Position numbers and translations under genes: made by a program
Shown here: piece after piece, positions 1-64,000 of the stretch
How the letters are laid out: each line of letters starts with the position of its first letter
Numbering within the stretch: position 1 is the first letter of the stretch
IMG/VR virus record: IMGVR_UViG_3300028908_000009
Coordinates: 2,786-66,785 of that record
Reading direction: 5' to 3' (one strand)
DNA: 64,000 bases
Origin: a virus
Notes under the pieces: model-generated
What the model saw: the letters and a program-made list of their open reading frames with translations, nothing else
Database searches by the model: none
Told to the model about the DNA's origin: nothing

Positions 1-3000
1 GCGAGGATCTGCTTGAGCCAGACGAGGCGGCCCATCAGGGCGGCCCGGTGGAGGGCCCACGGGTTCCGCTCCAGCTCGCCCTCGGCGATCCGCTCGTAGA
101 GCAGGCGGGGGGTGGGGGCCTGGAGCTCCGGCCCGATCACGGCCTCCATCCGCTTCGTGTGGGCGGAGAGGTTCTCCATCGTGAGCAGGAGGGTCCGCGT
201 CTCGGCCAGCAGGTCGGCGATGATGAGCTTCGTCCACTTGACGGGACCGAGCCGCTTCCCCTTCCGCAGGGTCGGGTTGACCGCCTCGATGTTCTCGCGG
301 ATCACCCGCATGTCCGCAGTCTCCGCCTCGTCCAGGGCGGCCTCGCGGAGCTTCGAGTAGTTCCGCAGCACCCGGTCCATCAGCTCCCGGGCCTTCTCGT
401 TCGGGCGACCCTGGTCGTCCTGGTGCGCCATCGTGACGGGCGGTAGGACGGTGTAGGGGTCGTCCACCGTGTCGAGGAAGTGGAAGTGCCGCGCGACGGC
501 GTAGAGAAGGTCGGGGTGCAGCTCGGACAGCTTCGACGGGTCCCGCGACCACTGGGCGACGATCTCCGCCGCCTCCTCCAGGGACAGCTTCCGCCCCTCG
601 CCGCGCCGCCGGGCGATGCCCCGCATCGCGTCCAGCTCGGTCCGCAGCTTCTGCGTGGCCGAGACCAGGAGCTTGTGCCGCTTGAGGGCGGCGATGAGGG
701 CCTCGTCGATCTGCGGGAGGAGGTCCAGCGGGGGCTCCCAGCCGAACGGGAAGATGCGCGACCCGTCCGCCATCGGCAGGCCCAGCTTCCGAAGCGCCCG
801 GAGCAGGTGGGCCTTGCGGACCTGGCGGTAGCGCCCGCCGGGCATGGAGAGCTGGCCGATCCGCCGGACGATCCAGGCGGCCCGCTCCGCGTCCGACAGG
901 ATCTCGAAGGCCCACTCCGGCAGCCCCTCGCCCCGGCGCGCGAGGTCGAGGGCCAGGAGCCGGGGGTCCTTCTCCATGACCATCTCGTACATGCCGTCGT
1001 AGGACTGGAGCACCGAGGTGGGGACCGGCAGCCCCTTCTCCAGGGCCTCGGCGATCGCCAGCAGGTGCTCCCGCTTGGAGGCGTCGGGGTGGAGCGCCTT
1101 CCACAGCGGCCAGGGCATCTTCCACGGGGCCGGCCCGCCGGCGGCGGTCATCGCCATCTGCCGCCAGGCCCCGGGTGCGAACTCCCCGAGATCCCGAAGC
1201 CGGGACCGGTCGAAGACGACGACCGCAGGCTCGTTGCCGTGGAGGGTGGCCCGCAGCACGACGCCGTCCGGCAGCGCGTCGGCGGGGTCGAGCCCCAGCG
1301 ACTCCGCCATCCTGGGCACCTGCCGGAGGACCTGCCGGATCGTCAGGTTCCGCTCGTGGACCTTCTCCGAGTCCAGCCTGCTCCAGACGCGCCGGGGGAT
1401 GGCCCCCAGGTCCAGCAGGCGGACCAGGCGAGCCTCCGTGGCGCGGGCGTCCAGGTAGAGCGACTGGACGCCGCGCACGTCCACCCAGTTCCCCTCGCCG
1501 AGGAAGACCTCCTTCTGCTCGACGTTCCTCTGCCGCCCACCCCGCAGGACCGGCACGGCCGGCTGCCGCCAGTGGTCGGCATCGAGCTGGAGGTAGAGCC
1601 GGGTCTTCACCGGCACGTCCCACCGGTTCGCCCACTCGGAGCCGGCCTGGAGAGCGGCCCAGTAATCCACCATGCGGAGGTTCCGCAGGTCCGCCAGCTC
1701 CTGGACCTCCACCGCCGTCAGCTTCTTCCCGGCGACGGCCAGCGGCAGGACCGTGGAGGAGTCCTTCACCACCGTCACCGCCGGCCGACCGGGCACGACG
1801 ATGTGAACGGCGTCGAAGGTGGACCCGCTGTCGTCCCACAGCCAGCGGAGGAACTCCACCACCGGGCGGGAGGGCGGCTTCGTGGGATGGAGCCCCTCGC
1901 GCAGGTCGCGGACGAACCGCGCCAGGTCGCCGCCGTACCGGGCCGTGACGAACCCCCGGAGGGTGCCGGGGACGTTGACGATGTCGTCACCCTCGGCGGA
2001 GACCTCCAGCACCAGCGGGTTCCCGGGGAAGACCCTGACCTCGTGGACGTAGCCGTGCCCGTTGACGGCCAGGGCGTCCACCGCGTCGGCCTCGTCCTCC
2101 CAGGCGAGGAGGAACCCGCCGCCCCCCGGGGGATGGCTCAGGCGGAGGGAGAGCCCGAGGGAGTAGACGTAGGCGAGGTGCCCGGGCCAGGCGAAGGGGT
2201 CTTCCCCGACGTACCGGGCTCCGGGGGCGGAGGGCTTCCGGTCGGCGAGGAGCTCGGGGAGGTCCTCTCGCCAGACGGGGAGCCTGAACCACCGGAGCTT
2301 TCGCCAGATCCGGCCAGCGGGTCGGGCCGCGAGAGAAGGCCGGCGATCCCTTCCCACATCGGAGCCTTCGCGCGGCGCTCGGGCGGCAAGCTGTCCACTG
2401 CCATCCGGTAGAGCTTCTCCACGTCCAGGCCCTCCCGCTTCGCCCGCCAGAGCATCGTTCGGAGATACGGGGATACCCCGTCGGTCCGCATCAGGGCCAG
2501 GAAGATGCCTACCTCCGCCCGGTGCTCCTCGGAGCTCAGGTAGATCGTCGGCGGCAGGTGCAGCCCCAGTTCTTCCAGCTTGCTCTTGTCCACTTTCTTC
2601 ACTGCTCATCCCCTTGATCGGGATATGCCCGAAGGTGTTTTTCTCCTTCTCGTAGAGCGCCCAGGCGGTCTTCGTGACCCTGACCGCCTCGACGAGCGCC
2701 TGGCGGTCCGCCATCAGCGTGTCGATCAGCTCCTTCCCGAGCCTGGCGAGCATCGGGGCGGCGTAGCGCGTGAGCTGCTGCACCGCCCACTGCCACTCGG
2801 GGGCCGTGTGGTCGAAGGCCCCTCCGCCGTGCGCGATCTCGTGGACCGCCACCTCGAAGAAGGTATCGACGATGCGCTCGACATGCACGCGCAGGTAGGA
2901 GGTGACGACCTCGTCCTCCTCCGGCGACAGCTCCCCCTCGGCCCACCGCTGGAGCTTGACCACGTCGTGCCTGTCGAAGCCGGCGTGGCGGAGGATCGTG

Positions 3001-6000
3001 ATCGGGTTGAGAACGTACCCACGGAGAGCCCGCGAGGCGTTCATCTCCTCGACGGGGAACCCCTCGCCCAGGATCTCCCGCAGCACCTTGACCCGTTCGC
3101 CTTCCTCCAACCAGTCCAGCGGCACGCTGCGGGAGTAGCCGAGCACGTTCGGCTTATCGGTCAGCTCCCAGCCGAGGAAAGGATTCACGCTGTAGGTGAA
3201 CCTTTGGAGACCGAAGCCGACCTGTCCGGGTAGGGGGATCGAGCCGAGCCCTAGCTCTTCCTTGGCGGGCAGTCCATGCTTGCCCAACAGCGACTCGACA
3301 TCCACCCGGAGCCGGGCCAGCACCGACAGGATGGAGGTGAAGAACTTCCCCTCCCGGATGCCCTTCACGACCAGCTTGCCGCCCGGGTCCTTGTCGAAGA
3401 CGTCGGTCGTTCGGAAGAGGTGGAACTTCTGCGGCTTGCCTCCGGCGTGTACGGAGGTCGGCGGCAGCTCGCCGTAGGACTCCTCGACATACTTGATCGA
3501 GAGCCGCCTGGCGGCGTCCTGCACGAAACTGTCGATCTTCTCCCGAATGATGTTCTGGACGGAAGATTGGTAGTTCGCCTTCAGGTCCTCCCGCGAGGGC
3601 AGGAAGGGATACTCCGCGTCCCGCTCCGGCACCTCCGGGTCGATGTCGATGAAGAGCGCGCTCCCGAGCTGGTTCACGATCTGGACGGTCTGGTTCCCGA
3701 GCAGGCTTATCACCGGCATGGTGAACTGCGGCAGCCCACGGATGGAGATGTGAGCGATGATCATCCGGCTGTGGCTGGGCAGGATGGCACCGGTCGATTT
3801 CTGCCCGATCCCCCACACCTGTACGTTGCTCTTCTTCAGGCTGCCCTCGATGGCCCCCGCGATCTCCGGCAGGGGCACGAGCCCGATGTCGGAGGCATCC
3901 ACGCCCTCCCCTCGCCAGAAGTCGTAGGCATCGTTTCCTACCAGCGGCCGCGTCGCCCCCTCGTTGTCCAGCCAGCCCGGGACCGGGAGCCCCAGCGACT
4001 TCAGTGCCTTCTTCAGCACCGGCAGCGGGAAGAACGACATGGCCCTGGACGGGCCGCTGTTCAGGCCCATCACCAGTTGCTGCAATGGAGTGGAGAGCAG
4101 ATGCCCCGATCCCAGGGCCTCTACCAACGAGGTGACCAGCTCCGCCCGCCGCTCATCGGGGGAGCAATACCACCACCACCGCTCGGCCAGTTCGGCGAGA
4201 CGCGAGCCCTCGGGAGCGATGGTCCCGATGGAGAGGTTCTGGATGGAGGCGCGAGGGTCATCCCCCATCACGAGGCCCTTCCAGGCGTCGGGGATCTCGA
4301 ACTCGAACCGGACCGCCTGGTCCAGCAGCCCCAGCTCGGCGTAGGACTGGAGGGTGAGGGCCCACTCCATCGTGGGTCGCAGGAAGCGGTTCAGCGCCGG
4401 GCCGGGGAGGCTCTCAAGGAAATCGTGCATCTGCTTCCCGGCCAGCTCCGCATCGTTGGGCGGGGCACCGTCGATGTAGCCGGGAAGCCGGGCCTCCGGC
4501 GGGTACTTCCAGCGGAGGATGTCGGTCTCCCTGTCACGCTCCATGTCGAAGAGCATGGAGGGGAACCGCATCGTGATCCGCGTGCCCATCGGGTCGTCGG
4601 GCCGGGCCGGCCGGGTCGTCATCCGGGCCTTCATCGTCTGCCGGTACTCGTGCGGATCGACTTCCAGCTCGGTGACGGTCGAGCCGTCGTTCGTCCAGAC
4701 CTGCACCTCCGAGAAGACGAAGATCGCCTTCGCGCCGATCCCGAACCCCCCGACGGTGCCCTCCTTCTCCTGGATCTTCACGTTCGCCAGGGAGAGGAAG
4801 TGCTTCCGGATCGTCTCTGGGCTCATCCCGTCCCCGTCGTCCTCGACCGTCAGGGCCAGGTTGGCCGGATCGACGGCGAGACGGATGCGCCCGCCGGTGC
4901 CGCCGTGTCGGCGGCGAACGGCCCCGAGAGCATTCTGCACGGCCTCGCGGATGGCGACGCCGACGGGGTGGGACTGGTATCGCCCGGCCGTCTGGTCGTG
5001 CAGGACGTTGGAGATGTTGATCTCGCCCCGCACCTCTTCCTGCGGCTCGCCCGCTTCCATCGGCTGCTCCCGCCACTCGTTCGGCTGCGGTGGGTACAGC
5101 TCGTCCTCGTTGTGCGCGTCGATGATCCGGATGTTCTCCGGATCGAGCACGGCGACGATGTCGTTGGGCGGCCCGAGATCGACGAGGTCGGTGAAGATCG
5201 CCCCGTCGTGACCACCCTTGATCGCGCGATCGACGTTCTCCCCCATGCCGACGAGGTTCCAGGGCTTTCCCTTCGCCGGGACGATGAGCGGGTTCCGGAG
5301 CCGAACGGCATTCCGCCGGATGAGATTGAGCTGGATCAGCCCGCGAGCGTGGACGAGCTTGACGAAGTAGTCGTCCGGGTCGGGCTGCTCCCCGGACATG
5401 TCCAGCGGCGGCTCGCGGAACCACTCCCTCGGGAGAGAGGTGAAGAGATCCCTCGCGGCCTCGACGAACCCCTCGGGAACGGGGTCATCAAGGTCCGCGT
5501 CCAGGAACTTGGGTAGCCGGAATAGCAGCCTGCCAATCAACCTCATGCCCAGCACGTAGGGGGCATGTGAGGCGTTGTACGGGATCTCCAGCTCGTTCTC
5601 GTAGAGGGTGCGATCCATCAGCGCGACTCTCGGCATCGCCATGGCGACGTGGGCGATGGGGGAGAGCAGCACGTGGTAAAGCAGCGTATCGTATCCCTCC
5701 AGCACGGCATCCAGGTAAACCCCGTACTTCTCCAGGAACTCCTTATCCGCCAGGTTCGTAAAGGCTGCATCCAGCAGCGTGTAGTAGAGGCGGACGACCT
5801 GACCGCCGGTCCACCCCAACCGCCTTACGATGGCTTGCCCGAGGTCGGCCATGAGCATGGCGGCGTGATCGATAGCCGCAGACTCCTTGTCGCCTTCCTC
5901 AATCCTCCTTGCCGCCGCCTTCAGTGCCTCGAACTCCGGCAGGCTCTGTACCTCGGGCGGAATGTCACGAGCCGTATAGCGCCCCGGCCCGTCCATGAGG

Positions 6001-9000
6001 GCTATCGTTCCGAACGTTTCAAGACGGTGCAGCGGGAAACCCGTATCGAGACTGGCCGCGAAATCGTATGCCCTGGCGAGGTGGGTGAGGGCCCCCGATC
6101 CGAGGAGGCGCTGAACGAACTCCCTTCCCCCCAGGCCGTAGGCGCACCACCAGCGCCACATGCTATCTATCCACTGGTCGGCCTCGGCCGCCTCCGTGTC
6201 ATCGTAGCCCGGGGGGAAGTCCAGCACTTCTTCGCTGTAGAGCTCATCGAGCGTCGCGGGGTCGAAGGCTTGTCGCTCAGGAAGGCGGAAAATCCCCTCC
6301 TCTACCAGGACCTGGATGGCCCTCTTCTCCAGGGGTTCGAGGGGGGCGAAGCCGAGCCCCTTGTTCGTCAACGCCATGCGGGCAATATTGCCGATGTTGC
6401 TGGAGGTAAAGGTGGCATGGGACGCCCCGAAGATGGTATGGAAGAGGAGACCGGTCGGGACGGCCCACGTGAACGCCGCACGCCTCGTGGTCATATACAA
6501 CCACGCTTCTCGGACACGAGGGTCGGGATGGTTGAGAAACCCCATCTCGACGATGAAGACGAAAGGCCCCTCGTAGAGGTCATGCTGGAAGCCCGGCCAG
6601 GCGAGCAGCGCAGCCAGCCCCCGCTTCATCGGATCGGCGTCGAGAAGCTGGTTCTTGACGATGGGCTTTGCCGCCTTCTCCAGCGCCGCGTGGAGCACCC
6701 CCAGCAGAGGTGCCCGGTTCCCCGGGGAGGCATCCAGCTTCGTGAGGAGGGTCCACGTGGCCGGCTCGACATACTCGGCGAGGTAGCGCTGCTGGGCCTT
6801 CATCATCTGTAGGGGCGTCGGGACCTCGCCCTCCTCCAGGTTCCAGGGCAGGGGGATCCGTGGGGGAAGCGGAGCATTCTTGTCCACGAGCCAGCGCAGC
6901 TTCGGCATCGATTCGAGCAGCCGTCGGGCTTCCGCTCCCCAGGTTCCGCTCGACGCCAGCACCTCCTTCATGGCGCGCCTGACCTTGTCAGGCCCGGAAA
7001 CCATGGCGAGGAATCCAAGCCCGCTGATGGTGGACACGTAGGCGGCGATTCCCTGGGAGGTACGTACCTCCGTTGGAGGGGAGGATCTGTAACCCCTCTT
7101 CAGGTCGGCCTTGATTCGGAGGGCCCACCAGATCAGTCCATCGGACACCTCGCCCAACGGGTCCCGCGACTCCTCGCCAAAGCGAAGTGGATTACGATAC
7201 GACGGCTTGTGGAAGAAGGTATGCAGGCTCTTCCGGAGCACGGAACCCGAGGGGAGGGTGGCCCATTCGAGGGGGAAGCTGGACGGGACGCTCCCGGTGA
7301 AGGTCTTCTCCACGAGCTGGGGCCAGCGCCGACGAAGCTCCTCGACGGCCGTCTTCCACATCTCCAGCCGACGACGCCTGGCCTCCTCGCTCTCGCCCAC
7401 GTAGGCCCGCCTGACGATGATTTGCTTCTGGTACTTGAAGAAGACCTTGAAGTCGTCCCGTGCGGCCGTCCTGGAGAAGTGCGGCTCAGCGGGAAGAGCC
7501 TTCTCCGCTGCCCACGCCAGCTTGTTGAGCGCCAGCTCGGTGAACGAGCGGGAGGTGACGGGGTCGGTGGCGGCCCACACGGCCATCCTGGCCGAGTAGG
7601 CACCGGTCACCTCTCCCAGCCTCTCCTTCTCGTACTGGAGGAACGTCGGGTCGGCCGTCCCGTGGTAGAAGATGATCGGCGAGCCGTCCGGGTGAACGAG
7701 GACCGAGTCCTGGACCCACTTCCAGATCGGCCACGTGCTGTCGTCGTCCCCCACCTCCATCGCCTGCTGCTGCCACACGGGCGTGGCGATGGTCGGCTCG
7801 GTCGCGTCCTCCGCCTTCGCGCGGGCGTTCAGGACCTTCTTCGCCTGCCGAACGAACTGGCGAGCCGCCAGCCACCCGCCGGCCTTCTCGTAGCCGTCCG
7901 CCTGGCGGAGGACGGCCGCCGCGTCGGAACCGTCCCGCTCGACGACGTCCGGTCCCGGCGGGGCCTCGGGCAGCTCCTCCTCCAGCTCGGAGATGGTGTC
8001 TCGCAGGGCCTGCACCTCCCCCTTCGTCAGCTCCCGGGGGCTCTCCAGCCGCTCGACCGCCTCGGCCGCCCGGCTGAGGATGTCCGGCTCGACGCCCATC
8101 ATCTCCCGCCGGGCCTGCTCGAACTCGGCTGCCGCCCGGGGATCGACCTCCGCGAGCCGGAGCTCGCCCCGGTCGGTCAGCTCCCACCGGACGGGCAGGC
8201 CGGGCACCGGCGTGAACGACCAGCCGGGCCCGGCGAGGTCGTGGTAGCGGACCGGCGTGATCCGCCCGGACCGGTCCTGGAACCACGGCTCGCCGGCCCA
8301 CTGCACGACGGCGAGCCTGTCCCCGGAGGGCGTCCGAGCGACGCCGATGGCGATCGGCTGCTCCTCGTCGAAGCCGGCGAACGCCCGCGAGGCGGCCACC
8401 TTCTGCTGCTTCGCCGCCTCCCAGGGACGGGTCTCCCAGTCCCGGGCCGAGGGAACGGCCAGCTCCTTCCCGAGCGGGATGTTGATGTCCCCCCGCACGG
8501 GCTCCGGCGCGGGCCCCTCGCCGTCCGCCTCGATCGCCCGGGCCTCCTCCCGCGTCAGGACGGTTCGGACTGGCTTCGCCTCCGCCCCGCTCGTGAAGGT
8601 GGCGACGACCTCCCGGGGGCCGAGGTCCTCCAGCCGCGCCCGGGTCTTCGCCTTCACCCGCTCCCGCAGGGCGGTGAACTCGTTGGGCCGATCCTCGCCC
8701 CGGAGGAACTGCGGCAGGTCGGCCCCGAGGGCCTGCACGTCCTCCCACCGGTAGACCCGGACCCGGCCCGTTCGCGGGTCCCGCGCGACCAGCGGGGGGA
8801 CGGGCACCCCTGCCTCGTCCAGCCGGCCGGCCAGCTCCAGCGCCGGCGCGAGGAGGCCGGGCAGGGAGCCGTCCTGCATCGCCGGCGGGTCCGGGAGCTG
8901 CACGTCGTGCCGGTTGGCCGCCTGTACCAGCTCGTCCGCCCAGCGGACCACGGCGGCCCGACCGGCGACCTCCACCACGCCCGGACCCCGCAGCCCGGGC

Positions 9001-10943
9001 TCGCGGAAGAAGGCGTCGGTGTCGATCCCGAGCAGGCGATCGACCCTCCGAACACCCTCCGCCGAGCCGGCCAGCCGGCTGGCCTCCTCGATGACGGCCA
9101 CCGCACCGGTGTTGGCCGCCGCCAGCTCGGCGTCCGACATGGTGCCCAGGGCCGGCCGGAGGAACTCCAGGTCCTCCGCCACCTTCTCGGCCACCTCGAT
9201 CGGGCGCGGGTCGCCCGTCGCGTCCACGGCCTCCCTCGCGTGCCGGCGGGCCGTGTCGAGCCGCGCCGAGGCCCAGAGAGGCGAGGCCGCCATCTGCGGG
9301 TCCCGGACGCCCTGGGGCTCCGGGGCGGGCGCGGGAGGCCCCTCCGCGCGCGTGAGCGGCCGGACCTCCGGGATCGGCGTCTGGAGCACGCCCGGCGTCG
9401 CCCGGGGCACGGGCTCGACCGGGGGAGCCGGCGGCGGCGTGGCGGCCGCTTCCCCGGCTTCGAGGAGCGGGCGCTCCCCGGCCCGGGCGGCCAGCTCCGG
9501 CACCGGTCCCTGGGGCACGGGCCGCCCGGCGAGCAGCTCGCCGCCGAGCCGGCCCGCCGCAGCCAGCGGGCCGAAGAGGGCGGCCCCACGGGCGATGGCG
9601 GACGCCTCGGCCCCGAGGGCCTGCCCGGGGGTGATCTCCCCGGACAGGGTCCGGCCGGCCAGCTCCGGGGCCGCGTAGGCCCCCGTGAACCCGCCGGCCA
9701 CGGTAGCGTGCCGGACGCCGGACGCCCCGGCCTTCAGGGCCAGCTCGCCGATCCGCCGGCCGGCCGTCTGGCGAACGATCCGAAGCCCCAGCTTCCCGCC
9801 CTGCCGCTTCGCCACGCTCCGCAGCAGGTCGATGGCCCGGTCCACCAGGACCTGGTCCGCCTCGGGCGGGAGGATCACCTTCATCCCGCCCTTCCCCCCG
9901 ACCACCCGCGCGCCGGCCCGGTCGAGCATCTCCGCCGCCCGGGACAGCTCCCAGGTGGAGAGCCCGAGCTCCCGGGAGCCGAACCGCCCGGTGACGGAGA
10001 ACAGCCGGCGGAGGACCGGCCCGAACGCCTCGGCGACGGTGCTGCCGCCCACCTGGACGGCCAGCTTCTCCAGCGGGGAGGCCAGGAGGTTCCCCGCCCG
10101 CAGCAGGCCCCGACCGAGGAGGCCGGCCGGGCCGGAGAACAGCATCCCCGCGACCTCGGCCTTCGTCCGGGCCTCCCGGGGGACGCCGCCCAAGAGGGAG
10201 AACTCCTCCTCCGCCCGCCGCCAGCGCTCGGAGAGGGCCGGCAGGTTGAGCGCCCAGCCGCGCACCCCGGCCATCCCCATCGCCGCCGCGCCCGCCCACG
10301 GGTGCTGCTGGCGGGAGAGGATGAGCGCCCGCGTTCGCAGCCGGCGGGAGAGGTCCGGGTCGTTCTCCTCGCCCTCGAAGATGGGGACCCACACGGTGCG
10401 CCCGGGAGCCCCCGGGCCGGGCAGCGCGGTGCCGGCCAGGCCGAGCCGCCCGGCCTCCTCCCGCTCGGGCCCAGGCAGCTCCCGCGAGGGGGCGAGGTGG
10501 TAGGGCCGGATGGAGATGACCCGCCGGCGCTGCATCGAGGAGTACGGCTGCCGCACCGTGCGCCCGAGGCCACCGGGGACGTGGCGGTCCTCCCACCCTT
10601 CCGGCGGCACCATCTCGCCGCCCGGGGGCTGGATCGCCCCCTGCTGGAGCATTCGGAGCGTCTCGCCGCCGATCTCCCGGAAGCGCCGGCCGGCCTCGGG
10701 CGGAGGAGTCGCCGCCACCCGCCGAGCCAGCTCGGCCCGCATCCCCGCGAGCGGGTCTGCGACGGCGGGAGGCTGGAGCTCGGGCTGCCCGGGCGCTGGC
10801 TCGGTGGAAGCAGGAGAGGCCGCCGCGCCGGAGAGCGCGGGCTCCTTCGCGGGCGTCCCTCCCGCCGGCAGGTCGGGAGGGGCCGGCGGATTCGGCTGCT
10901 GGAACCTGGGATCGACTCCCGCGTTCAGCGGCGTGAGCGCCAT
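1..10943 (-). CDS. Giant polyvalent internal virion/ejection protein (>3,600 aa, runs off window): ART-like + GHKL ATPase + HExxH zincin domains
   Basis: ATG 10943 after AGGAGG; track lists no terminated ORF in this frame and antisense shadow ORFs (48, 480, 2580, 3276, 5649, 7209) are all in register; motifs IIFYHGT..LRNPL..GHDG, EAVQN/DDGDGM/GGFGIG/GTRI, VHEIAH. Confidence 0.88.
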   Translation of the reverse strand, partial: MALTPLNAGVDPRFQQPNPPAPPDLPAGGTPAKEPALSGAAASPASTEPAPGQPELQPPAVADPLAGMRAELARRVAATPPPEAGRRFREIGGETLRMLQQGAIQPPGGEMVPPEGWEDRHVPGGLGRTVRQPYSSMQRRRVISIRPYHLAPSRELPGPEREEAGRLGLAGTALPGPGAPGRTVWVPIFEGEENDPDLSRRLRTRALILSRQQHPWAGAAAMGMAGVRGWALNLPALSERWRRAEEEFSLLGGVPREARTKAEVAGMLFSGPAGLLGRGLLRAGNLLASPLEKLAVQVGGSTVAEAFGPVLRRLFSVTGRFGSRELGLSTWELSRAAEMLDRAGARVVGGKGGMKVILPPEADQVLVDRAIDLLRSVAKRQGGKLGLRIVRQTAGRRIGELALKAGASGVRHATVAGGFTGAYAAPELAGRTLSGEITPGQALGAEASAIARGAALFGPLAAAGRLGGELLAGRPVPQGPVPELAARAGERPLLEAGEAAATPPPAPPVEPVPRATPGVLQTPIPEVRPLTRAEGPPAPAPEPQGVRDPQMAASPLWASARLDTARRHAREAVDATGDPRPIEVAEKVAEDLEFLRPALGTMSDAELAAANTGAVAVIEEASRLAGSAEGVRRVDRLLGIDTDAFFREPGLRGPGVVEVAGRAAVVRWADELVQAANRHDVQLPDPPAMQDGSLPGLLAPALELAGRLDEAGVPVPPLVARDPRTGRVRVYRWEDVQALGADLPQFLRGEDRPNEFTALRERVKAKTRARLEDLGPREVVATFTSGAEAKPVRTVLTREEARAIEADGEGPAPEPVRGDINIPLGKELAVPSARDWETRPWEAAKQQKVAASRAFAGFDEEQPIAIGVARTPSGDRLAVVQWAGEPWFQDRSGRITPVRYHDLAGPGWSFTPVPGLPVRWELTDRGELRLAEVDPRAAAEFEQARREMMGVEPDILSRAAEAVERLESPRELTKGEVQALRDTISELEEELPEAPPGPDVVERDGSDAAAVLRQADGYEKAGGWLAARQFVRQAKKVLNARAKAEDATEPTIATPVWQQQAMEVGDDDSTWPIWKWVQDSVLVHPDGSPIIFYHGTADPTFLQYEKERLGEVTGAYSARMAVWAATDPVTSRSFTELALNKLAWAAEKALPAEPHFSRTAARDDFKVFFKYQKQIIVRRAYVGESEEARRRRLEMWKTAVEELRRRWPQLVEKTFTGSVPSSFPLEWATLPSGSVLRKSLHTFFHKPSYRNPLRFGEESRDPLGEVSDGLIWWALRIKADLKRGYRSSPPTEVRTSQGIAAYVSTISGLGFLAMVSGPDKVRRAMKEVLASSGTWGAEARRLLESMPKLRWLVDKNAPLPPRIPLPWNLEEGEVPTPLQMMKAQQRYLAEYVEPATWTLLTKLDASPGNRAPLLGVLHAALEKAAKPIVKNQLLDADPMKRGLAALLAWPGFQHDLYEGPFVFIVEMGFLNHPDPRVREAWLYMTTRRAAFTWAVPTGLLFHTIFGASHATFTSSNIGNIARMALTNKGLGFAPLEPLEKRAIQVLVEEGIFRLPERQAFDPATLDELYSEEVLDFPPGYDDTEAAEADQWIDSMWRWWCAYGLGGREFVQRLLGSGALTHLARAYDFAASLDTGFPLHRLETFGTIALMDGPGRYTARDIPPEVQSLPEFEALKAAARRIEEGDKESAAIDHAAMLMADLGQAIVRRLGWTGGQVVRLYYTLLDAAFTNLADKEFLEKYGVYLDAVLEGYDTLLYHVLLSPIAHVAMAMPRVALMDRTLYENELEIPYNASHAPYVLGMRLIGRLLFRLPKFLDADLDDPVPEGFVEAARDLFTSLPREWFREPPLDMSGEQPDPDDYFVKLVHARGLIQLNLIRRNAVRLRNPLIVPAKGKPWNLVGMGENVDRAIKGGHDGAIFTDLVDLGPPNDIVAVLDPENIRIIDAHNEDELYPPQPNEWREQPMEAGEPQEEVRGEINISNVLHDQTAGRYQSHPVGVAIREAVQNALGAVRRRHGGTGGRIRLAVDPANLALTVEDDGDGMSPETIRKHFLSLANVKIQEKEGTVGGFGIGAKAIFVFSEVQVWTNDGSTVTELEVDPHEYRQTMKARMTTRPARPDDPMGTRITMRFPSMLFDMERDRETDILRWKYPPEARLPGYIDGAPPNDAELAGKQMHDFLESLPGPALNRFLRPTMEWALTLQSYAELGLLDQAVRFEFEIPDAWKGLVMGDDPRASIQNLSIGTIAPEGSRLAELAERWWWYCSPDERRAELVTSLVEALGSGHLLSTPLQQLVMGLNSGPSRAMSFFPLPVLKKALKSLGLPVPGWLDNEGATRPLVGNDAYDFWRGEGVDASDIGLVPLPEIAGAIEGSLKKSNVQVWGIGQKSTGAILPSHSRMIIAHISIRGLPQFTMPVISLLGNQTVQIVNQLGSALFIDIDPEVPERDAEYPFLPSREDLKANYQSSVQNIIREKIDSFVQDAARRLSIKYVEESYGELPPTSVHAGGKPQKFHLFRTTDVFDKDPGGKLVVKGIREGKFFTSILSVLARLRVDVESLLGKHGLPAKEELGLGSIPLPGQVGFGLQRFTYSVNPFLGWELTDKPNVLGYSRSVPLDWLEEGERVKVLREILGEGFPVEEMNASRALRGYVLNPITILRHAGFDRHDVVKLQRWAEGELSPEEDEVVTSYLRVHVERIVDTFFEVAVHEIAHGGGAFDHTAPEWQWAVQQLTRYAAPMLARLGKELIDTLMADRQALVEAVRVTKTAWALYEKEKNTFGHIPIKGMSSEESGQEQAGRTGAAPAADDLPELRGAPGGGRHLPGPDADRRGIPVSPNDALAGEAGGPGRGEALPDGSGQLAARAPREGSDVGRDRRPSLAARPAGRIWRKLRWFRLPVWREDLPELLADRKPSAPGARYVGEDPFAWPGHLAYVYSLGLSLRLSHPPGGGGFLLAWEDEADAVDALAVNGHGYVHEVRVFPGNPLVLEVSAEGDDIVNVPGTLRGFVTARYGGDLARFVRDLREGLHPTKPPSRPVVEFLRWLWDDSGSTFDAVHIVVPGRPAVTVVKDSSTVLPLAVAGKKLTAVEVQELADLRNLRMVDYWAALQAGSEWANRWDVPVKTRLYLQLDADHWRQPAVPVLRGGRQRNVEQKEVFLGEGNWVDVRGVQSLYLDARATEARLVRLLDLGAIPRRVWSRLDSEKVHERNLTIRQVLRQVPRMAESLGLDPADALPDGVVLRATLHGNEPAVVVFDRSRLRDLGEFAPGAWRQMAMTAAGGPAPWKMPWPLWKALHPDASKREHLLAIAEALEKGLPVPTSVLQSYDGMYEMVMEKDPRLLALDLARRGEGLPEWAFEILSDAERAAWIVRRIGQLSMPGGRYRQVRKAHLLRALRKLGLPMADGSRIFPFGWEPPLDLLPQIDEALIAALKRHKLLVSATQKLRTELDAMRGIARRRGEGRKLSLEEAAEIVAQWSRDPSKLSELHPDLLYAVARHFHFLDTVDDPYTVLPPVTMAHQDDQGRPNEKARELMDRVLRNYSKLREAALDEAETADMRVIRENIEAVNPTLRKGKRLGPVKWTKLIIADLLAETRTLLLTMENLSAHTKRMEAVIGPELQAPTPRLLYERIAEGELERNPWALHRAALMGRLVWLKQIL
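2138..2602 (-). CDS. Nested alternate-frame gene inside the giant ORF, unknown function
   Basis: GTG with AAGGGG upstream; first ~95 codons have G/C third positions and globular composition while the giant frame becomes a G/R/A/P linker there. Confidence 0.7.
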   Translation of the reverse strand: MKKVDKSKLEELGLHLPPTIYLSSEEHRAEVGIFLALMRTDGVSPYLRTMLWRAKREGLDVEKLYRMAVDSLPPERRAKAPMWEGIAGLLSRPDPLAGSGESSGGSGSPSGERTSPSSSPTGSPPPPEPGTSGKTPSPGPGTSPTSTPSGSPSA

Positions 10944-10956
10944 CGTCTCGATCCTC

Positions 10957-13257
10957 CTACTGTGCCGGGGCGGGCTGGGCCTGGGGGGGCTGGGCCTGGG
11001 GCTGTACCCCGATGTAGGGCGAGAGCTGCTGCCGGATCTCCTCGCCGGACAGGGCGGACCCGAAGGTCGTGCTGATCCACCCGCCGCCCGTCGCGGTCTC
11101 GTCCATCCACCGCTGCGTGATCATCGCCGCGAGCCTGGGATCCTGCGTGATCTCCAGCGCCTTCTGGTACACGAAGCCCACCACGTCGGCCCCGTACTGG
11201 TTGATCAGCTCGGCGTTGCCGCCCTGGAGGCCGTTCTCGATGAAGAACCGGAGGGTCGTACCCTTCGGCGCACCGGGCGGGGTCCATCGGTCCGCTTCCA
11301 GCGCGACCTGGCCCTGGAGCCGGCGGTACGCCTCCCCGGGATCGAGCACCGCCTCGGGCGGGTGCCCCCCGGGCATCCTGTCGGAGAGGGCCGCGTCCCG
11401 GAGGTACGACAGCTCCTGGAGCCGCGACTGGAGCCTGAGGATGGTCGAGTCGATGTCGGAGATGGCGTCCCGGTAGATCATCCGGGCTCGCGGGGACCAG
11501 GTCTCGTGGTAGGCCATCTCGTAGGCGGCCTTGGTGTTTTCGAGCTGCCGGAGCTGGGCGGCGATGTGGCCCGCCGTCTCGTCCACCAGGCGCGCGCTAT
11601 CGACGCGGCCCCGGCGGATCTGCTCCTGGATCTGGGCGATCTGCGCGTCCGTCCGCTCGATCGTCTTCCGGTTGGCGTCGATCGTCGCCTCGACGCGCCG
11701 GACCTCGGCCTCGGCCATCTGCTCGTTCCGCTTCTCCTCCTCGCGCAGGCGGAGAACGTGGTCTCGCAGCTCGGGGTCCTTCTCCCACTCGGGGTAGAGC
11801 GAGGTGATGACCGACGAGCCGACGCCGCCCTTGCGCGTGATGTCGGTGGCCTTCAGCAGGGTCGCGGCCTTCCTCTCCCGCAGCTCGTACTCGTGTTTCC
11901 CCTGGCTGTACCGGGCCGTCCACTGCTGGAGGGCCTTCTCCGCAGCCTCCAGCTCCTCGGGCGTCTGGATGTCCGCCGGGATCTCGGGCAGCCCCTCGGT
12001 ATCGACGGGGATGCCGTCCTTTGCCATCTGGTCCAGCAGCTCCCGGTGGCGGCGGTGGAACTCCTGCACCTGCTGGCGGAAGAGCAGGCCCTCCTGCTTC
12101 TTCTCCATCCGCCGGCCGATCATCATCTCCCGCAGGAGCTGGAGGCCGGTCCGCACGGCGGCCTGCCGCCCGGCGTGGGCCTGCGAGAGCATCTGCATCG
12201 CCATCTCCGGGTGCTGGATGGCGAGGATGGCGATGCCCAGCCGCTGGGAAGGGGACAGCTCGGCCGCTTCGAGCACCCCCTTCATGTATCTCTCGAACTC
12301 CTCCTTGTTGACGCCGGGGGGCAGCTCACCCTCTTCCTCGTCGGGCACGATGTCCTTCGCCGCCTGGAGGGGATTCTCCTCGACCTCCTCCTCCGGGACC
12401 GGCTCCCCACGCTCATCGACGAGCGTCTCGCCGGGCTCCTCCTCCGAGGCCGGCTCGGCGGTGGGCTGGGCACCCTCGGCGGCCCCGGACGGTTCCTCCG
12501 TCGAAGGGGCCTCCCCCGTGGCCTGGGAGGGAGCAGCCCCCTCCGTGGTGCCCGCCACGAGCTCCCGCTCCATCAGGGACTTCACCCGCTCGGCGTGCCC
12601 CCGCGACTCCTCCGGCCACTCCTCCGGCGACTTCCCGATGACCTGGCCGGGCCCACCGTTGTAGGCGGCGAACACCTCCTCCGGCGTCTTCGCCCCGTAG
12701 TCGGCCTGGAGCCGCTTCAGGTAGCGCGCGGCGGCCCGGGCCTCCAGCTCCGGGTTCCCCAGCACCTCCTTGGGGTCCATCCCCACGTCCTTGACAGCCT
12801 GGGGGGTGAGCTGGAAGAGCCCGACGGCTCCCTTCTTGCTGACGGCGTCCAGGTTGCCGGAGGACTCCGCTCGGGCCAGGGCGCGCAGCGCAGCCGGATC
12901 GACGCCCTCCTCGTGCGCCACCCGCTCGACGAGCTGCCCCATGTCCGGGTCGAGCGGCGGGAACTTCCGCTCCAGCTCGTCGGCGGCGGGCTGCTGCTGG
13001 GGGGTGGAGGGGGGCTGCTGGACGGCGGGCTGCGCTGGGGCGACCAGGCCGGGAGGGGTCTCGCCCTGGAAGATCGCCGGGACCTGCGGGGTCGCGGGAG
13101 GCTCCGGCTCCGGGACTGCCGGGGGAGCGGTCGAGATGTCTTCCGCCGGGGCGTAGACGAGAGGGGTCTCCGGCTCCTGCCTGGCGGCTCCGAGGGCCTG
13201 GGCCAGGCCCTGGAGGAAGTCCAGCGTGTAGGGCTGCCCGACGTCGGTCGAGAACAT
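10957..13257 (-). CDS. Internal virion protein with lytic transglycosylase (SLT) domain and coiled coil
   Basis: AESS..AVS.KGAVGLFQL and AAYNGGPG motifs; GGAGG before MFSTD. Confidence 0.88.
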   Translation of the reverse strand: MFSTDVGQPYTLDFLQGLAQALGAARQEPETPLVYAPAEDISTAPPAVPEPEPPATPQVPAIFQGETPPGLVAPAQPAVQQPPSTPQQQPAADELERKFPPLDPDMGQLVERVAHEEGVDPAALRALARAESSGNLDAVSKKGAVGLFQLTPQAVKDVGMDPKEVLGNPELEARAAARYLKRLQADYGAKTPEEVFAAYNGGPGQVIGKSPEEWPEESRGHAERVKSLMERELVAGTTEGAAPSQATGEAPSTEEPSGAAEGAQPTAEPASEEEPGETLVDERGEPVPEEEVEENPLQAAKDIVPDEEEGELPPGVNKEEFERYMKGVLEAAELSPSQRLGIAILAIQHPEMAMQMLSQAHAGRQAAVRTGLQLLREMMIGRRMEKKQEGLLFRQQVQEFHRRHRELLDQMAKDGIPVDTEGLPEIPADIQTPEELEAAEKALQQWTARYSQGKHEYELRERKAATLLKATDITRKGGVGSSVITSLYPEWEKDPELRDHVLRLREEEKRNEQMAEAEVRRVEATIDANRKTIERTDAQIAQIQEQIRRGRVDSARLVDETAGHIAAQLRQLENTKAAYEMAYHETWSPRARMIYRDAISDIDSTILRLQSRLQELSYLRDAALSDRMPGGHPPEAVLDPGEAYRRLQGQVALEADRWTPPGAPKGTTLRFFIENGLQGGNAELINQYGADVVGFVYQKALEITQDPRLAAMITQRWMDETATGGGWISTTFGSALSGEEIRQQLSPYIGVQPQAQPPQAQPAPAQ

Positions 13258-13270
13258 CTTCCGTCCTCCG

Positions 13271-13951
13271 CTAGCCGAAGAGCTTCTTCCCGACGCTGCC
13301 GCCGAGGAGGCCACCGATGAAGTTCCCGAGGCCGCCGGCCGCACCGCCGCCCGTCTGGGGAGCGCCGGGGATCGGGGCACCGATCAGCGTCTGCGCCTCG
13401 CCGAGCTGCTTGGCGATGAGCTGCTGGATCATGTTCTGGAACAGGTTCCCCGCGAGCCCGATGTCCTGCCGGCGGAGCCCCTCCTGGAGATCCGCGAGCT
13501 GCCGGTACGCCTGGTTCGCCTGGTTCTGGGCGTTCAGCAGGCCGGAGGTGAGCATCGCCCCCGGGACCCCCACGCCCCCGGCCGCAGTGTTCAGGTCGGG
13601 AGCCACGCCGGCCTGCATGGCCGCCCCCGGGATGGCGGCGCGCATCATCCCCATCATCCGGTTCTGTGCCTCCGCGATCCGCTCCTGGTGCTGCGGCCCG
13701 AGCTGGCCGGGGTTCTGGAGCATCGAGAGCATCTGCTGGACGAGCGCACCACCGACCGGCGACTGCCCGCCCTGGAAAAGCCCGGGGGCGAACATGCTGC
13801 CGGCCTGAAGATATGCCCCGGGGGAGATCCGCTGCTTCCCCTGCCGGTAGTGCTGCTTCGCCATCTTGTACGGGAGCATCGACGCCCGCGACTGCTTGCT
13901 CGCGCCGAGCAGGCTGGCCGCCGCACCGATCGCCGGAACTGCCCAGGCCAT
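13271..13951 (-). CDS. Putative DNA ejection/pilot protein
   Basis: G/A/Q-rich, hydrophobic N-terminus, position between nozzle and SLT genes. Confidence 0.6.
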   Translation of the reverse strand: MAWAVPAIGAAASLLGASKQSRASMLPYKMAKQHYRQGKQRISPGAYLQAGSMFAPGLFQGGQSPVGGALVQQMLSMLQNPGQLGPQHQERIAEAQNRMMGMMRAAIPGAAMQAGVAPDLNTAAGGVGVPGAMLTSGLLNAQNQANQAYRQLADLQEGLRRQDIGLAGNLFQNMIQQLIAKQLGEAQTLIGAPIPGAPQTGGGAAGGLGNFIGGLLGGSVGKKLFG

Positions 13952-13953
13952 CG

Positions 13954-16488
13954 TCAACCCTCCACTGGCCCGGCCGGGCGGATCTTCAGGGCGAGAGCCC
14001 CGATCGCGCCGGTGGCCTGGCCGGTATGCGTCAGCGTGAACTTCATGGACTGCCCTCCGCCGCTCCTGGCCGCCTCGAAGGTGGAAAGGCGCTCTCCGGT
14101 GAGAGGGATGGCACTCTGGACGAGGTGCTGCGAGGTCCCGGTCCGGTCGGTACGGCCCCGGAGTTCGAGCACCAGGGTGTGGTCTCCCCAGTCGCTATGG
14201 TAGCACGCGCCCCGCAGGACCTCCGCGTACTCCAGCGGGCCGGCGGGGTAGATCCAGCCGGTTTCGAGGACGGAGACGATGTCGCCCCCGAGCCCGGCGA
14301 ACTCGGCCTCGTCCGCCGCTCCGCGCATCTCGACGTAGACCTTTCCCTCCGAGGACAGCGACCACATCCGGAAGATCGCGGAGTGCTCTCCCGGCGCGAG
14401 GTCCACGAGCCGCTTCGAGTTGTCCGACACGACGTGGGGGCCGCTGGCCTTCGGGACGGGCTTCGAGGACTCCGAGAACTGGACCCAGTGCTCCGGCGCG
14501 ACGTGGAACCAGATCTCCCGCCGGTTTCCGTCGGGGTCGTAATACTGGAACCGCAGGATCTGGTTCGCGGTGTCGTAGGCCAGGACCGTCTCGTCGAGCC
14601 GGCTCGTATCGACATCCCTGTCCCAATCGAGCGAGAGGGTGACCTTCATCACGCCGACGCCGCGCTCCGAGGGCAGGCCGCCGTCCGTCATCCAGATCCC
14701 GTTGTCCGCGACCCAGAAGACCAGCGGGTAGCCGTCGAAGGCGTGGGCCAGGCAGACGGAGGATGGCGTCCCGGCGAGCCCGATCGCCGGCGAGAGGATC
14801 GTGACCTCCATGTCCGTCAGATCGAAGGAGGGTTGGTTGGCGAAGGGGAGCCCCCGGATCCGGAACACCTGGTTCCGGGAGAAGAGCAGCATCACGTCGC
14901 CGAGGGAGATGATCGCCTTCAACCGATCCTGCCGTTCCGTCGGGAGCAGGCGGACCGTCTGGACCGTGGTGGGCCAGTATTCCGGCCATCCCGGCAGGCT
15001 CCAGTAGATCCGCCGCGTATCCTCTGCCGAAATGCCCACGATCGCTCCTTGGTACAGACAGGCGTCCAGCAGCGTCGGCGGCGTCCCGCAGGCATCGACG
15101 GCCAGCGCGCCGGCGAACACGACGAAGAGTGGCGGCGTGCCGAGGGAATCGTAGGGCACCGTGAAGTCGTCGAGGAAGGTCTCGTCCTCCACGCCGATCT
15201 CGGCGATCATGCCCATGTCCGGCCAGCTACCGGTCGAGGTGGATCTGTAGATCCGCCGGTGGACGAGGTCGGAGGGATAGCCATGCTCCGGCAGGTTCTG
15301 CTTGTCCGGTAGGGTGAGTCTGATCCCGTAGTAGGTATCGCTCTCGGTGACGGTGATGCTGCGAACCGGGCAGGGGGCCGATTCCACTTCCACGGTCTGC
15401 CCGTCCGAGAGGGTCCGGCGGTAGATCTCCGTGACGACATAGTTGTAGGTGCCAGGCGGAACCTTCGTGCCATCCGGGCTCCCGCTGGACATCCAGATCT
15501 CGTAGACGTAGGCCGTCACGGGGATGGCCCCGACCCGGCCTTCCCCGATGTTCATGGCGGAGATCTTTACTCGCACGGAGCCAGAGTCCACGCCGGAACC
15601 GATGGTCGTCTGCACGGTCTGGCGGCGCGTTGCCGCACCATCGTAGATCTTCCGCCAGTTCGTGCCGCCATCCTCGGAGACGAAGACTCGGACGACGGAA
15701 GTACCGAAGGAGTACCCTCCGTAGTGCCAGTCGGCGAGACCGGACGGGTCGTACTTCCCATTGAACGTCTTGCCGTTCTGCCTGGACTTCTCTTCCCCCT
15801 TCAGCTCCACGTTCAGGATGAACCCCGAGACATCCGTCCCGCTGTCGAACGTCCAGTGGGCGGTGTGCCACCCGTCCGTGGTATGCAAATGAGCGGAGGC
15901 TGCCGTCTCCTTGTTTCCGTCGTAGGCCCACTCCAGGTGAATGAAGCCGGGGGAGGTATCGTTGGTGCCGGAAGTGGGCCGGAGGAGCGTGGGCGTGGAG
16001 GTGACACCCTCAATGGTCTCGATCTGCGCGGGTGCCAACATCCCGGCGAACCGCCAGTTCCCGTCGCGGTCGCGCACGAGCGCGCGGGAGGCAGCTCCCG
16101 TCAGCAACCACCACTGGTTCTGACCGTCGTGGAGAGCCCGGAGCCAGTCCCCCTCCCGCTCGAAGTCGTCGCCGTTGGCATCCTTCGCCGTCGAGAAGGA
16201 GAGGCCGGAGAGTGCCGCCTCCGCCTCGTAGAGACGCGAGTTCGCGTAGGCGACGAGCCAGTCAGCCTCGTCCTCGTACTGGAGGTGCTTCAGCCCGATG
16301 ACGTCCGTGCTCGTCCCCAGCGAGCCGGCCGCCTGCCGCCCGGGCACCTTCCAGATTCGGCTCTGGTCCCCGAGGCGGTAGTACCAGCCTCGCAAGCTGG
16401 AGACGGCTCCCGGGGGAAGACGTAGGGCATCTCCCCCCGTGTAGAGCCCCTTCTCGAACGTCAGCTCGACATGGTCCCGCTCGGCCAT
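13954..16488 (-). CDS. Tail nozzle / DNA stabilisation protein (tubular protein B-like)
   Basis: 844 aa beta-rich; IYWSLPGWPEYW-type propeller segment; synteny. Confidence 0.65.
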   Translation of the reverse strand: MAERDHVELTFEKGLYTGGDALRLPPGAVSSLRGWYYRLGDQSRIWKVPGRQAAGSLGTSTDVIGLKHLQYEDEADWLVAYANSRLYEAEAALSGLSFSTAKDANGDDFEREGDWLRALHDGQNQWWLLTGAASRALVRDRDGNWRFAGMLAPAQIETIEGVTSTPTLLRPTSGTNDTSPGFIHLEWAYDGNKETAASAHLHTTDGWHTAHWTFDSGTDVSGFILNVELKGEEKSRQNGKTFNGKYDPSGLADWHYGGYSFGTSVVRVFVSEDGGTNWRKIYDGAATRRQTVQTTIGSGVDSGSVRVKISAMNIGEGRVGAIPVTAYVYEIWMSSGSPDGTKVPPGTYNYVVTEIYRRTLSDGQTVEVESAPCPVRSITVTESDTYYGIRLTLPDKQNLPEHGYPSDLVHRRIYRSTSTGSWPDMGMIAEIGVEDETFLDDFTVPYDSLGTPPLFVVFAGALAVDACGTPPTLLDACLYQGAIVGISAEDTRRIYWSLPGWPEYWPTTVQTVRLLPTERQDRLKAIISLGDVMLLFSRNQVFRIRGLPFANQPSFDLTDMEVTILSPAIGLAGTPSSVCLAHAFDGYPLVFWVADNGIWMTDGGLPSERGVGVMKVTLSLDWDRDVDTSRLDETVLAYDTANQILRFQYYDPDGNRREIWFHVAPEHWVQFSESSKPVPKASGPHVVSDNSKRLVDLAPGEHSAIFRMWSLSSEGKVYVEMRGAADEAEFAGLGGDIVSVLETGWIYPAGPLEYAEVLRGACYHSDWGDHTLVLELRGRTDRTGTSQHLVQSAIPLTGERLSTFEAARSGGGQSMKFTLTHTGQATGAIGALALKIRPAGPVEG

Positions 16489-16491
16489 CGT

Positions 16492-16806
16492 CTACCCCTT
16501 CGGCTGCCACTCGACGTGGATGTGATCCGCTTCGAGGACGACGTCGAACTCGTCGCCGAGGACCTCGCGCAGGCGGTTGGTGACCTTCTGAACGCGCTCG
16601 GGGGGGAGGTTGGAGGTTCGGAGGTCCACGGCGTGGCCGACGTAGTGGAGGGAGGTCGGCGAGTGCTTCCCGTCCGAGCAGGAAGTGACGACCATCTCCT
16701 TCGCCTTGCCGGTCACCTCGTACACCCCCGCCGCCGCGTGGAGCGCGAGGACGAGCTGGGGGGCCAGCCCGAGCAGCCGGACCCCCGGCTTGAGCCGTAT
16801 TACCAT
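16492..16806 (-). CDS. Peptidase M15-like endolysin
   Basis: SLHYVGHAVD...DHIHVE zinc motifs; TGATG overlap with upstream gene. Confidence 0.85.
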   Translation of the reverse strand: MVIRLKPGVRLLGLAPQLVLALHAAAGVYEVTGKAKEMVVTSCSDGKHSPTSLHYVGHAVDLRTSNLPPERVQKVTNRLREVLGDEFDVVLEADHIHVEWQPKG

Positions 16807-17036
16807 CACCGCTTCCTCCGCTTCTTCTTGGCCGCCGAGATTCGCCGGATGCGGGGCGTGGAGCTCGTCGAGTTCCGCCGCGAGAGCCCGGCCTCCGACA
16901 GGGCGATGGCGATGGCCTGCTTCGGGTTCGTCACCTTCTGCCCGGAGGAGGACTTGAGCTTCCCCCGCTTGAACTCCCGCATCACCCGGCGAACCTTGGC
17001 CCGCTTGCCGCGCTTCGTCTTCGCCCGGGTCTTCAT
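16806..17036 (-). CDS. Small basic protein, DUF6496-like
   Basis: KVRRVMREFKRGKLKSSSGQKVTNPKQAIAIALSEA signature. Confidence 0.8.
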   Translation of the reverse strand: MKTRAKTKRGKRAKVRRVMREFKRGKLKSSSGQKVTNPKQAIAIALSEAGLSRRNSTSSTPRIRRISAAKKKRRKR

Positions 17037-17039
17037 CGG

Positions 17040-17237
17040 TCAGCCCTTCTTCTTCTTCCGACCCTTGTTGAGCTTCTTCAGGGTGATGGCGAGCCGGGCG
17101 CGCTTCCCGAGCTTGCCGCCCTTCTTCGCCGCCTTCTTCAGCTTCGAGGCCGGGATCTTCTTTCCCTTCGGCACGCCGAGCTGCTCGTGGAGCGCACCGG
17201 GATGCTTGATCGCCTTCTGGATCCACTTCTTGGCCAT
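17040..17237 (-). CDS. Small Lys-rich phage protein
   Basis: MAKKWIQKAIKHPGALH..LG..KIP..RARLA.TL; GAGG RBS. Confidence 0.8.
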   Translation of the reverse strand: MAKKWIQKAIKHPGALHEQLGVPKGKKIPASKLKKAAKKGGKLGKRARLAITLKKLNKGRKKKKG

Positions 17238-17241
17238 GATG

Positions 17242-17571
17242 TCACCTCTTCTTCTTACCCTTCTTCGCCGCCGACTTGTAGACGGCCTTCGGGTTGCCCT
17301 TGTAACCCGCCCGACCGACGGCCCGCATGATCTGCTTCGTCCGGGGGCCGAGCTTCTTGTCCTTCGTGGGGACGTTTCCCGCATCCACGGTAGACGAGGA
17401 GGAGCCGATCCCCTTCGTCAGTCGCCGCCGCTTCACAGCTCCCCCGACGGTCGCCGAGCCGAAGCCGCTGTTCGCCAGCTTCTTCACGTCCTTCGGGTTG
17501 AGGTTTGCGATCCGCTGGGCGGCCTTCTTCTGCTGCCTGGTCCTGAGCTGGACCTTCTTCCTCTTGGCCAT
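17242..17571 (-). CDS. Small Lys/Arg-rich protein
   Basis: GGAGG RBS, 109 aa, very basic. Confidence 0.75.
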   Translation of the reverse strand: MAKRKKVQLRTRQQKKAAQRIANLNPKDVKKLANSGFGSATVGGAVKRRRLTKGIGSSSSTVDAGNVPTKDKKLGPRTKQIMRAVGRAGYKGNPKAVYKSAAKKGKKKR

Positions 17572-17580
17572 GATGCCTCC

Positions 17581-17772
17581 TCATCTCAGCCAGCCGGCGC
17601 AGTACGCCAGGGCCAGGAACGCGAAGCCGAGAACGAACAGCCAGGTGATCAGCTCGCCCCACGGCACGGCGTGCCGTGTCGGTTCGGGCTTCGCCGGCTT
17701 CTCCACCTTCACGTCGTCGTCCGGGAGCCCGCGCCCCCGGATCCACCACCTCGGGTCGAACATCCTTCGCAT
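17581..17772 (-). CDS. Small membrane protein
   Basis: GGAGG RBS; C-terminal hydrophobic helix. Confidence 0.6.
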   Translation of the reverse strand: MRRMFDPRWWIRGRGLPDDDVKVEKPAKPEPTRHAVPWGELITWLFVLGFAFLALAYCAGWLR

Positions 17773-17774
17773 CG

Positions 17775-18035
17775 TCACCTCCTGTCTTCGAGCCGGGCCG
17801 TGTTGCGTTCCACCGCCCGGACGAGGGCATCCAGCTTTCTGTCCAGGGTGTCCAGCTTGTGCAGTATCTGCCGCTGGTCCTCCGTGTACCGCGCCACCGG
17901 GAGGTACTTCTCCGCCACCTCCGCCCGGGCCTGGAGCGTGCCGACCCGTATGCCGACCAGGAAGGAAGCGGCAGTGAGGGCCACCATCACGATCGCCGGC
18001 CAGTTTCCGTTGAGTCGCACCTGCTGCTTCGTCAT
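17775..18035 (-). CDS. Membrane protein with coiled coil (possible lysis accessory)
   Basis: N-terminal TM helix then heptads. Confidence 0.6.
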   Translation of the reverse strand: MTKQQVRLNGNWPAIVMVALTAASFLVGIRVGTLQARAEVAEKYLPVARYTEDQRQILHKLDTLDRKLDALVRAVERNTARLEDRR

Positions 18036-18050
18036 CTCTCGCTCTCCCGA

Positions 18051-18311
18051 TCAATCCACCTGGTCGTAGATGCGCTCGAAGATGTCTCCACGAACGGGCC
18101 AGACGTCTCCGAACTCCCCGAAGCAGACGTAATCCCCGGGGCGGGCGATCGCCGTCCCGCTGGGCGTCTTTACCCTGAGGAGGCCGTCGTCACCGACTTG
18201 GAGGTACTCGATCATGTAGTAGCAATCCGCGACCTCGTCGGGGATGGTCTCCCCGTCCCACCGGAAGGCGTGAACGATGGCCGGCTTCTTCATGTAGCGC
18301 TTCAGGGACAT
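18051..18311 (-). CDS. PGDYG-like phage protein
   Basis: KKP.IV.A.RW..TPSG...ARPGDYV..G.VWPV..IFE.IY. Confidence 0.75.
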   Translation of the reverse strand: MSLKRYMKKPAIVHAFRWDGETIPDEVADCYYMIEYLQVGDDGLLRVKTPSGTAIARPGDYVCFGEFGDVWPVRGDIFERIYDQVD

Positions 18312-18784
18312 TCGTCGTACCTCTCCGGCAACCGTCTCCAGTCGGTGTCCGGCTGCCACTCGTAGCAGGGCTTCTCGCACTGGGTCCTGTGGCCCCCGAT
18401 GCAGTTCCCCTCGTGGTCGGTTGTGAGGCACGGATCCCAGTCGCACGCCTCCAGGCAGGCGTGGGGGAGGATCTCCACCGAATCCGAGGACCAGGCACTG
18501 CACCCGACGTCGTTGCACGCCCTGGCGACGAAGCCGGAGCCGTCGTTGATCTCGTCGCATGGGGTTCCCGAGACCAGGTAGGTCGTGGAGCCGTAGACCG
18601 TCGCGCAGACCTCCAGCGTGGAGGCGAGCGCGATCTCGTACCGCGTCGCCCCGGGGGAGGGGTCCCAGGACAGCTCCTCGTTGCCCAGGACCCCGTCCAC
18701 GTCGTCGGAGCAGGCATGGTCCTGGCAGCCAGCCAGGACGGGCCAGGGGACGAGGAGGGCCAGGAGGAGCGCGAGGAGCCGCAT
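18302..18784 (-). CDS. Cys-rich exported/lipoprotein with FN3-like domain
   Basis: Signal peptide ending in LAGC lipobox; LSWD..GA..YEI..A.N..G.S.WS pattern. Confidence 0.7.
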   Translation of the reverse strand: MRLLALLLALLVPWPVLAGCQDHACSDDVDGVLGNEELSWDPSPGATRYEIALASTLEVCATVYGSTTYLVSGTPCDEINDGSGFVARACNDVGCSAWSSDSVEILPHACLEACDWDPCLTTDHEGNCIGGHRTQCEKPCYEWQPDTDWRRLPERYDECP

Positions 18785-18787
18785 GGT

Positions 18788-19336
18788 TCAGTCCTCCAGG
18801 TCCACCGGCGGAGCCTTCGCCAGCGCCCGGGTCTTCTCCTTCGAGCCCAGGGAGGACCCGAACCAGAAGGCCATGATCCGGGGCACCTCGCCCGTCAGGA
18901 CGCCGAGCAGGGTCGTCGAGAGCCCGAGGACCCAGGACGGCACCTCGGCCAGCCCGCCCGCCCGGAGCTGGTCGAAGAGGCCGTACAGGATGGCGAAGTA
19001 GCCCCCGACGAACAGCGCCGAGAGGGTCACCTGCGGCCACACGTTCACCCGGAACATCCGCCGCGCCGACGCCCGGTCCTTCACCTCCAGGGCCGCGAGG
19101 TCGATGTCCAGCTTCCGCATCTCGGCCTCGAAGCGCCGGTCGATCTCCCGGAGCTTGACCAGCACCTCCGGGCCCGAGGTGAGGATCGCCTGCTCCACTT
19201 CCTCCGGCGAGGCGTCCGGCTTCCCGAGCACCTCCCGGGCGATGGTCGCCGTCGCCATCCCGGCCAGCGGCCCGCCGAGGGCCGAGGCGAGGGCCGGCGC
19301 GACGGAGGCGAGGATCCGCTTCAGCCTAGGACGCAT
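18788..19336 (-). CDS. 3TM (GTA-type) holin
   Basis: APALASALGGPLAG..DRASAR..FWFGSS.GS signature. Confidence 0.8.
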   Translation of the reverse strand: MRPRLKRILASVAPALASALGGPLAGMATATIAREVLGKPDASPEEVEQAILTSGPEVLVKLREIDRRFEAEMRKLDIDLAALEVKDRASARRMFRVNVWPQVTLSALFVGGYFAILYGLFDQLRAGGLAEVPSWVLGLSTTLLGVLTGEVPRIMAFWFGSSLGSKEKTRALAKAPPVDLED

Positions 19337-19613
19337 TGATCGGGGCCTCCTCCTCCGGCAGCTCCAGCGGCTCCGGCGAGGGCAGGTCCTCCGGCCGGGT
19401 CGTGCCGGCCAGGCGGAATCCCTCCGCCGCGTCCGCCAGCCGCTGGCGCAGGGCCTCCTCCAGGACGGCCACGAGCGGCTGGCCGAAACCGCTGGCCGGT
19501 ACCTCGAACTGCACCGGGATGACGCCCTCGACGGGCATCCCCTCGTCGGGCCGGACGGCCACGTTGAACGTGATGACCGCGTTGATCGGGTCGAGAACCT
19601 TCTCCTGTGCCAT
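19326..19613 (-). CDS. Hypothetical protein
   Basis: GGAGG RBS before MAQEK. Confidence 0.65.
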   Translation of the reverse strand: MAQEKVLDPINAVITFNVAVRPDEGMPVEGVIPVQFEVPASGFGQPLVAVLEEALRQRLADAAEGFRLAGTTRPEDLPSPEPLELPEEEAPINAS

Positions 19614-19621
19614 GAGTCCTC

Positions 19622-20662
19622 CTATCGCCGCGTCGAGCTGGCAGGCTCGGCGACGAGCTGCACGTAGTCGATGTAGACGGTCTGGTCGGCCGGGGGGTTG
19701 TTGCCCGTCTCGGCCGTGAACGGGACGACGTAGTAGGCCGTCGTGGGATCGAAGTAGTCCGTCGTGCAGGAGCCCACCTCCGTGCCATCCCGGTAGAAGG
19801 TCACCTTCGACTGGGAGGTGTCCCACTCGATCTGCCAGCGGTGCCAGTTCTCGTCCACCGGCCACTGCGTGGAGAACTCCCCGTGATAGCTCTCCGTCGA
19901 GGACTTCCAGCAGTAGATGTGGCCGTAGGCGGGATCCTTGAACTGCCCGGTGTTGGACAGGAACTCGATCACGGCCGACTTGTTGGATGAGCAATCACCG
20001 CCGATCATGCCGGCACAGAGCCCGATGTGGGCCTGGATGTCCGCCGGCTGGCTCGTCCCGGAGGCGTCCAGCTTCAGCAGGACGTAGAGCGTCAGCTTCG
20101 AGTAGTCGCCCGGGACGACCTGGAACGGCCGGTCCTCACCGGAGCCGGGGGATCGCAGGCCACCGTCGTCGTTGTCGCCCAGGACGAACTTCAGGACCCC
20201 CAGGTGCCCGTCCGAGCTGGTCGCCGTCCCCGGCTCCAGCATGGCGGAGGACGACGTGATGTTGCTCGGGTGCCACCACCAGCGGAACTCGCTGGACTCG
20301 ACGGTCTGCGCCGTCCCCATCGAGGCGTTGGCGATGGAGTCCACCTGGAGGAAGTCGTCGTGCAGGATCGGCGTCTGGCGCATGGTCGCGGCCACGCCGG
20401 TCCCGCTGAGGCAGTGCATCTCCCCGCCCGCGTAGAAGCAGAGCTCCTCGTCGTCCGAGTCCACGCAGATGTCGCCGGTCTTCAGCTCGGGATCCGTCGT
20501 GGAATCGCCATCCACGTCCGTGCAGGCGGGAGCCGCCGGGACGGCGAGATGTTGCCGGACCTGGAGCAGGCGGTAGGCCCGCCGGCTCTTCGCTGGGGAG
20601 TCCGCCAGGGTCGGCGCGAGAGTGAGCAGGACCAGCAGGGCCAGGCTAACGAACCGTCGCAT
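19622..20662 (-). CDS. Exported protein with ConA/LamG-like lectin fold
   Basis: Signal peptide; D.NWHRWQIEW...VTFYRDG...VYIDYV jelly-roll pattern. Confidence 0.65.
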   Translation of the reverse strand: MRRFVSLALLVLLTLAPTLADSPAKSRRAYRLLQVRQHLAVPAAPACTDVDGDSTTDPELKTGDICVDSDDEELCFYAGGEMHCLSGTGVAATMRQTPILHDDFLQVDSIANASMGTAQTVESSEFRWWWHPSNITSSSAMLEPGTATSSDGHLGVLKFVLGDNDDGGLRSPGSGEDRPFQVVPGDYSKLTLYVLLKLDASGTSQPADIQAHIGLCAGMIGGDCSSNKSAVIEFLSNTGQFKDPAYGHIYCWKSSTESYHGEFSTQWPVDENWHRWQIEWDTSQSKVTFYRDGTEVGSCTTDYFDPTTAYYVVPFTAETGNNPPADQTVYIDYVQLVAEPASSTRR

Positions 20663-21230
20663 GGAAAACCCTCCTGTGGGTGGTGCCACCACCCGTCGTG
20701 TATTCCACGGTGAGAACGGGCCAGTAGCTCGTCGAGGAGCTGTCCACGGAGTGCGCCGAGAGGAAGTAATACTGGCCGTCGATGGACGGGGTGCCGGAGT
20801 AGCGGTAGCAGATGTCCGTGTTGCCCGTCGTCGAGACGGCCGAGGTCGGCACCGCCAGGTCCAGCTTCGTCGGGGAGGAGCTGGAGGTCGAGAGGCCCGA
20901 GGTGCTCTGGGAGGCCATGAACGTCATCGAGGCGTAGTCGTTCCAGTCCCCCGCCGAGAGCGGAGTCGAGAACTTGTTGGCCCCCGCGTAGAAGTAGAAC
21001 GTCCCCACCAGGCCGGAACGCCAGGCGTAGATCGTCAGGGTGGCCGAGGTGACGGTCGCCCCGGATCCCAGGGAGGACGTGTCGAACCCGAAGTAGCCGC
21101 GCCACTCGTAGACCGTTCCCGACCAGCGGGACTTGCCGCCATCCACGCGGCTGCCCGACGTATCCACGCTCACCCCGTTGAGGATGTACCCCTCGCGGTT
21201 GGTCGTCGGGTTGACCGTGAGCGTGGCCAT
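20646..21230 (-). CDS. DNRLRE-like beta-sandwich protein
   Basis: RGYFGFDTSSL..TVTSATLTIY ... P.LTVEY. Confidence 0.6.
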   Translation of the reverse strand: MATLTVNPTTNREGYILNGVSVDTSGSRVDGGKSRWSGTVYEWRGYFGFDTSSLGSGATVTSATLTIYAWRSGLVGTFYFYAGANKFSTPLSAGDWNDYASMTFMASQSTSGLSTSSSSPTKLDLAVPTSAVSTTGNTDICYRYSGTPSIDGQYYFLSAHSVDSSSTSYWPVLTVEYTTGGGTTHRRVFHATVR

Positions 21231-24200
21231 CAGTCACCCTCCGAGGACTGCGCGGCCCTGATCGTGTAGTAGATCGTGATCGAGAACTCGTCCACGGTGC
21301 CGGAGATGCTGGAGATGTCGAGCCAGAGGAACGCCTTGCGAGAGAGCGTCCTGTTCACCGCGCCCCAGTGGCTCTGAGCCGTCGAGCTGTTGGCCGTCTG
21401 GTCGGTGGACCAGAAGGCGTAGGGGGAGCTGGAGGCCCGGTCGGTGGACCACTTCAGGTTGAAGTTCACGGACGGGCTGGAGGAGCCCCGGACGCAGGTC
21501 ACGATCTCCCGGACGTAGATCCTGTCGTGCGTCTCCAGGAGGGTGATCGAGTCCCCGGACTGCGGCTCCAGCACGCTGACCGTGAGCTGCCTGTAGGCCA
21601 CGTAGACGGTCCCGCCGGCCTGGATGACCCTGTTGCCGGTCCACCCACGGGTGCTCACCTGCCCGATCCGGAGGCTGAGGGAGCCGGTGTTCGTCGGAGC
21701 GTTCGTAGATGACGAGGCCACGTCCTTGATCCGCGTGTCGGCCGCCCCGGAGCCGTCCAGCGTGCCGGACGAATCGACCGTCACGGTCCCGGTGACGGAG
21801 GTCGAGCCGGAGACCGAGGCATCCTGGATCGAGGGGGAGGACAGGGTCTTGTTGGTCAGCGTCTGCGTGTCCGTCGTGCCGACGACGGAGCCGCTGACGC
21901 CGTGGACGCCGGACGAGGCGTCGATGTGGGAGTCGATGTCCGAGTGGTCGTGGGTACCCGCCCCGGAGAGGTTCTGGTGGACGATCTTCGTCTCGTCCAG
22001 CGTGAAGAGGGCGTTGTCCCCGTGGGTGGCGTCGTCGTTCGCCACGACGATCGTCAGCCTGTCGTTGGCCGAGCGCAGCTTGAAGGTGTCGCTGCCGGAT
22101 GCCGAGGCCGTGTTCGTACCGTCGGTGATCGAGGCGTAGGCGTCGGAGAGGCCCCCACCCGCGTGGGCGTCCACGTAAGCCTTGGTGGCCGCGTCCTGCG
22201 CGTTCGTGGGGTCCGAGACGTTGACGATCCGCCGGGAGGCCACGTCGATCGTCGAACCGATGGACAGGTCGTAGTCCGTCGCCGAGGTGGGGGCGGTCGT
22301 CGAGAAGCGGATCTCGCCGGACGTGGCCCAGGCGTGGGCCGCCCCGAGCACCAGGTGCCCGGTGTTCCAGTCCCCGCCCGCCAGGTAGACGTTCCCCTTC
22401 GTCGCCGAGCCGAAGGACTGCGAGAACACCTTGATCGCCTGGCCGTCCGCCGGGGCCGTGGAACCGCCGGCAAGGTCCTCGACCTGGAGCCCGACGATCG
22501 AGGAGAGCGTCGCCCCCGAGGCGATCGAGGGGGTGAACGCCCGGAAGTGAACGGCGCTCGTGATGGTCGAGGTGTCGGAGAGCGAGAACTTGGCCTCGAC
22601 CGCGTGGGCGGACTGGTAGGTGTTCCCCTCGTAGATGGCGACGCCCGCCCGGAGGCCGATCGCCGTCCCGATCGTCGCGCTCGTGGCCCCGCTCTCCGAC
22701 TGGACCGCCGCCACCATCCCGCGCAGCTCCGAGCTGGTCTCGGTGACGTTCGAGTTGATGACGGCGAAGCCGGCCACCCCGGTGACCCCTCGCCCGTCCG
22801 CCGAGCCGCCGGAGATGCTGGCCTCGGCCTTGACGGCGTCCGGGTAGGTCACCAGCGAGGCGTCGCACTCGAACTGAACCTTCACCCCGTACCGCCACTG
22901 GTTCGCGCTCGCCCCGTTCGACTGGGTCAGACCGACGTGCAGCTTGCCCAGGGCCGACTCCGTGTCCTTGTCCCCCACCGTCACCCGGTCGAGCGCCTGG
23001 TCCGCCAGGTGGACGTGCCCGAGCGTGGAGCCCGCCGTCGAGCGCAGGACCAGGTCCTCCGAGTCCGCCGACCCGCCGTGCAGCGTCTGACCCCCGGAGC
23101 GGCCGGCCAGCAGCGCGTACTGCGGGTGGTCGTCGTCCGAGAGGCCGGAGAGAGCTCCGTGGTCCGTGGCGACGGCGGAATCGACGTAGGACTTCGTGGC
23201 CGCGTCCTGCGGATCCGTCGGGTCGGACAGGTTCACCCCGCGTCGGTTCTTGAAGTCCACCGTCGAGGACAGGATGGCGAAGTCGTAGTCGGTGGCGTTG
23301 TACGGCTCCGTCCGCGAGAAGCGCAGGTCCCCGGAGGTGGCCCAGACGTGGGCCTGGCCGAGCTGGAGGTGGCCCGTGTTCCAGTCCCCGCCGGCCATGC
23401 GGATGTTGCCCGACAGGCCGTCGAAGCCGTCGTCCTGGGCATCGACGAGGATCGAGTCGCAGGAGTCCCGGGCGTACTGCCCGATGTCGCCGACGTGCAG
23501 CCCCCGCACGTGATCCAGGCCGGCGGCGATCGAGTCCGGGGCCTCGGCCTCGAAGGCGTTGTACGTCTGGATCTTCGCCGAGCCGTAGATCGCCGCCAGC
23601 GCGTGGAACCCGTGGGCCGTCGTGTAGTTCGCGTGGTTCGACGCCTCGATCCGCGATGTGACGCCGATGGCCGTGGTGGCCGTCGGGTCGTTCGACCCAC
23701 CGACGGAGACGTAGGCGTAGACCGCCCGCGCCAGCGTGGCCGCAACGGTGGCCTGGAACTGGGCGTTCACGAACAGCGCCGACCCGCTCACGCCCTTGAA
23801 CAGCCGCTGGGCGATGGAGACGGCATACGGGTACGTCTCCGAGTTCTTCACGAACTGGGCGACGTGGAGCACGGAGTTCGGGTTGTTGGACCCCTGCTGG
23901 TCCTCGGCGCTGAAGAAGTACCGACCGGAGTAGACGTTGCTGGAGACGTAGGGGTCGAACTCGTCGTTCCCGGCGACCAGCCGGCCGGAGGTGTTGGGCT
24001 CCAGCCAGAGGGTCCCCTTCGCCGCGCCCGCCGTGGACTGGAGGGTCAGGTTCTCCGAGGAGCCGGTCCCGCCGTTCAGCGTCTGCCCGCCGGACCTGCC
24101 GGCCAGGAGGGCGTACTGGGCATGGTCATCGTCCCCCAGGCCCCCGAGCGCCCCGTGGTCGATGTCCGCCGGGTTCAGGCCGATCGTCAGCGTGTCCCCG

Positions 24201-24544
24201 CCGTCGAAGTTGCCCGGGTGGTTGTTGACCGTCTTCGTCAGCGCCCCGGAGACGAGCAGCTTGTCGTCGAGGTAACCGGCCTCCTGGTCGTCGTCGTCGA
24301 TCAACACCTCCCCCGAACCGACCGAGACCTGCTCCCGCGAGGACGAGATGATGAACCGATCCCGGCCGATCCGCATGACGATCTTGCCCACGCCACGCTT
24401 GCCGGTGGAGGTGTCCTTCCAGAAGGCCACCTCGCCCGGCCCGATACGGGGAATGGTATGACCGGTGTGGACAAGGAACTGGAGCGGGACGCGCTTCCGG
24501 ATCTCGCTGAGGAGCTGTTCGGTCGCGTCCACTCGCCGGGGCAT
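21230..24544 (-). CDS. Tail fibre/spike with tandem duplicated module
   Basis: 1104 aa S/T/G/A-rich; DAATK.YVD and DH..L.GL.DDDH.QY repeats. Confidence 0.85.
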   Translation of the reverse strand: MPRRVDATEQLLSEIRKRVPLQFLVHTGHTIPRIGPGEVAFWKDTSTGKRGVGKIVMRIGRDRFIISSSREQVSVGSGEVLIDDDDQEAGYLDDKLLVSGALTKTVNNHPGNFDGGDTLTIGLNPADIDHGALGGLGDDDHAQYALLAGRSGGQTLNGGTGSSENLTLQSTAGAAKGTLWLEPNTSGRLVAGNDEFDPYVSSNVYSGRYFFSAEDQQGSNNPNSVLHVAQFVKNSETYPYAVSIAQRLFKGVSGSALFVNAQFQATVAATLARAVYAYVSVGGSNDPTATTAIGVTSRIEASNHANYTTAHGFHALAAIYGSAKIQTYNAFEAEAPDSIAAGLDHVRGLHVGDIGQYARDSCDSILVDAQDDGFDGLSGNIRMAGGDWNTGHLQLGQAHVWATSGDLRFSRTEPYNATDYDFAILSSTVDFKNRRGVNLSDPTDPQDAATKSYVDSAVATDHGALSGLSDDDHPQYALLAGRSGGQTLHGGSADSEDLVLRSTAGSTLGHVHLADQALDRVTVGDKDTESALGKLHVGLTQSNGASANQWRYGVKVQFECDASLVTYPDAVKAEASISGGSADGRGVTGVAGFAVINSNVTETSSELRGMVAAVQSESGATSATIGTAIGLRAGVAIYEGNTYQSAHAVEAKFSLSDTSTITSAVHFRAFTPSIASGATLSSIVGLQVEDLAGGSTAPADGQAIKVFSQSFGSATKGNVYLAGGDWNTGHLVLGAAHAWATSGEIRFSTTAPTSATDYDLSIGSTIDVASRRIVNVSDPTNAQDAATKAYVDAHAGGGLSDAYASITDGTNTASASGSDTFKLRSANDRLTIVVANDDATHGDNALFTLDETKIVHQNLSGAGTHDHSDIDSHIDASSGVHGVSGSVVGTTDTQTLTNKTLSSPSIQDASVSGSTSVTGTVTVDSSGTLDGSGAADTRIKDVASSSTNAPTNTGSLSLRIGQVSTRGWTGNRVIQAGGTVYVAYRQLTVSVLEPQSGDSITLLETHDRIYVREIVTCVRGSSSPSVNFNLKWSTDRASSSPYAFWSTDQTANSSTAQSHWGAVNRTLSRKAFLWLDISSISGTVDEFSITIYYTIRAAQSSEGD

Positions 24545-24548
24545 CGCC

Positions 24549-25181
24549 CTACTCCATCACCTCCGGGCCGAGCTCGAACAGCGGCAGGGCGATCCGGGGC
24601 GTGCCGGCGCTGTCGATCACGAGCAGGTCCACGGCCACGCGCCCCGAATCGACCCAGCCTCGGAAGGAACCGCCCGAGCCGGTCAGGAGGTAGTGAAGGG
24701 AGGACGCATTGTCCCCCACGGGGTCCGTGTAGATCGTGACGTCGGACCCGTCCCACGCCGGTTGCGCGGTCGGGTCCGAGGCCGTGTCCGCTCCGAGGCA
24801 CAGGACCCAGTCCCCCTCCGAGGCGCTGATCGCCGAGGACAGGTTGAGCTGGACCGTGCCGGTGGCCGAGTCCGGGTCGGTCGCCTCGTTCGTACCGAAG
24901 GAGGCGATCTTGCGGATCCGGTTCATGTTCGGGATGAAGAGGGAGGAGGAGCCGTAGTCCGTCTTCTCGCAGAGGATGACGTAGTCGTTCGCGGCGAACT
25001 CCGCGTAGCTGCCGACCGGCAGGGCGGTTGCCTCGGAGACGTCCGAGGCCACGGCCGAGCCGAGCTGGTAGGGGTAGACCCGCCAGCCCGAGCGGGCGTA
25101 GAAGGTCTGCCACGGCCCCGGGGTGGCGATCGTTCCCCGGAGCAGGGGGAGGGAGATCAGGCCGGCGAACAGGGGAGCCAT
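24549..25181 (-). CDS. Putative tail/structural protein
   Basis: Clean ORF in structural operon. Confidence 0.65.
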   Translation of the reverse strand: MAPLFAGLISLPLLRGTIATPGPWQTFYARSGWRVYPYQLGSAVASDVSEATALPVGSYAEFAANDYVILCEKTDYGSSSLFIPNMNRIRKIASFGTNEATDPDSATGTVQLNLSSAISASEGDWVLCLGADTASDPTAQPAWDGSDVTIYTDPVGDNASSLHYLLTGSGGSFRGWVDSGRVAVDLLVIDSAGTPRIALPLFELGPEVME

Positions 25182-25183
25182 CG

Positions 25184-25975
25184 TCAGATCCTCACCGTGT
25201 AGGTCGTGTCAGGCCGCCCAGCGAGGTTCCAGGAGCGGGAGACCTCCATCGGGATGATGCCGCTGTCCGTCACGCGGTCGATCCGGGCGGCGGCCTGGCG
25301 GGCCCCCCGGAGGGCCTCCTGGAAGTCCCGCCAGAAGGTGGCGACGACCGCCGGGTTGTCCCGGTGCTTCCGCTTCACCACGAAGTATTCCCCGCCCGCG
25401 ACCAGGGCCTCCCGCATCTCGGGCGTGAGGAAGAGGGTGTCCTGGCTCCCGAACGCCGCCACGCGCCGGAAGTAGGGAATCTCGATCCGCCGGACCGTGT
25501 CCCCGTCGATCGGTGGCCAGAGATGGACCTCGTCGTCCTCCGGGGAGGCGATGGAGAGCAGCTCCGGGATTCCCGAGGCCGAGGAGGTGTTCCGGCTCGT
25601 GTAGCTGCGGAAGAGGAACCAGGGGGCCCAGGCCGGGAACTTCACGACGTTCCCGTCCTCGTCGTAGACCTTCGCTCCCCGTGCCGGCCAGGCCCAGTCG
25701 TCCGGCAGGGAAAGGACCTCCGCGTCGTCGGTGAACTCGGTCTCGCCGGGAGAAGAAGCGGCGTAGGTCCAGGTCGCCACCGTGCGGGCCGAGAGCCAGA
25801 TGCCGGCCGCGTTCATCCGGGCGGCGGCCCGGTGGAGACAGGCCATCGCCTCCTGCCGGGCCAGGGGGTTGTCCTGTTGCCCCAGCAGGGCGGCCACCTC
25901 CGAGACGATGGCGTCAACCGGCTCCAGGTTCGGGGCCGTCCCCTCCGGGGGCGTCGGGGTCAGGCGATCGCTCAT
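25184..25975 (-). CDS. Head-tail adaptor (tubular protein A-like)
   Basis: LSLPDDW...VHLWP.....IEIPYFR pattern; synteny. Confidence 0.7.
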   Translation of the reverse strand: MSDRLTPTPPEGTAPNLEPVDAIVSEVAALLGQQDNPLARQEAMACLHRAAARMNAAGIWLSARTVATWTYAASSPGETEFTDDAEVLSLPDDWAWPARGAKVYDEDGNVVKFPAWAPWFLFRSYTSRNTSSASGIPELLSIASPEDDEVHLWPPIDGDTVRRIEIPYFRRVAAFGSQDTLFLTPEMREALVAGGEYFVVKRKHRDNPAVVATFWRDFQEALRGARQAAARIDRVTDSGIIPMEVSRSWNLAGRPDTTYTVRI

Positions 25976-27098
25976 CGGGCAGCGCCTCCGCGTCCTCCCG
26001 CCCGGTGATCTTCGGACGGCTGCGGACGTCCTCGATCACATCTTCCCACACGGAGGCGAGGTGGTCCACGGTGGCGGTGTCCAGCACGAACTGCCGGGCC
26101 CGGCGCACCAGCGGCTCCAGGAGCGCCGGGTCGGTGGCGAGGTCCCGGAGGGTGTCGTGCCAGGCCGATGGGGTGTTCGGGATCGTGACGGCCACGTCGG
26201 ACGGCAGCTCGGCGTAGGGCCCCACCCGGCTGGCGAGGAAGGGAATCCCCTGGACGGTGGCCTCTAGGAACTTGATGGAGGACTTCGCCAGGTTGTAGGG
26301 GTGCTCCGCCAGCGGGGCGATCGCCAGGTCGAACCCGCCCCAGGCCACGGCGGCGGGGTAGTCCTCGAAGGGCACCCAGGGGCAGAGGATCACCCGGCCC
26401 GGGTGCCGGCGGCGGAGGTCGTGCAGCCACTTCGGGATCGAGCCGAAGCAGACGAGGCGGACCGGTCGCGGGGGGTTCTCCAGGAACCGCTCCAGCCCCG
26501 GCCGGGCGACGTCCATGTCCCCGTAGTGCCCCCCGGCACCCCCGTAGAAGATTCGGAAGGCGGGGTCGTTCCGGCGCTCCGGGTCCACCGGCAGCCCGGT
26601 CCAGTCGGCCGGGTCGATCATGTTCGGGACCACCCGGATCGCGTGGCAGCGGGAGCGGAAGCGGTCGGCCAGGGCCCGGGTCGTGACGGTGGTCAGCTCG
26701 GCCCACATCAGGTGCCAGAGGCCCGTCTCGTAGCACTTCTGGCCCGGGTTGTAGTGCTTCCGCCCGGGGTTCCAGGGGGGCACCTGGAGGAAGTCGTCGT
26801 CGAAGTCCACGATCATCCGGCCGTCCGGGATCCTGTGCCGCAGGCCGACCAGGAAGCCCAGCCGGCCCGGGTCGATCTCCCGGTCAACCACCACCACGTC
26901 GTGGTTCGCCGCCTGCTCCGCCACCCAGGCGGCGCGCTCTTCCGGCGTCCGCCCCCAGGTACGGGACCAGGGGCGGTCCTCCCGCCAGGTGACGGGCCAG
27001 CCGGCCCGGGAGAGCGCCCGGGCCGGCACCCACTGCCGGTAGTAGCCCACCGCCGTCTGCTGGCGGTGGAGGAAGAGTACCCGGGGCCGGTCCGCCAC
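25914..27098 (-). CDS. Glycosyltransferase, GT-B/GT4-like
   Basis: YYR..P, DFDD, VVPN, DLAIAPL...N.AKSSIKFLE motifs. Confidence 0.9.
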   Translation of the reverse strand: MADRPRVLFLHRQQTAVGYYRQWVPARALSRAGWPVTWREDRPWSRTWGRTPEERAAWVAEQAANHDVVVVDREIDPGRLGFLVGLRHRIPDGRMIVDFDDDFLQVPPWNPGRKHYNPGQKCYETGLWHLMWAELTTVTTRALADRFRSRCHAIRVVPNMIDPADWTGLPVDPERRNDPAFRIFYGGAGGHYGDMDVARPGLERFLENPPRPVRLVCFGSIPKWLHDLRRRHPGRVILCPWVPFEDYPAAVAWGGFDLAIAPLAEHPYNLAKSSIKFLEATVQGIPFLASRVGPYAELPSDVAVTIPNTPSAWHDTLRDLATDPALLEPLVRRARQFVLDTATVDHLASVWEDVIEDVRSRPKITGREDAEALPDERSPDPDAPGGDGPEPGAG

Positions 27099-27101
27099 GG
27101 C

Positions 27102-27287
27102 TCAGCCCTTCTTCGCGCGCTTCTTCCTCGGGCGGGCCTCGTCCTCGGCGGCAAGGCCGTCCACCACGTCGGACAGCTTGTGGGCCATCTCGATCAGCCC
27201 GTCGGCCATCGCCTGGAGCTTGTCAGCCTTCTTCGCCAGGCGAACGATCTGGTTGTTCAGCTTGCGGATCATCTGCTTCTTCGTCAT
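27102..27287 (-). CDS. Small coiled-coil protein
   Basis: GGAGG RBS; heptads and basic tail. Confidence 0.65.
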   Translation of the reverse strand: MTKKQMIRKLNNQIVRLAKKADKLQAMADGLIEMAHKLSDVVDGLAAEDEARPRKKRAKKG

Positions 27288-27894
27288 TCGTCGGTCCTCC
27301 CGTCGTTCCCGACTCCTCCCTCCGCCTGGACTCCAGCAGGTCGAGCGCCTTCGCCGGATCGTCCAGCAGCGGGCCGGTGTCGGGAAGGAAAAGGTTGAAC
27401 TGGGACAGGAACTGGGGCGTGAAGAGCCAGGACGTCCGGGGATCGGGCAGCCCCGGCACCTGGCCGTCGAACGACCCGGCGATCTCCCGCACGAGCTTCG
27501 GCCCGATGCGGCCGGTGAGGTCCCGCAGGTGGATCCTCACGCCGGCGGCCCGGAAGCCGAGCAGGTTGTCGGGGGAGAGCACCCGCCACAGGGGCGGCAT
27601 GAAGATCGGCGCGTAGCCCATCTCCACCGCCCGCCGGGCCCGGGCCTCCGCCTCCTCCGCCGGCCAGGGCAGCACCTCCCACGGGGCCCCGGCCCAGCCG
27701 TAGATCCCCCACCGGATCCAGGAGGGGGACGACGGCGGGCGGCCGGCCAGACGCGGCGGCATGTAGACCGTCACCGCGAAGTTCGGGAACTGGGCGTGCA
27801 GCGGGGTGAAGAAGTCCTCGACCTCCGCGAAGGAGGCCCCGCCGATGGCCCATACGCAGGCCGGGCGGACTACGTTCGCGTCGGATCGATCCAC
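27223..27894 (-). CDS. Hypothetical protein in glycosyltransferase cluster
   Basis: 3' part of track ORF 27223..28731; GTG start inferred. Confidence 0.6.
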   Translation of the reverse strand: MDRSDANVVRPACVWAIGGASFAEVEDFFTPLHAQFPNFAVTVYMPPRLAGRPPSSPSWIRWGIYGWAGAPWEVLPWPAEEAEARARRAVEMGYAPIFMPPLWRVLSPDNLLGFRAAGVRIHLRDLTGRIGPKLVREIAGSFDGQVPGLPDPRTSWLFTPQFLSQFNLFLPDTGPLLDDPAKALDLLESRRREESGTTGGPTNDEEADDPQAEQPDRSPGEEG

Positions 27895-28601
27895 GGCCAG
27901 TAGGCTCCCATCCGGCGCAGGTGGGCCTCCGCCGGCGAGTCCTGCGCCTCCAGCCGGTCGGTCGGGTGGAGGACGCGGATGTTGGGGAATCGGACCTGGA
28001 GCCCGCCCACCCGCTCCAGGTAGGCGGCCAGCGACTCGGGATCCCCGCGCCGCCGGGGGGCCTCCAGGTCGGGAGAGTAGCCGGCCAGCAGGGCCACCGG
28101 GTGGAGCCGGCAGGCCCCTCCCAGCCGGGCCATCAGCTCCGCCGGGAACCGCTGCCCCACCCGCAGGACCCCGACGGGCTGGAGCGGGTTCCGCAGGCCG
28201 ACGACCTTCGGGGCGGCCACGATCCGGTCCACCGGGTCGCCCGCCCGCTCCCGCAGCTCCTCGACCTGCGCGACCATCTTCTTCAGCCACCGCTTCGTGC
28301 GGAAACGCACGTCGTCGTCCAGCCGGAGCAGCCAGCGGTAGCCCCCCTGCCGGGCGAGGGCCAGGGCCTCCGCCGTGGCGTGGTGCTGGCCCCGGTTCTC
28401 CGGCCACTCGACCAGGTGCTGGATCCCCGTCCGGTCCGGCTGGTGGAGCAGCTCCCGGGCGACGGCCACCTGGCGGGGCGAGGCTCCCGACAGCACCACC
28501 AGCCAGTCGAACCACGTCCCGGCCGTCCCCCGGGCCTGTCGCACCAGCCCGCGAAGGAAGGACCGGTCCCCGTGGGTGACGGTGAAGGCCAGGATGCTCA
28601 C
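27870..28601 (-). CDS. Glycosyltransferase, GT-A/GT2-like
   Basis: EN.G..HA..EA and LRLDDD (DxD); GTGA overlap. Confidence 0.8.
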   Translation of the reverse strand: MSILAFTVTHGDRSFLRGLVRQARGTAGTWFDWLVVLSGASPRQVAVARELLHQPDRTGIQHLVEWPENRGQHHATAEALALARQGGYRWLLRLDDDVRFRTKRWLKKMVAQVEELRERAGDPVDRIVAAPKVVGLRNPLQPVGVLRVGQRFPAELMARLGGACRLHPVALLAGYSPDLEAPRRRGDPESLAAYLERVGGLQVRFPNIRVLHPTDRLEAQDSPAEAHLRRMGAYWPWIDPTRT

Positions 28602-29395
28602 CGGCCCGTCCCTCCCTCGGCGTCGTCCAGCGGCGGCAGGTTCGACGGGGGCTTCGGCAACTGGACCGGCTCCCACCGGCGGGTGAGCTGGAGGTTGCAG
28701 CCGTGCCAGTGATAGATGTTCGTCGCGGCATCGACCGCCGCCCCGGCGAGCCCGTCCAGCGTGGCGAGCCGGACCACCAGGTCCCAGTCGCCGAACCGCA
28801 TCATCTCCGGGTTGAAGACGTGCCCGTCCCGGTAGTTGAGCCGGAAGAGCGCCCCCTTCGAGACGATCATGTCCCCCGAATCGACGAAGTTGTGCGTCGG
28901 GCCGAGGAAGAGCCGCCGGACGTTCTCCGGGGTCCAGGGCACGAGCGGCGACGGACCCTCCGGCAGGCCGGACGGCAGGAGGCCCTGGTCCTCCCGCACG
29001 TACCGCCGGCGCGTGTAGGCGAGGGCCGGCCGCTGGGAGCCCGCCACGGCCCGGAGGAGGACCTCCAGGTGGTTCGGCTCCCACTCGTTGTCCGCGTCGA
29101 GGAAGGCGATCCAGGGGGCGCTGGACCAGGGGATCACCATGTTGCAGGGGATGGCGAAGTAGCCCGTGCGCTGCGGCGTGTAGGTGAAGCCGCCCACCAG
29201 GCCGTCGGGCTGCCCCACCGACTCCTCGAACTCCCGGATGCGGGGGCACTCGTCCGGCGAGCCATCGACGACGACGAACAGCTCGAAGTCGGAGCGGGGG
29301 ACGGTCTGACCCAGGACCGACTTCCAGGCCCGGGGAAGGAACTCGGCGTACGCCTCGTGGACGCGGAGGAGCACGCTGACGAGCGGGTCGTGCAT
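28598..29395 (-). CDS. Glycosyltransferase family 2
   Basis: PLVSV..SVLGQT..VVVDGS..IAFLDAD..DWDL. Confidence 0.92.
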   Translation of the reverse strand: MHDPLVSVLLRVHEAYAEFLPRAWKSVLGQTVPRSDFELFVVVDGSPDECPRIREFEESVGQPDGLVGGFTYTPQRTGYFAIPCNMVIPWSSAPWIAFLDADNEWEPNHLEVLLRAVAGSQRPALAYTRRRYVREDQGLLPSGLPEGPSPLVPWTPENVRRLFLGPTHNFVDSGDMIVSKGALFRLNYRDGHVFNPEMMRFGDWDLVVRLATLDGLAGAAVDAATNIYHWHGCNLQLTRRWEPVQLPKPPSNLPPLDDAEGGTGR

Positions 29396-29447
29396 GGTCG
29401 CTCCGGTTTCCGCCGCCGGGGGGCGGCGCGCCAGGTGCCCGGGCGGA

Positions 29448-29864
29448 TCAGGTGATCACGCCCGAGGTCGGTGGAGCCGTCCGGCCCAGCAGCCGGAGCA
29501 GCTCCGGGTCGTTGCGGCGAAGGTAACCCTTCTGCCAGAGGGCGGCAAGGATGCTGCGCCACCCGCGCCGGATCTCGCCGCCCGTCCAGCGGCGGGCGTC
29601 CTCGTCGAACTGCCCCTCGACGATCGAGCGCTCGGGGATCCAGCCCAGCGGGATCGCCAGGCCGGGGAACACCCGCCGGGAGCCCGTGGCGATCCACAGG
29701 GAGCCCGCCGCCCCGAACCCGGTCGCCTGCCGGGTGCGAAGCAGGGACTCGCGGACGGAGACGCCGACGGAGATCCAGGGTGGCGCGAGGAACCGGTGGA
29801 TGAGCCGCACCAGCTCCTCCATCGTCATCGCCCGCCCGGCCGAGGGGATGCCGAAGGCCGTCAT
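29448..29864 (-). CDS. Hypothetical protein
   Basis: ATGA overlap; IPERS..RGWRSIL motif. Confidence 0.6.
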   Translation of the reverse strand: MTAFGIPSAGRAMTMEELVRLIHRFLAPPWISVGVSVRESLLRTRQATGFGAAGSLWIATGSRRVFPGLAIPLGWIPERSIVEGQFDEDARRWTGGEIRRGWRSILAALWQKGYLRRNDPELLRLLGRTAPPTSGVIT

Positions 29865-30052
29865 CCCCGGGCCGTGCCCCGTTCGCCCTCGCCCAGGTCG
29901 AGCGGACGGGTGTCCGCCGGCCGGGCCTCGGGCACCTTCCGCTCCGTTGACCACTCCCGGGGCCAGTCCACGGGCCGCCGGGTCCTCTCGTTCAGGCGCG
30001 TGACGTCCCGCTCCGGGGGCGTCGGCTGCCGCAGGTGCCGTCCGGTGGTCAT
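29861..30052 (-). CDS. Small hypothetical protein
   Basis: GGAGG RBS. Confidence 0.55.
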   Translation of the reverse strand: MTTGRHLRQPTPPERDVTRLNERTRRPVDWPREWSTERKVPEARPADTRPLDLGEGERGTARG

Positions 30053-30076
30053 GGTGCTGCCTCCTCGCGGTGAAAC

Positions 30077-30114
30077 GGGCCCCCGCAGCCGGGGAGAGGG
30101 AGCTGCGGGGGCCC
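30077..30114 (-). terminator. 13-bp GC stem-loop downstream of capsid genes
   Basis: GGGCCCCCGCAGC / GCTGCGGGGGCCC; only a weak U tail. Confidence 0.5.
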
Positions 30115-30134
30115 AGGCGCGTGAGAGCGGGGTA

Positions 30135-30320
30135 TCAACCCCGGCCGGTGCCCTTGCTCTCCGCCGACAGGTCCACGCCGCTGCGGTTGACGACGCGGTC
30201 CGTCCCGTTGTTCGGCTTCTCGGGCCGGAAGGGCTTCTGGTTGGAGCCGGCCACCCCCCGTGGGTTGTGGGGCCGTGGGGCGGCGGGCCGACGGGCCTTC
30301 GCGTTTCCGACGCTGTTCAT
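30135..30320 (-). CDS. Small basic hypothetical protein
   Basis: AAGGAGG RBS just after capsid gene. Confidence 0.6.
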   Translation of the reverse strand: MNSVGNAKARRPAAPRPHNPRGVAGSNQKPFRPEKPNNGTDRVVNRSGVDLSAESKGTGRG

Positions 30321-30349
30321 CGTTCAGCCTCCTTTCCGTCGGCCCGTTA

Positions 30350-31378
30350 CTACGAGCCGTCGTAGAGGGACACGGCGTGCTTGAGCCGGGCCAGGCGGTG
30401 GTCCGCCGCCGGGGCGGCCACGACGCCGTAGTAGACCTTGACGCCGATGGTGCCCTGGAGGTTGACCGGGTCGCTGGTCCCCGCGGACCCCGGCGGGTGG
30501 TGGATCACCTGCACGCCCCCGCCCTCCTGGGTGATCGTGTAGTAGGCGTCGGGCGCGATGATGTAGGAGTAGGTCCCCTTGACGTTGGCCTCGAAGTCGG
30601 AGTCCGACGGCGAAGCCCCGCTGTCGAAGCACTTCACGTTGTTGGAGACGATGAACCGGATGCCGTAGAGCCGCCCGATCTCCCCACGGTAGATGTCGGA
30701 GGGGTCGGTATACTTGGCGATCTCCAGGAACCCGGTCTGCGCGGAGTCCGTCATCACGTCGTAGGCCACCAGGGGGTGGATGACGCAGACGAACGTCTCG
30801 TCCTCCCAGCGGGGGACGTTCCACGAGTCCATCTTCGGGCCGATCTTGGCGATCTCGGCCCCGTCGAGGGTGTCGCTGGTGCCGACGGTCGAGTCGCTGC
30901 CGGCGATCATCTTGTTGGTCTCGGCCGTCGAGCTGATCTGGCCGATGGTGTAGTCGTCGATCCGCAGCGCCAGCTCGCGGACGAGGTTCTCCATCGCCCC
31001 GTCGGTGATGGAGGCGTGGGAGACCAGCATCGCCTTCTCGGTGTAGCCGATGGCACCGGCGAAGATCACCACCGAGCCCTCGATGCTGGACGCCGAGAGC
31101 TGTCCCGGGGTGATCGAGCCGTCCTCGGCGATCTGGCTGATGTTGGCGAAGCTGGAGTCGTAGGACGGCTGGTAGTCGGAGATGGTGTAGGGGGACCGCC
31201 AGCGCGGGATCTTCACGTTCTCGTACCCGTGCGGGACGGTCACGTCGGTGCCGAACTGGCGGAAGTAGAGCGAGGACCACAGGCGGTCCCGCATGAAGTC
31301 CGCGTAGAACTTCGGGATGACGGAACTTCCGGGTCCGCCGAGCCCTACGCCGGTCGAACCGGCCTTGGTGATGGCCAT
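30350..31378 (-). CDS. Major capsid protein (N4-gp56 family-like)
   Basis: IHP..AYD, GEIGRLYGIRFI, DP.N..GTIG.K motifs; follows scaffold. Confidence 0.92.
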   Translation of the reverse strand: MAITKAGSTGVGLGGPGSSVIPKFYADFMRDRLWSSLYFRQFGTDVTVPHGYENVKIPRWRSPYTISDYQPSYDSSFANISQIAEDGSITPGQLSASSIEGSVVIFAGAIGYTEKAMLVSHASITDGAMENLVRELALRIDDYTIGQISSTAETNKMIAGSDSTVGTSDTLDGAEIAKIGPKMDSWNVPRWEDETFVCVIHPLVAYDVMTDSAQTGFLEIAKYTDPSDIYRGEIGRLYGIRFIVSNNVKCFDSGASPSDSDFEANVKGTYSYIIAPDAYYTITQEGGGVQVIHHPPGSAGTSDPVNLQGTIGVKVYYGVVAAPAADHRLARLKHAVSLYDGS

Positions 31379-31427
31379 GAGTCAGTGCCTCCTTCGCGCC
31401 GGCCGCTGGCCGGGCGGGGAAGGCCCG

Positions 31428-32300
31428 TCAGGTGCTCTGCTCCCAGTCCATGTCGAACACGTCCGAGGGCTCCAGGCCCTGGGCGCGCAGGATCTGGTTG
31501 TAGACCTCCTGCGCCGCGTCGTAATACTGCCGCTGCTTGGCGAGCGGGGCGTTCCGAGCCTTCCGCATCAGTTCCTCGTAGCGGCGGTTCAGCTCGCCCA
31601 GCTCGTCGGTCGGCATCGGCTCGTCTTCCGAGGACGAGGGGGTCTCCACGAGCGGCACCGTGTCGGGCGCTTGCTGGGGCACCGGGTTCTGCGCTGCCGG
31701 GGTTGACGCGGCCTGCTGGAGGGTCTGCGCTGCGGAGCCGCGAGCCGCCAGGCCCAGCCTCTCCGCCGCATCCAGGATGAACCGCGTCCGGTCCGGCTCG
31801 GGCAGTCGATTCGCTTCGGGGAACCGTTGCAGGATCTGCTGCTCCTGCTCCGGCGTGATGGACCAGGTGGCCCGGATCGCTTCGGCCGCGACCTGCGTCT
31901 GGATGACCTGCGGCAGGGCGCGCATCGCTTCGAGGAACTGCCCCATCGTCACCGGCTCGTTCGGATCGACGCCGGCGAAGGGGTCCTGCTGGGGTTGCTG
32001 CTGCTGGGCCTGGGCCGCCGGGGCGGCACCGGCCTGGAGGGCCCGGAGGCGGAGCTGGAACTCCGCCTGCTGCTGTTCGAGCTGGCGCTTGAGGTCGCCG
32101 ATCGTCCGGGCCATTTCTCCGATCTGCTGCTTCAGGGCCAGCTCCTCGGCCGCCTTCTCCGGGGCCGCCGGGGGCGGCGTGGACTCCACGGAGGGCTGCT
32201 CGCTCCGGCCCGGCTGGACCTCCTTCGTGGTCGGTCGGGCCATGTTGATCTTCCTCTTCGGCTCGGAAGCCGGTCCCTGGTGCGGCGTCATCTCGGTCAT
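31428..32300 (-). CDS. Capsid scaffolding protein
   Basis: Q/E/P-rich coiled coil directly upstream of MCP. Confidence 0.7.
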   Translation of the reverse strand: MTEMTPHQGPASEPKRKINMARPTTKEVQPGRSEQPSVESTPPPAAPEKAAEELALKQQIGEMARTIGDLKRQLEQQQAEFQLRLRALQAGAAPAAQAQQQQPQQDPFAGVDPNEPVTMGQFLEAMRALPQVIQTQVAAEAIRATWSITPEQEQQILQRFPEANRLPEPDRTRFILDAAERLGLAARGSAAQTLQQAASTPAAQNPVPQQAPDTVPLVETPSSSEDEPMPTDELGELNRRYEELMRKARNAPLAKQRQYYDAAQEVYNQILRAQGLEPSDVFDMDWEQST

Positions 32301-32363
32301 GTCGCTCTTCCTCCTGGCGGGAACGCGGGTCCCTCGCGGTAGCGCGTTCCCGTTCTCACGGTA

Positions 32364-32756
32364 TCACCGCCGTTCGCGCGGCGGCAAGGGTTGGGACTGC
32401 GGGCCGAGCGGCAGCATCGCCACGCGGGCCTCGATCTCGCCGGGCAGGGCGAGGAGCGATTCGAGCAGGCCGATCGCCATCCGCAGCTCGTTCGCCCGGT
32501 CCCGCTCGCCGGGCCGGGGGGCGGCCCGGAGCTCGGCGAGGAGCCGGTCCCGCTTGCGGGCGAGGGCGGCCCGGAAGAACTTCCAGGCGGGGTTCCCCTC
32601 CATCTGGCGGAAGCCCAGCATCACGCGGTGCAGGTCTGCCGGCGAGGCGTGGACCTGCTCGACCCACGCCGACGGGTCGGGCGGCAGCCCCGCCAGGGCC
32701 TCGTCCAGCATCTTCATCACGGCCTTGCGCCGGCGGCGGCGAAGGAACGACAGCAT
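32364..32756 (-). CDS. Small head-associated protein
   Basis: GGAGG RBS; NPAWK..helical; between portal and scaffold. Confidence 0.65.
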   Translation of the reverse strand: MLSFLRRRRRKAVMKMLDEALAGLPPDPSAWVEQVHASPADLHRVMLGFRQMEGNPAWKFFRAALARKRDRLLAELRAAPRPGERDRANELRMAIGLLESLLALPGEIEARVAMLPLGPQSQPLPPRERR

Positions 32757-32767
32757 CGGGCCTCCCG

Positions 32768-34741
32768 TCAGAGCTCGACGGCCTCGGTGGGCGGAGGGGC
32801 GGGTGCCTGGCCGGGAGCCCGGTTCGCCATCGCCTGGGCGATCGCCTGGAGCCCGGGCATCGACTGGCCGGGCTGGCTGGCGGGACCGGGGCCGGCCTGG
32901 GCGGCCAGGGCCATGTTCTCCTGCCCCTCCTTCTTCAGGTAGCGGTCCGGGTCCGTCTCGCCGGACCAGCGGGCGAAGTCCTCCAGGATCGTCCGTGGCT
33001 CGATCAGCGGGGCGAAGGCGGGCGAGGCCGCGAGCTGGAGCCAGGTCTGGATGTTCGTCAGGCGCTCCTCGCGCGTCATCTCGTAGAGCCCTCCGCCGAT
33101 CTTCAGGTCGATCCCGCCGGTGATGGCGGCCAGCGACAGCGGCTCGCCCAGGATCCGCTCCACCTGGGCCGGCGTCATGTGCTGCCGGACCAGGTCGAAG
33201 GCCCGCCGCAGGAGCGGGCGCATGAAGGCCACCTGGTGGTACAGGATGTCCACCTGGTGGCGGGCCCCGCCCTGGAGGATCCGCTGCTGGATCTCCGTGG
33301 CGGTCACGTCCCGGGACTTCGTGGTCGCCTCCGCGCCCATCTGGACCGCGTCGGTGGCGGCGGTGGACTCGGCCATCCGCTGGCGGTAGCTCTCCTCCGT
33401 CCACGCCTCCTGGAAGACCGGCCGGCGGGGCAGGATGGCGAAGGCCCGGTCCAGGGGCTCGCCCGGCTCGGCCTCCACGGTGACGTGCCCGCCGGGGCGG
33501 AAGAGGAGCTGGTCCGCCGCGATCGCGCCGGAGCGGATGACGTACTGCTGCCAGACGTTGAGCAGGATCTCGTCCATCCGGGCGCGGGCGATGCGGGTCT
33601 GGTACTGGACCAGCGGGCCGACCCAGTTGAGGATCGAGTCGCCGTAGGGCCGGTTCGGCACCGGCACCGCCTTCGTCGCCCAGTAGGGCCCGCGACCGTC
33701 CGGCGTCGGGGCCCGCCCGTGGGCGATGACCACCTGGCCGTTCACCATCTTCGTGAGCGTCCGCCGGCGGTGGTCCCAGCAGAGCCAGAGGGTGACCGGC
33801 TTCTCGCCGATCGCCCAGGAGGGCTCGCGCTCCCGGGTGTCGTCCAGCGGCCAGCGCTCCGTGTCCCGGGGCTCCTCCGTCGAGTCGTGCTGCTCGGCGG
33901 TGGCCCGGGCGGCGGCCAGGTTGTGGTAGAGCGGCCGCCCGGTGCGGGCCCGCCACTCGGCGTCCTCCGCCGCCAGCGCCTCGATCGTGGTCCGCACCTT
34001 CTCGATCGTCCAGGTGCGCGGGCCGGTCAGGTTGCAGGCGATCGAGTCGAGCGGGAGCCAGGCGAAGTCGAGGCCGTCGTAGACCGTCTCCAGCAGCTCG
34101 ACCTCCTTCCAGGTCGGCTCCTCCGACTCGTCCTCGAAGACCAGCATCGGTGCCCGCCGGCGGTCGTACCGGCTCCGCCACCAGAGCCGCCACCAGGCGT
34201 GGCCGACGATCTGCTCGTAGCGCAGGCCCTCGATCGCCCGGACGATCAGGCCGTCCCCGTCCTCCGAGTCCCGCCCGATCTCGCCGAGCTTCACCTCCAG
34301 CAGGCGACGGACCAGCTCCTCCACCTGGGCGTCCGAGCGCTCGACGCCCTTCACCGCCATCCAGTCCCGCCGGCCGAACATGCCGAGCGTGAGCCGGGCC
34401 AGCCGGGCCTCGATGATCTTGAACGCCTCCGGGATCACCGTCTGGTCCCGCCACTCCTCGCCGGGGCCGATCGACGCGCCGGTGTCCATGCTGCGGTAGA
34501 GGAACCAGTACCGGAGCAGGTTCCCCCGGATGCCCGAGGTGAACAGGTTGCGCCAGCGCTCGTGCCGGGCCTGCCAGAGGTTCTGCGTCGAGTAGGGCGA
34601 CGGGCCGTAGAGGGGCCGCGCCGTCCCGATCACGCCGAACGTCGGCGGCGGCACCGGCCGCGCTCCCGTGGCCTGCCGCCGGGGCGCGGGGGCCGAGCGG
34701 TCGGAAGGGGGAAGTCCGCCTGCGGTGTCGATCCTCGGCAT
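32768..34741 (-). CDS. Portal protein
   Basis: 657 aa after terminase; TATEI motif, Q/P-rich tail. Confidence 0.88.
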   Translation of the reverse strand: MPRIDTAGGLPPSDRSAPAPRRQATGARPVPPPTFGVIGTARPLYGPSPYSTQNLWQARHERWRNLFTSGIRGNLLRYWFLYRSMDTGASIGPGEEWRDQTVIPEAFKIIEARLARLTLGMFGRRDWMAVKGVERSDAQVEELVRRLLEVKLGEIGRDSEDGDGLIVRAIEGLRYEQIVGHAWWRLWWRSRYDRRRAPMLVFEDESEEPTWKEVELLETVYDGLDFAWLPLDSIACNLTGPRTWTIEKVRTTIEALAAEDAEWRARTGRPLYHNLAAARATAEQHDSTEEPRDTERWPLDDTREREPSWAIGEKPVTLWLCWDHRRRTLTKMVNGQVVIAHGRAPTPDGRGPYWATKAVPVPNRPYGDSILNWVGPLVQYQTRIARARMDEILLNVWQQYVIRSGAIAADQLLFRPGGHVTVEAEPGEPLDRAFAILPRRPVFQEAWTEESYRQRMAESTAATDAVQMGAEATTKSRDVTATEIQQRILQGGARHQVDILYHQVAFMRPLLRRAFDLVRQHMTPAQVERILGEPLSLAAITGGIDLKIGGGLYEMTREERLTNIQTWLQLAASPAFAPLIEPRTILEDFARWSGETDPDRYLKKEGQENMALAAQAGPGPASQPGQSMPGLQAIAQAMANRAPGQAPAPPPTEAVEL

Positions 34742-34800
34742 TCCGGGTCCTCCGGGAGAGTCCGCCCGCTACCAGTCTAGCCCGCCGGCGGCCGCCGGGC

Positions 34801-36768
34801 CTAGCGCGCTCGCGGGTCCGGGTCGCGGAAGACGATGCGGGGGACGTCCCGGCCGGAGAACTCGCCCAGCGGGTGGATGACCTCCTGCGACTGGCGGGCG
34901 AGGGGGATGGTGATCGGGGAGCCCCACGCCGAGGAGCCGAGGGCCCGGGCGCGGGCGAGGTCGGGTGGTGGGGGAGCTGGCGGGCGGGGCTGGCCCGGCA
35001 GGGAGTAGAGGGACAGCGAGGGAGGCCGCAGCTCCGGGCCGCGCTCGATCGGCTTCTTCGGCTGGAGGACCCGCACGCCGGGGACGAAGAAGAGGGCCAG
35101 GGTGTCGGCGACGTCGTCGTGGGTGATCTGGCCGAGGTTCGTCAGCTCGTAGAGCAGCCGCTCCCGCAGGCGGGGCGGGAAGCCCGAGCCGAAGACGACC
35201 TCGCCCCGCTCGCAGGGGGCCTGGAGGGCCTCGACGATGAAGTCCTCCTTCCGCCCGCTGCGGGCGCGGGTGACCGGGACGAGTGCCGGGGTGCGGTACT
35301 TCTCGCGGAACGCCCGGCCCAGGTCGGCGAGGAAGGCGTCCTCGCCCACCTTCTCCTTGACGAGGACGTTGGGCCACCAGTCGAGGGAGACGCAGGCGGT
35401 GACGATCCGGCGGACGAACTCGTCCCGGGTCCAGCGGTTGCTGCGGAGGCCGTGGCGCAGGAGCAGCCGGCCGTCGTCGGTGAAGGAGCCGAAGAGGGCG
35501 ACCATGTAGTCCCCCCGGCCGGCGGTCTGGAAGTCCTTCGAGGCGGAGTCGATGGCGATGACCCGCTTGCGCGGGGAGGGCCAGTCGGCCCAGCCGGCGA
35601 CGGCGAACCACTCCTCCCGGAAGCGCTGCTGGTCGGGCGAGAGGCAGACGTTCATGTATTGGTGCCACCAGAGGGCCTCGCCGAGGTTGCGGTCCCGCCG
35701 GTAGCGGGCCAGCTCCTGGGCCAGCCACTCGCGGGTGACCACCGGCAGGAGGATCGGCTCGCCGCGATCGAAGTCGGGGTGGCCGTGGGGGAACTGGCGG
35801 ACGACGTGCTCGGGGCAGGCTTCGCAGGGGCGGTTGGGGTCCTCCAGGGCGTGGCGGACGATGACCTTGATGTCGCGGTCCGCCAGCTCGGAGACCAGCT
35901 CGTCGGCCTCGTCGGTCGCCTCGTCCTGGTCGCCGATCAGCCGGCCGTAGGGGTCGTGGTAGGCCCAGCGGGTCCCGAGGTAGATGATGTTCCGGTAGCG
36001 GGAGCCCATGTCCACGAGGGGGAGGAGGTCGAGCATCTGGCGCATCGTCTTGGCCGACTGCTCGGGGGTGGTGACGTTCCGGCGCTCGACGGCGTCGTCG
36101 AAGATGATGAGGTCCGCACGCCAGCCGGCACCGGTGACGCCGAGGTAGGTGGCCCGGAAGGTGGGGTCGGGCAGGACGAGCTTGCGCCTAGGGTGGGTGA
36201 ACTGGAGGGCCTGGAGGATGTGCTTGTATTGCCGGTGGGTGATCGTGAACTCGGGGAAGACCTTGCGGAAGGTCTCGTAGCCGGGGGTGTCGGGGAGGAA
36301 CGCCTGGAGGATGGTCCGGGCGAAGGGCTTGACGGTGTCCTCGCGGGCCCCGACGAGGAGGATGCGGATGTCGGGGTCGTGGACGATTCGCCAGATGCTG
36401 TGGGCGATGGTGAAGATGAAGCTCTTGCGGCTCTGGCGGGGGAGGAAGAGGGCCAGCTCCTCGCCGGGCTTGAGGGCCATCAGCTCGTGGCAGAGGGGGC
36501 GGTGGAAGTCGGGGACGTAGTGGCTCTTCCAGACGTCGGGGAAGAGGACCTGGGTGAGGAAGAACCAGAAGTCCTTCGAGCCGTCGCGCAGGGTTTCGAC
36601 GAGTGCGCGGTCGAGGAGGGCGCACTCGCGTTCGAGCTGGACGGCCTCGGCGGGGCGGATGGGGATGGGGAGGGCGTCCGGCGGTTCGCCGGTGGAGAGG
36701 ACCTTCTCGATGGTGTCCTCGACGAGGGGGTCGAGGTCCTTGTCGAGGGGGGAGCGCTGGCGGGGCAT
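34801..36768 (-). CDS. terL: Terminase large subunit
   Basis: PRQSRKS Walker A variant, LIIFDD Walker B, GTRW, QYMN, HDD.AD nuclease. Confidence 0.93.
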   Translation of the reverse strand: MPRQRSPLDKDLDPLVEDTIEKVLSTGEPPDALPIPIRPAEAVQLERECALLDRALVETLRDGSKDFWFFLTQVLFPDVWKSHYVPDFHRPLCHELMALKPGEELALFLPRQSRKSFIFTIAHSIWRIVHDPDIRILLVGAREDTVKPFARTILQAFLPDTPGYETFRKVFPEFTITHRQYKHILQALQFTHPRRKLVLPDPTFRATYLGVTGAGWRADLIIFDDAVERRNVTTPEQSAKTMRQMLDLLPLVDMGSRYRNIIYLGTRWAYHDPYGRLIGDQDEATDEADELVSELADRDIKVIVRHALEDPNRPCEACPEHVVRQFPHGHPDFDRGEPILLPVVTREWLAQELARYRRDRNLGEALWWHQYMNVCLSPDQQRFREEWFAVAGWADWPSPRKRVIAIDSASKDFQTAGRGDYMVALFGSFTDDGRLLLRHGLRSNRWTRDEFVRRIVTACVSLDWWPNVLVKEKVGEDAFLADLGRAFREKYRTPALVPVTRARSGRKEDFIVEALQAPCERGEVVFGSGFPPRLRERLLYELTNLGQITHDDVADTLALFFVPGVRVLQPKKPIERGPELRPPSLSLYSLPGQPRPPAPPPPDLARARALGSSAWGSPITIPLARQSQEVIHPLGEFSGRDVPRIVFRDPDPRAR

Positions 36769-36782
36769 GGGGTCCTCCTGGA

Positions 36783-37367
36783 TTACATTTCGCTGGGCGG
36801 GACGTGGTCCTCCTCGGCGTGGGGTGGAGTGTATTTCGCTTCGCCGGTGGCCTCGGCGGTGACGGCGTCGGTGAGGGAGGGTGCGCCGCCGAGGGCGAGC
36901 TGGGCCTCGCGGACGACCTCGACGAGGCGGGCGCGGAGGACGGCGGCCTGTTGGCCGAGAGGTCCACGGGCCTCTTCCTCGGTGAGCTGGAGGGGTTCGA
37001 GCCGGAGGGTTTCGACGTGCCGGACGTAGGCGAGGGCGAGCTTGGCGATCTTCTCCTGTTCGCGGAAGTCGCGGGAGGTGGAGAAGGAGGAGATGAGCTG
37101 CCAGAGGGAGAGGAGGGAGCCGACGTAGATGAGGCGGGCGAGGCGGGGGGCGTCGGTGGTGGGGTCGATGGAGTCCTCGGGGATCTCGGCGAGGACGATG
37201 CGGCGGTAGTGGTTGCCGGAGTTGGAGGTGGAGAGGGCCCGGGCCAGGGGGGCCGCCGGGTCCTCGGTGGGGGCCGGGCGGGGAGGTTTCTTCGGGGTTT
37301 CGGGGGCCGTCGGGGGCCCGAGGACTTCCATCGTTTCCCGCAGGTTGTCGTCAAATCTCGTTCCCAT
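36783..37367 (-). CDS. Putative terminase small subunit
   Basis: Position upstream of terL, helical, GGAGG RBS. Confidence 0.5.
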   Translation of the reverse strand: MGTRFDDNLRETMEVLGPPTAPETPKKPPRPAPTEDPAAPLARALSTSNSGNHYRRIVLAEIPEDSIDPTTDAPRLARLIYVGSLLSLWQLISSFSTSRDFREQEKIAKLALAYVRHVETLRLEPLQLTEEEARGPLGQQAAVLRARLVEVVREAQLALGGAPSLTDAVTAEATGEAKYTPPHAEEDHVPPSEM

Positions 37368-37956
37368 GTCGTCCCTCCGTGTCAGGAGAATCCCCGCCAG
37401 AAAAAAATCTGTCGAGGGGGGTTAGAATGATATCACGACCGGGTTTGGGGGGTCCCGGCCCCCCGCCCCCGCCCGGGCCGCGCGCGCCCGATCCGATCCA
37501 TCCGGACCCGTCCCGGCCCGCCCGGCGCTCCCCGGCCGACCCCGAACGATCCCGGACGACTCTCGTCCGAATCCTCTTTCATATGTCGGACACCGCTCGC
37601 CATCGTCGCCAGCCGTTCCCATGACACCGGGCGGGTTCGGAGGCGTTCGGGGAGGTGTAAGTGCTTTGTTTCCAACACCTTCCCTCCCCACCCCTGCCCT
37701 GCCACCCGCCCCATCAATATCTATAGCGCCGCGCCAGCCGCCGGCCCCCCGGATCTAGGTCACCTTGACCCGGTTCCCGGGCCGGCACCCGCCCTGGCCG
37801 GTCCGCCCCTGCTCGATCCGTCCCGCCCCGGTCCGCACGGTCCCAGCCGGTGCCGCACCCTTCCGCCCTGCCCACCGGGCCGGCGGGTCCGCCGCCGTTC
37901 GCACCTGCCCGCCACGGCCCGACTTGACCTTTATTTGCCCGACGTGAGAAAGAAAC

Positions 37957-37985
37957 TTGACTTTGCGGACAGTTAGCCGTAGCTT
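37957..37985 (+). promoter_or_regulatory. sigma70-type early promoter
   Basis: TTGACT-N17-TAGCTT, A-rich upstream, before first early gene. Confidence 0.65.
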
Positions 37986-38049
37986 TGGGATCGAAGGGGC
38001 CGGGGCTGCGGACGGGCCGCGACCCGAACGGCTCCGGGAGGAAACGGAC

Positions 38050-38411
38050 ATGAGGTTGGAAACGCTGAAAGAGGTTGAAAGGATCGGGAAGATGGCGAGC
38101 TTCGCCGAACAGGTGCGGACACCCTGTACCTGTTAGAGGAAGACGAAACGTCCCCGGAGCAGGAAGTGCTGGAATGGGCACTTGAACACGGGGACGATAC
38201 GTTCGAACGGTTCGCGGAGTTCTGCGAACGCGACGGGAGCGTGGCGGCCGTCAGCGGGTGGCTGGAAACGCTGGCGTACTACTTGGAAGAACTTCGGGAC
38301 GATCCGGAGCTCATCGGGTGGGAAGCGCCAGAGTTGGACAGCCGCGAGGTGTCCCGGACCGCTGCGACGCTCGCCAAGGCGGTCCGAGACTTGCTGGCAG
38401 AGGCGGAGTGA
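38050..38411 (+). pseudogene. First early gene, apparently frameshifted near 38115
   Basis: GGAGG-ATG frame stops after 28 codons; adding one base at CAGGTGCGGAC joins it to the 38166..38411 frame. Confidence 0.55.
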
Positions 38412-38470
38412 TCGCGGGGCCCGCCGGGCCCCGCCAAACGGCCCCGAACAAGGGGCGGAAAGGGGAAACA

Positions 38471-38839
38471 ATGGAAGGCGGAAAGGTAAAGCTGCGAACG
38501 GCCTGGGTAGATGGCAGGCTCCGGCTCTGCCCTACCGGGAGGGTAGGGGTCGGACTCGGAGCGGACCGACTGGGGACTCTCGCCGACCTGTACGCCTGGC
38601 GAGACGGCGGGTGGTACTACTACGGCGGAGAGGCGACCGTCGGGCGGGACTGGGCTGCTGGCGTGCTACTCGGGCCGCTCTGGCAAGGGTGCTGTGAAGA
38701 CCTGACGGATATTGCAGCGGTGCTCGCGCCGCTACTTGGGGCGGCGACCGGCGGCCCCGGCTGGCGGGTGACCGTGTGCAAGGCGGACGGGGACGTGGGA
38801 TTCCTGTTCCACGCCCGCCGGGCGGAGCCGTGTCGGTGA
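38471..38839 (+). CDS. Hypothetical early protein
   Basis: AAGGGG RBS. Confidence 0.65.
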   Translation: MEGGKVKLRTAWVDGRLRLCPTGRVGVGLGADRLGTLADLYAWRDGGWYYYGGEATVGRDWAAGVLLGPLWQGCCEDLTDIAAVLAPLLGAATGGPGWRVTVCKADGDVGFLFHARRAEPCR

Positions 38840-39084
38840 GGGGCCACTGGCGCGGCCGGAGCCTCCGCCCGTACCTGGCAACGGCCCGGCATCCGGGCCG
38901 CTGCCCCGGGTGCGGCCGCCCGATCCGGCCCGGGGACCGGCTGACCGTCTGGCCAGCCGCGCCGGCCGGGCGGCGGGCCCGCTGTTGGCAATGTTCGGCG
39001 GAGGCGTTCCGGCAGGTGGTCGGCGGCGCGGACAGAAAAGGCGCACTTTTCGGTTGCACGGCTGACCGGTCACCGTACCTTTAG
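38836..39084 (+). CDS. Zn-finger protein
   Basis: CPGC..I.PGD..CWQC; GTGA overlap. Confidence 0.65.
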   Translation: MRGHWRGRSLRPYLATARHPGRCPGCGRPIRPGDRLTVWPAAPAGRRARCWQCSAEAFRQVVGGADRKGALFGCTADRSPYL

Positions 39085-39177
39085 GCTGCAAGCGGCCCCC
39101 GGGGGTCACGGCTCCGCCCCCGGGGGCCCGGGAAAGGGAAGGGGCCCGAGGGCGGCGGGGTCGCCCGGGAGGGTTAG

Positions 39178-39585
39178 ATGTTCCGCAACTTGACCCCTCA
39201 CGACATCCATTTGTACCTGCCCGACGGGACCGTGCTGACGGTCCCTCGGGAAGATGTAGAGGCTCCCCGCGTGCCGCTCGCCACGCGGCAGGTGGGGGAG
39301 GCCAGCGCCCCGTCCCCGGCGGGCGGCACGTGCCAGGTGCCGGTCCGCCACTCCGCGCCTGCCGGGCCGCCGGTCCCGCTGCCGGACCCGGAGCCGGGGG
39401 TGCTCTACATCGTGTCCCGGGCGACGGCGGAGGCGGCCCCGCAGCGGCCGGACCTGCTCTACCCCGACGACGCGGTCCGGGATGAGCGCGGCCGGATCGT
39501 CGGGTGCCGCGCGCTGGGGACGGCCGTCCCCGACTGGGAAGGTACCCTCACCCGCCTTTGGCAGGCGATTGCGGGGATGGACTAA
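39178..39585 (+). CDS. Conserved-type phage protein (NLTPH family)
   Basis: NLTPH..LP.P..GVLYIVS..RPDL..P..RD..GRI. Confidence 0.8.
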   Translation: MFRNLTPHDIHLYLPDGTVLTVPREDVEAPRVPLATRQVGEASAPSPAGGTCQVPVRHSAPAGPPVPLPDPEPGVLYIVSRATAEAAPQRPDLLYPDDAVRDERGRIVGCRALGTAVPDWEGTLTRLWQAIAGMD

Positions 39586-39649
39586 GCGGAACCGGGGGAC
39601 TCGGAAGGATCCCCCTTTGCACGTTTGGGGCGCGGAAAGGGAAGGGAAG

Positions 39650-40222
39650 ATGCACGAAAAGCTGGCGGGAAACGAAAGGCTCCGGAGGCTGGCGGACGCC
39701 TGCAAGCTAGAGCTGTGGCAGATGCACGGCGGCCCGGTGACGGTACTGGTCGCGCCGTGGGACGCGGTAGAGGAAGCGGGCGCGGAAAGCCTGCCGGAGC
39801 TGGCGCGGCGGCTGGGCGTAGAGGATGAGGACCTATACGTCGCGCTCGCGGAGCTGACCGGGTGCTACATCCTGCCCGAGGAGCCGGGCGACTCGGACGA
39901 AACAGGCGAGGCCATCCCAGTTACGTGCGGCCTCCGGCTGGCGGACGTGCTGCGGACGCTGGCGCTCCGCCGGGATCCGGAGCGGAGGCGCTACCGGCAC
40001 CCGCACTTTGGGTTGCTGCCGGAGGAAGTGCAGAGGTGCGCCGGGTGTGGTCGGATCGGATCGCTTGACCCGGACGCGACGCGGGAATGGGCGGCGCGGC
40101 TGGGGATTGACGTTCGCGGGGATGTTCTGGAAGTGCGATTCGTGGGAATCCAGGGCGGCCGGGGCCGCGTGGTTTGCACGGATTGCATCGAACGGGACGT
40201 TTTCGATGGATGGGACGAATGA
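39650..40222 (+). CDS. Hypothetical protein with two CxxC
   Basis: RBS; CAGC, CTDC. Confidence 0.7.
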   Translation: MHEKLAGNERLRRLADACKLELWQMHGGPVTVLVAPWDAVEEAGAESLPELARRLGVEDEDLYVALAELTGCYILPEEPGDSDETGEAIPVTCGLRLADVLRTLALRRDPERRRYRHPHFGLLPEEVQRCAGCGRIGSLDPDATREWAARLGIDVRGDVLEVRFVGIQGGRGRVVCTDCIERDVFDGWDE

Positions 40223-40527
40223 TGCGGATCCCGAAGGGTGTAGTGGAACAGGCTATCGGGGCCTATTCGGAAGGGTCGCTTCGGCCGGCGGACCTGCTAG
40301 ACGGCACGCGAGAAGCAGTTGCGACGTTGCACGCCCTCATCGTCCGAAGTCTGCCGCCGGACCGGCAGCCGTACATCAAGGGGCTACTGCGAGTAGTAGA
40401 GGAGGCTACCCCCGAGGAGTTAGACGGGATCATCGAACAAGTCAACGATCTTTTGCCGGAAGGGTACTACTTGGGGAGTGCCGAAGGCGACCCGGCTTTG
40501 TTTGGTATCTGGCGGGAGGTGGAATGA
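40219..40527 (+). CDS. Hypothetical protein
   Basis: ATGA overlap; GSLRP.D..P.GYY.G..GD..FGIW. Confidence 0.75.
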   Translation: MMRIPKGVVEQAIGAYSEGSLRPADLLDGTREAVATLHALIVRSLPPDRQPYIKGLLRVVEEATPEELDGIIEQVNDLLPEGYYLGSAEGDPALFGIWREVE

Positions 40528-41207
40528 TGCGGACGATCGGCGACGTGAGGGCGGCCGCGATTGCGGGCAGCTACGGGCACGGATCGCTCCGGCCGGAGGA
40601 CGTGCGGGAAGCGTATCTTGCGGCCGGGGGAGCGGTCGCGGAAGCGGCCCAGGCGGAAGGCGTGGAGTGTCCGGCGCTCCGGGAGGCGCTCGCGGAGCTG
40701 CGAGCGGCGGACCCGGAGGATGAATACCTGCCGGAGCTTTGCGCGGACGTGGCGGATGCAGCGGCGGAAGTGTTGCCTCGCCCGTACTACGTCGGCGCGC
40801 ATCCGGGCGACGGGTCAGACTTCGGGGTCTGGTACGACGCGGAAGCGGACCCGGAACCGGGGGACGCGCCCGACCCGGAGGACGGCGGGGTCACGCTGGC
40901 CGTCTACACCGTGGGAAAGATGTACGGGGAGCCCCAAACGGTCGCCGTACAGGCCCCACGCGTGCCGGAGTGGGTAACCGATCCGGCCGCCCGCGCCGCG
41001 TGGTATGCGGAAGCGGCGCGTGCCCGGATGGAAGGGCGACGGGTGGAGCTTGTGCGCCTTCCGGCCGGGTGTATCTGGCCGGGGGGAGGGGCGGAAGATG
41101 CGGAAATCCGGCTCTACGGGCGGCCTCACGTACGGACGATGGACGGGGGGCGGGAGGTGGAGCTTCCGCTGGGGTGGGAAGCGCGCGGCGCGCTTTGGGA
41201 GGGCTGA
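40524..41207 (+). CDS. Hypothetical protein, N-terminus paralogous to preceding gene
   Basis: GSLRPED..YYVGAHPGDGSDFGVW. Confidence 0.75.
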   Translation: MMRTIGDVRAAAIAGSYGHGSLRPEDVREAYLAAGGAVAEAAQAEGVECPALREALAELRAADPEDEYLPELCADVADAAAEVLPRPYYVGAHPGDGSDFGVWYDAEADPEPGDAPDPEDGGVTLAVYTVGKMYGEPQTVAVQAPRVPEWVTDPAARAAWYAEAARARMEGRRVELVRLPAGCIWPGGGAEDAEIRLYGRPHVRTMDGGREVELPLGWEARGALWEG

Positions 41208-41210
41208 CCG

Positions 41211-41690
41211 ATGATGCTAGCGGACTACTTTATCACGGAAGGCGCGGCTTATTGCGAGAGGCACGCGCCGGAGGACGCGGAGCCGGTGACCTTCGGCGAG
41301 CCGGACCGTTGGATTACCTGCGAGGTGTGCCACGCCCCGCTTGCGCCGCCGTATTACGCGGAGGACGCGGACGTGACCGCAAAGGTGATTGCGGACGATG
41401 AGCTCGCGGAGCTGGCGGACGTGGAAGCGGGCGGCCGGGACCTGTTCGGCCAGGTGAGGCCGGACGTTTGGCGCTGGCGGCTGGCCCCGGATGCGGTCGC
41501 GGAGGTGGAAGGGGCCGTCCGCCGATACGGGGAGCGGGAGGCTTTCCTTGGGCTGGTCGCCGCGTACCTGAGGGACGCGACGGTCCGCCCGTGGGACGGG
41601 CCGCCCCCGTGCGGGCTGCCGCTGGCGGCCCGGTTGGACGCGGAAAGCGGGATCCTGACGGCAGAGTGGCCTCACAGGTCGGAGGGTTGA
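41211..41690 (+). CDS. Hypothetical protein (CxxH/CxxC)
   Basis: RBS, coupled ORF. Confidence 0.7.
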   Translation: MMLADYFITEGAAYCERHAPEDAEPVTFGEPDRWITCEVCHAPLAPPYYAEDADVTAKVIADDELAELADVEAGGRDLFGQVRPDVWRWRLAPDAVAEVEGAVRRYGEREAFLGLVAAYLRDATVRPWDGPPPCGLPLAARLDAESGILTAEWPHRSEG

Positions 41691-41693
41691 GCG

Positions 41694-42128
41694 ATGCAGG
41701 AAGCGGCGCGAATCGAGGCGGTGTTGCGATGGGCATCCTGGTACGACGTGAGAGTGGCGGACGAAACGGTCGCGCGCGGGCTGACCGACTGGCCCGGGTG
41801 TTGGCTGGAATATCGGGCAGGGTCGTCAAGCCTTGATATTCACGGGCTGACCGATGAATACGGATCCACGCGGGAAGGGTGGGATTCCCGGCGAGATGTG
41901 GCATGGGCCGTGTTGCCAGGTGTGAGCCCGCTTGACCTGCTGGACGGGATGCGCCTGTTCGGATGGGCCCAGGCGCTGGAATGGTTGGAAGCGTGCGCCG
42001 ATCGTCTAAAGGGCACGGCGGGGGAAACGGTTACCGGTCCGGTTTCCTTGTGGGCGGAGGCGATCGCTCACCTTGGCCGGGCGCTCCGGGGGTGGGGACC
42101 GGATAGCGATATGGAAATCGAGGGTTGA
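41694..42128 (+). CDS. Hypothetical protein
   Basis: RBS, coupled ORF. Confidence 0.7.
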   Translation: MQEAARIEAVLRWASWYDVRVADETVARGLTDWPGCWLEYRAGSSSLDIHGLTDEYGSTREGWDSRRDVAWAVLPGVSPLDLLDGMRLFGWAQALEWLEACADRLKGTAGETVTGPVSLWAEAIAHLGRALRGWGPDSDMEIEG

Positions 42129-42131
42129 GCG

Positions 42132-42407
42132 ATGCGGGACGTGGAAAGGATCGTCCGGGAGGATCTTCGGGACCTGTTGGACCTGTTGAGCCGGGCCGCT
42201 GCGATGGCGGAACGTCCGAGGGTGGACCCGGCGCTGTTTGCCCTGTTGACTGACGCCGCTTGGCTGTACGGGCGGCGGTACGTGATGGACGGCGAGGACA
42301 GCGGCCCGGACATGCCGGGCGTGCTGCCGGAGGACCCGCCGCGCGGGGAGCTGTGGCGGCAGGTTGTCGAGGCCGTCCGGCGGGAGGAACGGCGATGCAG
42401 GAAGTGA
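42132..42407 (+). CDS. Hypothetical protein
   Basis: RBS, coupled ORF. Confidence 0.7.
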   Translation: MRDVERIVREDLRDLLDLLSRAAAMAERPRVDPALFALLTDAAWLYGRRYVMDGEDSGPDMPGVLPEDPPRGELWRQVVEAVRREERRCRK

Positions 42408-42721
42408 AGTTTCGGGTGTGGTTCGATGCGGAGCGTCGGCGGGTGCGGGCCCGAATCTTGCCAGGTGGGCGGAGTTTCCCGCTCACCCGGACGGGGGAGC
42501 CGGAGGCCCTTTACAACCTGCCCAAGGTGACGGGGATTCGGACGTGGTACAGGCCGAACCCGTGGACGTACGGGTGGGAAAACGGGCGCAAGGTGACGCT
42601 CTGGATAAGCGGCTACGATCCGGCCCCATTGCTGGATGCCGTGCGGGAAGTGGCGGAAACCGGCGGGGCCGTCACGGTGAGCTGTCCGTGGCGGGAAGGT
42701 GGACCGGAAAGGAAAGGGTGA
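42395..42721 (+). CDS. Hypothetical protein
   Basis: GGAGG RBS before MQEVKF. Confidence 0.7.
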   Translation: MQEVKFRVWFDAERRRVRARILPGGRSFPLTRTGEPEALYNLPKVTGIRTWYRPNPWTYGWENGRKVTLWISGYDPAPLLDAVREVAETGGAVTVSCPWREGGPERKG

Positions 42722-42725
42722 AGCG

Positions 42726-42938
42726 ATGGACGGGAAAAAGGTGATTGTTATCAACGGGGCAATGATGCGGGCCACGGCACCGGACGCGCTGGAGCAGATC
42801 CGAGCCGAGCTGCTCCGGGCAGCGGAGGACTGGTTCAACGAGACGCTCCGCCCGAGCTTGGAAGGAATGGCCGGCGGACGCTACAGCTTTCGGCTCGACG
42901 CGGAGAGTTTTCTCCGCGAGGTCGTGCGGGGGGAGTGA
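42726..42938 (+). CDS. Hypothetical protein
   Basis: Coupled ORF. Confidence 0.65.
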   Translation: MDGKKVIVINGAMMRATAPDALEQIRAELLRAAEDWFNETLRPSLEGMAGGRYSFRLDAESFLREVVRGE

Positions 42939-42940
42939 CC

Positions 42941-43312
42941 ATGCGAGAAGCGGAAAGGCTGGCGCGTGAGGTGGCGGTGCTCGCCCGGGCGGTGCGGTAC
43001 CCGGAAAAGTGGCTCCGGGCGCTCGCGGCAGGTGAACCGGAGCCGATCGCCCGGGCGGCCGCTTGGCTGGCGTCGCCCATGTACGGGCGACCGGATGCGG
43101 GCGATGTTCGGCGGGCCGCCGGGGCGGTGCTACGAATGATGCACCGACGGGTAGTTGTCCGGCCGTCCAGCGGGCGAGAGCTTCGGATCGTCTACAACTT
43201 CCGGGAGCTGCTGGAGCGGGGGCGTTGGCAAGACGCGGCGCTCGCGATGGAGGCCCTGTTCGCGGAAAGGGAAGCCCGGGATGGCGCAACGATCGTAGAG
43301 CCGGAAAGGTGA
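42941..43312 (+). CDS. Hypothetical protein
   Basis: GGAG RBS. Confidence 0.7.
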   Translation: MREAERLAREVAVLARAVRYPEKWLRALAAGEPEPIARAAAWLASPMYGRPDAGDVRRAAGAVLRMMHRRVVVRPSSGRELRIVYNFRELLERGRWQDAALAMEALFAEREARDGATIVEPER

Positions 43313-43335
43313 GCGGTTCTGGACGGGAGGCTGGT

Positions 43336-43920
43336 ATGCGGGAAGCGGAAAGGCGAGAAGCGGAAAGGGAAGAACGGTTGCGGGTAGCGCGGGCGCTGGG
43401 TGTCCTGCTCCGGTCGGTGGCGGAGCCGGGGCAGTTTCTCCGGCGGCTGGCAAATGGGGACGATGCTGCCGCCCTGGAGCGGGTCCGGGTCTGGACGATG
43501 GCGGAAAACCCGGGGATCGTGCAGGACGCTGCCCTCGTGCTGCGGGGATGGTGGAACCGGCCGGTCGAGGTCGGAGAGTGGGACTACGGCGAGGAGCGAG
43601 CGCGGATCGAGGTGCGGACGTTCGGGGGGCTCGTGGCGACGGCGGAGCTCTGGGCGCTGAGCCTTGCCCTCTCAGCCCTGACAGCGGGAGAGGTCGTAGG
43701 GATGGGCCGGGCCCATGCCCGGCCGCTGCCCTCCGAGATGCCCGAGGCGTTCGGAGTGTGTGCCAGGTGCGGCCGGTTCGGGCGGAAGTTTGGGCATCCC
43801 CGGGAAGGGGTGGCCGCCAAGTGGGCGGCGAAGCTGCGACTGGGGCCGCTCCCCCTGCTCGCCCCCGTGGACGACGGGCGGGAGTGGCGGTGCGAGGACT
43901 GTTTCCCCGTGGAGGATTGA
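43336..43920 (+). CDS. Hypothetical protein with C-terminal Zn ribbon
   Basis: GGAGG RBS; CARC..CEDC. Confidence 0.7.
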   Translation: MREAERREAEREERLRVARALGVLLRSVAEPGQFLRRLANGDDAAALERVRVWTMAENPGIVQDAALVLRGWWNRPVEVGEWDYGEERARIEVRTFGGLVATAELWALSLALSALTAGEVVGMGRAHARPLPSEMPEAFGVCARCGRFGRKFGHPREGVAAKWAAKLRLGPLPLLAPVDDGREWRCEDCFPVED

Positions 43921-43923
43921 GCG

Positions 43924-44169
43924 ATGAGCGCGAAGGAAAGGCGGGAAAGGCTGGAAAAGAGGCTGGAAGCGATCGCCGGGCCGGGCGTGTGGCTGGTCGG
44001 GTACGGCCCGGGTGACGGGCGGACGCGGTATGCCATCGTCACCGGTGAGCGGGATTACTTCGGCGGCCAGCGGCTGGCATGGACCGGCGGCGGTCTCCGG
44101 GCGGCCGAGGAGATGGTCGAGGCATTCCTCGCCGGGTACCGGCTGGGATGCGACCGGCGGGAGGGTTGA
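43924..44169 (+). CDS. Hypothetical protein
   Basis: RBS, coupled ORF. Confidence 0.7.
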   Translation: MSAKERRERLEKRLEAIAGPGVWLVGYGPGDGRTRYAIVTGERDYFGGQRLAWTGGGLRAAEEMVEAFLAGYRLGCDRREG

Positions 44170-44172
44170 GCC

Positions 44173-44574
44173 GTGAGGATTCGCGGGCTGCGGGATTCGG
44201 TGCTGTATCGCTCGGGATACGTGGAAGAAGCGGTCGAGCGGGTCGGCGGGCTGGCGGTTCGCTGGACGCGGGAAGGCGAGCGGTTCCGGCTGGTGCCGAC
44301 GGGGCGGGACACCTGGCGGAAGAGGAAAGGGGGCCGTCTCGTCCCGGCCGCCGTCTGCTGGCACGCTCATGGGTGGTTCTTGCTGGAGCTGCTCCAGATG
44401 GTCGAGAAGGTCGGGTTGGAGGTGCGGGTGGATACGGCCCTCGGGCGGATCGAGAGCTTGGGCGACCTTGCCCGGCTGGTGAGGGAAGGCCAGCCGGAGG
44501 GGGAAACGTGCGAATGTCCGCCCGAGGAGACGGAGAGGTTGCTCGCAGAGGTGGAAAAGGAGGTGACGGAATGA
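44173..44574 (+). CDS. Hypothetical protein
   Basis: CWHAHG..CEC motif. Confidence 0.7.
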   Translation: MRIRGLRDSVLYRSGYVEEAVERVGGLAVRWTREGERFRLVPTGRDTWRKRKGGRLVPAAVCWHAHGWFLLELLQMVEKVGLEVRVDTALGRIESLGDLARLVREGQPEGETCECPPEETERLLAEVEKEVTE

Positions 44575-45206
44575 ACGTTGTTCTTGCTTGCGATGCTCCA
44601 TATTTGCCGGTGATCCCTACGGAGAATCGGACGGTTCGACCGGAGTTTGAGGAAATCCGGAACGTGTTGATGGAGTGGCCGGAAGCCTTCGGTGCGAAGC
44701 TGCGAGACGGCCTCTTCGTGTTCAAGGACCAGCACGCGGCGGGATTCCTCGGAAAGATTCATGCGGCAGAGAAGGACGAGCAGGCCAGGAACAGGCTGGC
44801 GGACTACGCGGCAGGGTACGTTTTCCGGCCGATGCCGGAGCCGCGAGGGCGGAAGAAGAAGGGAAAGGTTTGGGTCGCCCACGACGGCGAGGTCTTCGTG
44901 CGGTTCGTCGGGCGTGGGGAGCGAAGGACCATCCACTTCCCGCATTCGATGCTGAAGGAGTACCCGACGACGCTTCGACGGGCAGGCATCCGGCTCGTTC
45001 CGTACCTTGTGCCGGGGTTCGTGCCGGGAGACCGGTTCTTCTGCTTCGTCGCAAGGGTCTACCGATGGGACGGGGAGGACGAGGTGAAGGCGGAGACGCT
45101 TGTTCCCCCCTGGGCCTGTGATAGGGAAAACCCGGAGAGGCTCACGCCGTGGTTGCTCGGGTGGGCAGCAGCGCGGGATGCCCGCGAGAAGGAGGTGGAA
45201 AAGTGA
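44571..45206 (+). CDS. Hypothetical protein
   Basis: AAGGAGG RBS, ATGA overlap. Confidence 0.75.
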   Translation: MNVVLACDAPYLPVIPTENRTVRPEFEEIRNVLMEWPEAFGAKLRDGLFVFKDQHAAGFLGKIHAAEKDEQARNRLADYAAGYVFRPMPEPRGRKKKGKVWVAHDGEVFVRFVGRGERRTIHFPHSMLKEYPTTLRRAGIRLVPYLVPGFVPGDRFFCFVARVYRWDGEDEVKAETLVPPWACDRENPERLTPWLLGWAAARDAREKEVEK

Positions 45207-45658
45207 AGACGGAGATGGTGAAGGCTGCCGGGGCGGTCGTGGACGCCTGCCGGAAGAGCGGGGACGTGGAGGAAGTGCTGCGCTCCATGCAAACGTTGCT
45301 GGGTGTGGTCCGGGACCGCTGGCGGGTGCCCGTCCTGCTGCGACGGCGGCGAGAGGTCCGAACGCTGGACCACGTGCTCAGCGACGGGGTGCGCGAGGAC
45401 GCCGTCCAGGCGCTGCTCGCGCTGCTGTACGGAACGGCGACGGACGACGTGCGAATCCTGGAACCGAGGGGGCCGGACAAGGGCATTGCCGTCTGCATGG
45501 CCTGCGGGCTGGTCGGGAAGTGCGACGAGCTGAAGGCCGGGGGATGGCCGGGTGGCGAGAACGTGAAGCTGCCGAAGCTGAAGCTGGTTTGCAAAGACTC
45601 GTGGTTCTGCGAGCGGTGCGCCTGCGAGCTGATGCAGGATCGGGAGGAATGGCGTTAG
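45203..45658 (+). CDS. Hypothetical Cys-rich protein
   Basis: AAGGAGG RBS; CMAC..CERC. Confidence 0.7.
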   Translation: MKTEMVKAAGAVVDACRKSGDVEEVLRSMQTLLGVVRDRWRVPVLLRRRREVRTLDHVLSDGVREDAVQALLALLYGTATDDVRILEPRGPDKGIAVCMACGLVGKCDELKAGGWPGGENVKLPKLKLVCKDSWFCERCACELMQDREEWR

Positions 45659-45693
45659 TTTCAGCGTCTGCTGACGGCGAAGGAGGACGAAGA

Positions 45694-45951
45694 ATGAGCG
45701 TGAAAGGCAGCAGAGTAACGAGGGAGTGTGCTCTGTTCGGTCAGGCATTCACCCACGTCTTGCAGGGGCGCGAGTCGATAGGGGCTGCCGAGCTGGCCCT
45801 TGAGAGGATGCAAGAGGAGGAGTACGTGGTCAAGATCAGCGATCGGCTGATCGAGCTGGCAGAGGAGGCTCGCGTGGCGGTGGACAGGCTCGACAGGGCA
45901 ATGAGAAAGATCTGGTGGGAGCTGTTGAAGGTGGAGGAGGGCGAGGAATGA
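45694..45951 (+). CDS. Hypothetical coiled-coil protein
   Basis: AAGGAGG RBS. Confidence 0.65.
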   Translation: MSVKGSRVTRECALFGQAFTHVLQGRESIGAAELALERMQEEEYVVKISDRLIELAEEARVAVDRLDRAMRKIWWELLKVEEGEE

Positions 45952-46355
45952 AGGAGTGGGCATTGTGGGATGGCGAGGAGTGGACGAGCGTTCCGAAGCC
46001 CATGCTGGCGGGCGGGGGCTGGCGGTGGGAGTCGCTGGTGGTCTGGGCCGTGGGAGTGGCACTCCAGATCGGACCGAGAAAAGAGCCCGGATGGACGTGG
46101 ATCTTTCGGAAGGAAGGGGATGCCGTCCCGGTGTACGGGTTTCTTTGGAAGTGGGCCAGGTTGCAGGTGCCCTCGATCATCGCCGAGGTGAGGGTCGGCG
46201 GGACCGTCTGGCCGGTGGCGAAGTACGCCGCGCAAGGCACTTACCTGGTCGAGGCCGCAGTGGTCTGGATGGATCGGGACGAGAACATGATTGCCGAGCG
46301 GCTCATGCGGTGGAACGAGCTGCCGCTCGCGGGAGCGGGAGAGGCGGAAGAATGA
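45948..46355 (+). CDS. Hypothetical Trp-rich protein
   Basis: ATGA overlap. Confidence 0.7.
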   Translation: MKEWALWDGEEWTSVPKPMLAGGGWRWESLVVWAVGVALQIGPRKEPGWTWIFRKEGDAVPVYGFLWKWARLQVPSIIAEVRVGGTVWPVAKYAAQGTYLVEAAVVWMDRDENMIAERLMRWNELPLAGAGEAEE

Positions 46356-46831
46356 GCGGTCGGGTAGTCGTGCAAGTGGTGAACATCATGCCCTACCCGG
46401 ACACCCGAATCCGGGGCTCGGAGGACACCGCCGGCTGGATCGAGCTTCCCGCCCAGGCACTCGGTGAAGATGCCGTTCCGAGGTTCGAGGTCGAGGCCGT
46501 CAAGGTGGGTGAGGTGCTCGTTGCCGGGGAGCCGGGGCAGGCGTACCGGCTCGACGTGGAGGCGGAAAGGGTCGCCCGGAGATGGGGAGTGCCGAAACCG
46601 AAGCCGGGCGTTCTCTACCTTGTCGAGCAGGAAGTGGCGGAAGCCATGCCGGACAGGCCGGACCTGGTATTCCCCAGGGGACCCGTCTACTGGGGTCCGC
46701 CCTGGTATCCGCCGGACGAGGATGGACCGCCCGTCCCCGTGCGGTCGGTCGAAGGGTATACCGCCCTCGGGACCGTGGTCTCCGAGGGGTGGCGGGAAAG
46801 GCTGTTGCGGCTGTGGGGAAGGAACGAATGA
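46352..46831 (+). CDS. Paralogue of 39178..39585
   Basis: PKPGVLYLV..AEAMPDRPDLVFP..ALGT..L.RLW. Confidence 0.75.
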   Translation: MSGRVVVQVVNIMPYPDTRIRGSEDTAGWIELPAQALGEDAVPRFEVEAVKVGEVLVAGEPGQAYRLDVEAERVARRWGVPKPKPGVLYLVEQEVAEAMPDRPDLVFPRGPVYWGPPWYPPDEDGPPVPVRSVEGYTALGTVVSEGWRERLLRLWGRNE

Positions 46832-46873
46832 ACACGTGCCGGCCGGAGGGTCGGCGGAAAGGGAGGTCGAGCG

Positions 46874-47212
46874 ATGAGCGTAAGGAAGAAGCGGGAACGG
46901 AAGGAGTGGACGGAGTTCGTCGAGAAGATCCGGGACGAGCTGGGGCTGCACATCCGGGCCGTGGACACGGTGACGTACAAGGACGGGCGGAAGGCGTACC
47001 TGTACCGCGTCACCGGGCCGGACGGGACCGTCCTGGCCGACGGGCTGCGAAGCGGTACGGTCCGGCCGTGGGTGGACGGGTACAGGACCGGTAAGGGGCG
47101 GCAGGAGCCCGGGGAGCGGGCGAAGCTGGATCGGCAGGCCATCATCCGCTTCCTCGCCCGCGAGGGCGCGTGGAAGCTGCTGGGAGAGCTGGAGGAAGGA
47201 GGGGAAGGATGA
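46874..47212 (+). CDS. Hypothetical protein
   Basis: GGAGG RBS. Confidence 0.7.
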   Translation: MSVRKKRERKEWTEFVEKIRDELGLHIRAVDTVTYKDGRKAYLYRVTGPDGTVLADGLRSGTVRPWVDGYRTGKGRQEPGERAKLDRQAIIRFLAREGAWKLLGELEEGGEG

Positions 47213-47589
47213 GAGGCGGACCGGATTCCTGCGCCGGGTGCGGCGTCGAGCTGGACGTGGAGCCGTACCGGCTGGTCGTGCTGCGGGCGGTCGTCCAGGA
47301 GGACGGCTTCACCAGGTACGAGCGGCGGGTGGAGCCCGAGCGCTACTGCTCCCGGGAGTGCGCGCAGGCTGTGGCGGAAGAGCTGCGGACCCCCTGCGAG
47401 GTGCGGGCGCTCGTCCTGCCAGAGAAGGAGGCCGAGGGGACCGACAGGACCGCCGTCTGGGTCCCGCCCCGGAGGCCGCCCTTCGTGGCGGAAGAGTTCC
47501 CCGAGTTCTTCGACCCGGCCATGCTGAACGAACCGCCGCCCTGGTGGGAGCCGGAGGTCGAGGTTGAAGAGGAGGACAGCGATGGGTGA
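47209..47589 (+). CDS. Zn-finger (TRASH-like) protein
   Basis: CAGC...YCSREC. Confidence 0.7.
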   Translation: MRGGPDSCAGCGVELDVEPYRLVVLRAVVQEDGFTRYERRVEPERYCSRECAQAVAEELRTPCEVRALVLPEKEAEGTDRTAVWVPPRRPPFVAEEFPEFFDPAMLNEPPPWWEPEVEVEEEDSDG

Positions 47590-48286
47590 GACGGGGCTGG
47601 TGAGCGGACCGGCGGAGGCCCTCCGCTGGATGGGAGCGGCGCTGTGGCTGGGCACGATCAGCGCCGAGATGGGGCTGCCGGGGAGCAACCCGGAGCTCAT
47701 CTACGTGCTAGAGCAGACACACGCGCCGATGGCGGAGGCCGTCCCCGCCTTCGCGTGGGCCTGGATTCGGGCACAGGGGCCGGAAGGTGGAGAGCGGGAG
47801 ATGCGGCGGTGGCTCACCACGGAGATGCTGACCGGAGCCCGAGGGTTGAACATCGTCTACTCCGCGTCTGCGGGGAAGCGGAAGAAGATCGCCGAGGACG
47901 TGAGGAAGCTCATCCTGCCCCCCGCCATCGCTATGGGCGCGGTGTGCCTCCTGCTGGGGCTGGGCGAGGGTCGGCTGGAGCTGACGGGCGAGGAGGCGGG
48001 GCGGCCGCCCGGTGGCTACGCGAAGGGGCTGATGGAGTCGGCGTACTGGCGGATGCTGGCGGCCGCCGACGACGAGCGGCGGCGGACGTTCGAGGAGCTC
48101 CAGGCAACCGTCGATGGGATCCTCAGGAACGCCGAGGAGAGCGAGGGCAAGCGGGAGTCGATCGCCCGCGCGCTGGTCGCTACGCACTACGTTCTCGCCA
48201 TGCCCAAGGTGTCCGCCCTGGCTGTGGAGGGGCTGTGGACGATGCCTGTGGGCACACTTGTGGAAATGCGGAGGAGGGATCCGTGA
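47582..48286 (+). CDS. Hypothetical protein
   Basis: GGAGG RBS. Confidence 0.7.
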   Translation: MGETGLVSGPAEALRWMGAALWLGTISAEMGLPGSNPELIYVLEQTHAPMAEAVPAFAWAWIRAQGPEGGEREMRRWLTTEMLTGARGLNIVYSASAGKRKKIAEDVRKLILPPAIAMGAVCLLLGLGEGRLELTGEEAGRPPGGYAKGLMESAYWRMLAAADDERRRTFEELQATVDGILRNAEESEGKRESIARALVATHYVLAMPKVSALAVEGLWTMPVGTLVEMRRRDP

Positions 48287-48642
48287 GCAAGTGGTTGGAT
48301 GTAGAGGAGGTTGCGCGGATGTTCGGGGTGTCGGTCCGAACGGTCCGCCGATGGGCCCGAGAGGGCCGAGTGGACGCCGCGAAGGAACCGGCCGAGGGCC
48401 GACCGGGGCCGGCCCGGTGGAAAGTCCGGGTCCCCGAGGATGGCGTGCCGGATCGCCGGCGGGTCCTCGGGCCGCCCGACGAGCGGGCCGTCGAACGGGC
48501 CCGGGAGCTGGGCCTGGAGGCCGTCGAGGTGGAGGGCCTGGGCGTCCGGATCTTCCACGAGGACGAGCTGTTAGACACCGTGAAACGGTGGGCGGACGTG
48601 GGGCCCTGGCTGGCCGGCTGGGCGGCCCGGGGACGGCGATGA
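48283..48642 (+). CDS. MerR/excisionase-type HTH protein
   Basis: WLDVEEVARMFGVSVRTVRRWAREG. Confidence 0.85.
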   Translation: MSKWLDVEEVARMFGVSVRTVRRWAREGRVDAAKEPAEGRPGPARWKVRVPEDGVPDRRRVLGPPDERAVERARELGLEAVEVEGLGVRIFHEDELLDTVKRWADVGPWLAGWAARGRR

Positions 48643-48812
48643 TCGGGGCCCGGTTGGTGGGGCTTTTCCTGCTCGCCCTCGCAGGCGCAGCAGGACGCCT
48701 CCTGTGGCGTCTTGGGCGGCGGGAAGGCCCTGGGCTTCTGTATGTGCATCCGTGGGAACAGGGGCCCGCTCGTGGCGCGAGACGGGGCCGTCGAAAGGAG
48801 GTGGAGGAATGA
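48639..48812 (+). CDS. Small membrane protein
   Basis: ATGA overlaps at both ends; hydrophobic N-terminus. Confidence 0.5.
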   Translation: MIGARLVGLFLLALAGAAGRLLWRLGRREGPGLLYVHPWEQGPARGARRGRRKEVEE

Positions 48813-49114
48813 CCGACGTGAAGGTGAAGAGCCGGGTCCGCTGGTGGGGTGGAGAAGACTCCGCCGGCTGCTCGTGGAAGGTCTGGCTGGAGGACCCCGA
48901 GGGCCGGGAGCTGGGCCTGGTCGAGGAGGGCCGGAAGACGTTCCCGGTGCCCGACTGGGATACGCCCGAGGGAGTGAAGCGATGGGCCCAGCGGTGGGCC
49001 CTGCGGCGGGCTCAGGGGGCCCTCCTGAGGTTGGCCCAGTCCGCCATGCAGGAGGCCCACCGGGTGCTGTGGGAGTACGGCGACGTGAAGGAGGGCGAGG
49101 AATGTACCCCGTGA
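48809..49114 (+). CDS. Hypothetical protein
   Basis: GGAGG RBS. Confidence 0.7.
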   Translation: MTDVKVKSRVRWWGGEDSAGCSWKVWLEDPEGRELGLVEEGRKTFPVPDWDTPEGVKRWAQRWALRRAQGALLRLAQSAMQEAHRVLWEYGDVKEGEECTP

Positions 49115-49404
49115 AGCGCCCGCAGGCGGCGGCGGACGTGGAGCCGAATGCGTTCGTCGCCCTCTGGCGGGAGGACGGCGAGTGGGTGGCCCGGGTGGAG
49201 TTCGGGCTGTGGGACCTGGAGCGACAGGCGGAGCTGCCGCTGGGCGTGGCGGAGTTCCGGGCCGCCCGCCCGGGGGAGGCCGTGCGGGAAGCCCGCCGGC
49301 GGGCGGGCCAGGCGGTGCGCTGGATCCGGCGGTTGCTCCACGAGCTGGAGGCCCAGGTGCAGGACAAGCCCCCCAGAGAGCTCTCGGAGCCGCCCGACGC
49401 CTGA
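49102..49404 (+). CDS. Hypothetical protein
   Basis: GGAGG RBS. Confidence 0.65.
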   Translation: MYPVKRPQAAADVEPNAFVALWREDGEWVARVEFGLWDLERQAELPLGVAEFRAARPGEAVREARRRAGQAVRWIRRLLHELEAQVQDKPPRELSEPPDA

Positions 49405-49415
49405 CCGGCAAAAGT

Positions 49416-49448
49416 GAGGGCCGCCGGCTGGGGGATCCGGCGGCCCTC
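49416..49448. terminator. 12-bp stem-loop after early operon
   Basis: GAGGGCCGCCGG / CCGGCGGCCCTC with A-run on 5' side. Confidence 0.5.
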
Positions 49449-49549
49449 GGACGGAGCTGGTTGGGGGTGGAAAGGGAAGGTGCCACCATCCTGCCACGGG
49501 GGCCCAGGCGGTTCAAGGGGCCGGCGGCGACGTTCTCCGGTGACCAGCC

Positions 49550-49890
49550 GTGGAGCCGAGCGGAGCGAGGCGAGACGGCGTTGGATGGCCGAAGGCCCTC
49601 CTCTCCCCTATCCCTCTCCCCCCCTAAAGGGGGGAGAGGGATAGAGGGGGCGACTGAAAAATCTTCGGCCTTTGTTTTCAACGACTTGCGCGCTCAACGC
49701 ACCCCGTGGTCGCATATAATGTCCCCCAAACCGAACGTAAGCCGAAGGCCACCTAACGCCCAGGAAACGCTTCGTTTAGCGCCGCCCCCCGCCAGGTTAG
49801 TTTCGGCTTACGTTTGATTTGGGGGACGTTATGGCCAACCGGGGGACAAAATAACGTCCCCCAAATCGAGGTAAGCCGGCCCCTTTTTTT
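49550..49890. other. Putative replication origin
   Basis: 16-bp perfect hairpin, three ~29-bp iteron-like repeats, AT-rich patches, adjacent to helicase. Confidence 0.6.
49716..49878. repeat. Three ~29-bp repeats ATAAyGTCCCCCAAAyC..GTAAGCCG (+,-,+)
   Basis: Copies at about 49716, 49803-49831 (inverted) and 49851. Confidence 0.85.
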
Positions 49891-49931
49891 GAAAGAAATC
49901 AGGCGTTCGACCGTTTACGCCGAACGCCTGA
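49884..49931 (-). terminator. Rho-independent terminator of XRE-helicase operon
   Basis: TCAGGCGTTCG/CGAACGCCTGA stem then TTTCTTTC on minus strand, just past the stop at 49947. Confidence 0.6.
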
Positions 49932-49946
49932 CTGGTGAGGCAGGAT

Positions 49947-51422
49947 TTACTCCTCCTCTGGCGGCGGTAGCCAGTAGACCGGCCGGTCCTTCCGGCGCAG
50001 GAGCTGGCCGGTTGCGGTGAGGTGGTCGAGGGTCGCCCGGATGACGGCCGGGTCCTCGTCGAGGTAGCTCTCGATCTGCCGCCGGCTGACCCGCCCCTTC
50101 GAGTCCGCATGGACCTCCGGTGGAGGTTCCGCCACGAGCCGCAGGATCGTCTCCGCGAGGTCCTTCCGCTGCCTGGCCCCGGAAGCCATGCTCGGCAACG
50201 CGAGGGCGGCAGGGGGCACGAGGCGCAGCGAGAGGGGCCCGTCCGGGCTCCGGTGGCCGTGCAGACGGAGCACGAGGGGCGGAGGAGTCGGACCCTCCCG
50301 CAGCTTGGCCCACGAGAGCTTCCGGACGGGCTGGTCCTCTTCCTCCCCGGGAAGGCGTCCCTCCTTCTGCTCGACCTGGAGGAGCATGGCCGCATCGACG
50401 GCCCCGACGATGTCGGCCCCGGCGATGTCGTCCTGCACCCCGAGGCGGCGCTTCTCCCCGGGCGGCATCTTCCGGGTGTGGTGGAGGAACATCACGGCGC
50501 AGCCGTAGGTGGCAACGAGCGGGTAGACGTGCTGGTGGAAGAACTGGCGGGTAGCGGCGGCGTCCACCTCCGAGCCCGTGCGGACGGCCCGGAGGGAGTC
50601 GATCACGAGCAGGTCCGGCCGGATGTCGGCCAGGGTCTCGTGCAGGCGGGAAACCCAGTCCCGCGAGCGGAAGCTGAAGCCCTGCCTGGGCTTCGTCCAC
50701 CAGAACGTCCGGCCGACTACCTCGTCCAGCTTGACGCCCATGCCCCGGGCGAGCCGGAGCAGCCGGCCGGCGGCCTTGTGCGGGTGCTGTTCCTCGTCCA
50801 CCAGGAGGACCCGGACGGGCCGCTCCGGCCCCAGCCAGGCCCCCAGCGGGTTGGCGTCACCGACGGCCAGGGAGAGGGCCAGGGATGCCGCCAGGAGGCT
50901 CTTCCCGGCGGCCGGTTCCCCAGCCAGGACGAGGATGTCCCCCCGGGCCACCAGCCCCTCGACGAGCCAGGTAGGTCGGGGCATCTCCAGCGGCGGGTCG
51001 TCGATCGCCATTCCCCGGCTAGCCGCCGATCCCCGTGGCAGGCGGGCCAGCCGCTCCAGCACCTCGTCGTCGAACGGGTTTTCGGCCAGCTTCTCGACCA
51101 GGGTCAGCCGCTCGTGCTTCCGCAGCAGCACCCCCACCGACCGGGCCAGGTAGGCGGGATCCTTCGGGACGAACCCGTCCAGCCGGCGGGACAGCTCCAG
51201 CATGTCCTTGTCGGACAGGTTCGCCTCGTCCCGCAGGCGTTCGATCGTGATCGGCTCCCCACGTCGGGCGAGGGCGAGGATGGCCCGCCACACCCGGGCG
51301 GGGAGGCCGATCAATGGTGGAACTTCAATCCATGCCTCCGGAGAGACCTCCCCACTCAATAGGCAGGTCGTCGATAGTTCCCAGACCCGCTCCCCCAGCG
51401 TCTCCAGCAACCTCGTCCTCAT
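49947..51422 (-). CDS. RepA/AAA_25-type replicative helicase
   Basis: WLVEGL..GEPAAGKS, LLVDEE, LLVIDSL, HHTRK, K.R. Confidence 0.88.
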   Translation of the reverse strand: MRTRLLETLGERVWELSTTCLLSGEVSPEAWIEVPPLIGLPARVWRAILALARRGEPITIERLRDEANLSDKDMLELSRRLDGFVPKDPAYLARSVGVLLRKHERLTLVEKLAENPFDDEVLERLARLPRGSAASRGMAIDDPPLEMPRPTWLVEGLVARGDILVLAGEPAAGKSLLAASLALSLAVGDANPLGAWLGPERPVRVLLVDEEQHPHKAAGRLLRLARGMGVKLDEVVGRTFWWTKPRQGFSFRSRDWVSRLHETLADIRPDLLVIDSLRAVRTGSEVDAAATRQFFHQHVYPLVATYGCAVMFLHHTRKMPPGEKRRLGVQDDIAGADIVGAVDAAMLLQVEQKEGRLPGEEEDQPVRKLSWAKLREGPTPPPLVLRLHGHRSPDGPLSLRLVPPAALALPSMASGARQRKDLAETILRLVAEPPPEVHADSKGRVSRRQIESYLDEDPAVIRATLDHLTATGQLLRRKDRPVYWLPPPEEE

Positions 51423-51909
51423 CGTCCACCTCGTCTTCCGAGACCTTCTCCGGGCGGCCCGTCGGTGTCGGCGGCAGGCCGAGCTGCTCCCGCTTGCGGC
51501 GACACATCTCCGCTACGCTCAGCCCTTCCTCCACCCACTTCCAGTAGTCCTCCACCCACTCCCGCTTGACCGTTCGCGGAGAGCCGGCCCGGACGTGCAG
51601 GCGGTTCTCGCCCTGGAGCCGCTGGATCAGCGCCTGCTCGAACTCGTGCAGCTCGTCGAGCGAGACGCCGACGCCCCGGGCGATGGCGACGATGGTGGAC
51701 CACTTCGGGGTCTGCATGACACCCCGTTCCAGCCGGGTGACGGTGTGGGAGGACCTCCCGGCCCGCAGGCCGACCTTCCGAATCGACAGGCCCTTCCGCA
51801 CCCGGAGGGCCCGGAGGATCATCGCCACCGGCGGCGGATCGTAGGGAAAGGTCGGATCCTTGGCGGGCCAAGTCCTGTGTTTGGCGTATTTGTCGTACCA
51901 CGCTGCCAT
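51325..51909 (-). CDS. XRE-family HTH regulator
   Basis: LR.RKGLS..V..LERG...P...I..IA...GV; AGGAGG RBS. Confidence 0.85.
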   Translation of the reverse strand: MAAWYDKYAKHRTWPAKDPTFPYDPPPVAMILRALRVRKGLSIRKVGLRAGRSSHTVTRLERGVMQTPKWSTIVAIARGVGVSLDELHEFEQALIQRLQGENRLHVRAGSPRTVKREWVEDYWKWVEEGLSVAEMCRRKREQLGLPPTPTGRPEKVSEDEVDDEDEVAGDAGGAGLGTIDDLPIEWGGLSGGMD

Positions 51910-51956
51910 GACAGCCTCCTTTTCGGGGACGCCTCAGCCTACGGGAAAAAAAGATC

Positions 51957-51985
51957 TTGCACCAGGTGCCCCCTCGGCGTACACT
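51957..51985 (+). promoter_or_regulatory. sigma70-type promoter with UP element
   Basis: A7 run then TTGCAC-N17-TACACT. Confidence 0.75.
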
Positions 51986-52014
51986 CCCAACGTCGTCGAG
52001 TGGAGGAGAAAAAA

Positions 52015-53106
52015 ATGAATCCCAGGAACGAGTCCAACCCCGCCTCTCCTGGCGGGCTCACCCTCCCCCCGGAACTGGCTCCCTTCGGCGGTCGCGGCCC
52101 GGCCCATCGGAAGGGTCTCAAGCTGCTGGTCTCCGGGCCGCCGAAGACCGGCAAGAGCTTCTTCGCCGCCCACGCCCCCCGGCCCCTCGTCGCCTTCGAT
52201 TGCGGCGAGGCCGGGATCCAGCCCTACCTCCAGCCGGACGACGTGTGGCTGGAAGTCACGGGGCCGGCGACGGCGAAGGCGGCCATCGACTGGGTGATGC
52301 AGCACGAGGACGAAATCGCCACCCTCGTGATCGACCCGGTGACTACCCTCTGGTCCGACTGGATGGACTACTGGGCGGCGAAGCTGGAGTCCGAGGGCAA
52401 GCTGAACGCCGACGGCCAGATCCACGTCGGGAGCTGGCGGAAGATCAAGGGGCCGTGGAAGAGGAACATCTTCTTCCCGCTCCAGCGCGCGCCCTTCCAC
52501 GTGATCCTGACCGCCTGGCCGAAGGAGCTGGAGATCAGCGAGGGCGACGCGCCCCCGGGGATCCGTGGCGGCCTCCAGATCAAGAAGGTTGCCGAGGCCC
52601 AGGTGGAGAAGACCCTGCGCTACCTCTACGACCTCTGGCTCCAGACGGGCGTCGAGCTGGACGAGCTGAACCGCCCCACGAGCCGCCATTGGATCCGGCT
52701 GGCCGGCGGGCGGCGGCCGATCACGGTCCCGCCGAGCGAGTTTTACACCGGTCGGGTCTGGCGTTTCGATGCCCGGAAGCCGGAAAATCCTTGGGAGAAG
52801 GTGGTCGGGCCGTGGCTCGACGCCTGGCAGAAGAGCCCGGCGGCCGTGGAGCACCTTGGCCCGCGCGATCCCGAGGAGGCCGCCGCCGCGATGGCGGAGA
52901 TGGTCGCCGAGGAGATCGAGGCCGAGGTCGGGCGCTTCATCACCGCCCTTGAGGAGGCCGAGACGTTGTCGAAGCTGCGCGACGTCTGGTCCAACATCGT
53001 GTCGGAATGGGCCGGGCTCGACGCCCGGCACAAGGCGGCCCTCGAACGGGCCAAGGACCGCCGCAAGGCGGAGCTTCAGAAGGCCGAGCAGGCCGGGAGG
53101 AAGTGA
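52015..53106 (+). CDS. AAA_24 / Sak4-like ATPase
   Basis: GPPKTGKS, TLVIDP, HVILTA; next to SSB. Confidence 0.85.
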   Translation: MNPRNESNPASPGGLTLPPELAPFGGRGPAHRKGLKLLVSGPPKTGKSFFAAHAPRPLVAFDCGEAGIQPYLQPDDVWLEVTGPATAKAAIDWVMQHEDEIATLVIDPVTTLWSDWMDYWAAKLESEGKLNADGQIHVGSWRKIKGPWKRNIFFPLQRAPFHVILTAWPKELEISEGDAPPGIRGGLQIKKVAEAQVEKTLRYLYDLWLQTGVELDELNRPTSRHWIRLAGGRRPITVPPSEFYTGRVWRFDARKPENPWEKVVGPWLDAWQKSPAAVEHLGPRDPEEAAAAMAEMVAEEIEAEVGRFITALEEAETLSKLRDVWSNIVSEWAGLDARHKAALERAKDRRKAELQKAEQAGRK

Positions 53107-53108
53107 TC

Positions 53109-53822
53109 GTGGGACGTCTTTCCGAGTTTCTCCAGAACCAGGGTTTCGATCCTGAGCAGGCTCCGGAGGAGCGGGCAGGCTTCGCCGAGCCGCCCACCGA
53201 CAAGTGGCTGCTCGTCCAGACGGCCCGGGACGGGGCCTGGGGTGCCCCGGAGGTCCGGCTCACCGCCAGCGGGCTGCCGCTGTTCAGTTGCACCTTCCGG
53301 GTGCTGGGAGCGGAGAAGGGCACGGATCGAGACGCCGCCGGCAGCTTCACCCGCCGATTCACCTGGTTCCTCGAACCCTACCAGGGAGAAGGCGCGGCCG
53401 GCTCGCCGCTCCAGGGTCCCTTCGTCGCCCTGCTGAACGCGCTGTTCAGCTCGGGCGTCGGTGACGGAATCGAGGACGGGAAGGAGCGGGCCAAGGCCCG
53501 GTGGCGGAACACCCTCACCGTGCTGGAGCAGATCGCCGAGCGGCACGGCGTGGACCCGGCGCAGTACGCCTCCCCGGCCCAGCTCTTCGGCGCGCTCGCC
53601 GCACTCGCCCTCCGCGAGCAGCCCCGAACCCTGCTTATGAAGTACCGGATGGTCTCCCGGACGAGGAAGAACGCCGACGGCAGCCGCGAGGCCGTGACCG
53701 ACGACAGCGGCCGGGCCATCCTCGATCCGCGCATCCAGCAGATCAAGGACGACACGACGGCGAACAGGGAGAAGCTGGGGATCGAGGTCTGGATCGAACC
53801 GGACGAGGAGATCCCCTTCTGA
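53109..53822 (+). CDS. ssDNA-binding protein-like
   Basis: Acidic C-terminus DEEIPF; follows Sak4-like gene (start could be 53103). Confidence 0.65.
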   Translation: MGRLSEFLQNQGFDPEQAPEERAGFAEPPTDKWLLVQTARDGAWGAPEVRLTASGLPLFSCTFRVLGAEKGTDRDAAGSFTRRFTWFLEPYQGEGAAGSPLQGPFVALLNALFSSGVGDGIEDGKERAKARWRNTLTVLEQIAERHGVDPAQYASPAQLFGALAALALREQPRTLLMKYRMVSRTRKNADGSREAVTDDSGRAILDPRIQQIKDDTTANREKLGIEVWIEPDEEIPF

Positions 53823-53857
53823 AGCATCGGCGCTCCTGCGCCGGAAAGGAGGACAAG

Positions 53858-54436
53858 ATGAAGTACGGTGCCATCATCGCAACCCTGTTCCTGCTGCTCG
53901 CCCCCATCGCGCAGGCGGGAACCTACCAGGTCGTCATCGACGGCGTCGAGGGCTGGGCCGCCACCGACGAGGTCGCGCCCAACACCTTCGACACGGCCAT
54001 CGAGCTGGAGGACGGGACCCATCTCCAGTTCGTGAACTCCGAGGCCGGTCCGGCCCGGGTGAGCCTGCGCCGCCCGTCCGCCGAGACGGCCGAGGAGCTG
54101 AGCACCCTGCTCATCACGAACCCGCTGACGCCCGACCAGGAGCGGCAGGTCATCGCCAGCAACGCGGACCTGTACGACATGCTCATCTGGTACAGGGTCC
54201 CGGTCGGAATCGACGGCCATCCCATGAAGACCGACTGCACCATCGAGGATTGCGTGGACGGTGCGGCGGTGACCTGCGGCCTGTTCGGCGGGCTGCGGAA
54301 GCTCGACTACCAGACCGGCGACCATTGCCGGTACGAGTGCAACGACGGCAGCAAGGGCAGCGTCGAGTGCGAGAAGGTGACGGCGAAGCCCGACGATGCG
54401 CTGGAGACCCAGCGCACCGGTGGAAACGGGAACTGA
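53858..54436 (+). CDS. Exported protein with 6-Cys C-terminal domain
   Basis: Signal peptide MKYG..AQA; AGGAGG RBS. Confidence 0.75.
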   Translation: MKYGAIIATLFLLLAPIAQAGTYQVVIDGVEGWAATDEVAPNTFDTAIELEDGTHLQFVNSEAGPARVSLRRPSAETAEELSTLLITNPLTPDQERQVIASNADLYDMLIWYRVPVGIDGHPMKTDCTIEDCVDGAAVTCGLFGGLRKLDYQTGDHCRYECNDGSKGSVECEKVTAKPDDALETQRTGGNGN

Positions 54437-54529
54437 TCCCCACCACGGGAGCCCGGCGGTAGGCAGCAGCTCACGGCGAGGGCGGGCCGCCGGGCTCCCA
54501 TCTTCCTACCCACCAACCAAGGAGGAAAC

Positions 54530-54760
54530 ATGGACGAGATGCAGGTCAACGAGCATCCGCAGGAAGCGAACTTCCTCACCTGGCTGAGCCAGAAGCTCGT
54601 GGACCTCGGGGAGACCCAGGTCCTCGACAACCGGCGGCTTCACTACGTCCAGAACCTGCCGGCGAAGAAGCAGTATTACATCGTGATGAGCGCCATCAAG
54701 GAGTGGCGACAGGAGAACGCCCACCTCTTCGGTCGGAAGCAGGCGGGCGAACAGAGCTAG
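54530..54760 (+). CDS. Hypothetical protein
   Basis: AAGGAGG RBS. Confidence 0.75.
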   Translation: MDEMQVNEHPQEANFLTWLSQKLVDLGETQVLDNRRLHYVQNLPAKKQYYIVMSAIKEWRQENAHLFGRKQAGEQS

Positions 54761-54792
54761 GCACCGTACAAGGGAAAGGGGAGGAAGAGACC

Positions 54793-55761
54793 ATGATCAA
54801 GCTGATCGACCTGCGTGGAGAGGAACGAACCTTCGAGTCCCTGGCAGAAGCCTGCTCGACCATCGAGGCCGAGGGGCAGATGCCCGGCGAGATCGTGGCG
54901 CTCTTCCTCCCCGATCCGTCGGACGGGCCGAGGCCCATCGAACCCGTGATGTGGCCCTCGGAGGTGGACCCGTCGTCGAGCTGCCGCCGGGAGATCATCC
55001 TGAAGCGGCTGGTCGGCGACGGGCTCGCCTTCGACCTGCGGCGGGTTTGGGAGCGGTTCACCGGCATCGGGCTGGAGGCGGGCCTCGCGGCGGCAGGGAT
55101 GGAGACCTACTCCTACCAGCTCCAGGTCCCGGACGGGCTGGTGGAAGCGGACCTCGTCCAGAACCGGGACGTGTTGGTCCGCCTTCCGTCTTCCGGGCCC
55201 GACGGCAAGCCCCGCTGGGCGGTCCACTCCCCCGTGCTCGGTTGCAACCTGCGCGGGCGGGTGGACCGCATCAGCGCCGACGGTCGGGAGGTCATCGATT
55301 GGAAGGTGACGGGCTACCCGGGACCACGGAAGGACTGGGGCCTGAACTCGTCGTGGGTTCTCCAGCTCCAGGTCTATGCCCACATGCTCCGGCTACTGCT
55401 CGGCCTGTCCGCCGAGGAACAGTCGCTCCAGGTGTGGCGTATCTACCGAGACCCCTACATCTGGAAGGAGCAGGAGTGCGGCTGGCGCAAGAGGAAGGTC
55501 GCGGACATGGACGCCGCCTTCAAGCGCTTCGAGGTGCCCGTCTGGGACGACGACAAGCTGGAGGGCGAGATCGGGGAGCATTGCCGCTCGACGATGGAGG
55601 CGCTGGAGAAGCTCGTCGAGAAGCCGGAGGACATCGCGGAGGTGCTTGCCGACATCCCGCTGGACGGGGAGGTCAGGAGGATGTATGGCGGAAAGAAATG
55701 TTCCACCTATTGCGACGTCCGGGACGCCTGCTGGACCTTCTCCGGCCGGCCGATCTTCTGA
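54793..55761 (+). CDS. Cas4/RecB-like PD-(D/E)XK exonuclease
   Basis: GRVD..VIDWK..QLQVY; Cys 1+3 pattern (C..KKCSTYC...C). Confidence 0.85.
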   Translation: MIKLIDLRGEERTFESLAEACSTIEAEGQMPGEIVALFLPDPSDGPRPIEPVMWPSEVDPSSSCRREIILKRLVGDGLAFDLRRVWERFTGIGLEAGLAAAGMETYSYQLQVPDGLVEADLVQNRDVLVRLPSSGPDGKPRWAVHSPVLGCNLRGRVDRISADGREVIDWKVTGYPGPRKDWGLNSSWVLQLQVYAHMLRLLLGLSAEEQSLQVWRIYRDPYIWKEQECGWRKRKVADMDAAFKRFEVPVWDDDKLEGEIGEHCRSTMEALEKLVEKPEDIAEVLADIPLDGEVRRMYGGKKCSTYCDVRDACWTFSGRPIF

Positions 55762-55897
55762 GTTTTCGCCGGAGGTGGAGCAGGAGATCGTCTCGATCGT
55801 TCAGTGGGTCCGGGAGATCGCCTGGCTGCTGCGGATGGAGCACGACGTCGAAGAGGGAGAAGTGATCGCCGAGGTGAGACGGAGGCTCGGCGGGTAG
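55685..55897 (+). CDS. Hypothetical protein overlapping nuclease 3' end
   Basis: AGGAGG-ATG; helical acidic C-half. Confidence 0.5.
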   Translation: MAERNVPPIATSGTPAGPSPAGRSSEFSPEVEQEIVSIVQWVREIAWLLRMEHDVEEGEVIAEVRRRLGG

Positions 55898-55905
55898 GGG
55901 CGACG

Positions 55906-56232
55906 GTGAGAGGAAGAAGCAGGGAAAGCCTGGAAGAGACGGCCCGAGATGTTCTCCATCGCTGTGCTACCTCCTCCCTGCGGCTTCGGCCCCTGGATAG
56001 GCCGGAGAGTTTCCACCTGTGGCGAGTCCGTCGCAGGCTGACGGAGACGCTCGGAGAGGGGCCGGGCGCGCGGGTAGCCGAGGACTTCTTCCGCAAGCTC
56101 CACGATCTTCCCCGACGCGAGCGACTGTGCCGGCTGGACTGGGCGAACCATGCGCTGCGCCGGGCCGGTCTCAAGATTCCTCCGCGAAAAGCAGTTGCCG
56201 AGCGACCCGGTTGGCCGTACTGGTGGATGTGA
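55906..56232 (+). CDS. Hypothetical basic protein
   Basis: Fills gap on coding strand. Confidence 0.55.
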   Translation: MRGRSRESLEETARDVLHRCATSSLRLRPLDRPESFHLWRVRRRLTETLGEGPGARVAEDFFRKLHDLPRRERLCRLDWANHALRRAGLKIPPRKAVAERPGWPYWWM

Positions 56233-56237
56233 GATGG

Positions 56238-56346
56238 GGGTTCCCCCGGGAGGGACGTCGCACCAGGCGAACTACACCGTACCCGGCGCTCTACTTACCA
56301 GGCACGCGGGGGAACCCTGGCAGGCAGGATCGTGCGACGTCCCTCC
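56238..56346 (+). ncRNA. Candidate structured RNA (interleaved 11-bp and 15-bp stems)
   Basis: A 56238-48 pairs 56307-17; B 56249-63 pairs 56332-46. Confidence 0.4.
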
Positions 56347-56370
56347 GTCTTTCCCAGGGGAGAAGCGACG

Positions 56371-56877
56371 ATGAAACCCGAGTTCAAGGTATTGACCCAG
56401 GTCCTGGCCCACCGGGCCCACGTGGCCGCCCGGCTGGAGCAGATCATTACCAGGCTGCGGGAGCGGGCGACCCTCCACGACCTGACGAAGCTCCAGCCCG
56501 AGGAGTTCGACATCTTCACCGAGACCCACGAGGAGTTCGCCCGCGCGCCCTTCGGGACCGAGGCGTACAGGCGAGTGGAGGAGAAGGGCCGCAAGGCCGT
56601 GAATCACCACTACCGACACAACCGCCACCACGTCAAGCACCACCCGAACGGCTGGGAGGACATGAACCTGATCGACCTGCTGGAGCTGCTCGCCGATTGG
56701 AAGGCCGCTTCCCGCAGGGACCCGGGCCAGCGGTGGTGGGGCGAGGGCTTCCACCGGGCTCTCGAACGGGCGGGCTTCCCTCCCGGCGTCGTGAAGGTCC
56801 TCGTGAACACCGTCGTCGAGCTGGGCTGGAACGCGGACGAGGAGAGCCTCGGCCTGGAGTGGGACGAGAGCTGGTAG
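56371..56877 (+). CDS. HD-domain protein (DUF5662-like)
   Basis: H..HDLTK..HHY.HN.HH..M...D..E...DW. Confidence 0.85.
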   Translation: MKPEFKVLTQVLAHRAHVAARLEQIITRLRERATLHDLTKLQPEEFDIFTETHEEFARAPFGTEAYRRVEEKGRKAVNHHYRHNRHHVKHHPNGWEDMNLIDLLELLADWKAASRRDPGQRWWGEGFHRALERAGFPPGVVKVLVNTVVELGWNADEESLGLEWDESW

Positions 56878-56886
56878 GAGGTACCG

Positions 56887-57186
56887 ATGGCCGACTTGGT
56901 GAGCATCGTGGAGAGGGCCATCAAGGCCACGAACGACCCGGAGGAGCGCGAGGCCCTGGTGTTCCTGAACGACCTGGCCTGGAGGCTGTTCACGGCTCGC
57001 AACAGGTTTGCGGACATCGGGGATCGGTACTGGAACGATAGCCAGAAAGGGCTGGTGGAGGTCTCCAGGAAAGCGCGCACGTGGGTAGAGAAGACGGAGT
57101 TCCTGAGCGCGCAGGTGCAGGGGCTTGCCGACGAGTACGCTCGGCAGCTCATCCTGCGGAAGGAGCGGGAGGAAAAGACGCGATGA
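56887..57186 (+). CDS. Hypothetical protein
   Basis: AGGAGG RBS. Confidence 0.7.
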   Translation: MADLVSIVERAIKATNDPEEREALVFLNDLAWRLFTARNRFADIGDRYWNDSQKGLVEVSRKARTWVEKTEFLSAQVQGLADEYARQLILRKEREEKTR

Positions 57187-57362
57187 ATGACACCCTTCGG
57201 GAGATCGAGAACGCCATCGACGACGTCGTGATCGGGGCGGAGAAGGCCATCAAGACCGTTGAACGTATAGCCAACAGCCTGGACACCCTGTTGGACGAGC
57301 TGCGCGAGGTCCTCGCGGACGCGGAGAACGCGCAGAACCTGATCGGAGAGGTGGATGAGTAG
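57183..57362 (+). CDS. Small coiled-coil protein
   Basis: ATGA overlap. Confidence 0.65.
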   Translation: MNDTLREIENAIDDVVIGAEKAIKTVERIANSLDTLLDELREVLADAENAQNLIGEVDE

Positions 57363-57669
57363 ATCGAAACGAGAAGGGTCGAAGGGGAAGACCTTCCAGG
57401 AGCTGGCCTCCGAGCTGGCCGAGCTGCTGGAGCGCAAGCGGGCCGCCTACGGGAACAACATGGAGATCGCCCCGAGGGTCCTGGAGCTGCTGTACCCGAA
57501 CGGCGTGCCGGTCTCTGCGTATCCGACGATGCTCCTGCTCGTGCGGATCCTCGACAAGATCGCGCGGCTCTCGACCGGCGGGGGTCGCTGGGCGCTGGGG
57601 GAGGACGCCTGGAAGGACATCGCGGGCTACGCCCTCTGCGCCCTGCACGACTTCCAGGGGGACGAGTGA
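57355..57669 (+). CDS. Nucleotide-modification-associated domain (Nmad1/DUF1599-like, MazG fold)
   Basis: K..AYG..RILDKIARL..ED.W.DIAGY. Confidence 0.8.
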   Translation: MSRSKREGSKGKTFQELASELAELLERKRAAYGNNMEIAPRVLELLYPNGVPVSAYPTMLLLVRILDKIARLSTGGGRWALGEDAWKDIAGYALCALHDFQGDE

Positions 57670-57947
57670 TGCTCACGGCCGAGTGCTTCACGACCATCGC
57701 CACCGTCGAACGGAAGGGAGAGCCCGTCCGCTACAAGGGGCACAGCTCCGTGCTGGTGGGAGCGGCCACGATCTTCGAGACCTGGACGGAGGCGTGCCCG
57801 ACGAAGGAAGAGGCCGCGAAGCAGCTCGTCGAGGCCCTGATGACTCACCTCGGCCTCACGCGGGAAGCGGCGGAAAGGGTCGTGAACAGGCACGTGGAGG
57901 GCTGGAGCACGACCGTCCTGGAGCTGCACTTCGGGATGCGTTGGTGA
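57666..57947 (+). CDS. Hypothetical protein
   Basis: GTGA overlap. Confidence 0.7.
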   Translation: MMLTAECFTTIATVERKGEPVRYKGHSSVLVGAATIFETWTEACPTKEEAAKQLVEALMTHLGLTREAAERVVNRHVEGWSTTVLELHFGMRW

Positions 57948-57960
57948 AGGGAGAGGAAAG

Positions 57961-58329
57961 ATGGCTCTCATCGGAGAGCTCTACGCCGCACAATGGACGC
58001 ATCTTGATGGGAGCGGGGCCGTTCTCTACCACGGTTACGTGAAGGTCTCAGTCCCATCCACGTTCTCGGGCGAGCTCTGGATCTCCTCGGCTACCCGTGA
58101 AGGGGCCAGGAAGAAGCTGCTGGACAGCGTGGAGAACACCTTCGGGATCCCTCGCCACCTGGTGGAAGAGTCGCTCGACAAGGGGCTCGTAATCGACGTG
58201 AAGGCCGTCCCCAGCTTCCTCCTGAGCCAGGAGCAACGGGTAAAGGCCGAGCACGAGGAGCAACAGGCCCTCCGTCGATCGGAGCAGCTCGATCCCCTGG
58301 CCGACATACCGAAGGACATCCGGTGGTAA
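57961..58329 (+). CDS. Hypothetical protein, likely paralogue of preceding gene
   Basis: Y.G...V..W...T.E.A.K.L pattern shared. Confidence 0.7.
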   Translation: MALIGELYAAQWTHLDGSGAVLYHGYVKVSVPSTFSGELWISSATREGARKKLLDSVENTFGIPRHLVEESLDKGLVIDVKAVPSFLLSQEQRVKAEHEEQQALRRSEQLDPLADIPKDIRW

Positions 58330-58353
58330 CCATTCGCTTGGGAGGAAAGGGAA

Positions 58354-58524
58354 ATGACATCGAAGGATTGGGAAAAGCTGGAAAAGGAGCTGTTCGCGTT
58401 GTGGATGGATCCGCGCGACGGCGAACACCAGGCCCGCAAGCTGCGAGACATCCTGCTTCGGTGGGTCAGGGAGCAGAGAGAGAAGGCAGAGCTGGAGGAG
58501 CGGAAAGCCGCCGATATGTGGTAA
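58354..58524 (+). CDS. Small hypothetical protein (56 aa, below track cut-off)
   Basis: GGAGG RBS; MTSKDWEKLEKELF..ADMW. Confidence 0.6.
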   Translation: MTSKDWEKLEKELFALWMDPRDGEHQARKLRDILLRWVREQREKAELEERKAADMW

Positions 58525-58547
58525 CTGTCCATCCGGGAGGAAACGAC

Positions 58548-58784
58548 ATGCCTACGTGGTTCAAGGTCGCACTGCTGGCACTCCTGCTACTCGGCCTCGT
58601 GCTGTTCTTCGGCGGCATCGCCATCGCTCTCTACAGCGTCTGGAAGGCTGCCGTGGCCCTGTTCTCCTCCGAATGGCTGGCGAGTGCCGCCTGGCTACTC
58701 GTTGGAGGAACCGTGGGCGGGATCGTTCATGGCCTCGGGGTCATGGTCATCTCGCTGGCGGTTGCGATGGGGAGGGATCGGTGA
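58548..58784 (+). CDS. Membrane protein
   Basis: GGAGG RBS; 2 TM helices. Confidence 0.7.
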   Translation: MPTWFKVALLALLLLGLVLFFGGIAIALYSVWKAAVALFSSEWLASAAWLLVGGTVGGIVHGLGVMVISLAVAMGRDR

Positions 58785-58969
58785 GCGAGACGAAGGACCT
58801 CGACCGTCACGGCCTGCTGAGCCTGCTCTACGACCGGGTGCCCTTCTGGGTCGAGACCGGGCTGGCTACCCGCGTCACCGTCACCGTCCAGCGGCGGGAC
58901 CGGGACGAGCCGGAGAGCTGGAGCTGGACGAGGGAAGGAAAGGGAGAGGCCGAGGGAGGGGCGGAATGA
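58781..58969 (+). CDS. Hypothetical protein
   Basis: GTGA overlap, GGAGG. Confidence 0.6.
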   Translation: MSETKDLDRHGLLSLLYDRVPFWVETGLATRVTVTVQRRDRDEPESWSWTREGKGEAEGGAE

Positions 58970-59247
58970 TCGAGTTCGTGGTCGGCAGCCTCCTCTTCCT
59001 GGCCGGTAGTCTGGCGGACTACGTGACCACCCGCCGGGCGCTACGCCGGGGAGCGCGGGAGGGGAACCCCATCTACGGCCGCCACGGTGAGCGGCTGTGG
59101 CTGTTCTGGCCGCTGGACCTCGCGGTCTACGGCGCGCTCGCCTGGGGGTGGTACGCCTACCAGGGCGAGTTCGTGCCGATCCTGCTCAGCCTGTTCGGCG
59201 TGCTCCGGCTGATCGTCGCCCACCACAACGCGAGGATGGCACGATGA
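58966..59247 (+). CDS. DUF5658-like membrane protein
   Basis: DYVTT..AL..G..EGNP plus TM helices. Confidence 0.7.
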   Translation: MIEFVVGSLLFLAGSLADYVTTRRALRRGAREGNPIYGRHGERLWLFWPLDLAVYGALAWGWYAYQGEFVPILLSLFGVLRLIVAHHNARMAR

Positions 59248-59480
59248 TGACCAACCGGGCAGGGCTGGTGAGCAGGGAAGGGGAGCTCCGGTTCGCCTTC
59301 CACGCCCGCCGTATCTTCGAGCTGGCGGAGAAGCTGGCCGAGGCGGGAGCGCCGCCGGAGATGGTGGAAGCCCTGTGGGCGGCGAGCGGATGGCTGTCGG
59401 CCGCCAGGCTCTGGTTGCGGGAGAAGCGGGAGGAGGCCCGCAGGAGGGAACGAGATGCTGAAGGTGTGGATCGGGGGTAG
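59244..59480 (+). CDS. Hypothetical protein
   Basis: ATGA overlap. Confidence 0.6.
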   Translation: MMTNRAGLVSREGELRFAFHARRIFELAEKLAEAGAPPEMVEALWAASGWLSAARLWLREKREEARRRERDAEGVDRG

Positions 59481-59886
59481 CCGGGAGATCGCGTGGCTCT
59501 CGCCGCGCGACCTGGCCGGCCTGGTGCAGGGGTTTCTCCGCACGGTCTGTCGAAGGGACGTCGAGCTCGACGAGGTGATGATCCTCCACGGAGCCGCGCG
59601 GGGCGTGGACTGGGCGGCGCACCGGTTGGGGCAGGGCTGCGGGGGCGTGGAGGCCCTGCCCGCCAGGTGGGAAGAGCACGGGAAGATCGCCGGCATCCTG
59701 CGGAACGAGGAGCTGGCAGAGCGTGCGGACGTCGGCATCTTCGTCTGGAACGGCACCTCCCGGGGCACCCAGGACTCCTGGAAGAAGATGCTGGATCGCG
59801 GGAAGCCGGCGCTGCTGGTCTTCCTGCCCGGACCCGGGGCGGTGATCGGCGAGGAGGGAGGAGGCGATGAGGCGGATGGATCCTGA
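59455..59886 (+). CDS. SLOG/YspA (DUF2493-like) protein
   Basis: GGSR..HGAARGVD..W..HGK.AG.LRN..W.G.SRGT. Confidence 0.88.
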   Translation: MLKVWIGGSREIAWLSPRDLAGLVQGFLRTVCRRDVELDEVMILHGAARGVDWAAHRLGQGCGGVEALPARWEEHGKIAGILRNEELAERADVGIFVWNGTSRGTQDSWKKMLDRGKPALLVFLPGPGAVIGEEGGGDEADGS

Positions 59887-60286
59887 TGCCCACTACCTCT
59901 CGATCTGGCGGGCCTTCCTGGGCGACATGCCCAGCCTCAACGAGCCGATTCGGGGGATTGACGGCGAGCTGTCCGCCGAGCGGTGGACCCTCACCGAGGA
60001 CCGCCGCTCCTTCCCCCGGCCGGACCGCCAGCTCCTGGTCACCGAGATCCGCGAGAGCCTGCGCCGGGCCCTGTCCCGCATGGAACCTCGCACGGCCTTC
60101 ATCCTACGCCACCGGTTCGGGCTGGATGGGGCGGAGACGCTGACCCTCCTGGAGCTCGGGCACCGCCTGGGGCTGAGCCGCGAGCGGGTCCGCCAGATCC
60201 AGGCGGCCGGGCTCGCCTTCCTTCGCCAGGAGATGCAGCACCTGGCCGACAGCATCGGTTGGGAGGCCCCGGAGAAGCTGGAGTGA
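59867..60286 (+). CDS. Truncated sigma70-like protein (regions 3.2-4 only)
   Basis: SLNEP..RFGL..TL.ELG..LGLSRERVRQI. Confidence 0.85.
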   Translation: MRRMDPDAHYLSIWRAFLGDMPSLNEPIRGIDGELSAERWTLTEDRRSFPRPDRQLLVTEIRESLRRALSRMEPRTAFILRHRFGLDGAETLTLLELGHRLGLSRERVRQIQAAGLAFLRQEMQHLADSIGWEAPEKLE

Positions 60287-60331
60287 GGGTCCGGCGGGAA
60301 GGGGCAGGAGAAACAGAATCGAGGTGAAGAG

Positions 60332-60661
60332 ATGAGCAAAAGCAAAAGGAAGATCGTCGTTATAGACGCGGCTGCGGGTGACCTCGATGCGTTCGCCATC
60401 GTGAAGATCCCGGCGTGCTACCTTGAGAAGATCGGTTGTGCGTGGACGGAATACATGAGGTACTTCCTGTCCGACAGGGAGGACATCGAGAAGGCGATCA
60501 ATAAGCTCTTCGACCAGCACACGAACGCCCTGAGGATCTGTCAGAACGAGCATCTTCCCATAAAGGTTCTCGACGCTACCCTCGAAAAGCTGCGAGAAGC
60601 GCTGAAGGATCGGCTTGCCTACGTCGAAGAGAACATCGCGGAGGGAAAGGATGACGATTGA
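60332..60661 (+). CDS. Hypothetical protein
   Basis: GAGG RBS. Confidence 0.7.
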   Translation: MSKSKRKIVVIDAAAGDLDAFAIVKIPACYLEKIGCAWTEYMRYFLSDREDIEKAINKLFDQHTNALRICQNEHLPIKVLDATLEKLREALKDRLAYVEENIAEGKDDD

Positions 60662-60875
60662 CGTGGAGAGGTTGGCGAGGATCGCCGAAGGGAAGCGGTG
60701 GAGAGCCTGGCAACACCGCTCGCATCCGGGGTGGTGGTGGGTGGAGGGCCTCAAGGTAGACGGCCCGGAGGACGGGCGTGGGGACTTCCTCTCCAAGGAA
60801 GATGCCGAGCTGGTGGCAGCAGCTCCCGAGATGGCCCGGATGCTGGCCGAGCTGCTACGGAAGGAGGAAAAGTGA
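60651..60875 (+). CDS. Hypothetical protein (DAELVAAAP motif)
   Basis: GGAGG RBS. Confidence 0.7.
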   Translation: MTIDVERLARIAEGKRWRAWQHRSHPGWWWVEGLKVDGPEDGRGDFLSKEDAELVAAAPEMARMLAELLRKEEK

Positions 60876-61144
60876 GCAGGAAGAGCTGGGAAGAGCTGCC
60901 CCCGAGGCTCCGGTTGGACTACCTGTTCGCCGCGTTCCACTCGATGGAACAGGCGTGGGGAGCCATCGCCCGACTGCCCCACCGCCTGCACGTGGCAGCC
61001 ATCGAGCGACTCCAGGCTACCGACCCGGACAGCCTCCGCCCGGACCAGACGTCATCGGAATGGGCCATGACATTCCGCTCGATCGGGTTCAACATGCTGA
61101 GCGAGATCAACGAGGAGATCGCCAGGGAGCTGGAGAAGGAATGA
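60872..61144 (+). CDS. Hypothetical protein
   Basis: AAGGAGG RBS, GTGA overlap. Confidence 0.7.
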   Translation: MSRKSWEELPPRLRLDYLFAAFHSMEQAWGAIARLPHRLHVAAIERLQATDPDSLRPDQTSSEWAMTFRSIGFNMLSEINEEIARELEKE

Positions 61145-61389
61145 CCTTCAGGGCCTGGCTCACGACGACCGTCGGCTTCCTCCTGGCCTCGCTCGCTTCC
61201 GCCTGGACGATCGGGTGGCTGGCTACCTGGCTGGACCAGCACCCGTGGAACACCGATCCCTGGTTCAACGCCTTCCGCGCAGTCCTCTCCCTCACGATGT
61301 TCCTCGCAGCGATCGGTGGGGCCGTTTCCGTCGTTGCCTTCGCGGGCCTCATCGTCGTCAGCCTCATCGACCCGCCATTCCGCTCCTGA
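61141..61389 (+). CDS. Membrane protein
   Basis: 2 TM helices, ATGA overlap. Confidence 0.65.
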   Translation: MTFRAWLTTTVGFLLASLASAWTIGWLATWLDQHPWNTDPWFNAFRAVLSLTMFLAAIGGAVSVVAFAGLIVVSLIDPPFRS

Positions 61390-61407
61390 ACGAAGAGGAG
61401 ACCCACG

Positions 61408-64000
61408 ATGCCCCGCTCCCCACTTCCACCCGAGTGCGCCGGTTGTCCCTGGGCAGAGAAGAACTGGGGGTTCTGTCCGCCCGATCCCATCACCGAGAAC
61501 ACGAAGCTCGTCGTCATCGGCCGTGACCCGGGCGAGCACGAGGTCCGGCTGGGGCGGGGCTTCGTCGGCCCCGCCGGCCGGAAGCTCCGGCAGGCCGAGA
61601 AGATGGCCGGCCTCCGCACGGGCTGGGTGGAGATGCAGTACGGCCAGCCGATCGCGGTGAGGGAGCCGCGAGGGGGCAGCGAGGTGGCCCACGTCAACGT
61701 CCGCCTCTGCCGCCCGCCGAGGAACGCCTGGGAGGGCTACCAGCCCGCCCAGGAGTGCTGGAAGCGCCTCCTGCGCCGACACCTGGAGAAGTGGACGGGG
61801 CCCGTCCTCGTGACCGGCCTGGAGGCCCTGGCCGCCTTCGCCGACATCGTGGGCTTCGACGCGGCCACCGGTCGGTACGCGGCCCGGGGCAGCCTCTTCC
61901 CCGTACTGGCGGAGCGGGGGTGGATCGACTGGTGCTTCTTCACCCTCCACCCCAGCTTCATCGCCCGGGGCGGCGGAGCCGGCGAGGAGACGAAGTCCCA
62001 GTCCCACTTCCTCCCCCTGCTCGCCACCGACATCCGCCGGGCGCTGGAGAGCCCGGGCCACCCGCCACTGCCGGAGGTCCTGCCCGCCCCGCCGGTGCCC
62101 GAGCTGCTCGCCCGCTGGCGGGACGCCGGCCGGCCCAGCCCCATCGCCATCGACGTCGAGGAGGACGAGGTCATCGGCGTGAGCTGGGACGGGGAGACGG
62201 TGTGGGAGATCCCCTGGTCCGACGAGAACGCCCGGGCCGTGGCCGGCTTCTGGAGGGAAGGCGGGATGCCGGCCTTCCACTACGCCAGCTACGACCTCGA
62301 CCAGCTCTGCCGGCGTGCCGGGGCCCCCCTCCCGGAGCGGTGGTACGACACGATCGTCATGGGAGCGGCGGTCAACGCCACCGTCCCGCTCAACCTGGCC
62401 TCCCTCGTCCTGACCCACGTGCCCGACACGACGGCCTGGAAGGGCCTCGTGGACGTGGCGAAGACCGGCGGGAACGACGTCCTCTGGCGGATGGAGCAGC
62501 AGCGCCGGGTCTGGACGGCGCTGCTGGAGGGCTTCGACCGGCCGGTCCCCGCCAGCGAGGAGGAGTGGGAGCGGCTCTACAACGGGCTCGACGTCGCCTG
62601 GACCTGGCACCTCGTGGGCGCGCTGGAAGCGGAGATGGGGGAAGGGGTGCAGCGGTACTGGCGGGAGTTCCTGCTGCCCCTCCAGCGGCCGCTCCTGGAG
62701 ATGGGCTGGCGCGGGATCCCCGCCCGGGCCGAGGCGTTCGCCCGGCTGCGGGAGGAGATCGACCGCCAGATCCAGGAGGCCCAGCAGACGGTCGATCAGG
62801 CGGCCGCCCACCTGTTCGACGACGAGCTGAAGGAGGCCGAGTTCCGGGTCCGGATCCTGGAGGAGGAGCGGGAGGAGGAACGCCGCCGGGTCGGCAAGCG
62901 GGCGAAGTTCTCCCGGGCGGCCGAGCTGAGCCGCGCCCGGACGGCCCTCAACGCCCTCCGCAAGCGGATCGAGGGCGGCTTCAACCTGAAGTCCAACCCC
63001 CAGCGCCGGCAGCTCCTGCGCCACTACCTCGGCATCGAGGGCATCCGGGTGAAGGGCCGGAAGGGGCTCTCCACCGGCGAACAGGCCATCGACGCCATCA
63101 TCCTCCGGCTGGAGGGCGGGCGGCTGAAGCCGAAGATCGGGACGAAGGAGGAGGTGCTGGAGATCCTCCGGGCCATGAACGCCGGCAGCAAGCTCCGCAC
63201 CCTCGCCGCGAACTTCCTCGCCACCGAGCCCGACGAGGACGGCCGGGTCCGCACCCTGTACCACCTCCACCGGACGGACACCGGACGGCTGTCCAGCGGC
63301 TTCACCGTGGACGACGCCGACAAGGCCGTGAAGGTGTCGAAGTCGGCGATGCAGCTCCAGAACATGCCCCGCTTCGTGCGCCAGGCGTTCCAGGCCGAGC
63401 CCGGCTACGTCTTCGTCGGCGGGGACTGGGCCGCCATCGAGTGGTGCCTGGCGATGCTCGACGCGGGCACGCTGCTGAACGACCCGCCGGGCTTCCACCT
63501 GGACCTGCTGGAGCGCTTCTTCCGCCAGGAGCTGGACCCGCACCGCTACCTGGCGAGCTTCGTCTTCAACAAGCCGGAGGAGGAGATCACCCGCGAGGAG
63601 CGGAAGACGGCCAAGGGAGTGACCTTCGGCTGGCTCTTCGGGGGGACCCACGCCGGCCTGGCGAAGACCCTCGGGATGCCCGTCCCCATCGTCGCCCGGG
63701 CGTGCGCGGCGCACGACGAGGCGTTCAAGCTGGCCCGGTGGCGGGAGCACGTCGCCGAGCGGTTCGGCCGCGAGCACCGGGTCGTGACGATGGGCGGCTG
63801 GCAGCGCTGGTTCTGGGACCCCTTCATCAAGGACCCGGCGACCGGCAAGGTGGTCAGCCCGAAGCCCACCGAGCTGTGCAACACCCGCATCCAGGGCTCC
63901 GCCGCCGACCTCATGAAGTGGACCCTCCGGCGGCTGTTCGAGGAGGCTCCCGAGTGGGTGGAGGTCGTCACCACCACCCACGACAGCTTCATGCTCCAAG
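61408..64000 (+). CDS. polA: Family A DNA polymerase with N-terminal uracil-DNA glycosylase (family 4-like) and 3'-5' exonuclease; runs off window
   Basis: CAGC, GRDPG..E..FVGPAG, N...CRPP.N, HPS; DVE, YD, YNGLD; TGRLSS, LQNMP, DWAAIE, R..AK...FG, IQGSAAD, HD. Confidence 0.95.
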   Translation, partial: MPRSPLPPECAGCPWAEKNWGFCPPDPITENTKLVVIGRDPGEHEVRLGRGFVGPAGRKLRQAEKMAGLRTGWVEMQYGQPIAVREPRGGSEVAHVNVRLCRPPRNAWEGYQPAQECWKRLLRRHLEKWTGPVLVTGLEALAAFADIVGFDAATGRYAARGSLFPVLAERGWIDWCFFTLHPSFIARGGGAGEETKSQSHFLPLLATDIRRALESPGHPPLPEVLPAPPVPELLARWRDAGRPSPIAIDVEEDEVIGVSWDGETVWEIPWSDENARAVAGFWREGGMPAFHYASYDLDQLCRRAGAPLPERWYDTIVMGAAVNATVPLNLASLVLTHVPDTTAWKGLVDVAKTGGNDVLWRMEQQRRVWTALLEGFDRPVPASEEEWERLYNGLDVAWTWHLVGALEAEMGEGVQRYWREFLLPLQRPLLEMGWRGIPARAEAFARLREEIDRQIQEAQQTVDQAAAHLFDDELKEAEFRVRILEEEREEERRRVGKRAKFSRAAELSRARTALNALRKRIEGGFNLKSNPQRRQLLRHYLGIEGIRVKGRKGLSTGEQAIDAIILRLEGGRLKPKIGTKEEVLEILRAMNAGSKLRTLAANFLATEPDEDGRVRTLYHLHRTDTGRLSSGFTVDDADKAVKVSKSAMQLQNMPRFVRQAFQAEPGYVFVGGDWAAIEWCLAMLDAGTLLNDPPGFHLDLLERFFRQELDPHRYLASFVFNKPEEEITREERKTAKGVTFGWLFGGTHAGLAKTLGMPVPIVARACAAHDEAFKLARWREHVAERFGREHRVVTMGGWQRWFWDPFIKDPATGKVVSPKPTELCNTRIQGSAADLMKWTLRRLFEEAPEWVEVVTTTHDSFMLQ

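Follow-up and report, generated by a model that had tools for sequence, protein, structure and literature searches.

The giant gene and the reading frame nested in it

The window, i.e. the whole stretch of DNA that was analysed (64,000 nt), spans positions 2,786 to 66,785 of the virus record IMGVR_UViG_3300028908_000009, a metagenome assembly of 66,785 bp in full. The genome has a GC content of 69%, with a third-position GC (GC3) of ~0.9. A giant minus-strand ORF begins at window position 10943 and runs beyond the window start, reaching 4,491 codons (13.4 kb) in the whole record. The structural genes (terminase, portal, capsid and tail fibre) follow a T7-like order, and the giant gene lies at the end of this block, downstream of an 807-aa SLT-domain protein of the internal-virion type that matches "internal virion protein with endolysin domain". 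In T7-like podoviruses the internal (ejected) virion proteins of the gp14-gp16 type occupy a similar place, but the giant protein itself matched neither a PHROG nor a phage record, and it is only the gene position that suggests its ejection. The sole domain detected in it by profiles is a GHKL-type ATPase domain. The features of the locus, in window coordinates, are as follows.

3..10943, minus strand: part of the giant ORF inside the window, 3,647 of its 4,491 codons
4560..4958, minus strand: GHKL-type ATPase domain, giant aa 1996-2128 (PF13589, 4.3e-07; PF02518, 4.8e-07)
2829..2843, minus strand: HEIAH motif, giant aa 2701-2705 of 4491, followed by GGGAFD (HExxHxxGxxD)
2610..2615, minus strand: AAGGGG, Shine-Dalgarno (SD)-like element, 7 nt before GTG
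2606..2608, minus strand: TGA in the nested (+1) frame, 3 nt before GTG
2602..2138, minus strand: nested ORF, 154 aa, GTG start, +1 frame, wholly within the giant ORF
2312..2602, minus strand: +1-frame coding segment, GTG and 96 codons, GC by codon position 0.69/0.43/0.89
2313..2609, minus strand: giant-frame spacer over the same bases, 99 codons, 76% G/A/P/R/D/E, 11% hydrophobic
2311..2317, minus strand: 3' change point, beyond which the giant frame again carries the coding signature; no SD, start, stop or slippery heptamer
2138..2311, minus strand: tail of the nested ORF, 57 codons and TGA, 89% G/P/S/T, no hydrophobic residues

The nested ORF has a ribosome-binding site and start of its own (AAGGGG-N7-GTG), as an embedded gene should, and its N-terminus is rich in lysine. 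The original prediction had given this ORF at 2138-2602, with the same signals and about 75 codons after HEIAH; coordinates and signals hold, the distance being 76 codons.

Change of the coding frame and accuracy of the DNA

From ~2603 to 2311-2317 on the minus strand, the coding signature lies in the +1 frame and not in the giant frame. In 90-nt windows, GC3 of the giant frame is 0.90-1.00 at 2965-2665, 0.33-0.47 at 2575-2395 and at least 0.90 from 2275, while that of the +1 frame is 0.87-0.93 at 2545-2365. A codon model with two change points placed the 5' switch at 2603 (2606 and 2594 being nearly equal) and the 3' switch at 2311 (2314, 2317, 2308 and 2320 being nearly equal), and it beat a single frame by 95 nats. 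The frame switch inside the 4,491-codon ORF is real, and both the GC3 plot and the change-point model agree with the earlier claim that the bias leaves the giant frame and flips back near 2310.

The stretch 2602-2312 is a genuine protein-coding segment in the +1 frame. Its GC values at the three codon positions follow the pattern of this phage, with GC1 exceeding GC2 as in sense-strand genes, its hydrophobic content is normal, and its synonymous-codon score of -0.95 is in the range of the genes (-0.71 ± 0.16; 8th percentile of 224 windows). In a single-sequence AF2 model, residues 31-90 of the small ORF have pLDDT 86-92 and the tail is disordered, and the segment is predicted to form a helical bundle (helices at residues 25-39, 45-56, 61-70, 74-77 and 83-90). 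Over the same bases the giant frame scores -2.09 and shows neither a coding signature nor predicted secondary structure. Codon scores, GC3 and folding models all agree with the view, taken already in the original prediction, that the shifted frame is the coding one and the giant frame filler. The nested frame scores -1.56 over its 57-codon tail, which had been recognised as rich in S/P/G and results from reading the next real part of the giant protein out of frame.

Another frame was preferred in 23 of the ~895 sliding windows that cover the 13.4-kb ORF; 19 of these are contiguous, at 2618-2348, and 4 are isolated. A scan of 24 genes, 39,237 nt in all, by a codon model whose training set was the 23 other genes flagged only two runs: the nested segment, and nt 30-120 of the gene at 49947-51422, whose start is probably mis-set. 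The nested segment is the sole frame switch inside any of the 24 genes tested.

Two compensating indel errors in sequencing or assembly might be suspected, as the 5' edge adjoins short G and A runs and the record comes from a metagenome assembly. However, a second assembly of the source run gave a Logan contig of 8,987 nt (word depth 16.6) that shows no difference, no gap and no listed indel against window positions 1600-2969; this evidence consists of contigs, not raw reads, and the single DNA run carrying the sequence is probably from the same sample that gave the record's contig, and no RNA run was among those listed as carrying it. In addition, the 39 kb of genes hold no other internal frame switch, the other flagged run being a gene 5' end, and mending the 5' edge alone yields a stop instead of a continuous protein. 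The DNA over the segment is correct, and an artefact is very improbable.

We searched widely for relatives of the segment. An exhaustive HMMER search of 1.84 billion representatives found no true homologue of the nested peptide; the three matches at E <= 0.001 were repeat proteins aligned in 7, 2 and 3 stretches and were judged spurious. Phage tblastn found none, and none of the pattern matches in viral (26), metagenome (589) or genome contigs (463) was confirmed. With pieces of the giant protein, only the protein itself was recovered among 3,371 candidates, further candidate sets gave 0 of 7,999 and 0 of 8,000, phage blastn and tblastn gave no match, and pattern scans gave 1, 123, 93 and 22 matches, each with 0 confirmed. 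The segment has no paralogue within the record, and Pfam, PHROGs, NCBIfam and PADLOC returned nothing for the peptide or either flank. The best score of the peptide in the Atlas was 0.79, under the usable level, and a fold search with its model found nothing at E <= 0.001 among 77 matches from the PDB (best E 0.3) or among at least 500 from BFVD (best E 0.14). A reading of residues 18-56 as a ribbon-helix-helix, taken from the sequence pattern alone, was dropped because neither a profile nor a fold result stood behind it. A related record, whose terminase is 68-70% identical, contains neither giant aa 1-3000 nor the nested peptide, but this record (29,472 bp, 35% complete) probably ends before the giant gene. 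As the searches with the peptide and with its flanks gave no homologue, we can only infer the history and function of the segment.

Signals at the two edges and the origin of the arrangement

The 5' edge is laid out like the stereotyped junctions between genes in this phage, with a ribosome-binding site, TGA, three bases and GTG in succession. It is nearly identical to the junctions at 16488, 27098 and 17036, and the 844-aa gene at 16488 has the same AAGGGG element. The TGA is at the place of the upstream gene's stop in the true junctions, but here it is 1 nt off the upstream coding frame, so that ribosomes coming from the upstream 2,778 codons do not stop. The record contains 17 copies of the SD/stop/NNN/start motif, compared with 6.35 ± 2.2 in 100 shuffles; about 11-12 of the 17 are at real junctions, and one is exactly at the change point. 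Since about 5-6 of the 17 fall outside real junctions, such motifs can arise by chance; by arithmetic from the motif counts, a random one would fall within ±10 nt on that strand with a probability of about 1e-3. The 75 nt around the GTG are 54.7% GC, which is in the lowest 1% of giant-ORF windows and equals the lowest of 37 real starts (mean 65.8%).

These signals bear on the possibility that a single continuous gene was ancestral, in which two compensating natural indels scrambled ~97 residues that had been in frame, with the start signal arising by coincidence. Such a history would fit the two sharp change points ~290 nt apart with the outer frame restored, and also a 3' edge that carries no relic of a boundary, but it requires the SD/TGA/NNN/GTG junction, the GC dip and the Lys-rich N-terminus to coincide by chance (~1e-3 for the motif alone). 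We therefore consider it unlikely.

At the 3' edge (2311-2317) no relic of a gene boundary was found, so a second, unexplained frame change must be assumed there. RNA structure is ordinary at both edges (z = -0.26 and -0.72), and no X XXY YYZ slippery heptamer occurs at 2300-2330. An SD-like element stimulates +1 shifting in prfB, and one lies just upstream of the 5' edge, which would suit programmed recoding by a +1 shift near 2603 and a -1 shift near 2314, giving a giant protein that includes the helical domain. However, the 5' site has no slow or stop codon, the 3' site lacks the heptamer, the ordinary RNA folds give no sign of the downstream stimulatory structure that accompanies a slippery sequence at a frame change, and one gene would need two shifts, making this account hardly credible. 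Between 2700 and 1000, the sole start codon with an SD in the giant frame is at 1484, and hence the downstream part must be read from upstream.

The reading we prefer, at roughly even odds (about 0.5), is that an old gene boundary was bridged by frame changes that fused the upstream gene to the downstream body and left a bypassed ORF behind. The giant ORF would once have been two genes, one ending at the TGA at 2606..2608 and the next starting at the GTG at 2602, the latter being either a small gene or the part that encoded an N-terminal domain for the downstream protein. The upstream gene would then have been welded to the downstream body by a pair of frame changes, one of 1 nt after the ribosome-binding site but before the TGA, the other at 2311-2317. 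Ribosomes would now translate a meaningless spacer of ~99 codons, rich in Gly, Ala, Pro and Arg, until at ~2312 they are back in the true frame of the ~1,700 codons downstream. The bypassed domain, predicted by the model to be helical over ~90 residues, retains an intact initiation site and is probably still made as a separate 154-residue protein consisting of 97 native residues and a 57-residue Ser/Pro/Gly off-frame tail. The original prediction instead proposed that a cassette had been inserted in the middle of the gene. The peptide has the phage's own codon usage, and the native-like 5' junction with its stop 1 nt off the frame points to a bridged gene boundary rather than to an insertion.

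It had also been proposed that the small ORF is kept by overprinting the linker. When the codons were recoded synonymously, the openness of the giant frame over the segment (P = 0.36) and that of the nested ORF tail (P = 0.71) were both at chance level, so there is no sign of selection keeping the arrangement; stops make up 24 of 4,491 codons in the frame by which the giant ORF crosses the segment. This result also fits the rival view that the small ORF is a dead relic: compensated frame changes left a +1 ORF that is untranslated or functionless, its codon signature is a recent fossil and the giant fusion protein alone matters. The purely off-frame origin of the 57-residue tail and the lack, in our searches, of homologues or variants showing purifying selection agree with a relic. 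On the other hand, the initiation signals are intact and typical of the phage, and GC3 of the giant frame in the segment has not drifted from 0.33-0.47 towards the genome's ~0.9, which fits either continued constraint on the +1 frame or a very recent event. A dead relic is a less probable account than a bridged boundary with a surviving ORF. Ribosomes that translate through the site in the giant frame may interfere with initiation at the internal start, which counts against translation of the small ORF; even so, the 154-residue ORF is probably still translated.

The HExxH motif and known arrangements

The original prediction regarded the sequence before the small ORF as a metallopeptidase domain and the small ORF as its embedded antidote or partner. 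HEIAH lies 76 codons before the GTG and has the HExxH form of the zinc-binding motif of zincins, which is expected by chance 0.11 times in a protein of the giant's composition. The putative metallopeptidase assignment rests on this single motif: the stretch found no usable peptidase match in Pfam, NCBIfam, PADLOC, PDB sequences or the Atlas, and the AF2 model of the region (mean pLDDT 38.9) was too poor for a fold search. The weak matches to the stretch (E >= 0.045) were to unrelated proteins. No MuF or toxin domain was detected in the giant protein by profiles. A co-fold of the peptide with giant aa 2480-2778 scored 0.00, which is no answer and carries weight neither way.

As a cognate antidote or partner, the small protein would neutralise the effector of the preceding HExxH module during virion assembly. 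The closeness of the ORF start to HEIAH is in line with this idea, as is the junction signature, which suggests that a gene once ended after the HExxH module with the small ORF directly behind it; this order resembles that of toxin-then-immunity loci (PMC5576092, PMC3482391). Against it, the enzyme is known as a motif only, no match to the peptide turned up among immunity, antitoxin or defence families or in the fold searches, no homologous module with a downstream partner was found, and the openness of the frames shows no sign of selection. Nothing that we tested supports the antidote idea, and we hold it to be improbable; no more likely is the view that the small ORF has been maintained and is translated separately as an inhibitor or chaperone of the HExxH module, co-expressed from inside the gene of a virion-delivered effector. 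In such an embedded-partner arrangement the out-of-frame crossing would be an evolved way to keep enzyme and partner on one transcript, which would matter more if true but is currently unsupported. What survives is a lead: if the TGA once closed an upstream gene, the HExxH motif would have lain close to the C-terminus of that gene's product, with the small ORF beginning 3 nt beyond the stop. Of the original interpretation, then, the coding frame, a credible ribosome-binding site and start, and the filler stand, while the peptidase domain, the antidote, the insertion and the overprinting are not supported.

The polymorphic and MuF toxin-immunity pairs (PMC5576092, PMC3482391) share with this locus a possible enzyme motif closely followed by a small ORF, but the small ORF here is nested and out of frame instead of being a separate downstream gene. 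Nor is there a recognised C-terminal toxin domain, the HExxH motif lying at aa 2701 of 4491 without a toxin, peptidase or MuF profile match, and the nested ORF has no true homologue in any collection searched, and so no relatives that travel with a toxin as those of a separate immunity gene do.

Overlapping genes on one strand also offer a likeness in layout. In phage lambda, Rz1 is in the +1 frame relative to Rz. Like the small ORF here (2602..2138 inside 10943..<1), Rz1 has its own start and lies wholly inside a larger same-strand ORF in a different frame (PMC5295617, PMC6139136). Both frames are functional in Rz/Rz1, whereas at this locus a coding signature is missing from the outer frame over the domain (score -2.09, GC3 0.33-0.47, no predicted structure) and from the embedded frame over the tail (-1.56). 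The two frames at this locus take turns and do not share.

Out-of-frame fusion of neighbouring genes is proposed as a source of out-of-frame remodelled genes in the account of Watson et al. 2021 (PMC8788219). In such genes, as here, one portion of the ORF reads a real coding sequence in an alternative frame and is linked to portions that are in frame. For our segment, the +1 frame is favoured by codon statistics, by composition and by the confidence of the fold. The alternative piece here is internal (ORF-ALT-ORF) and lies in a 4,491-codon phage gene of the virion module, and the parent coding frame persists in the same DNA with an intact start. Remodelled genes are identified in that account by a parent gene confirmed via homologues; for our segment, no parent in frame elsewhere was found by similarity in the 1.84 billion representatives, the phage, viral, metagenome and genome collections, or the record.

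If the boundary was indeed bridged, the locus would be a case of a giant phage ORF that has lengthened by taking in the gene next to it. Stops are rare in the off-frames of a genome with 69% GC, and the crossing is open in 36% of synonymous recodings, so a one-base slip at a stop can fuse genes via a harmless spacer. Very long virion proteins could then arise by this route, among others, and the case would warn that very long ORFs in GC-rich viral contigs may conceal gene boundaries and small genes. The locus is also a concrete candidate for asking whether ribosomes still initiate at a start that lies buried within a translated ORF.

A second reading frame inside the giant ORF

The minus strand of the window, which covers 2786-66785 of a linear virus record of 66,785 bp (~80% complete) and has 69% GC, carries a podovirus-like structural block. 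Directly behind its last listed virion gene lies a giant ORF, whose product is described as an ejected protein by inference from this gene position.

Features of the minus-strand structural block and the giant ORF (window positions)
Minus-strand block: large terminase (phrog_38, 1.7e-59)
Minus-strand block: SU10-type portal
Minus-strand block: major head protein (phrog_1357, 1.6e-34)
Minus-strand block: tail protein, weak match to T7 tail-fibre N-terminal
Minus-strand block: two glycosyltransferases
Minus-strand block: SLT-domain protein, 807 aa, matching "internal virion protein with endolysin domain"
10943 to past the window start (-): giant ORF, directly after the 807-aa SLT-domain protein, 4,491 codons in the whole record
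4560-4958 (-), giant residues 1996-2128: GHKL-type ATPase domain, the sole domain detected in the giant protein by profile search
2602-2138 (-): nested ORF, GTG start, 154 aa, in the +1 frame of the giant ORF

Read in the giant frame, GC at third codon positions (GC3) drops from values of 0.90-1.00 to 0.33-0.47 at about 2605-2365 and is again at least 0.90 from 2275, while the +1 frame holds 0.87-0.93 across the low stretch. In a codon model with two change points the switches fall at 2603 and 2311, with near-equal alternatives at most 9 nt away, and the fit is 95 nats better than with a single frame. Another frame was preferred in 23 of ~895 sliding windows along the 13.4-kb ORF, 19 of them contiguous at 2618-2348 and 4 isolated. 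The original prediction of an out-of-frame coding segment is thus borne out for 2602-2312 (hereafter the +1 segment). Its GC at codon positions 1/2/3 (0.69/0.43/0.89) matches the pattern of the phage's genes, and the excess at position 1 over position 2 argues that the minus strand is the sense strand.

When we scanned 24 genes (39,237 nt) with a codon table built only from the 23 genes other than the giant ORF, two off-frame runs appeared: the nested segment and the 5' end of gene 49947-51422 (-). In the latter the off-frame signal occupies the first 30-120 nt, most likely because the start codon was set too far upstream or because the gene overlaps ORFs 51202-53106 (+) and 51325-51909 (-).

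We considered an assembly artefact and rejected it. The single sequencing run found with this DNA, the probable source sample labelled as a hydrothermal vent metagenome, yields a Logan contig (8,987 nt, word depth 16.6) that matches 1600-2969 with 0 differences, 0 gaps and no insertion or deletion listed; this evidence is at the level of contigs, from a second assembler working on what are probably the same data. Paired indel errors are also unlikely because no other frame switch occurs inside a gene in 39 kb. Deleting one base at the 5' edge brings a TGA into frame and leaves no continuous protein.

Two unlike edges and a proposed bridged gene boundary

True gene starts of this phage follow a stereotyped order: a GGAGG/AGGG-type Shine-Dalgarno element, 0-4 nt, the stop of the upstream gene (usually TGA), 3 nt, and ATG or GTG (for example at 16488, 17036, 27098, 41211, 42132 and 44173). 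The motif occurs 17 times in the record versus 6.35 +/- 2.2 times in 100 shuffles, and about 11-12 of the 17 copies, judged from flanking GC3, lie at real junctions, which suggests tight translational coupling throughout the phage. One copy (AAGGGG, A, TGA, GCA, GTG; 2615-2600) falls exactly on the 5' change point and closely resembles those before the genes starting at 16488, 27098 and 17036; from the shuffle density, the chance of a motif on the same strand within 10 nt either side is ~1e-3. GC of the 75 nt around the GTG is 54.7%, which puts it in the lowest 1% of giant-ORF windows and level with the lowest value among 37 real starts, and the first codons of the nested ORF are Lys-rich like those of several small genes of the phage. 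This TGA shares its frame with the GTG but sits one base off the frame of the upstream coding sequence, which keeps its codon bias right up to the Shine-Dalgarno element; in a normal junction a TGA in that place would close the upstream gene. Except for this shift, the 5' edge has the layout of a native gene junction.

The 3' edge is no such junction: the bases around 2311-2317 lack a Shine-Dalgarno element, a start, a stop and an X XXY YYZ heptamer, and the RNA fold is ordinary here (z = -0.26) as at the 5' edge (z = -0.72). The ~1,700 codons downstream carry full codon bias from 2312 onward, and the sole giant-frame start codon with a Shine-Dalgarno element in 2700-1000 is at 1484, so that these codons are translatable only by ribosomes entering from upstream in the giant frame.

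The locus combines a junction of native style, whose stop is shifted by one base, with a 3' edge that is abrupt and free of signals and a downstream body that has no start of its own; a bridged gene boundary accounts for these features most simply. An ancestral upstream gene of ~2,778 codons would have ended at the TGA and the following gene started at the GTG. A change of one base after the Shine-Dalgarno element and before the TGA, together with a second frame change at 2311-2317, would then have joined the upstream gene and the downstream body into one ORF, and ~97 codons from the start of the bypassed gene would persist as a small ORF whose initiation site is intact. These codons may once have formed the N-terminal domain of the downstream protein, or else a separate small gene that lost its end. 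We give a fused junction with a still-translatable small ORF a probability of roughly one half. Within the +1 segment, GC at the third positions of the giant frame is still only 0.33-0.47, so either constraint on the +1 frame continues or the event was recent. The same fusion history with a dead small ORF seems a good deal less probable, and the other explanations less probable still.

Everything beyond the DNA-level description is drawn from one sequence, and no relative spanning the locus was found. The sole related record found (IMGVR_UViG_3300005096_000060, 29,472 bp; large terminase 68-70% identical) matches neither residues 1-3000 of the giant protein nor the nested peptide and probably ends before the giant gene. 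Among described phenomena, out-of-frame gene fusion or remodelling comes closest: in excerpts of one paper (PMC8788219), part of an ORF is an alternative-frame reading of real coding sequence. Those cases are recognized by a parent homologue, and none was found for the giant ORF. In classic embedded phage genes such as Rz1 within Rz (PMC5295617, PMC6139136) both frames are functional across the overlap, whereas the frames of the giant and nested ORFs alternate. A narrow literature search returned no published description of the same arrangement in a giant phage virion gene.

Products of the two frames and the antidote proposal

The +1 segment encodes 97 aa with 35% hydrophobic residues, against 30-34% in real parts of the giant protein. 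Its synonymous-codon score (-0.95; 8th percentile of 224 windows) is within the range of the phage genes (-0.71 +/- 0.16), so that the segment follows the codon preferences of the phage itself and shows no sign of being foreign. AlphaFold2 without an alignment predicts helices at residues 25-39, 45-56, 61-70, 74-77 and 83-90 of the nested ORF (pLDDT 86-92 at residues 31-90) and disorder from about residue 95. The giant-frame reading of the same bases is a 99-residue spacer (76% G/A/P/R/D/E, 11% hydrophobic, codon score -2.09); it has no secondary structure in a 501-residue model, in which, being poor overall (mean pLDDT 38.9), only that lack is informative. The remaining 57 aa of the nested ORF (89% G/P/S/T, codon score -1.56) are what off-frame reading gives from any gene with C-ending codons. 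Thus GC3, codon scores and the model agree with the proposed giant-frame filler and the globular-looking +1 product, while the S/P/G tail is an off-frame by-product.

Synonymous recoding gave no statistical hint that selection acts to maintain either overlap or to remove it: the giant frame stayed open in 36% of trials when the +1 segment was recoded, and the tail in 71% when the next 59 codons were. Openness at chance level lends no support to a partner kept by overprinting, and native codon usage with a native-style 5' junction points away from a cassette inserted mid-gene.

The proposed metallopeptidase amounts to one HEIAH motif followed by GGGAFD, fitting HExxHxxGxxD, which we take to be a snapalysin-type pattern; chance alone would put ~0.11 HExxH motifs in a protein of this kind, and the region had no usable match in Pfam, NCBIfam, PADLOC, PDB sequences or Atlas. 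Apart from the GHKL domain, the giant protein matched nothing in any of the collections searched. One lead remains: in the proposed older state, the gene with the HExxH stretch would have carried it close to its C-terminal end, and the small ORF would have begun 3 nt past the stop, an order like that of toxin and then immunity gene in the excerpted accounts of such loci (PMC5576092, PMC3482391). Despite this likeness, with the enzyme reduced to a motif and the nested peptide showing no family, fold neighbour or homologue in the corresponding searches, we regard an antidote as very unlikely.

Strain variation and neighbouring genes

At 2970-3031, ~45-65 codons upstream of HEIAH in the minus-strand giant ORF, a minor strain differs at 6 of 62 nt (contig depth 3.88 versus 11.4), while 1600-2969 is invariant. 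Two changes are synonymous in the giant frame and four alter residues, two of these in one codon. A diversity-generating retroelement target is unlikely here because the changes are not adenine-specific.

Elsewhere, a single ORF at 61408-63999 (+), extending beyond the window end, joins an N-terminal uracil-DNA glycosylase superfamily domain (PF03167, 1.3e-10) to a family A DNA polymerase (PF00476, 7e-30). Two glycosyltransferase-like genes, 25914-27098 (-) and 28598-29395 (-), belong to the structural module, where they stand between capsid genes and tail genes (phrog_7162, 1.7e-29; weak GtrB-like matches).
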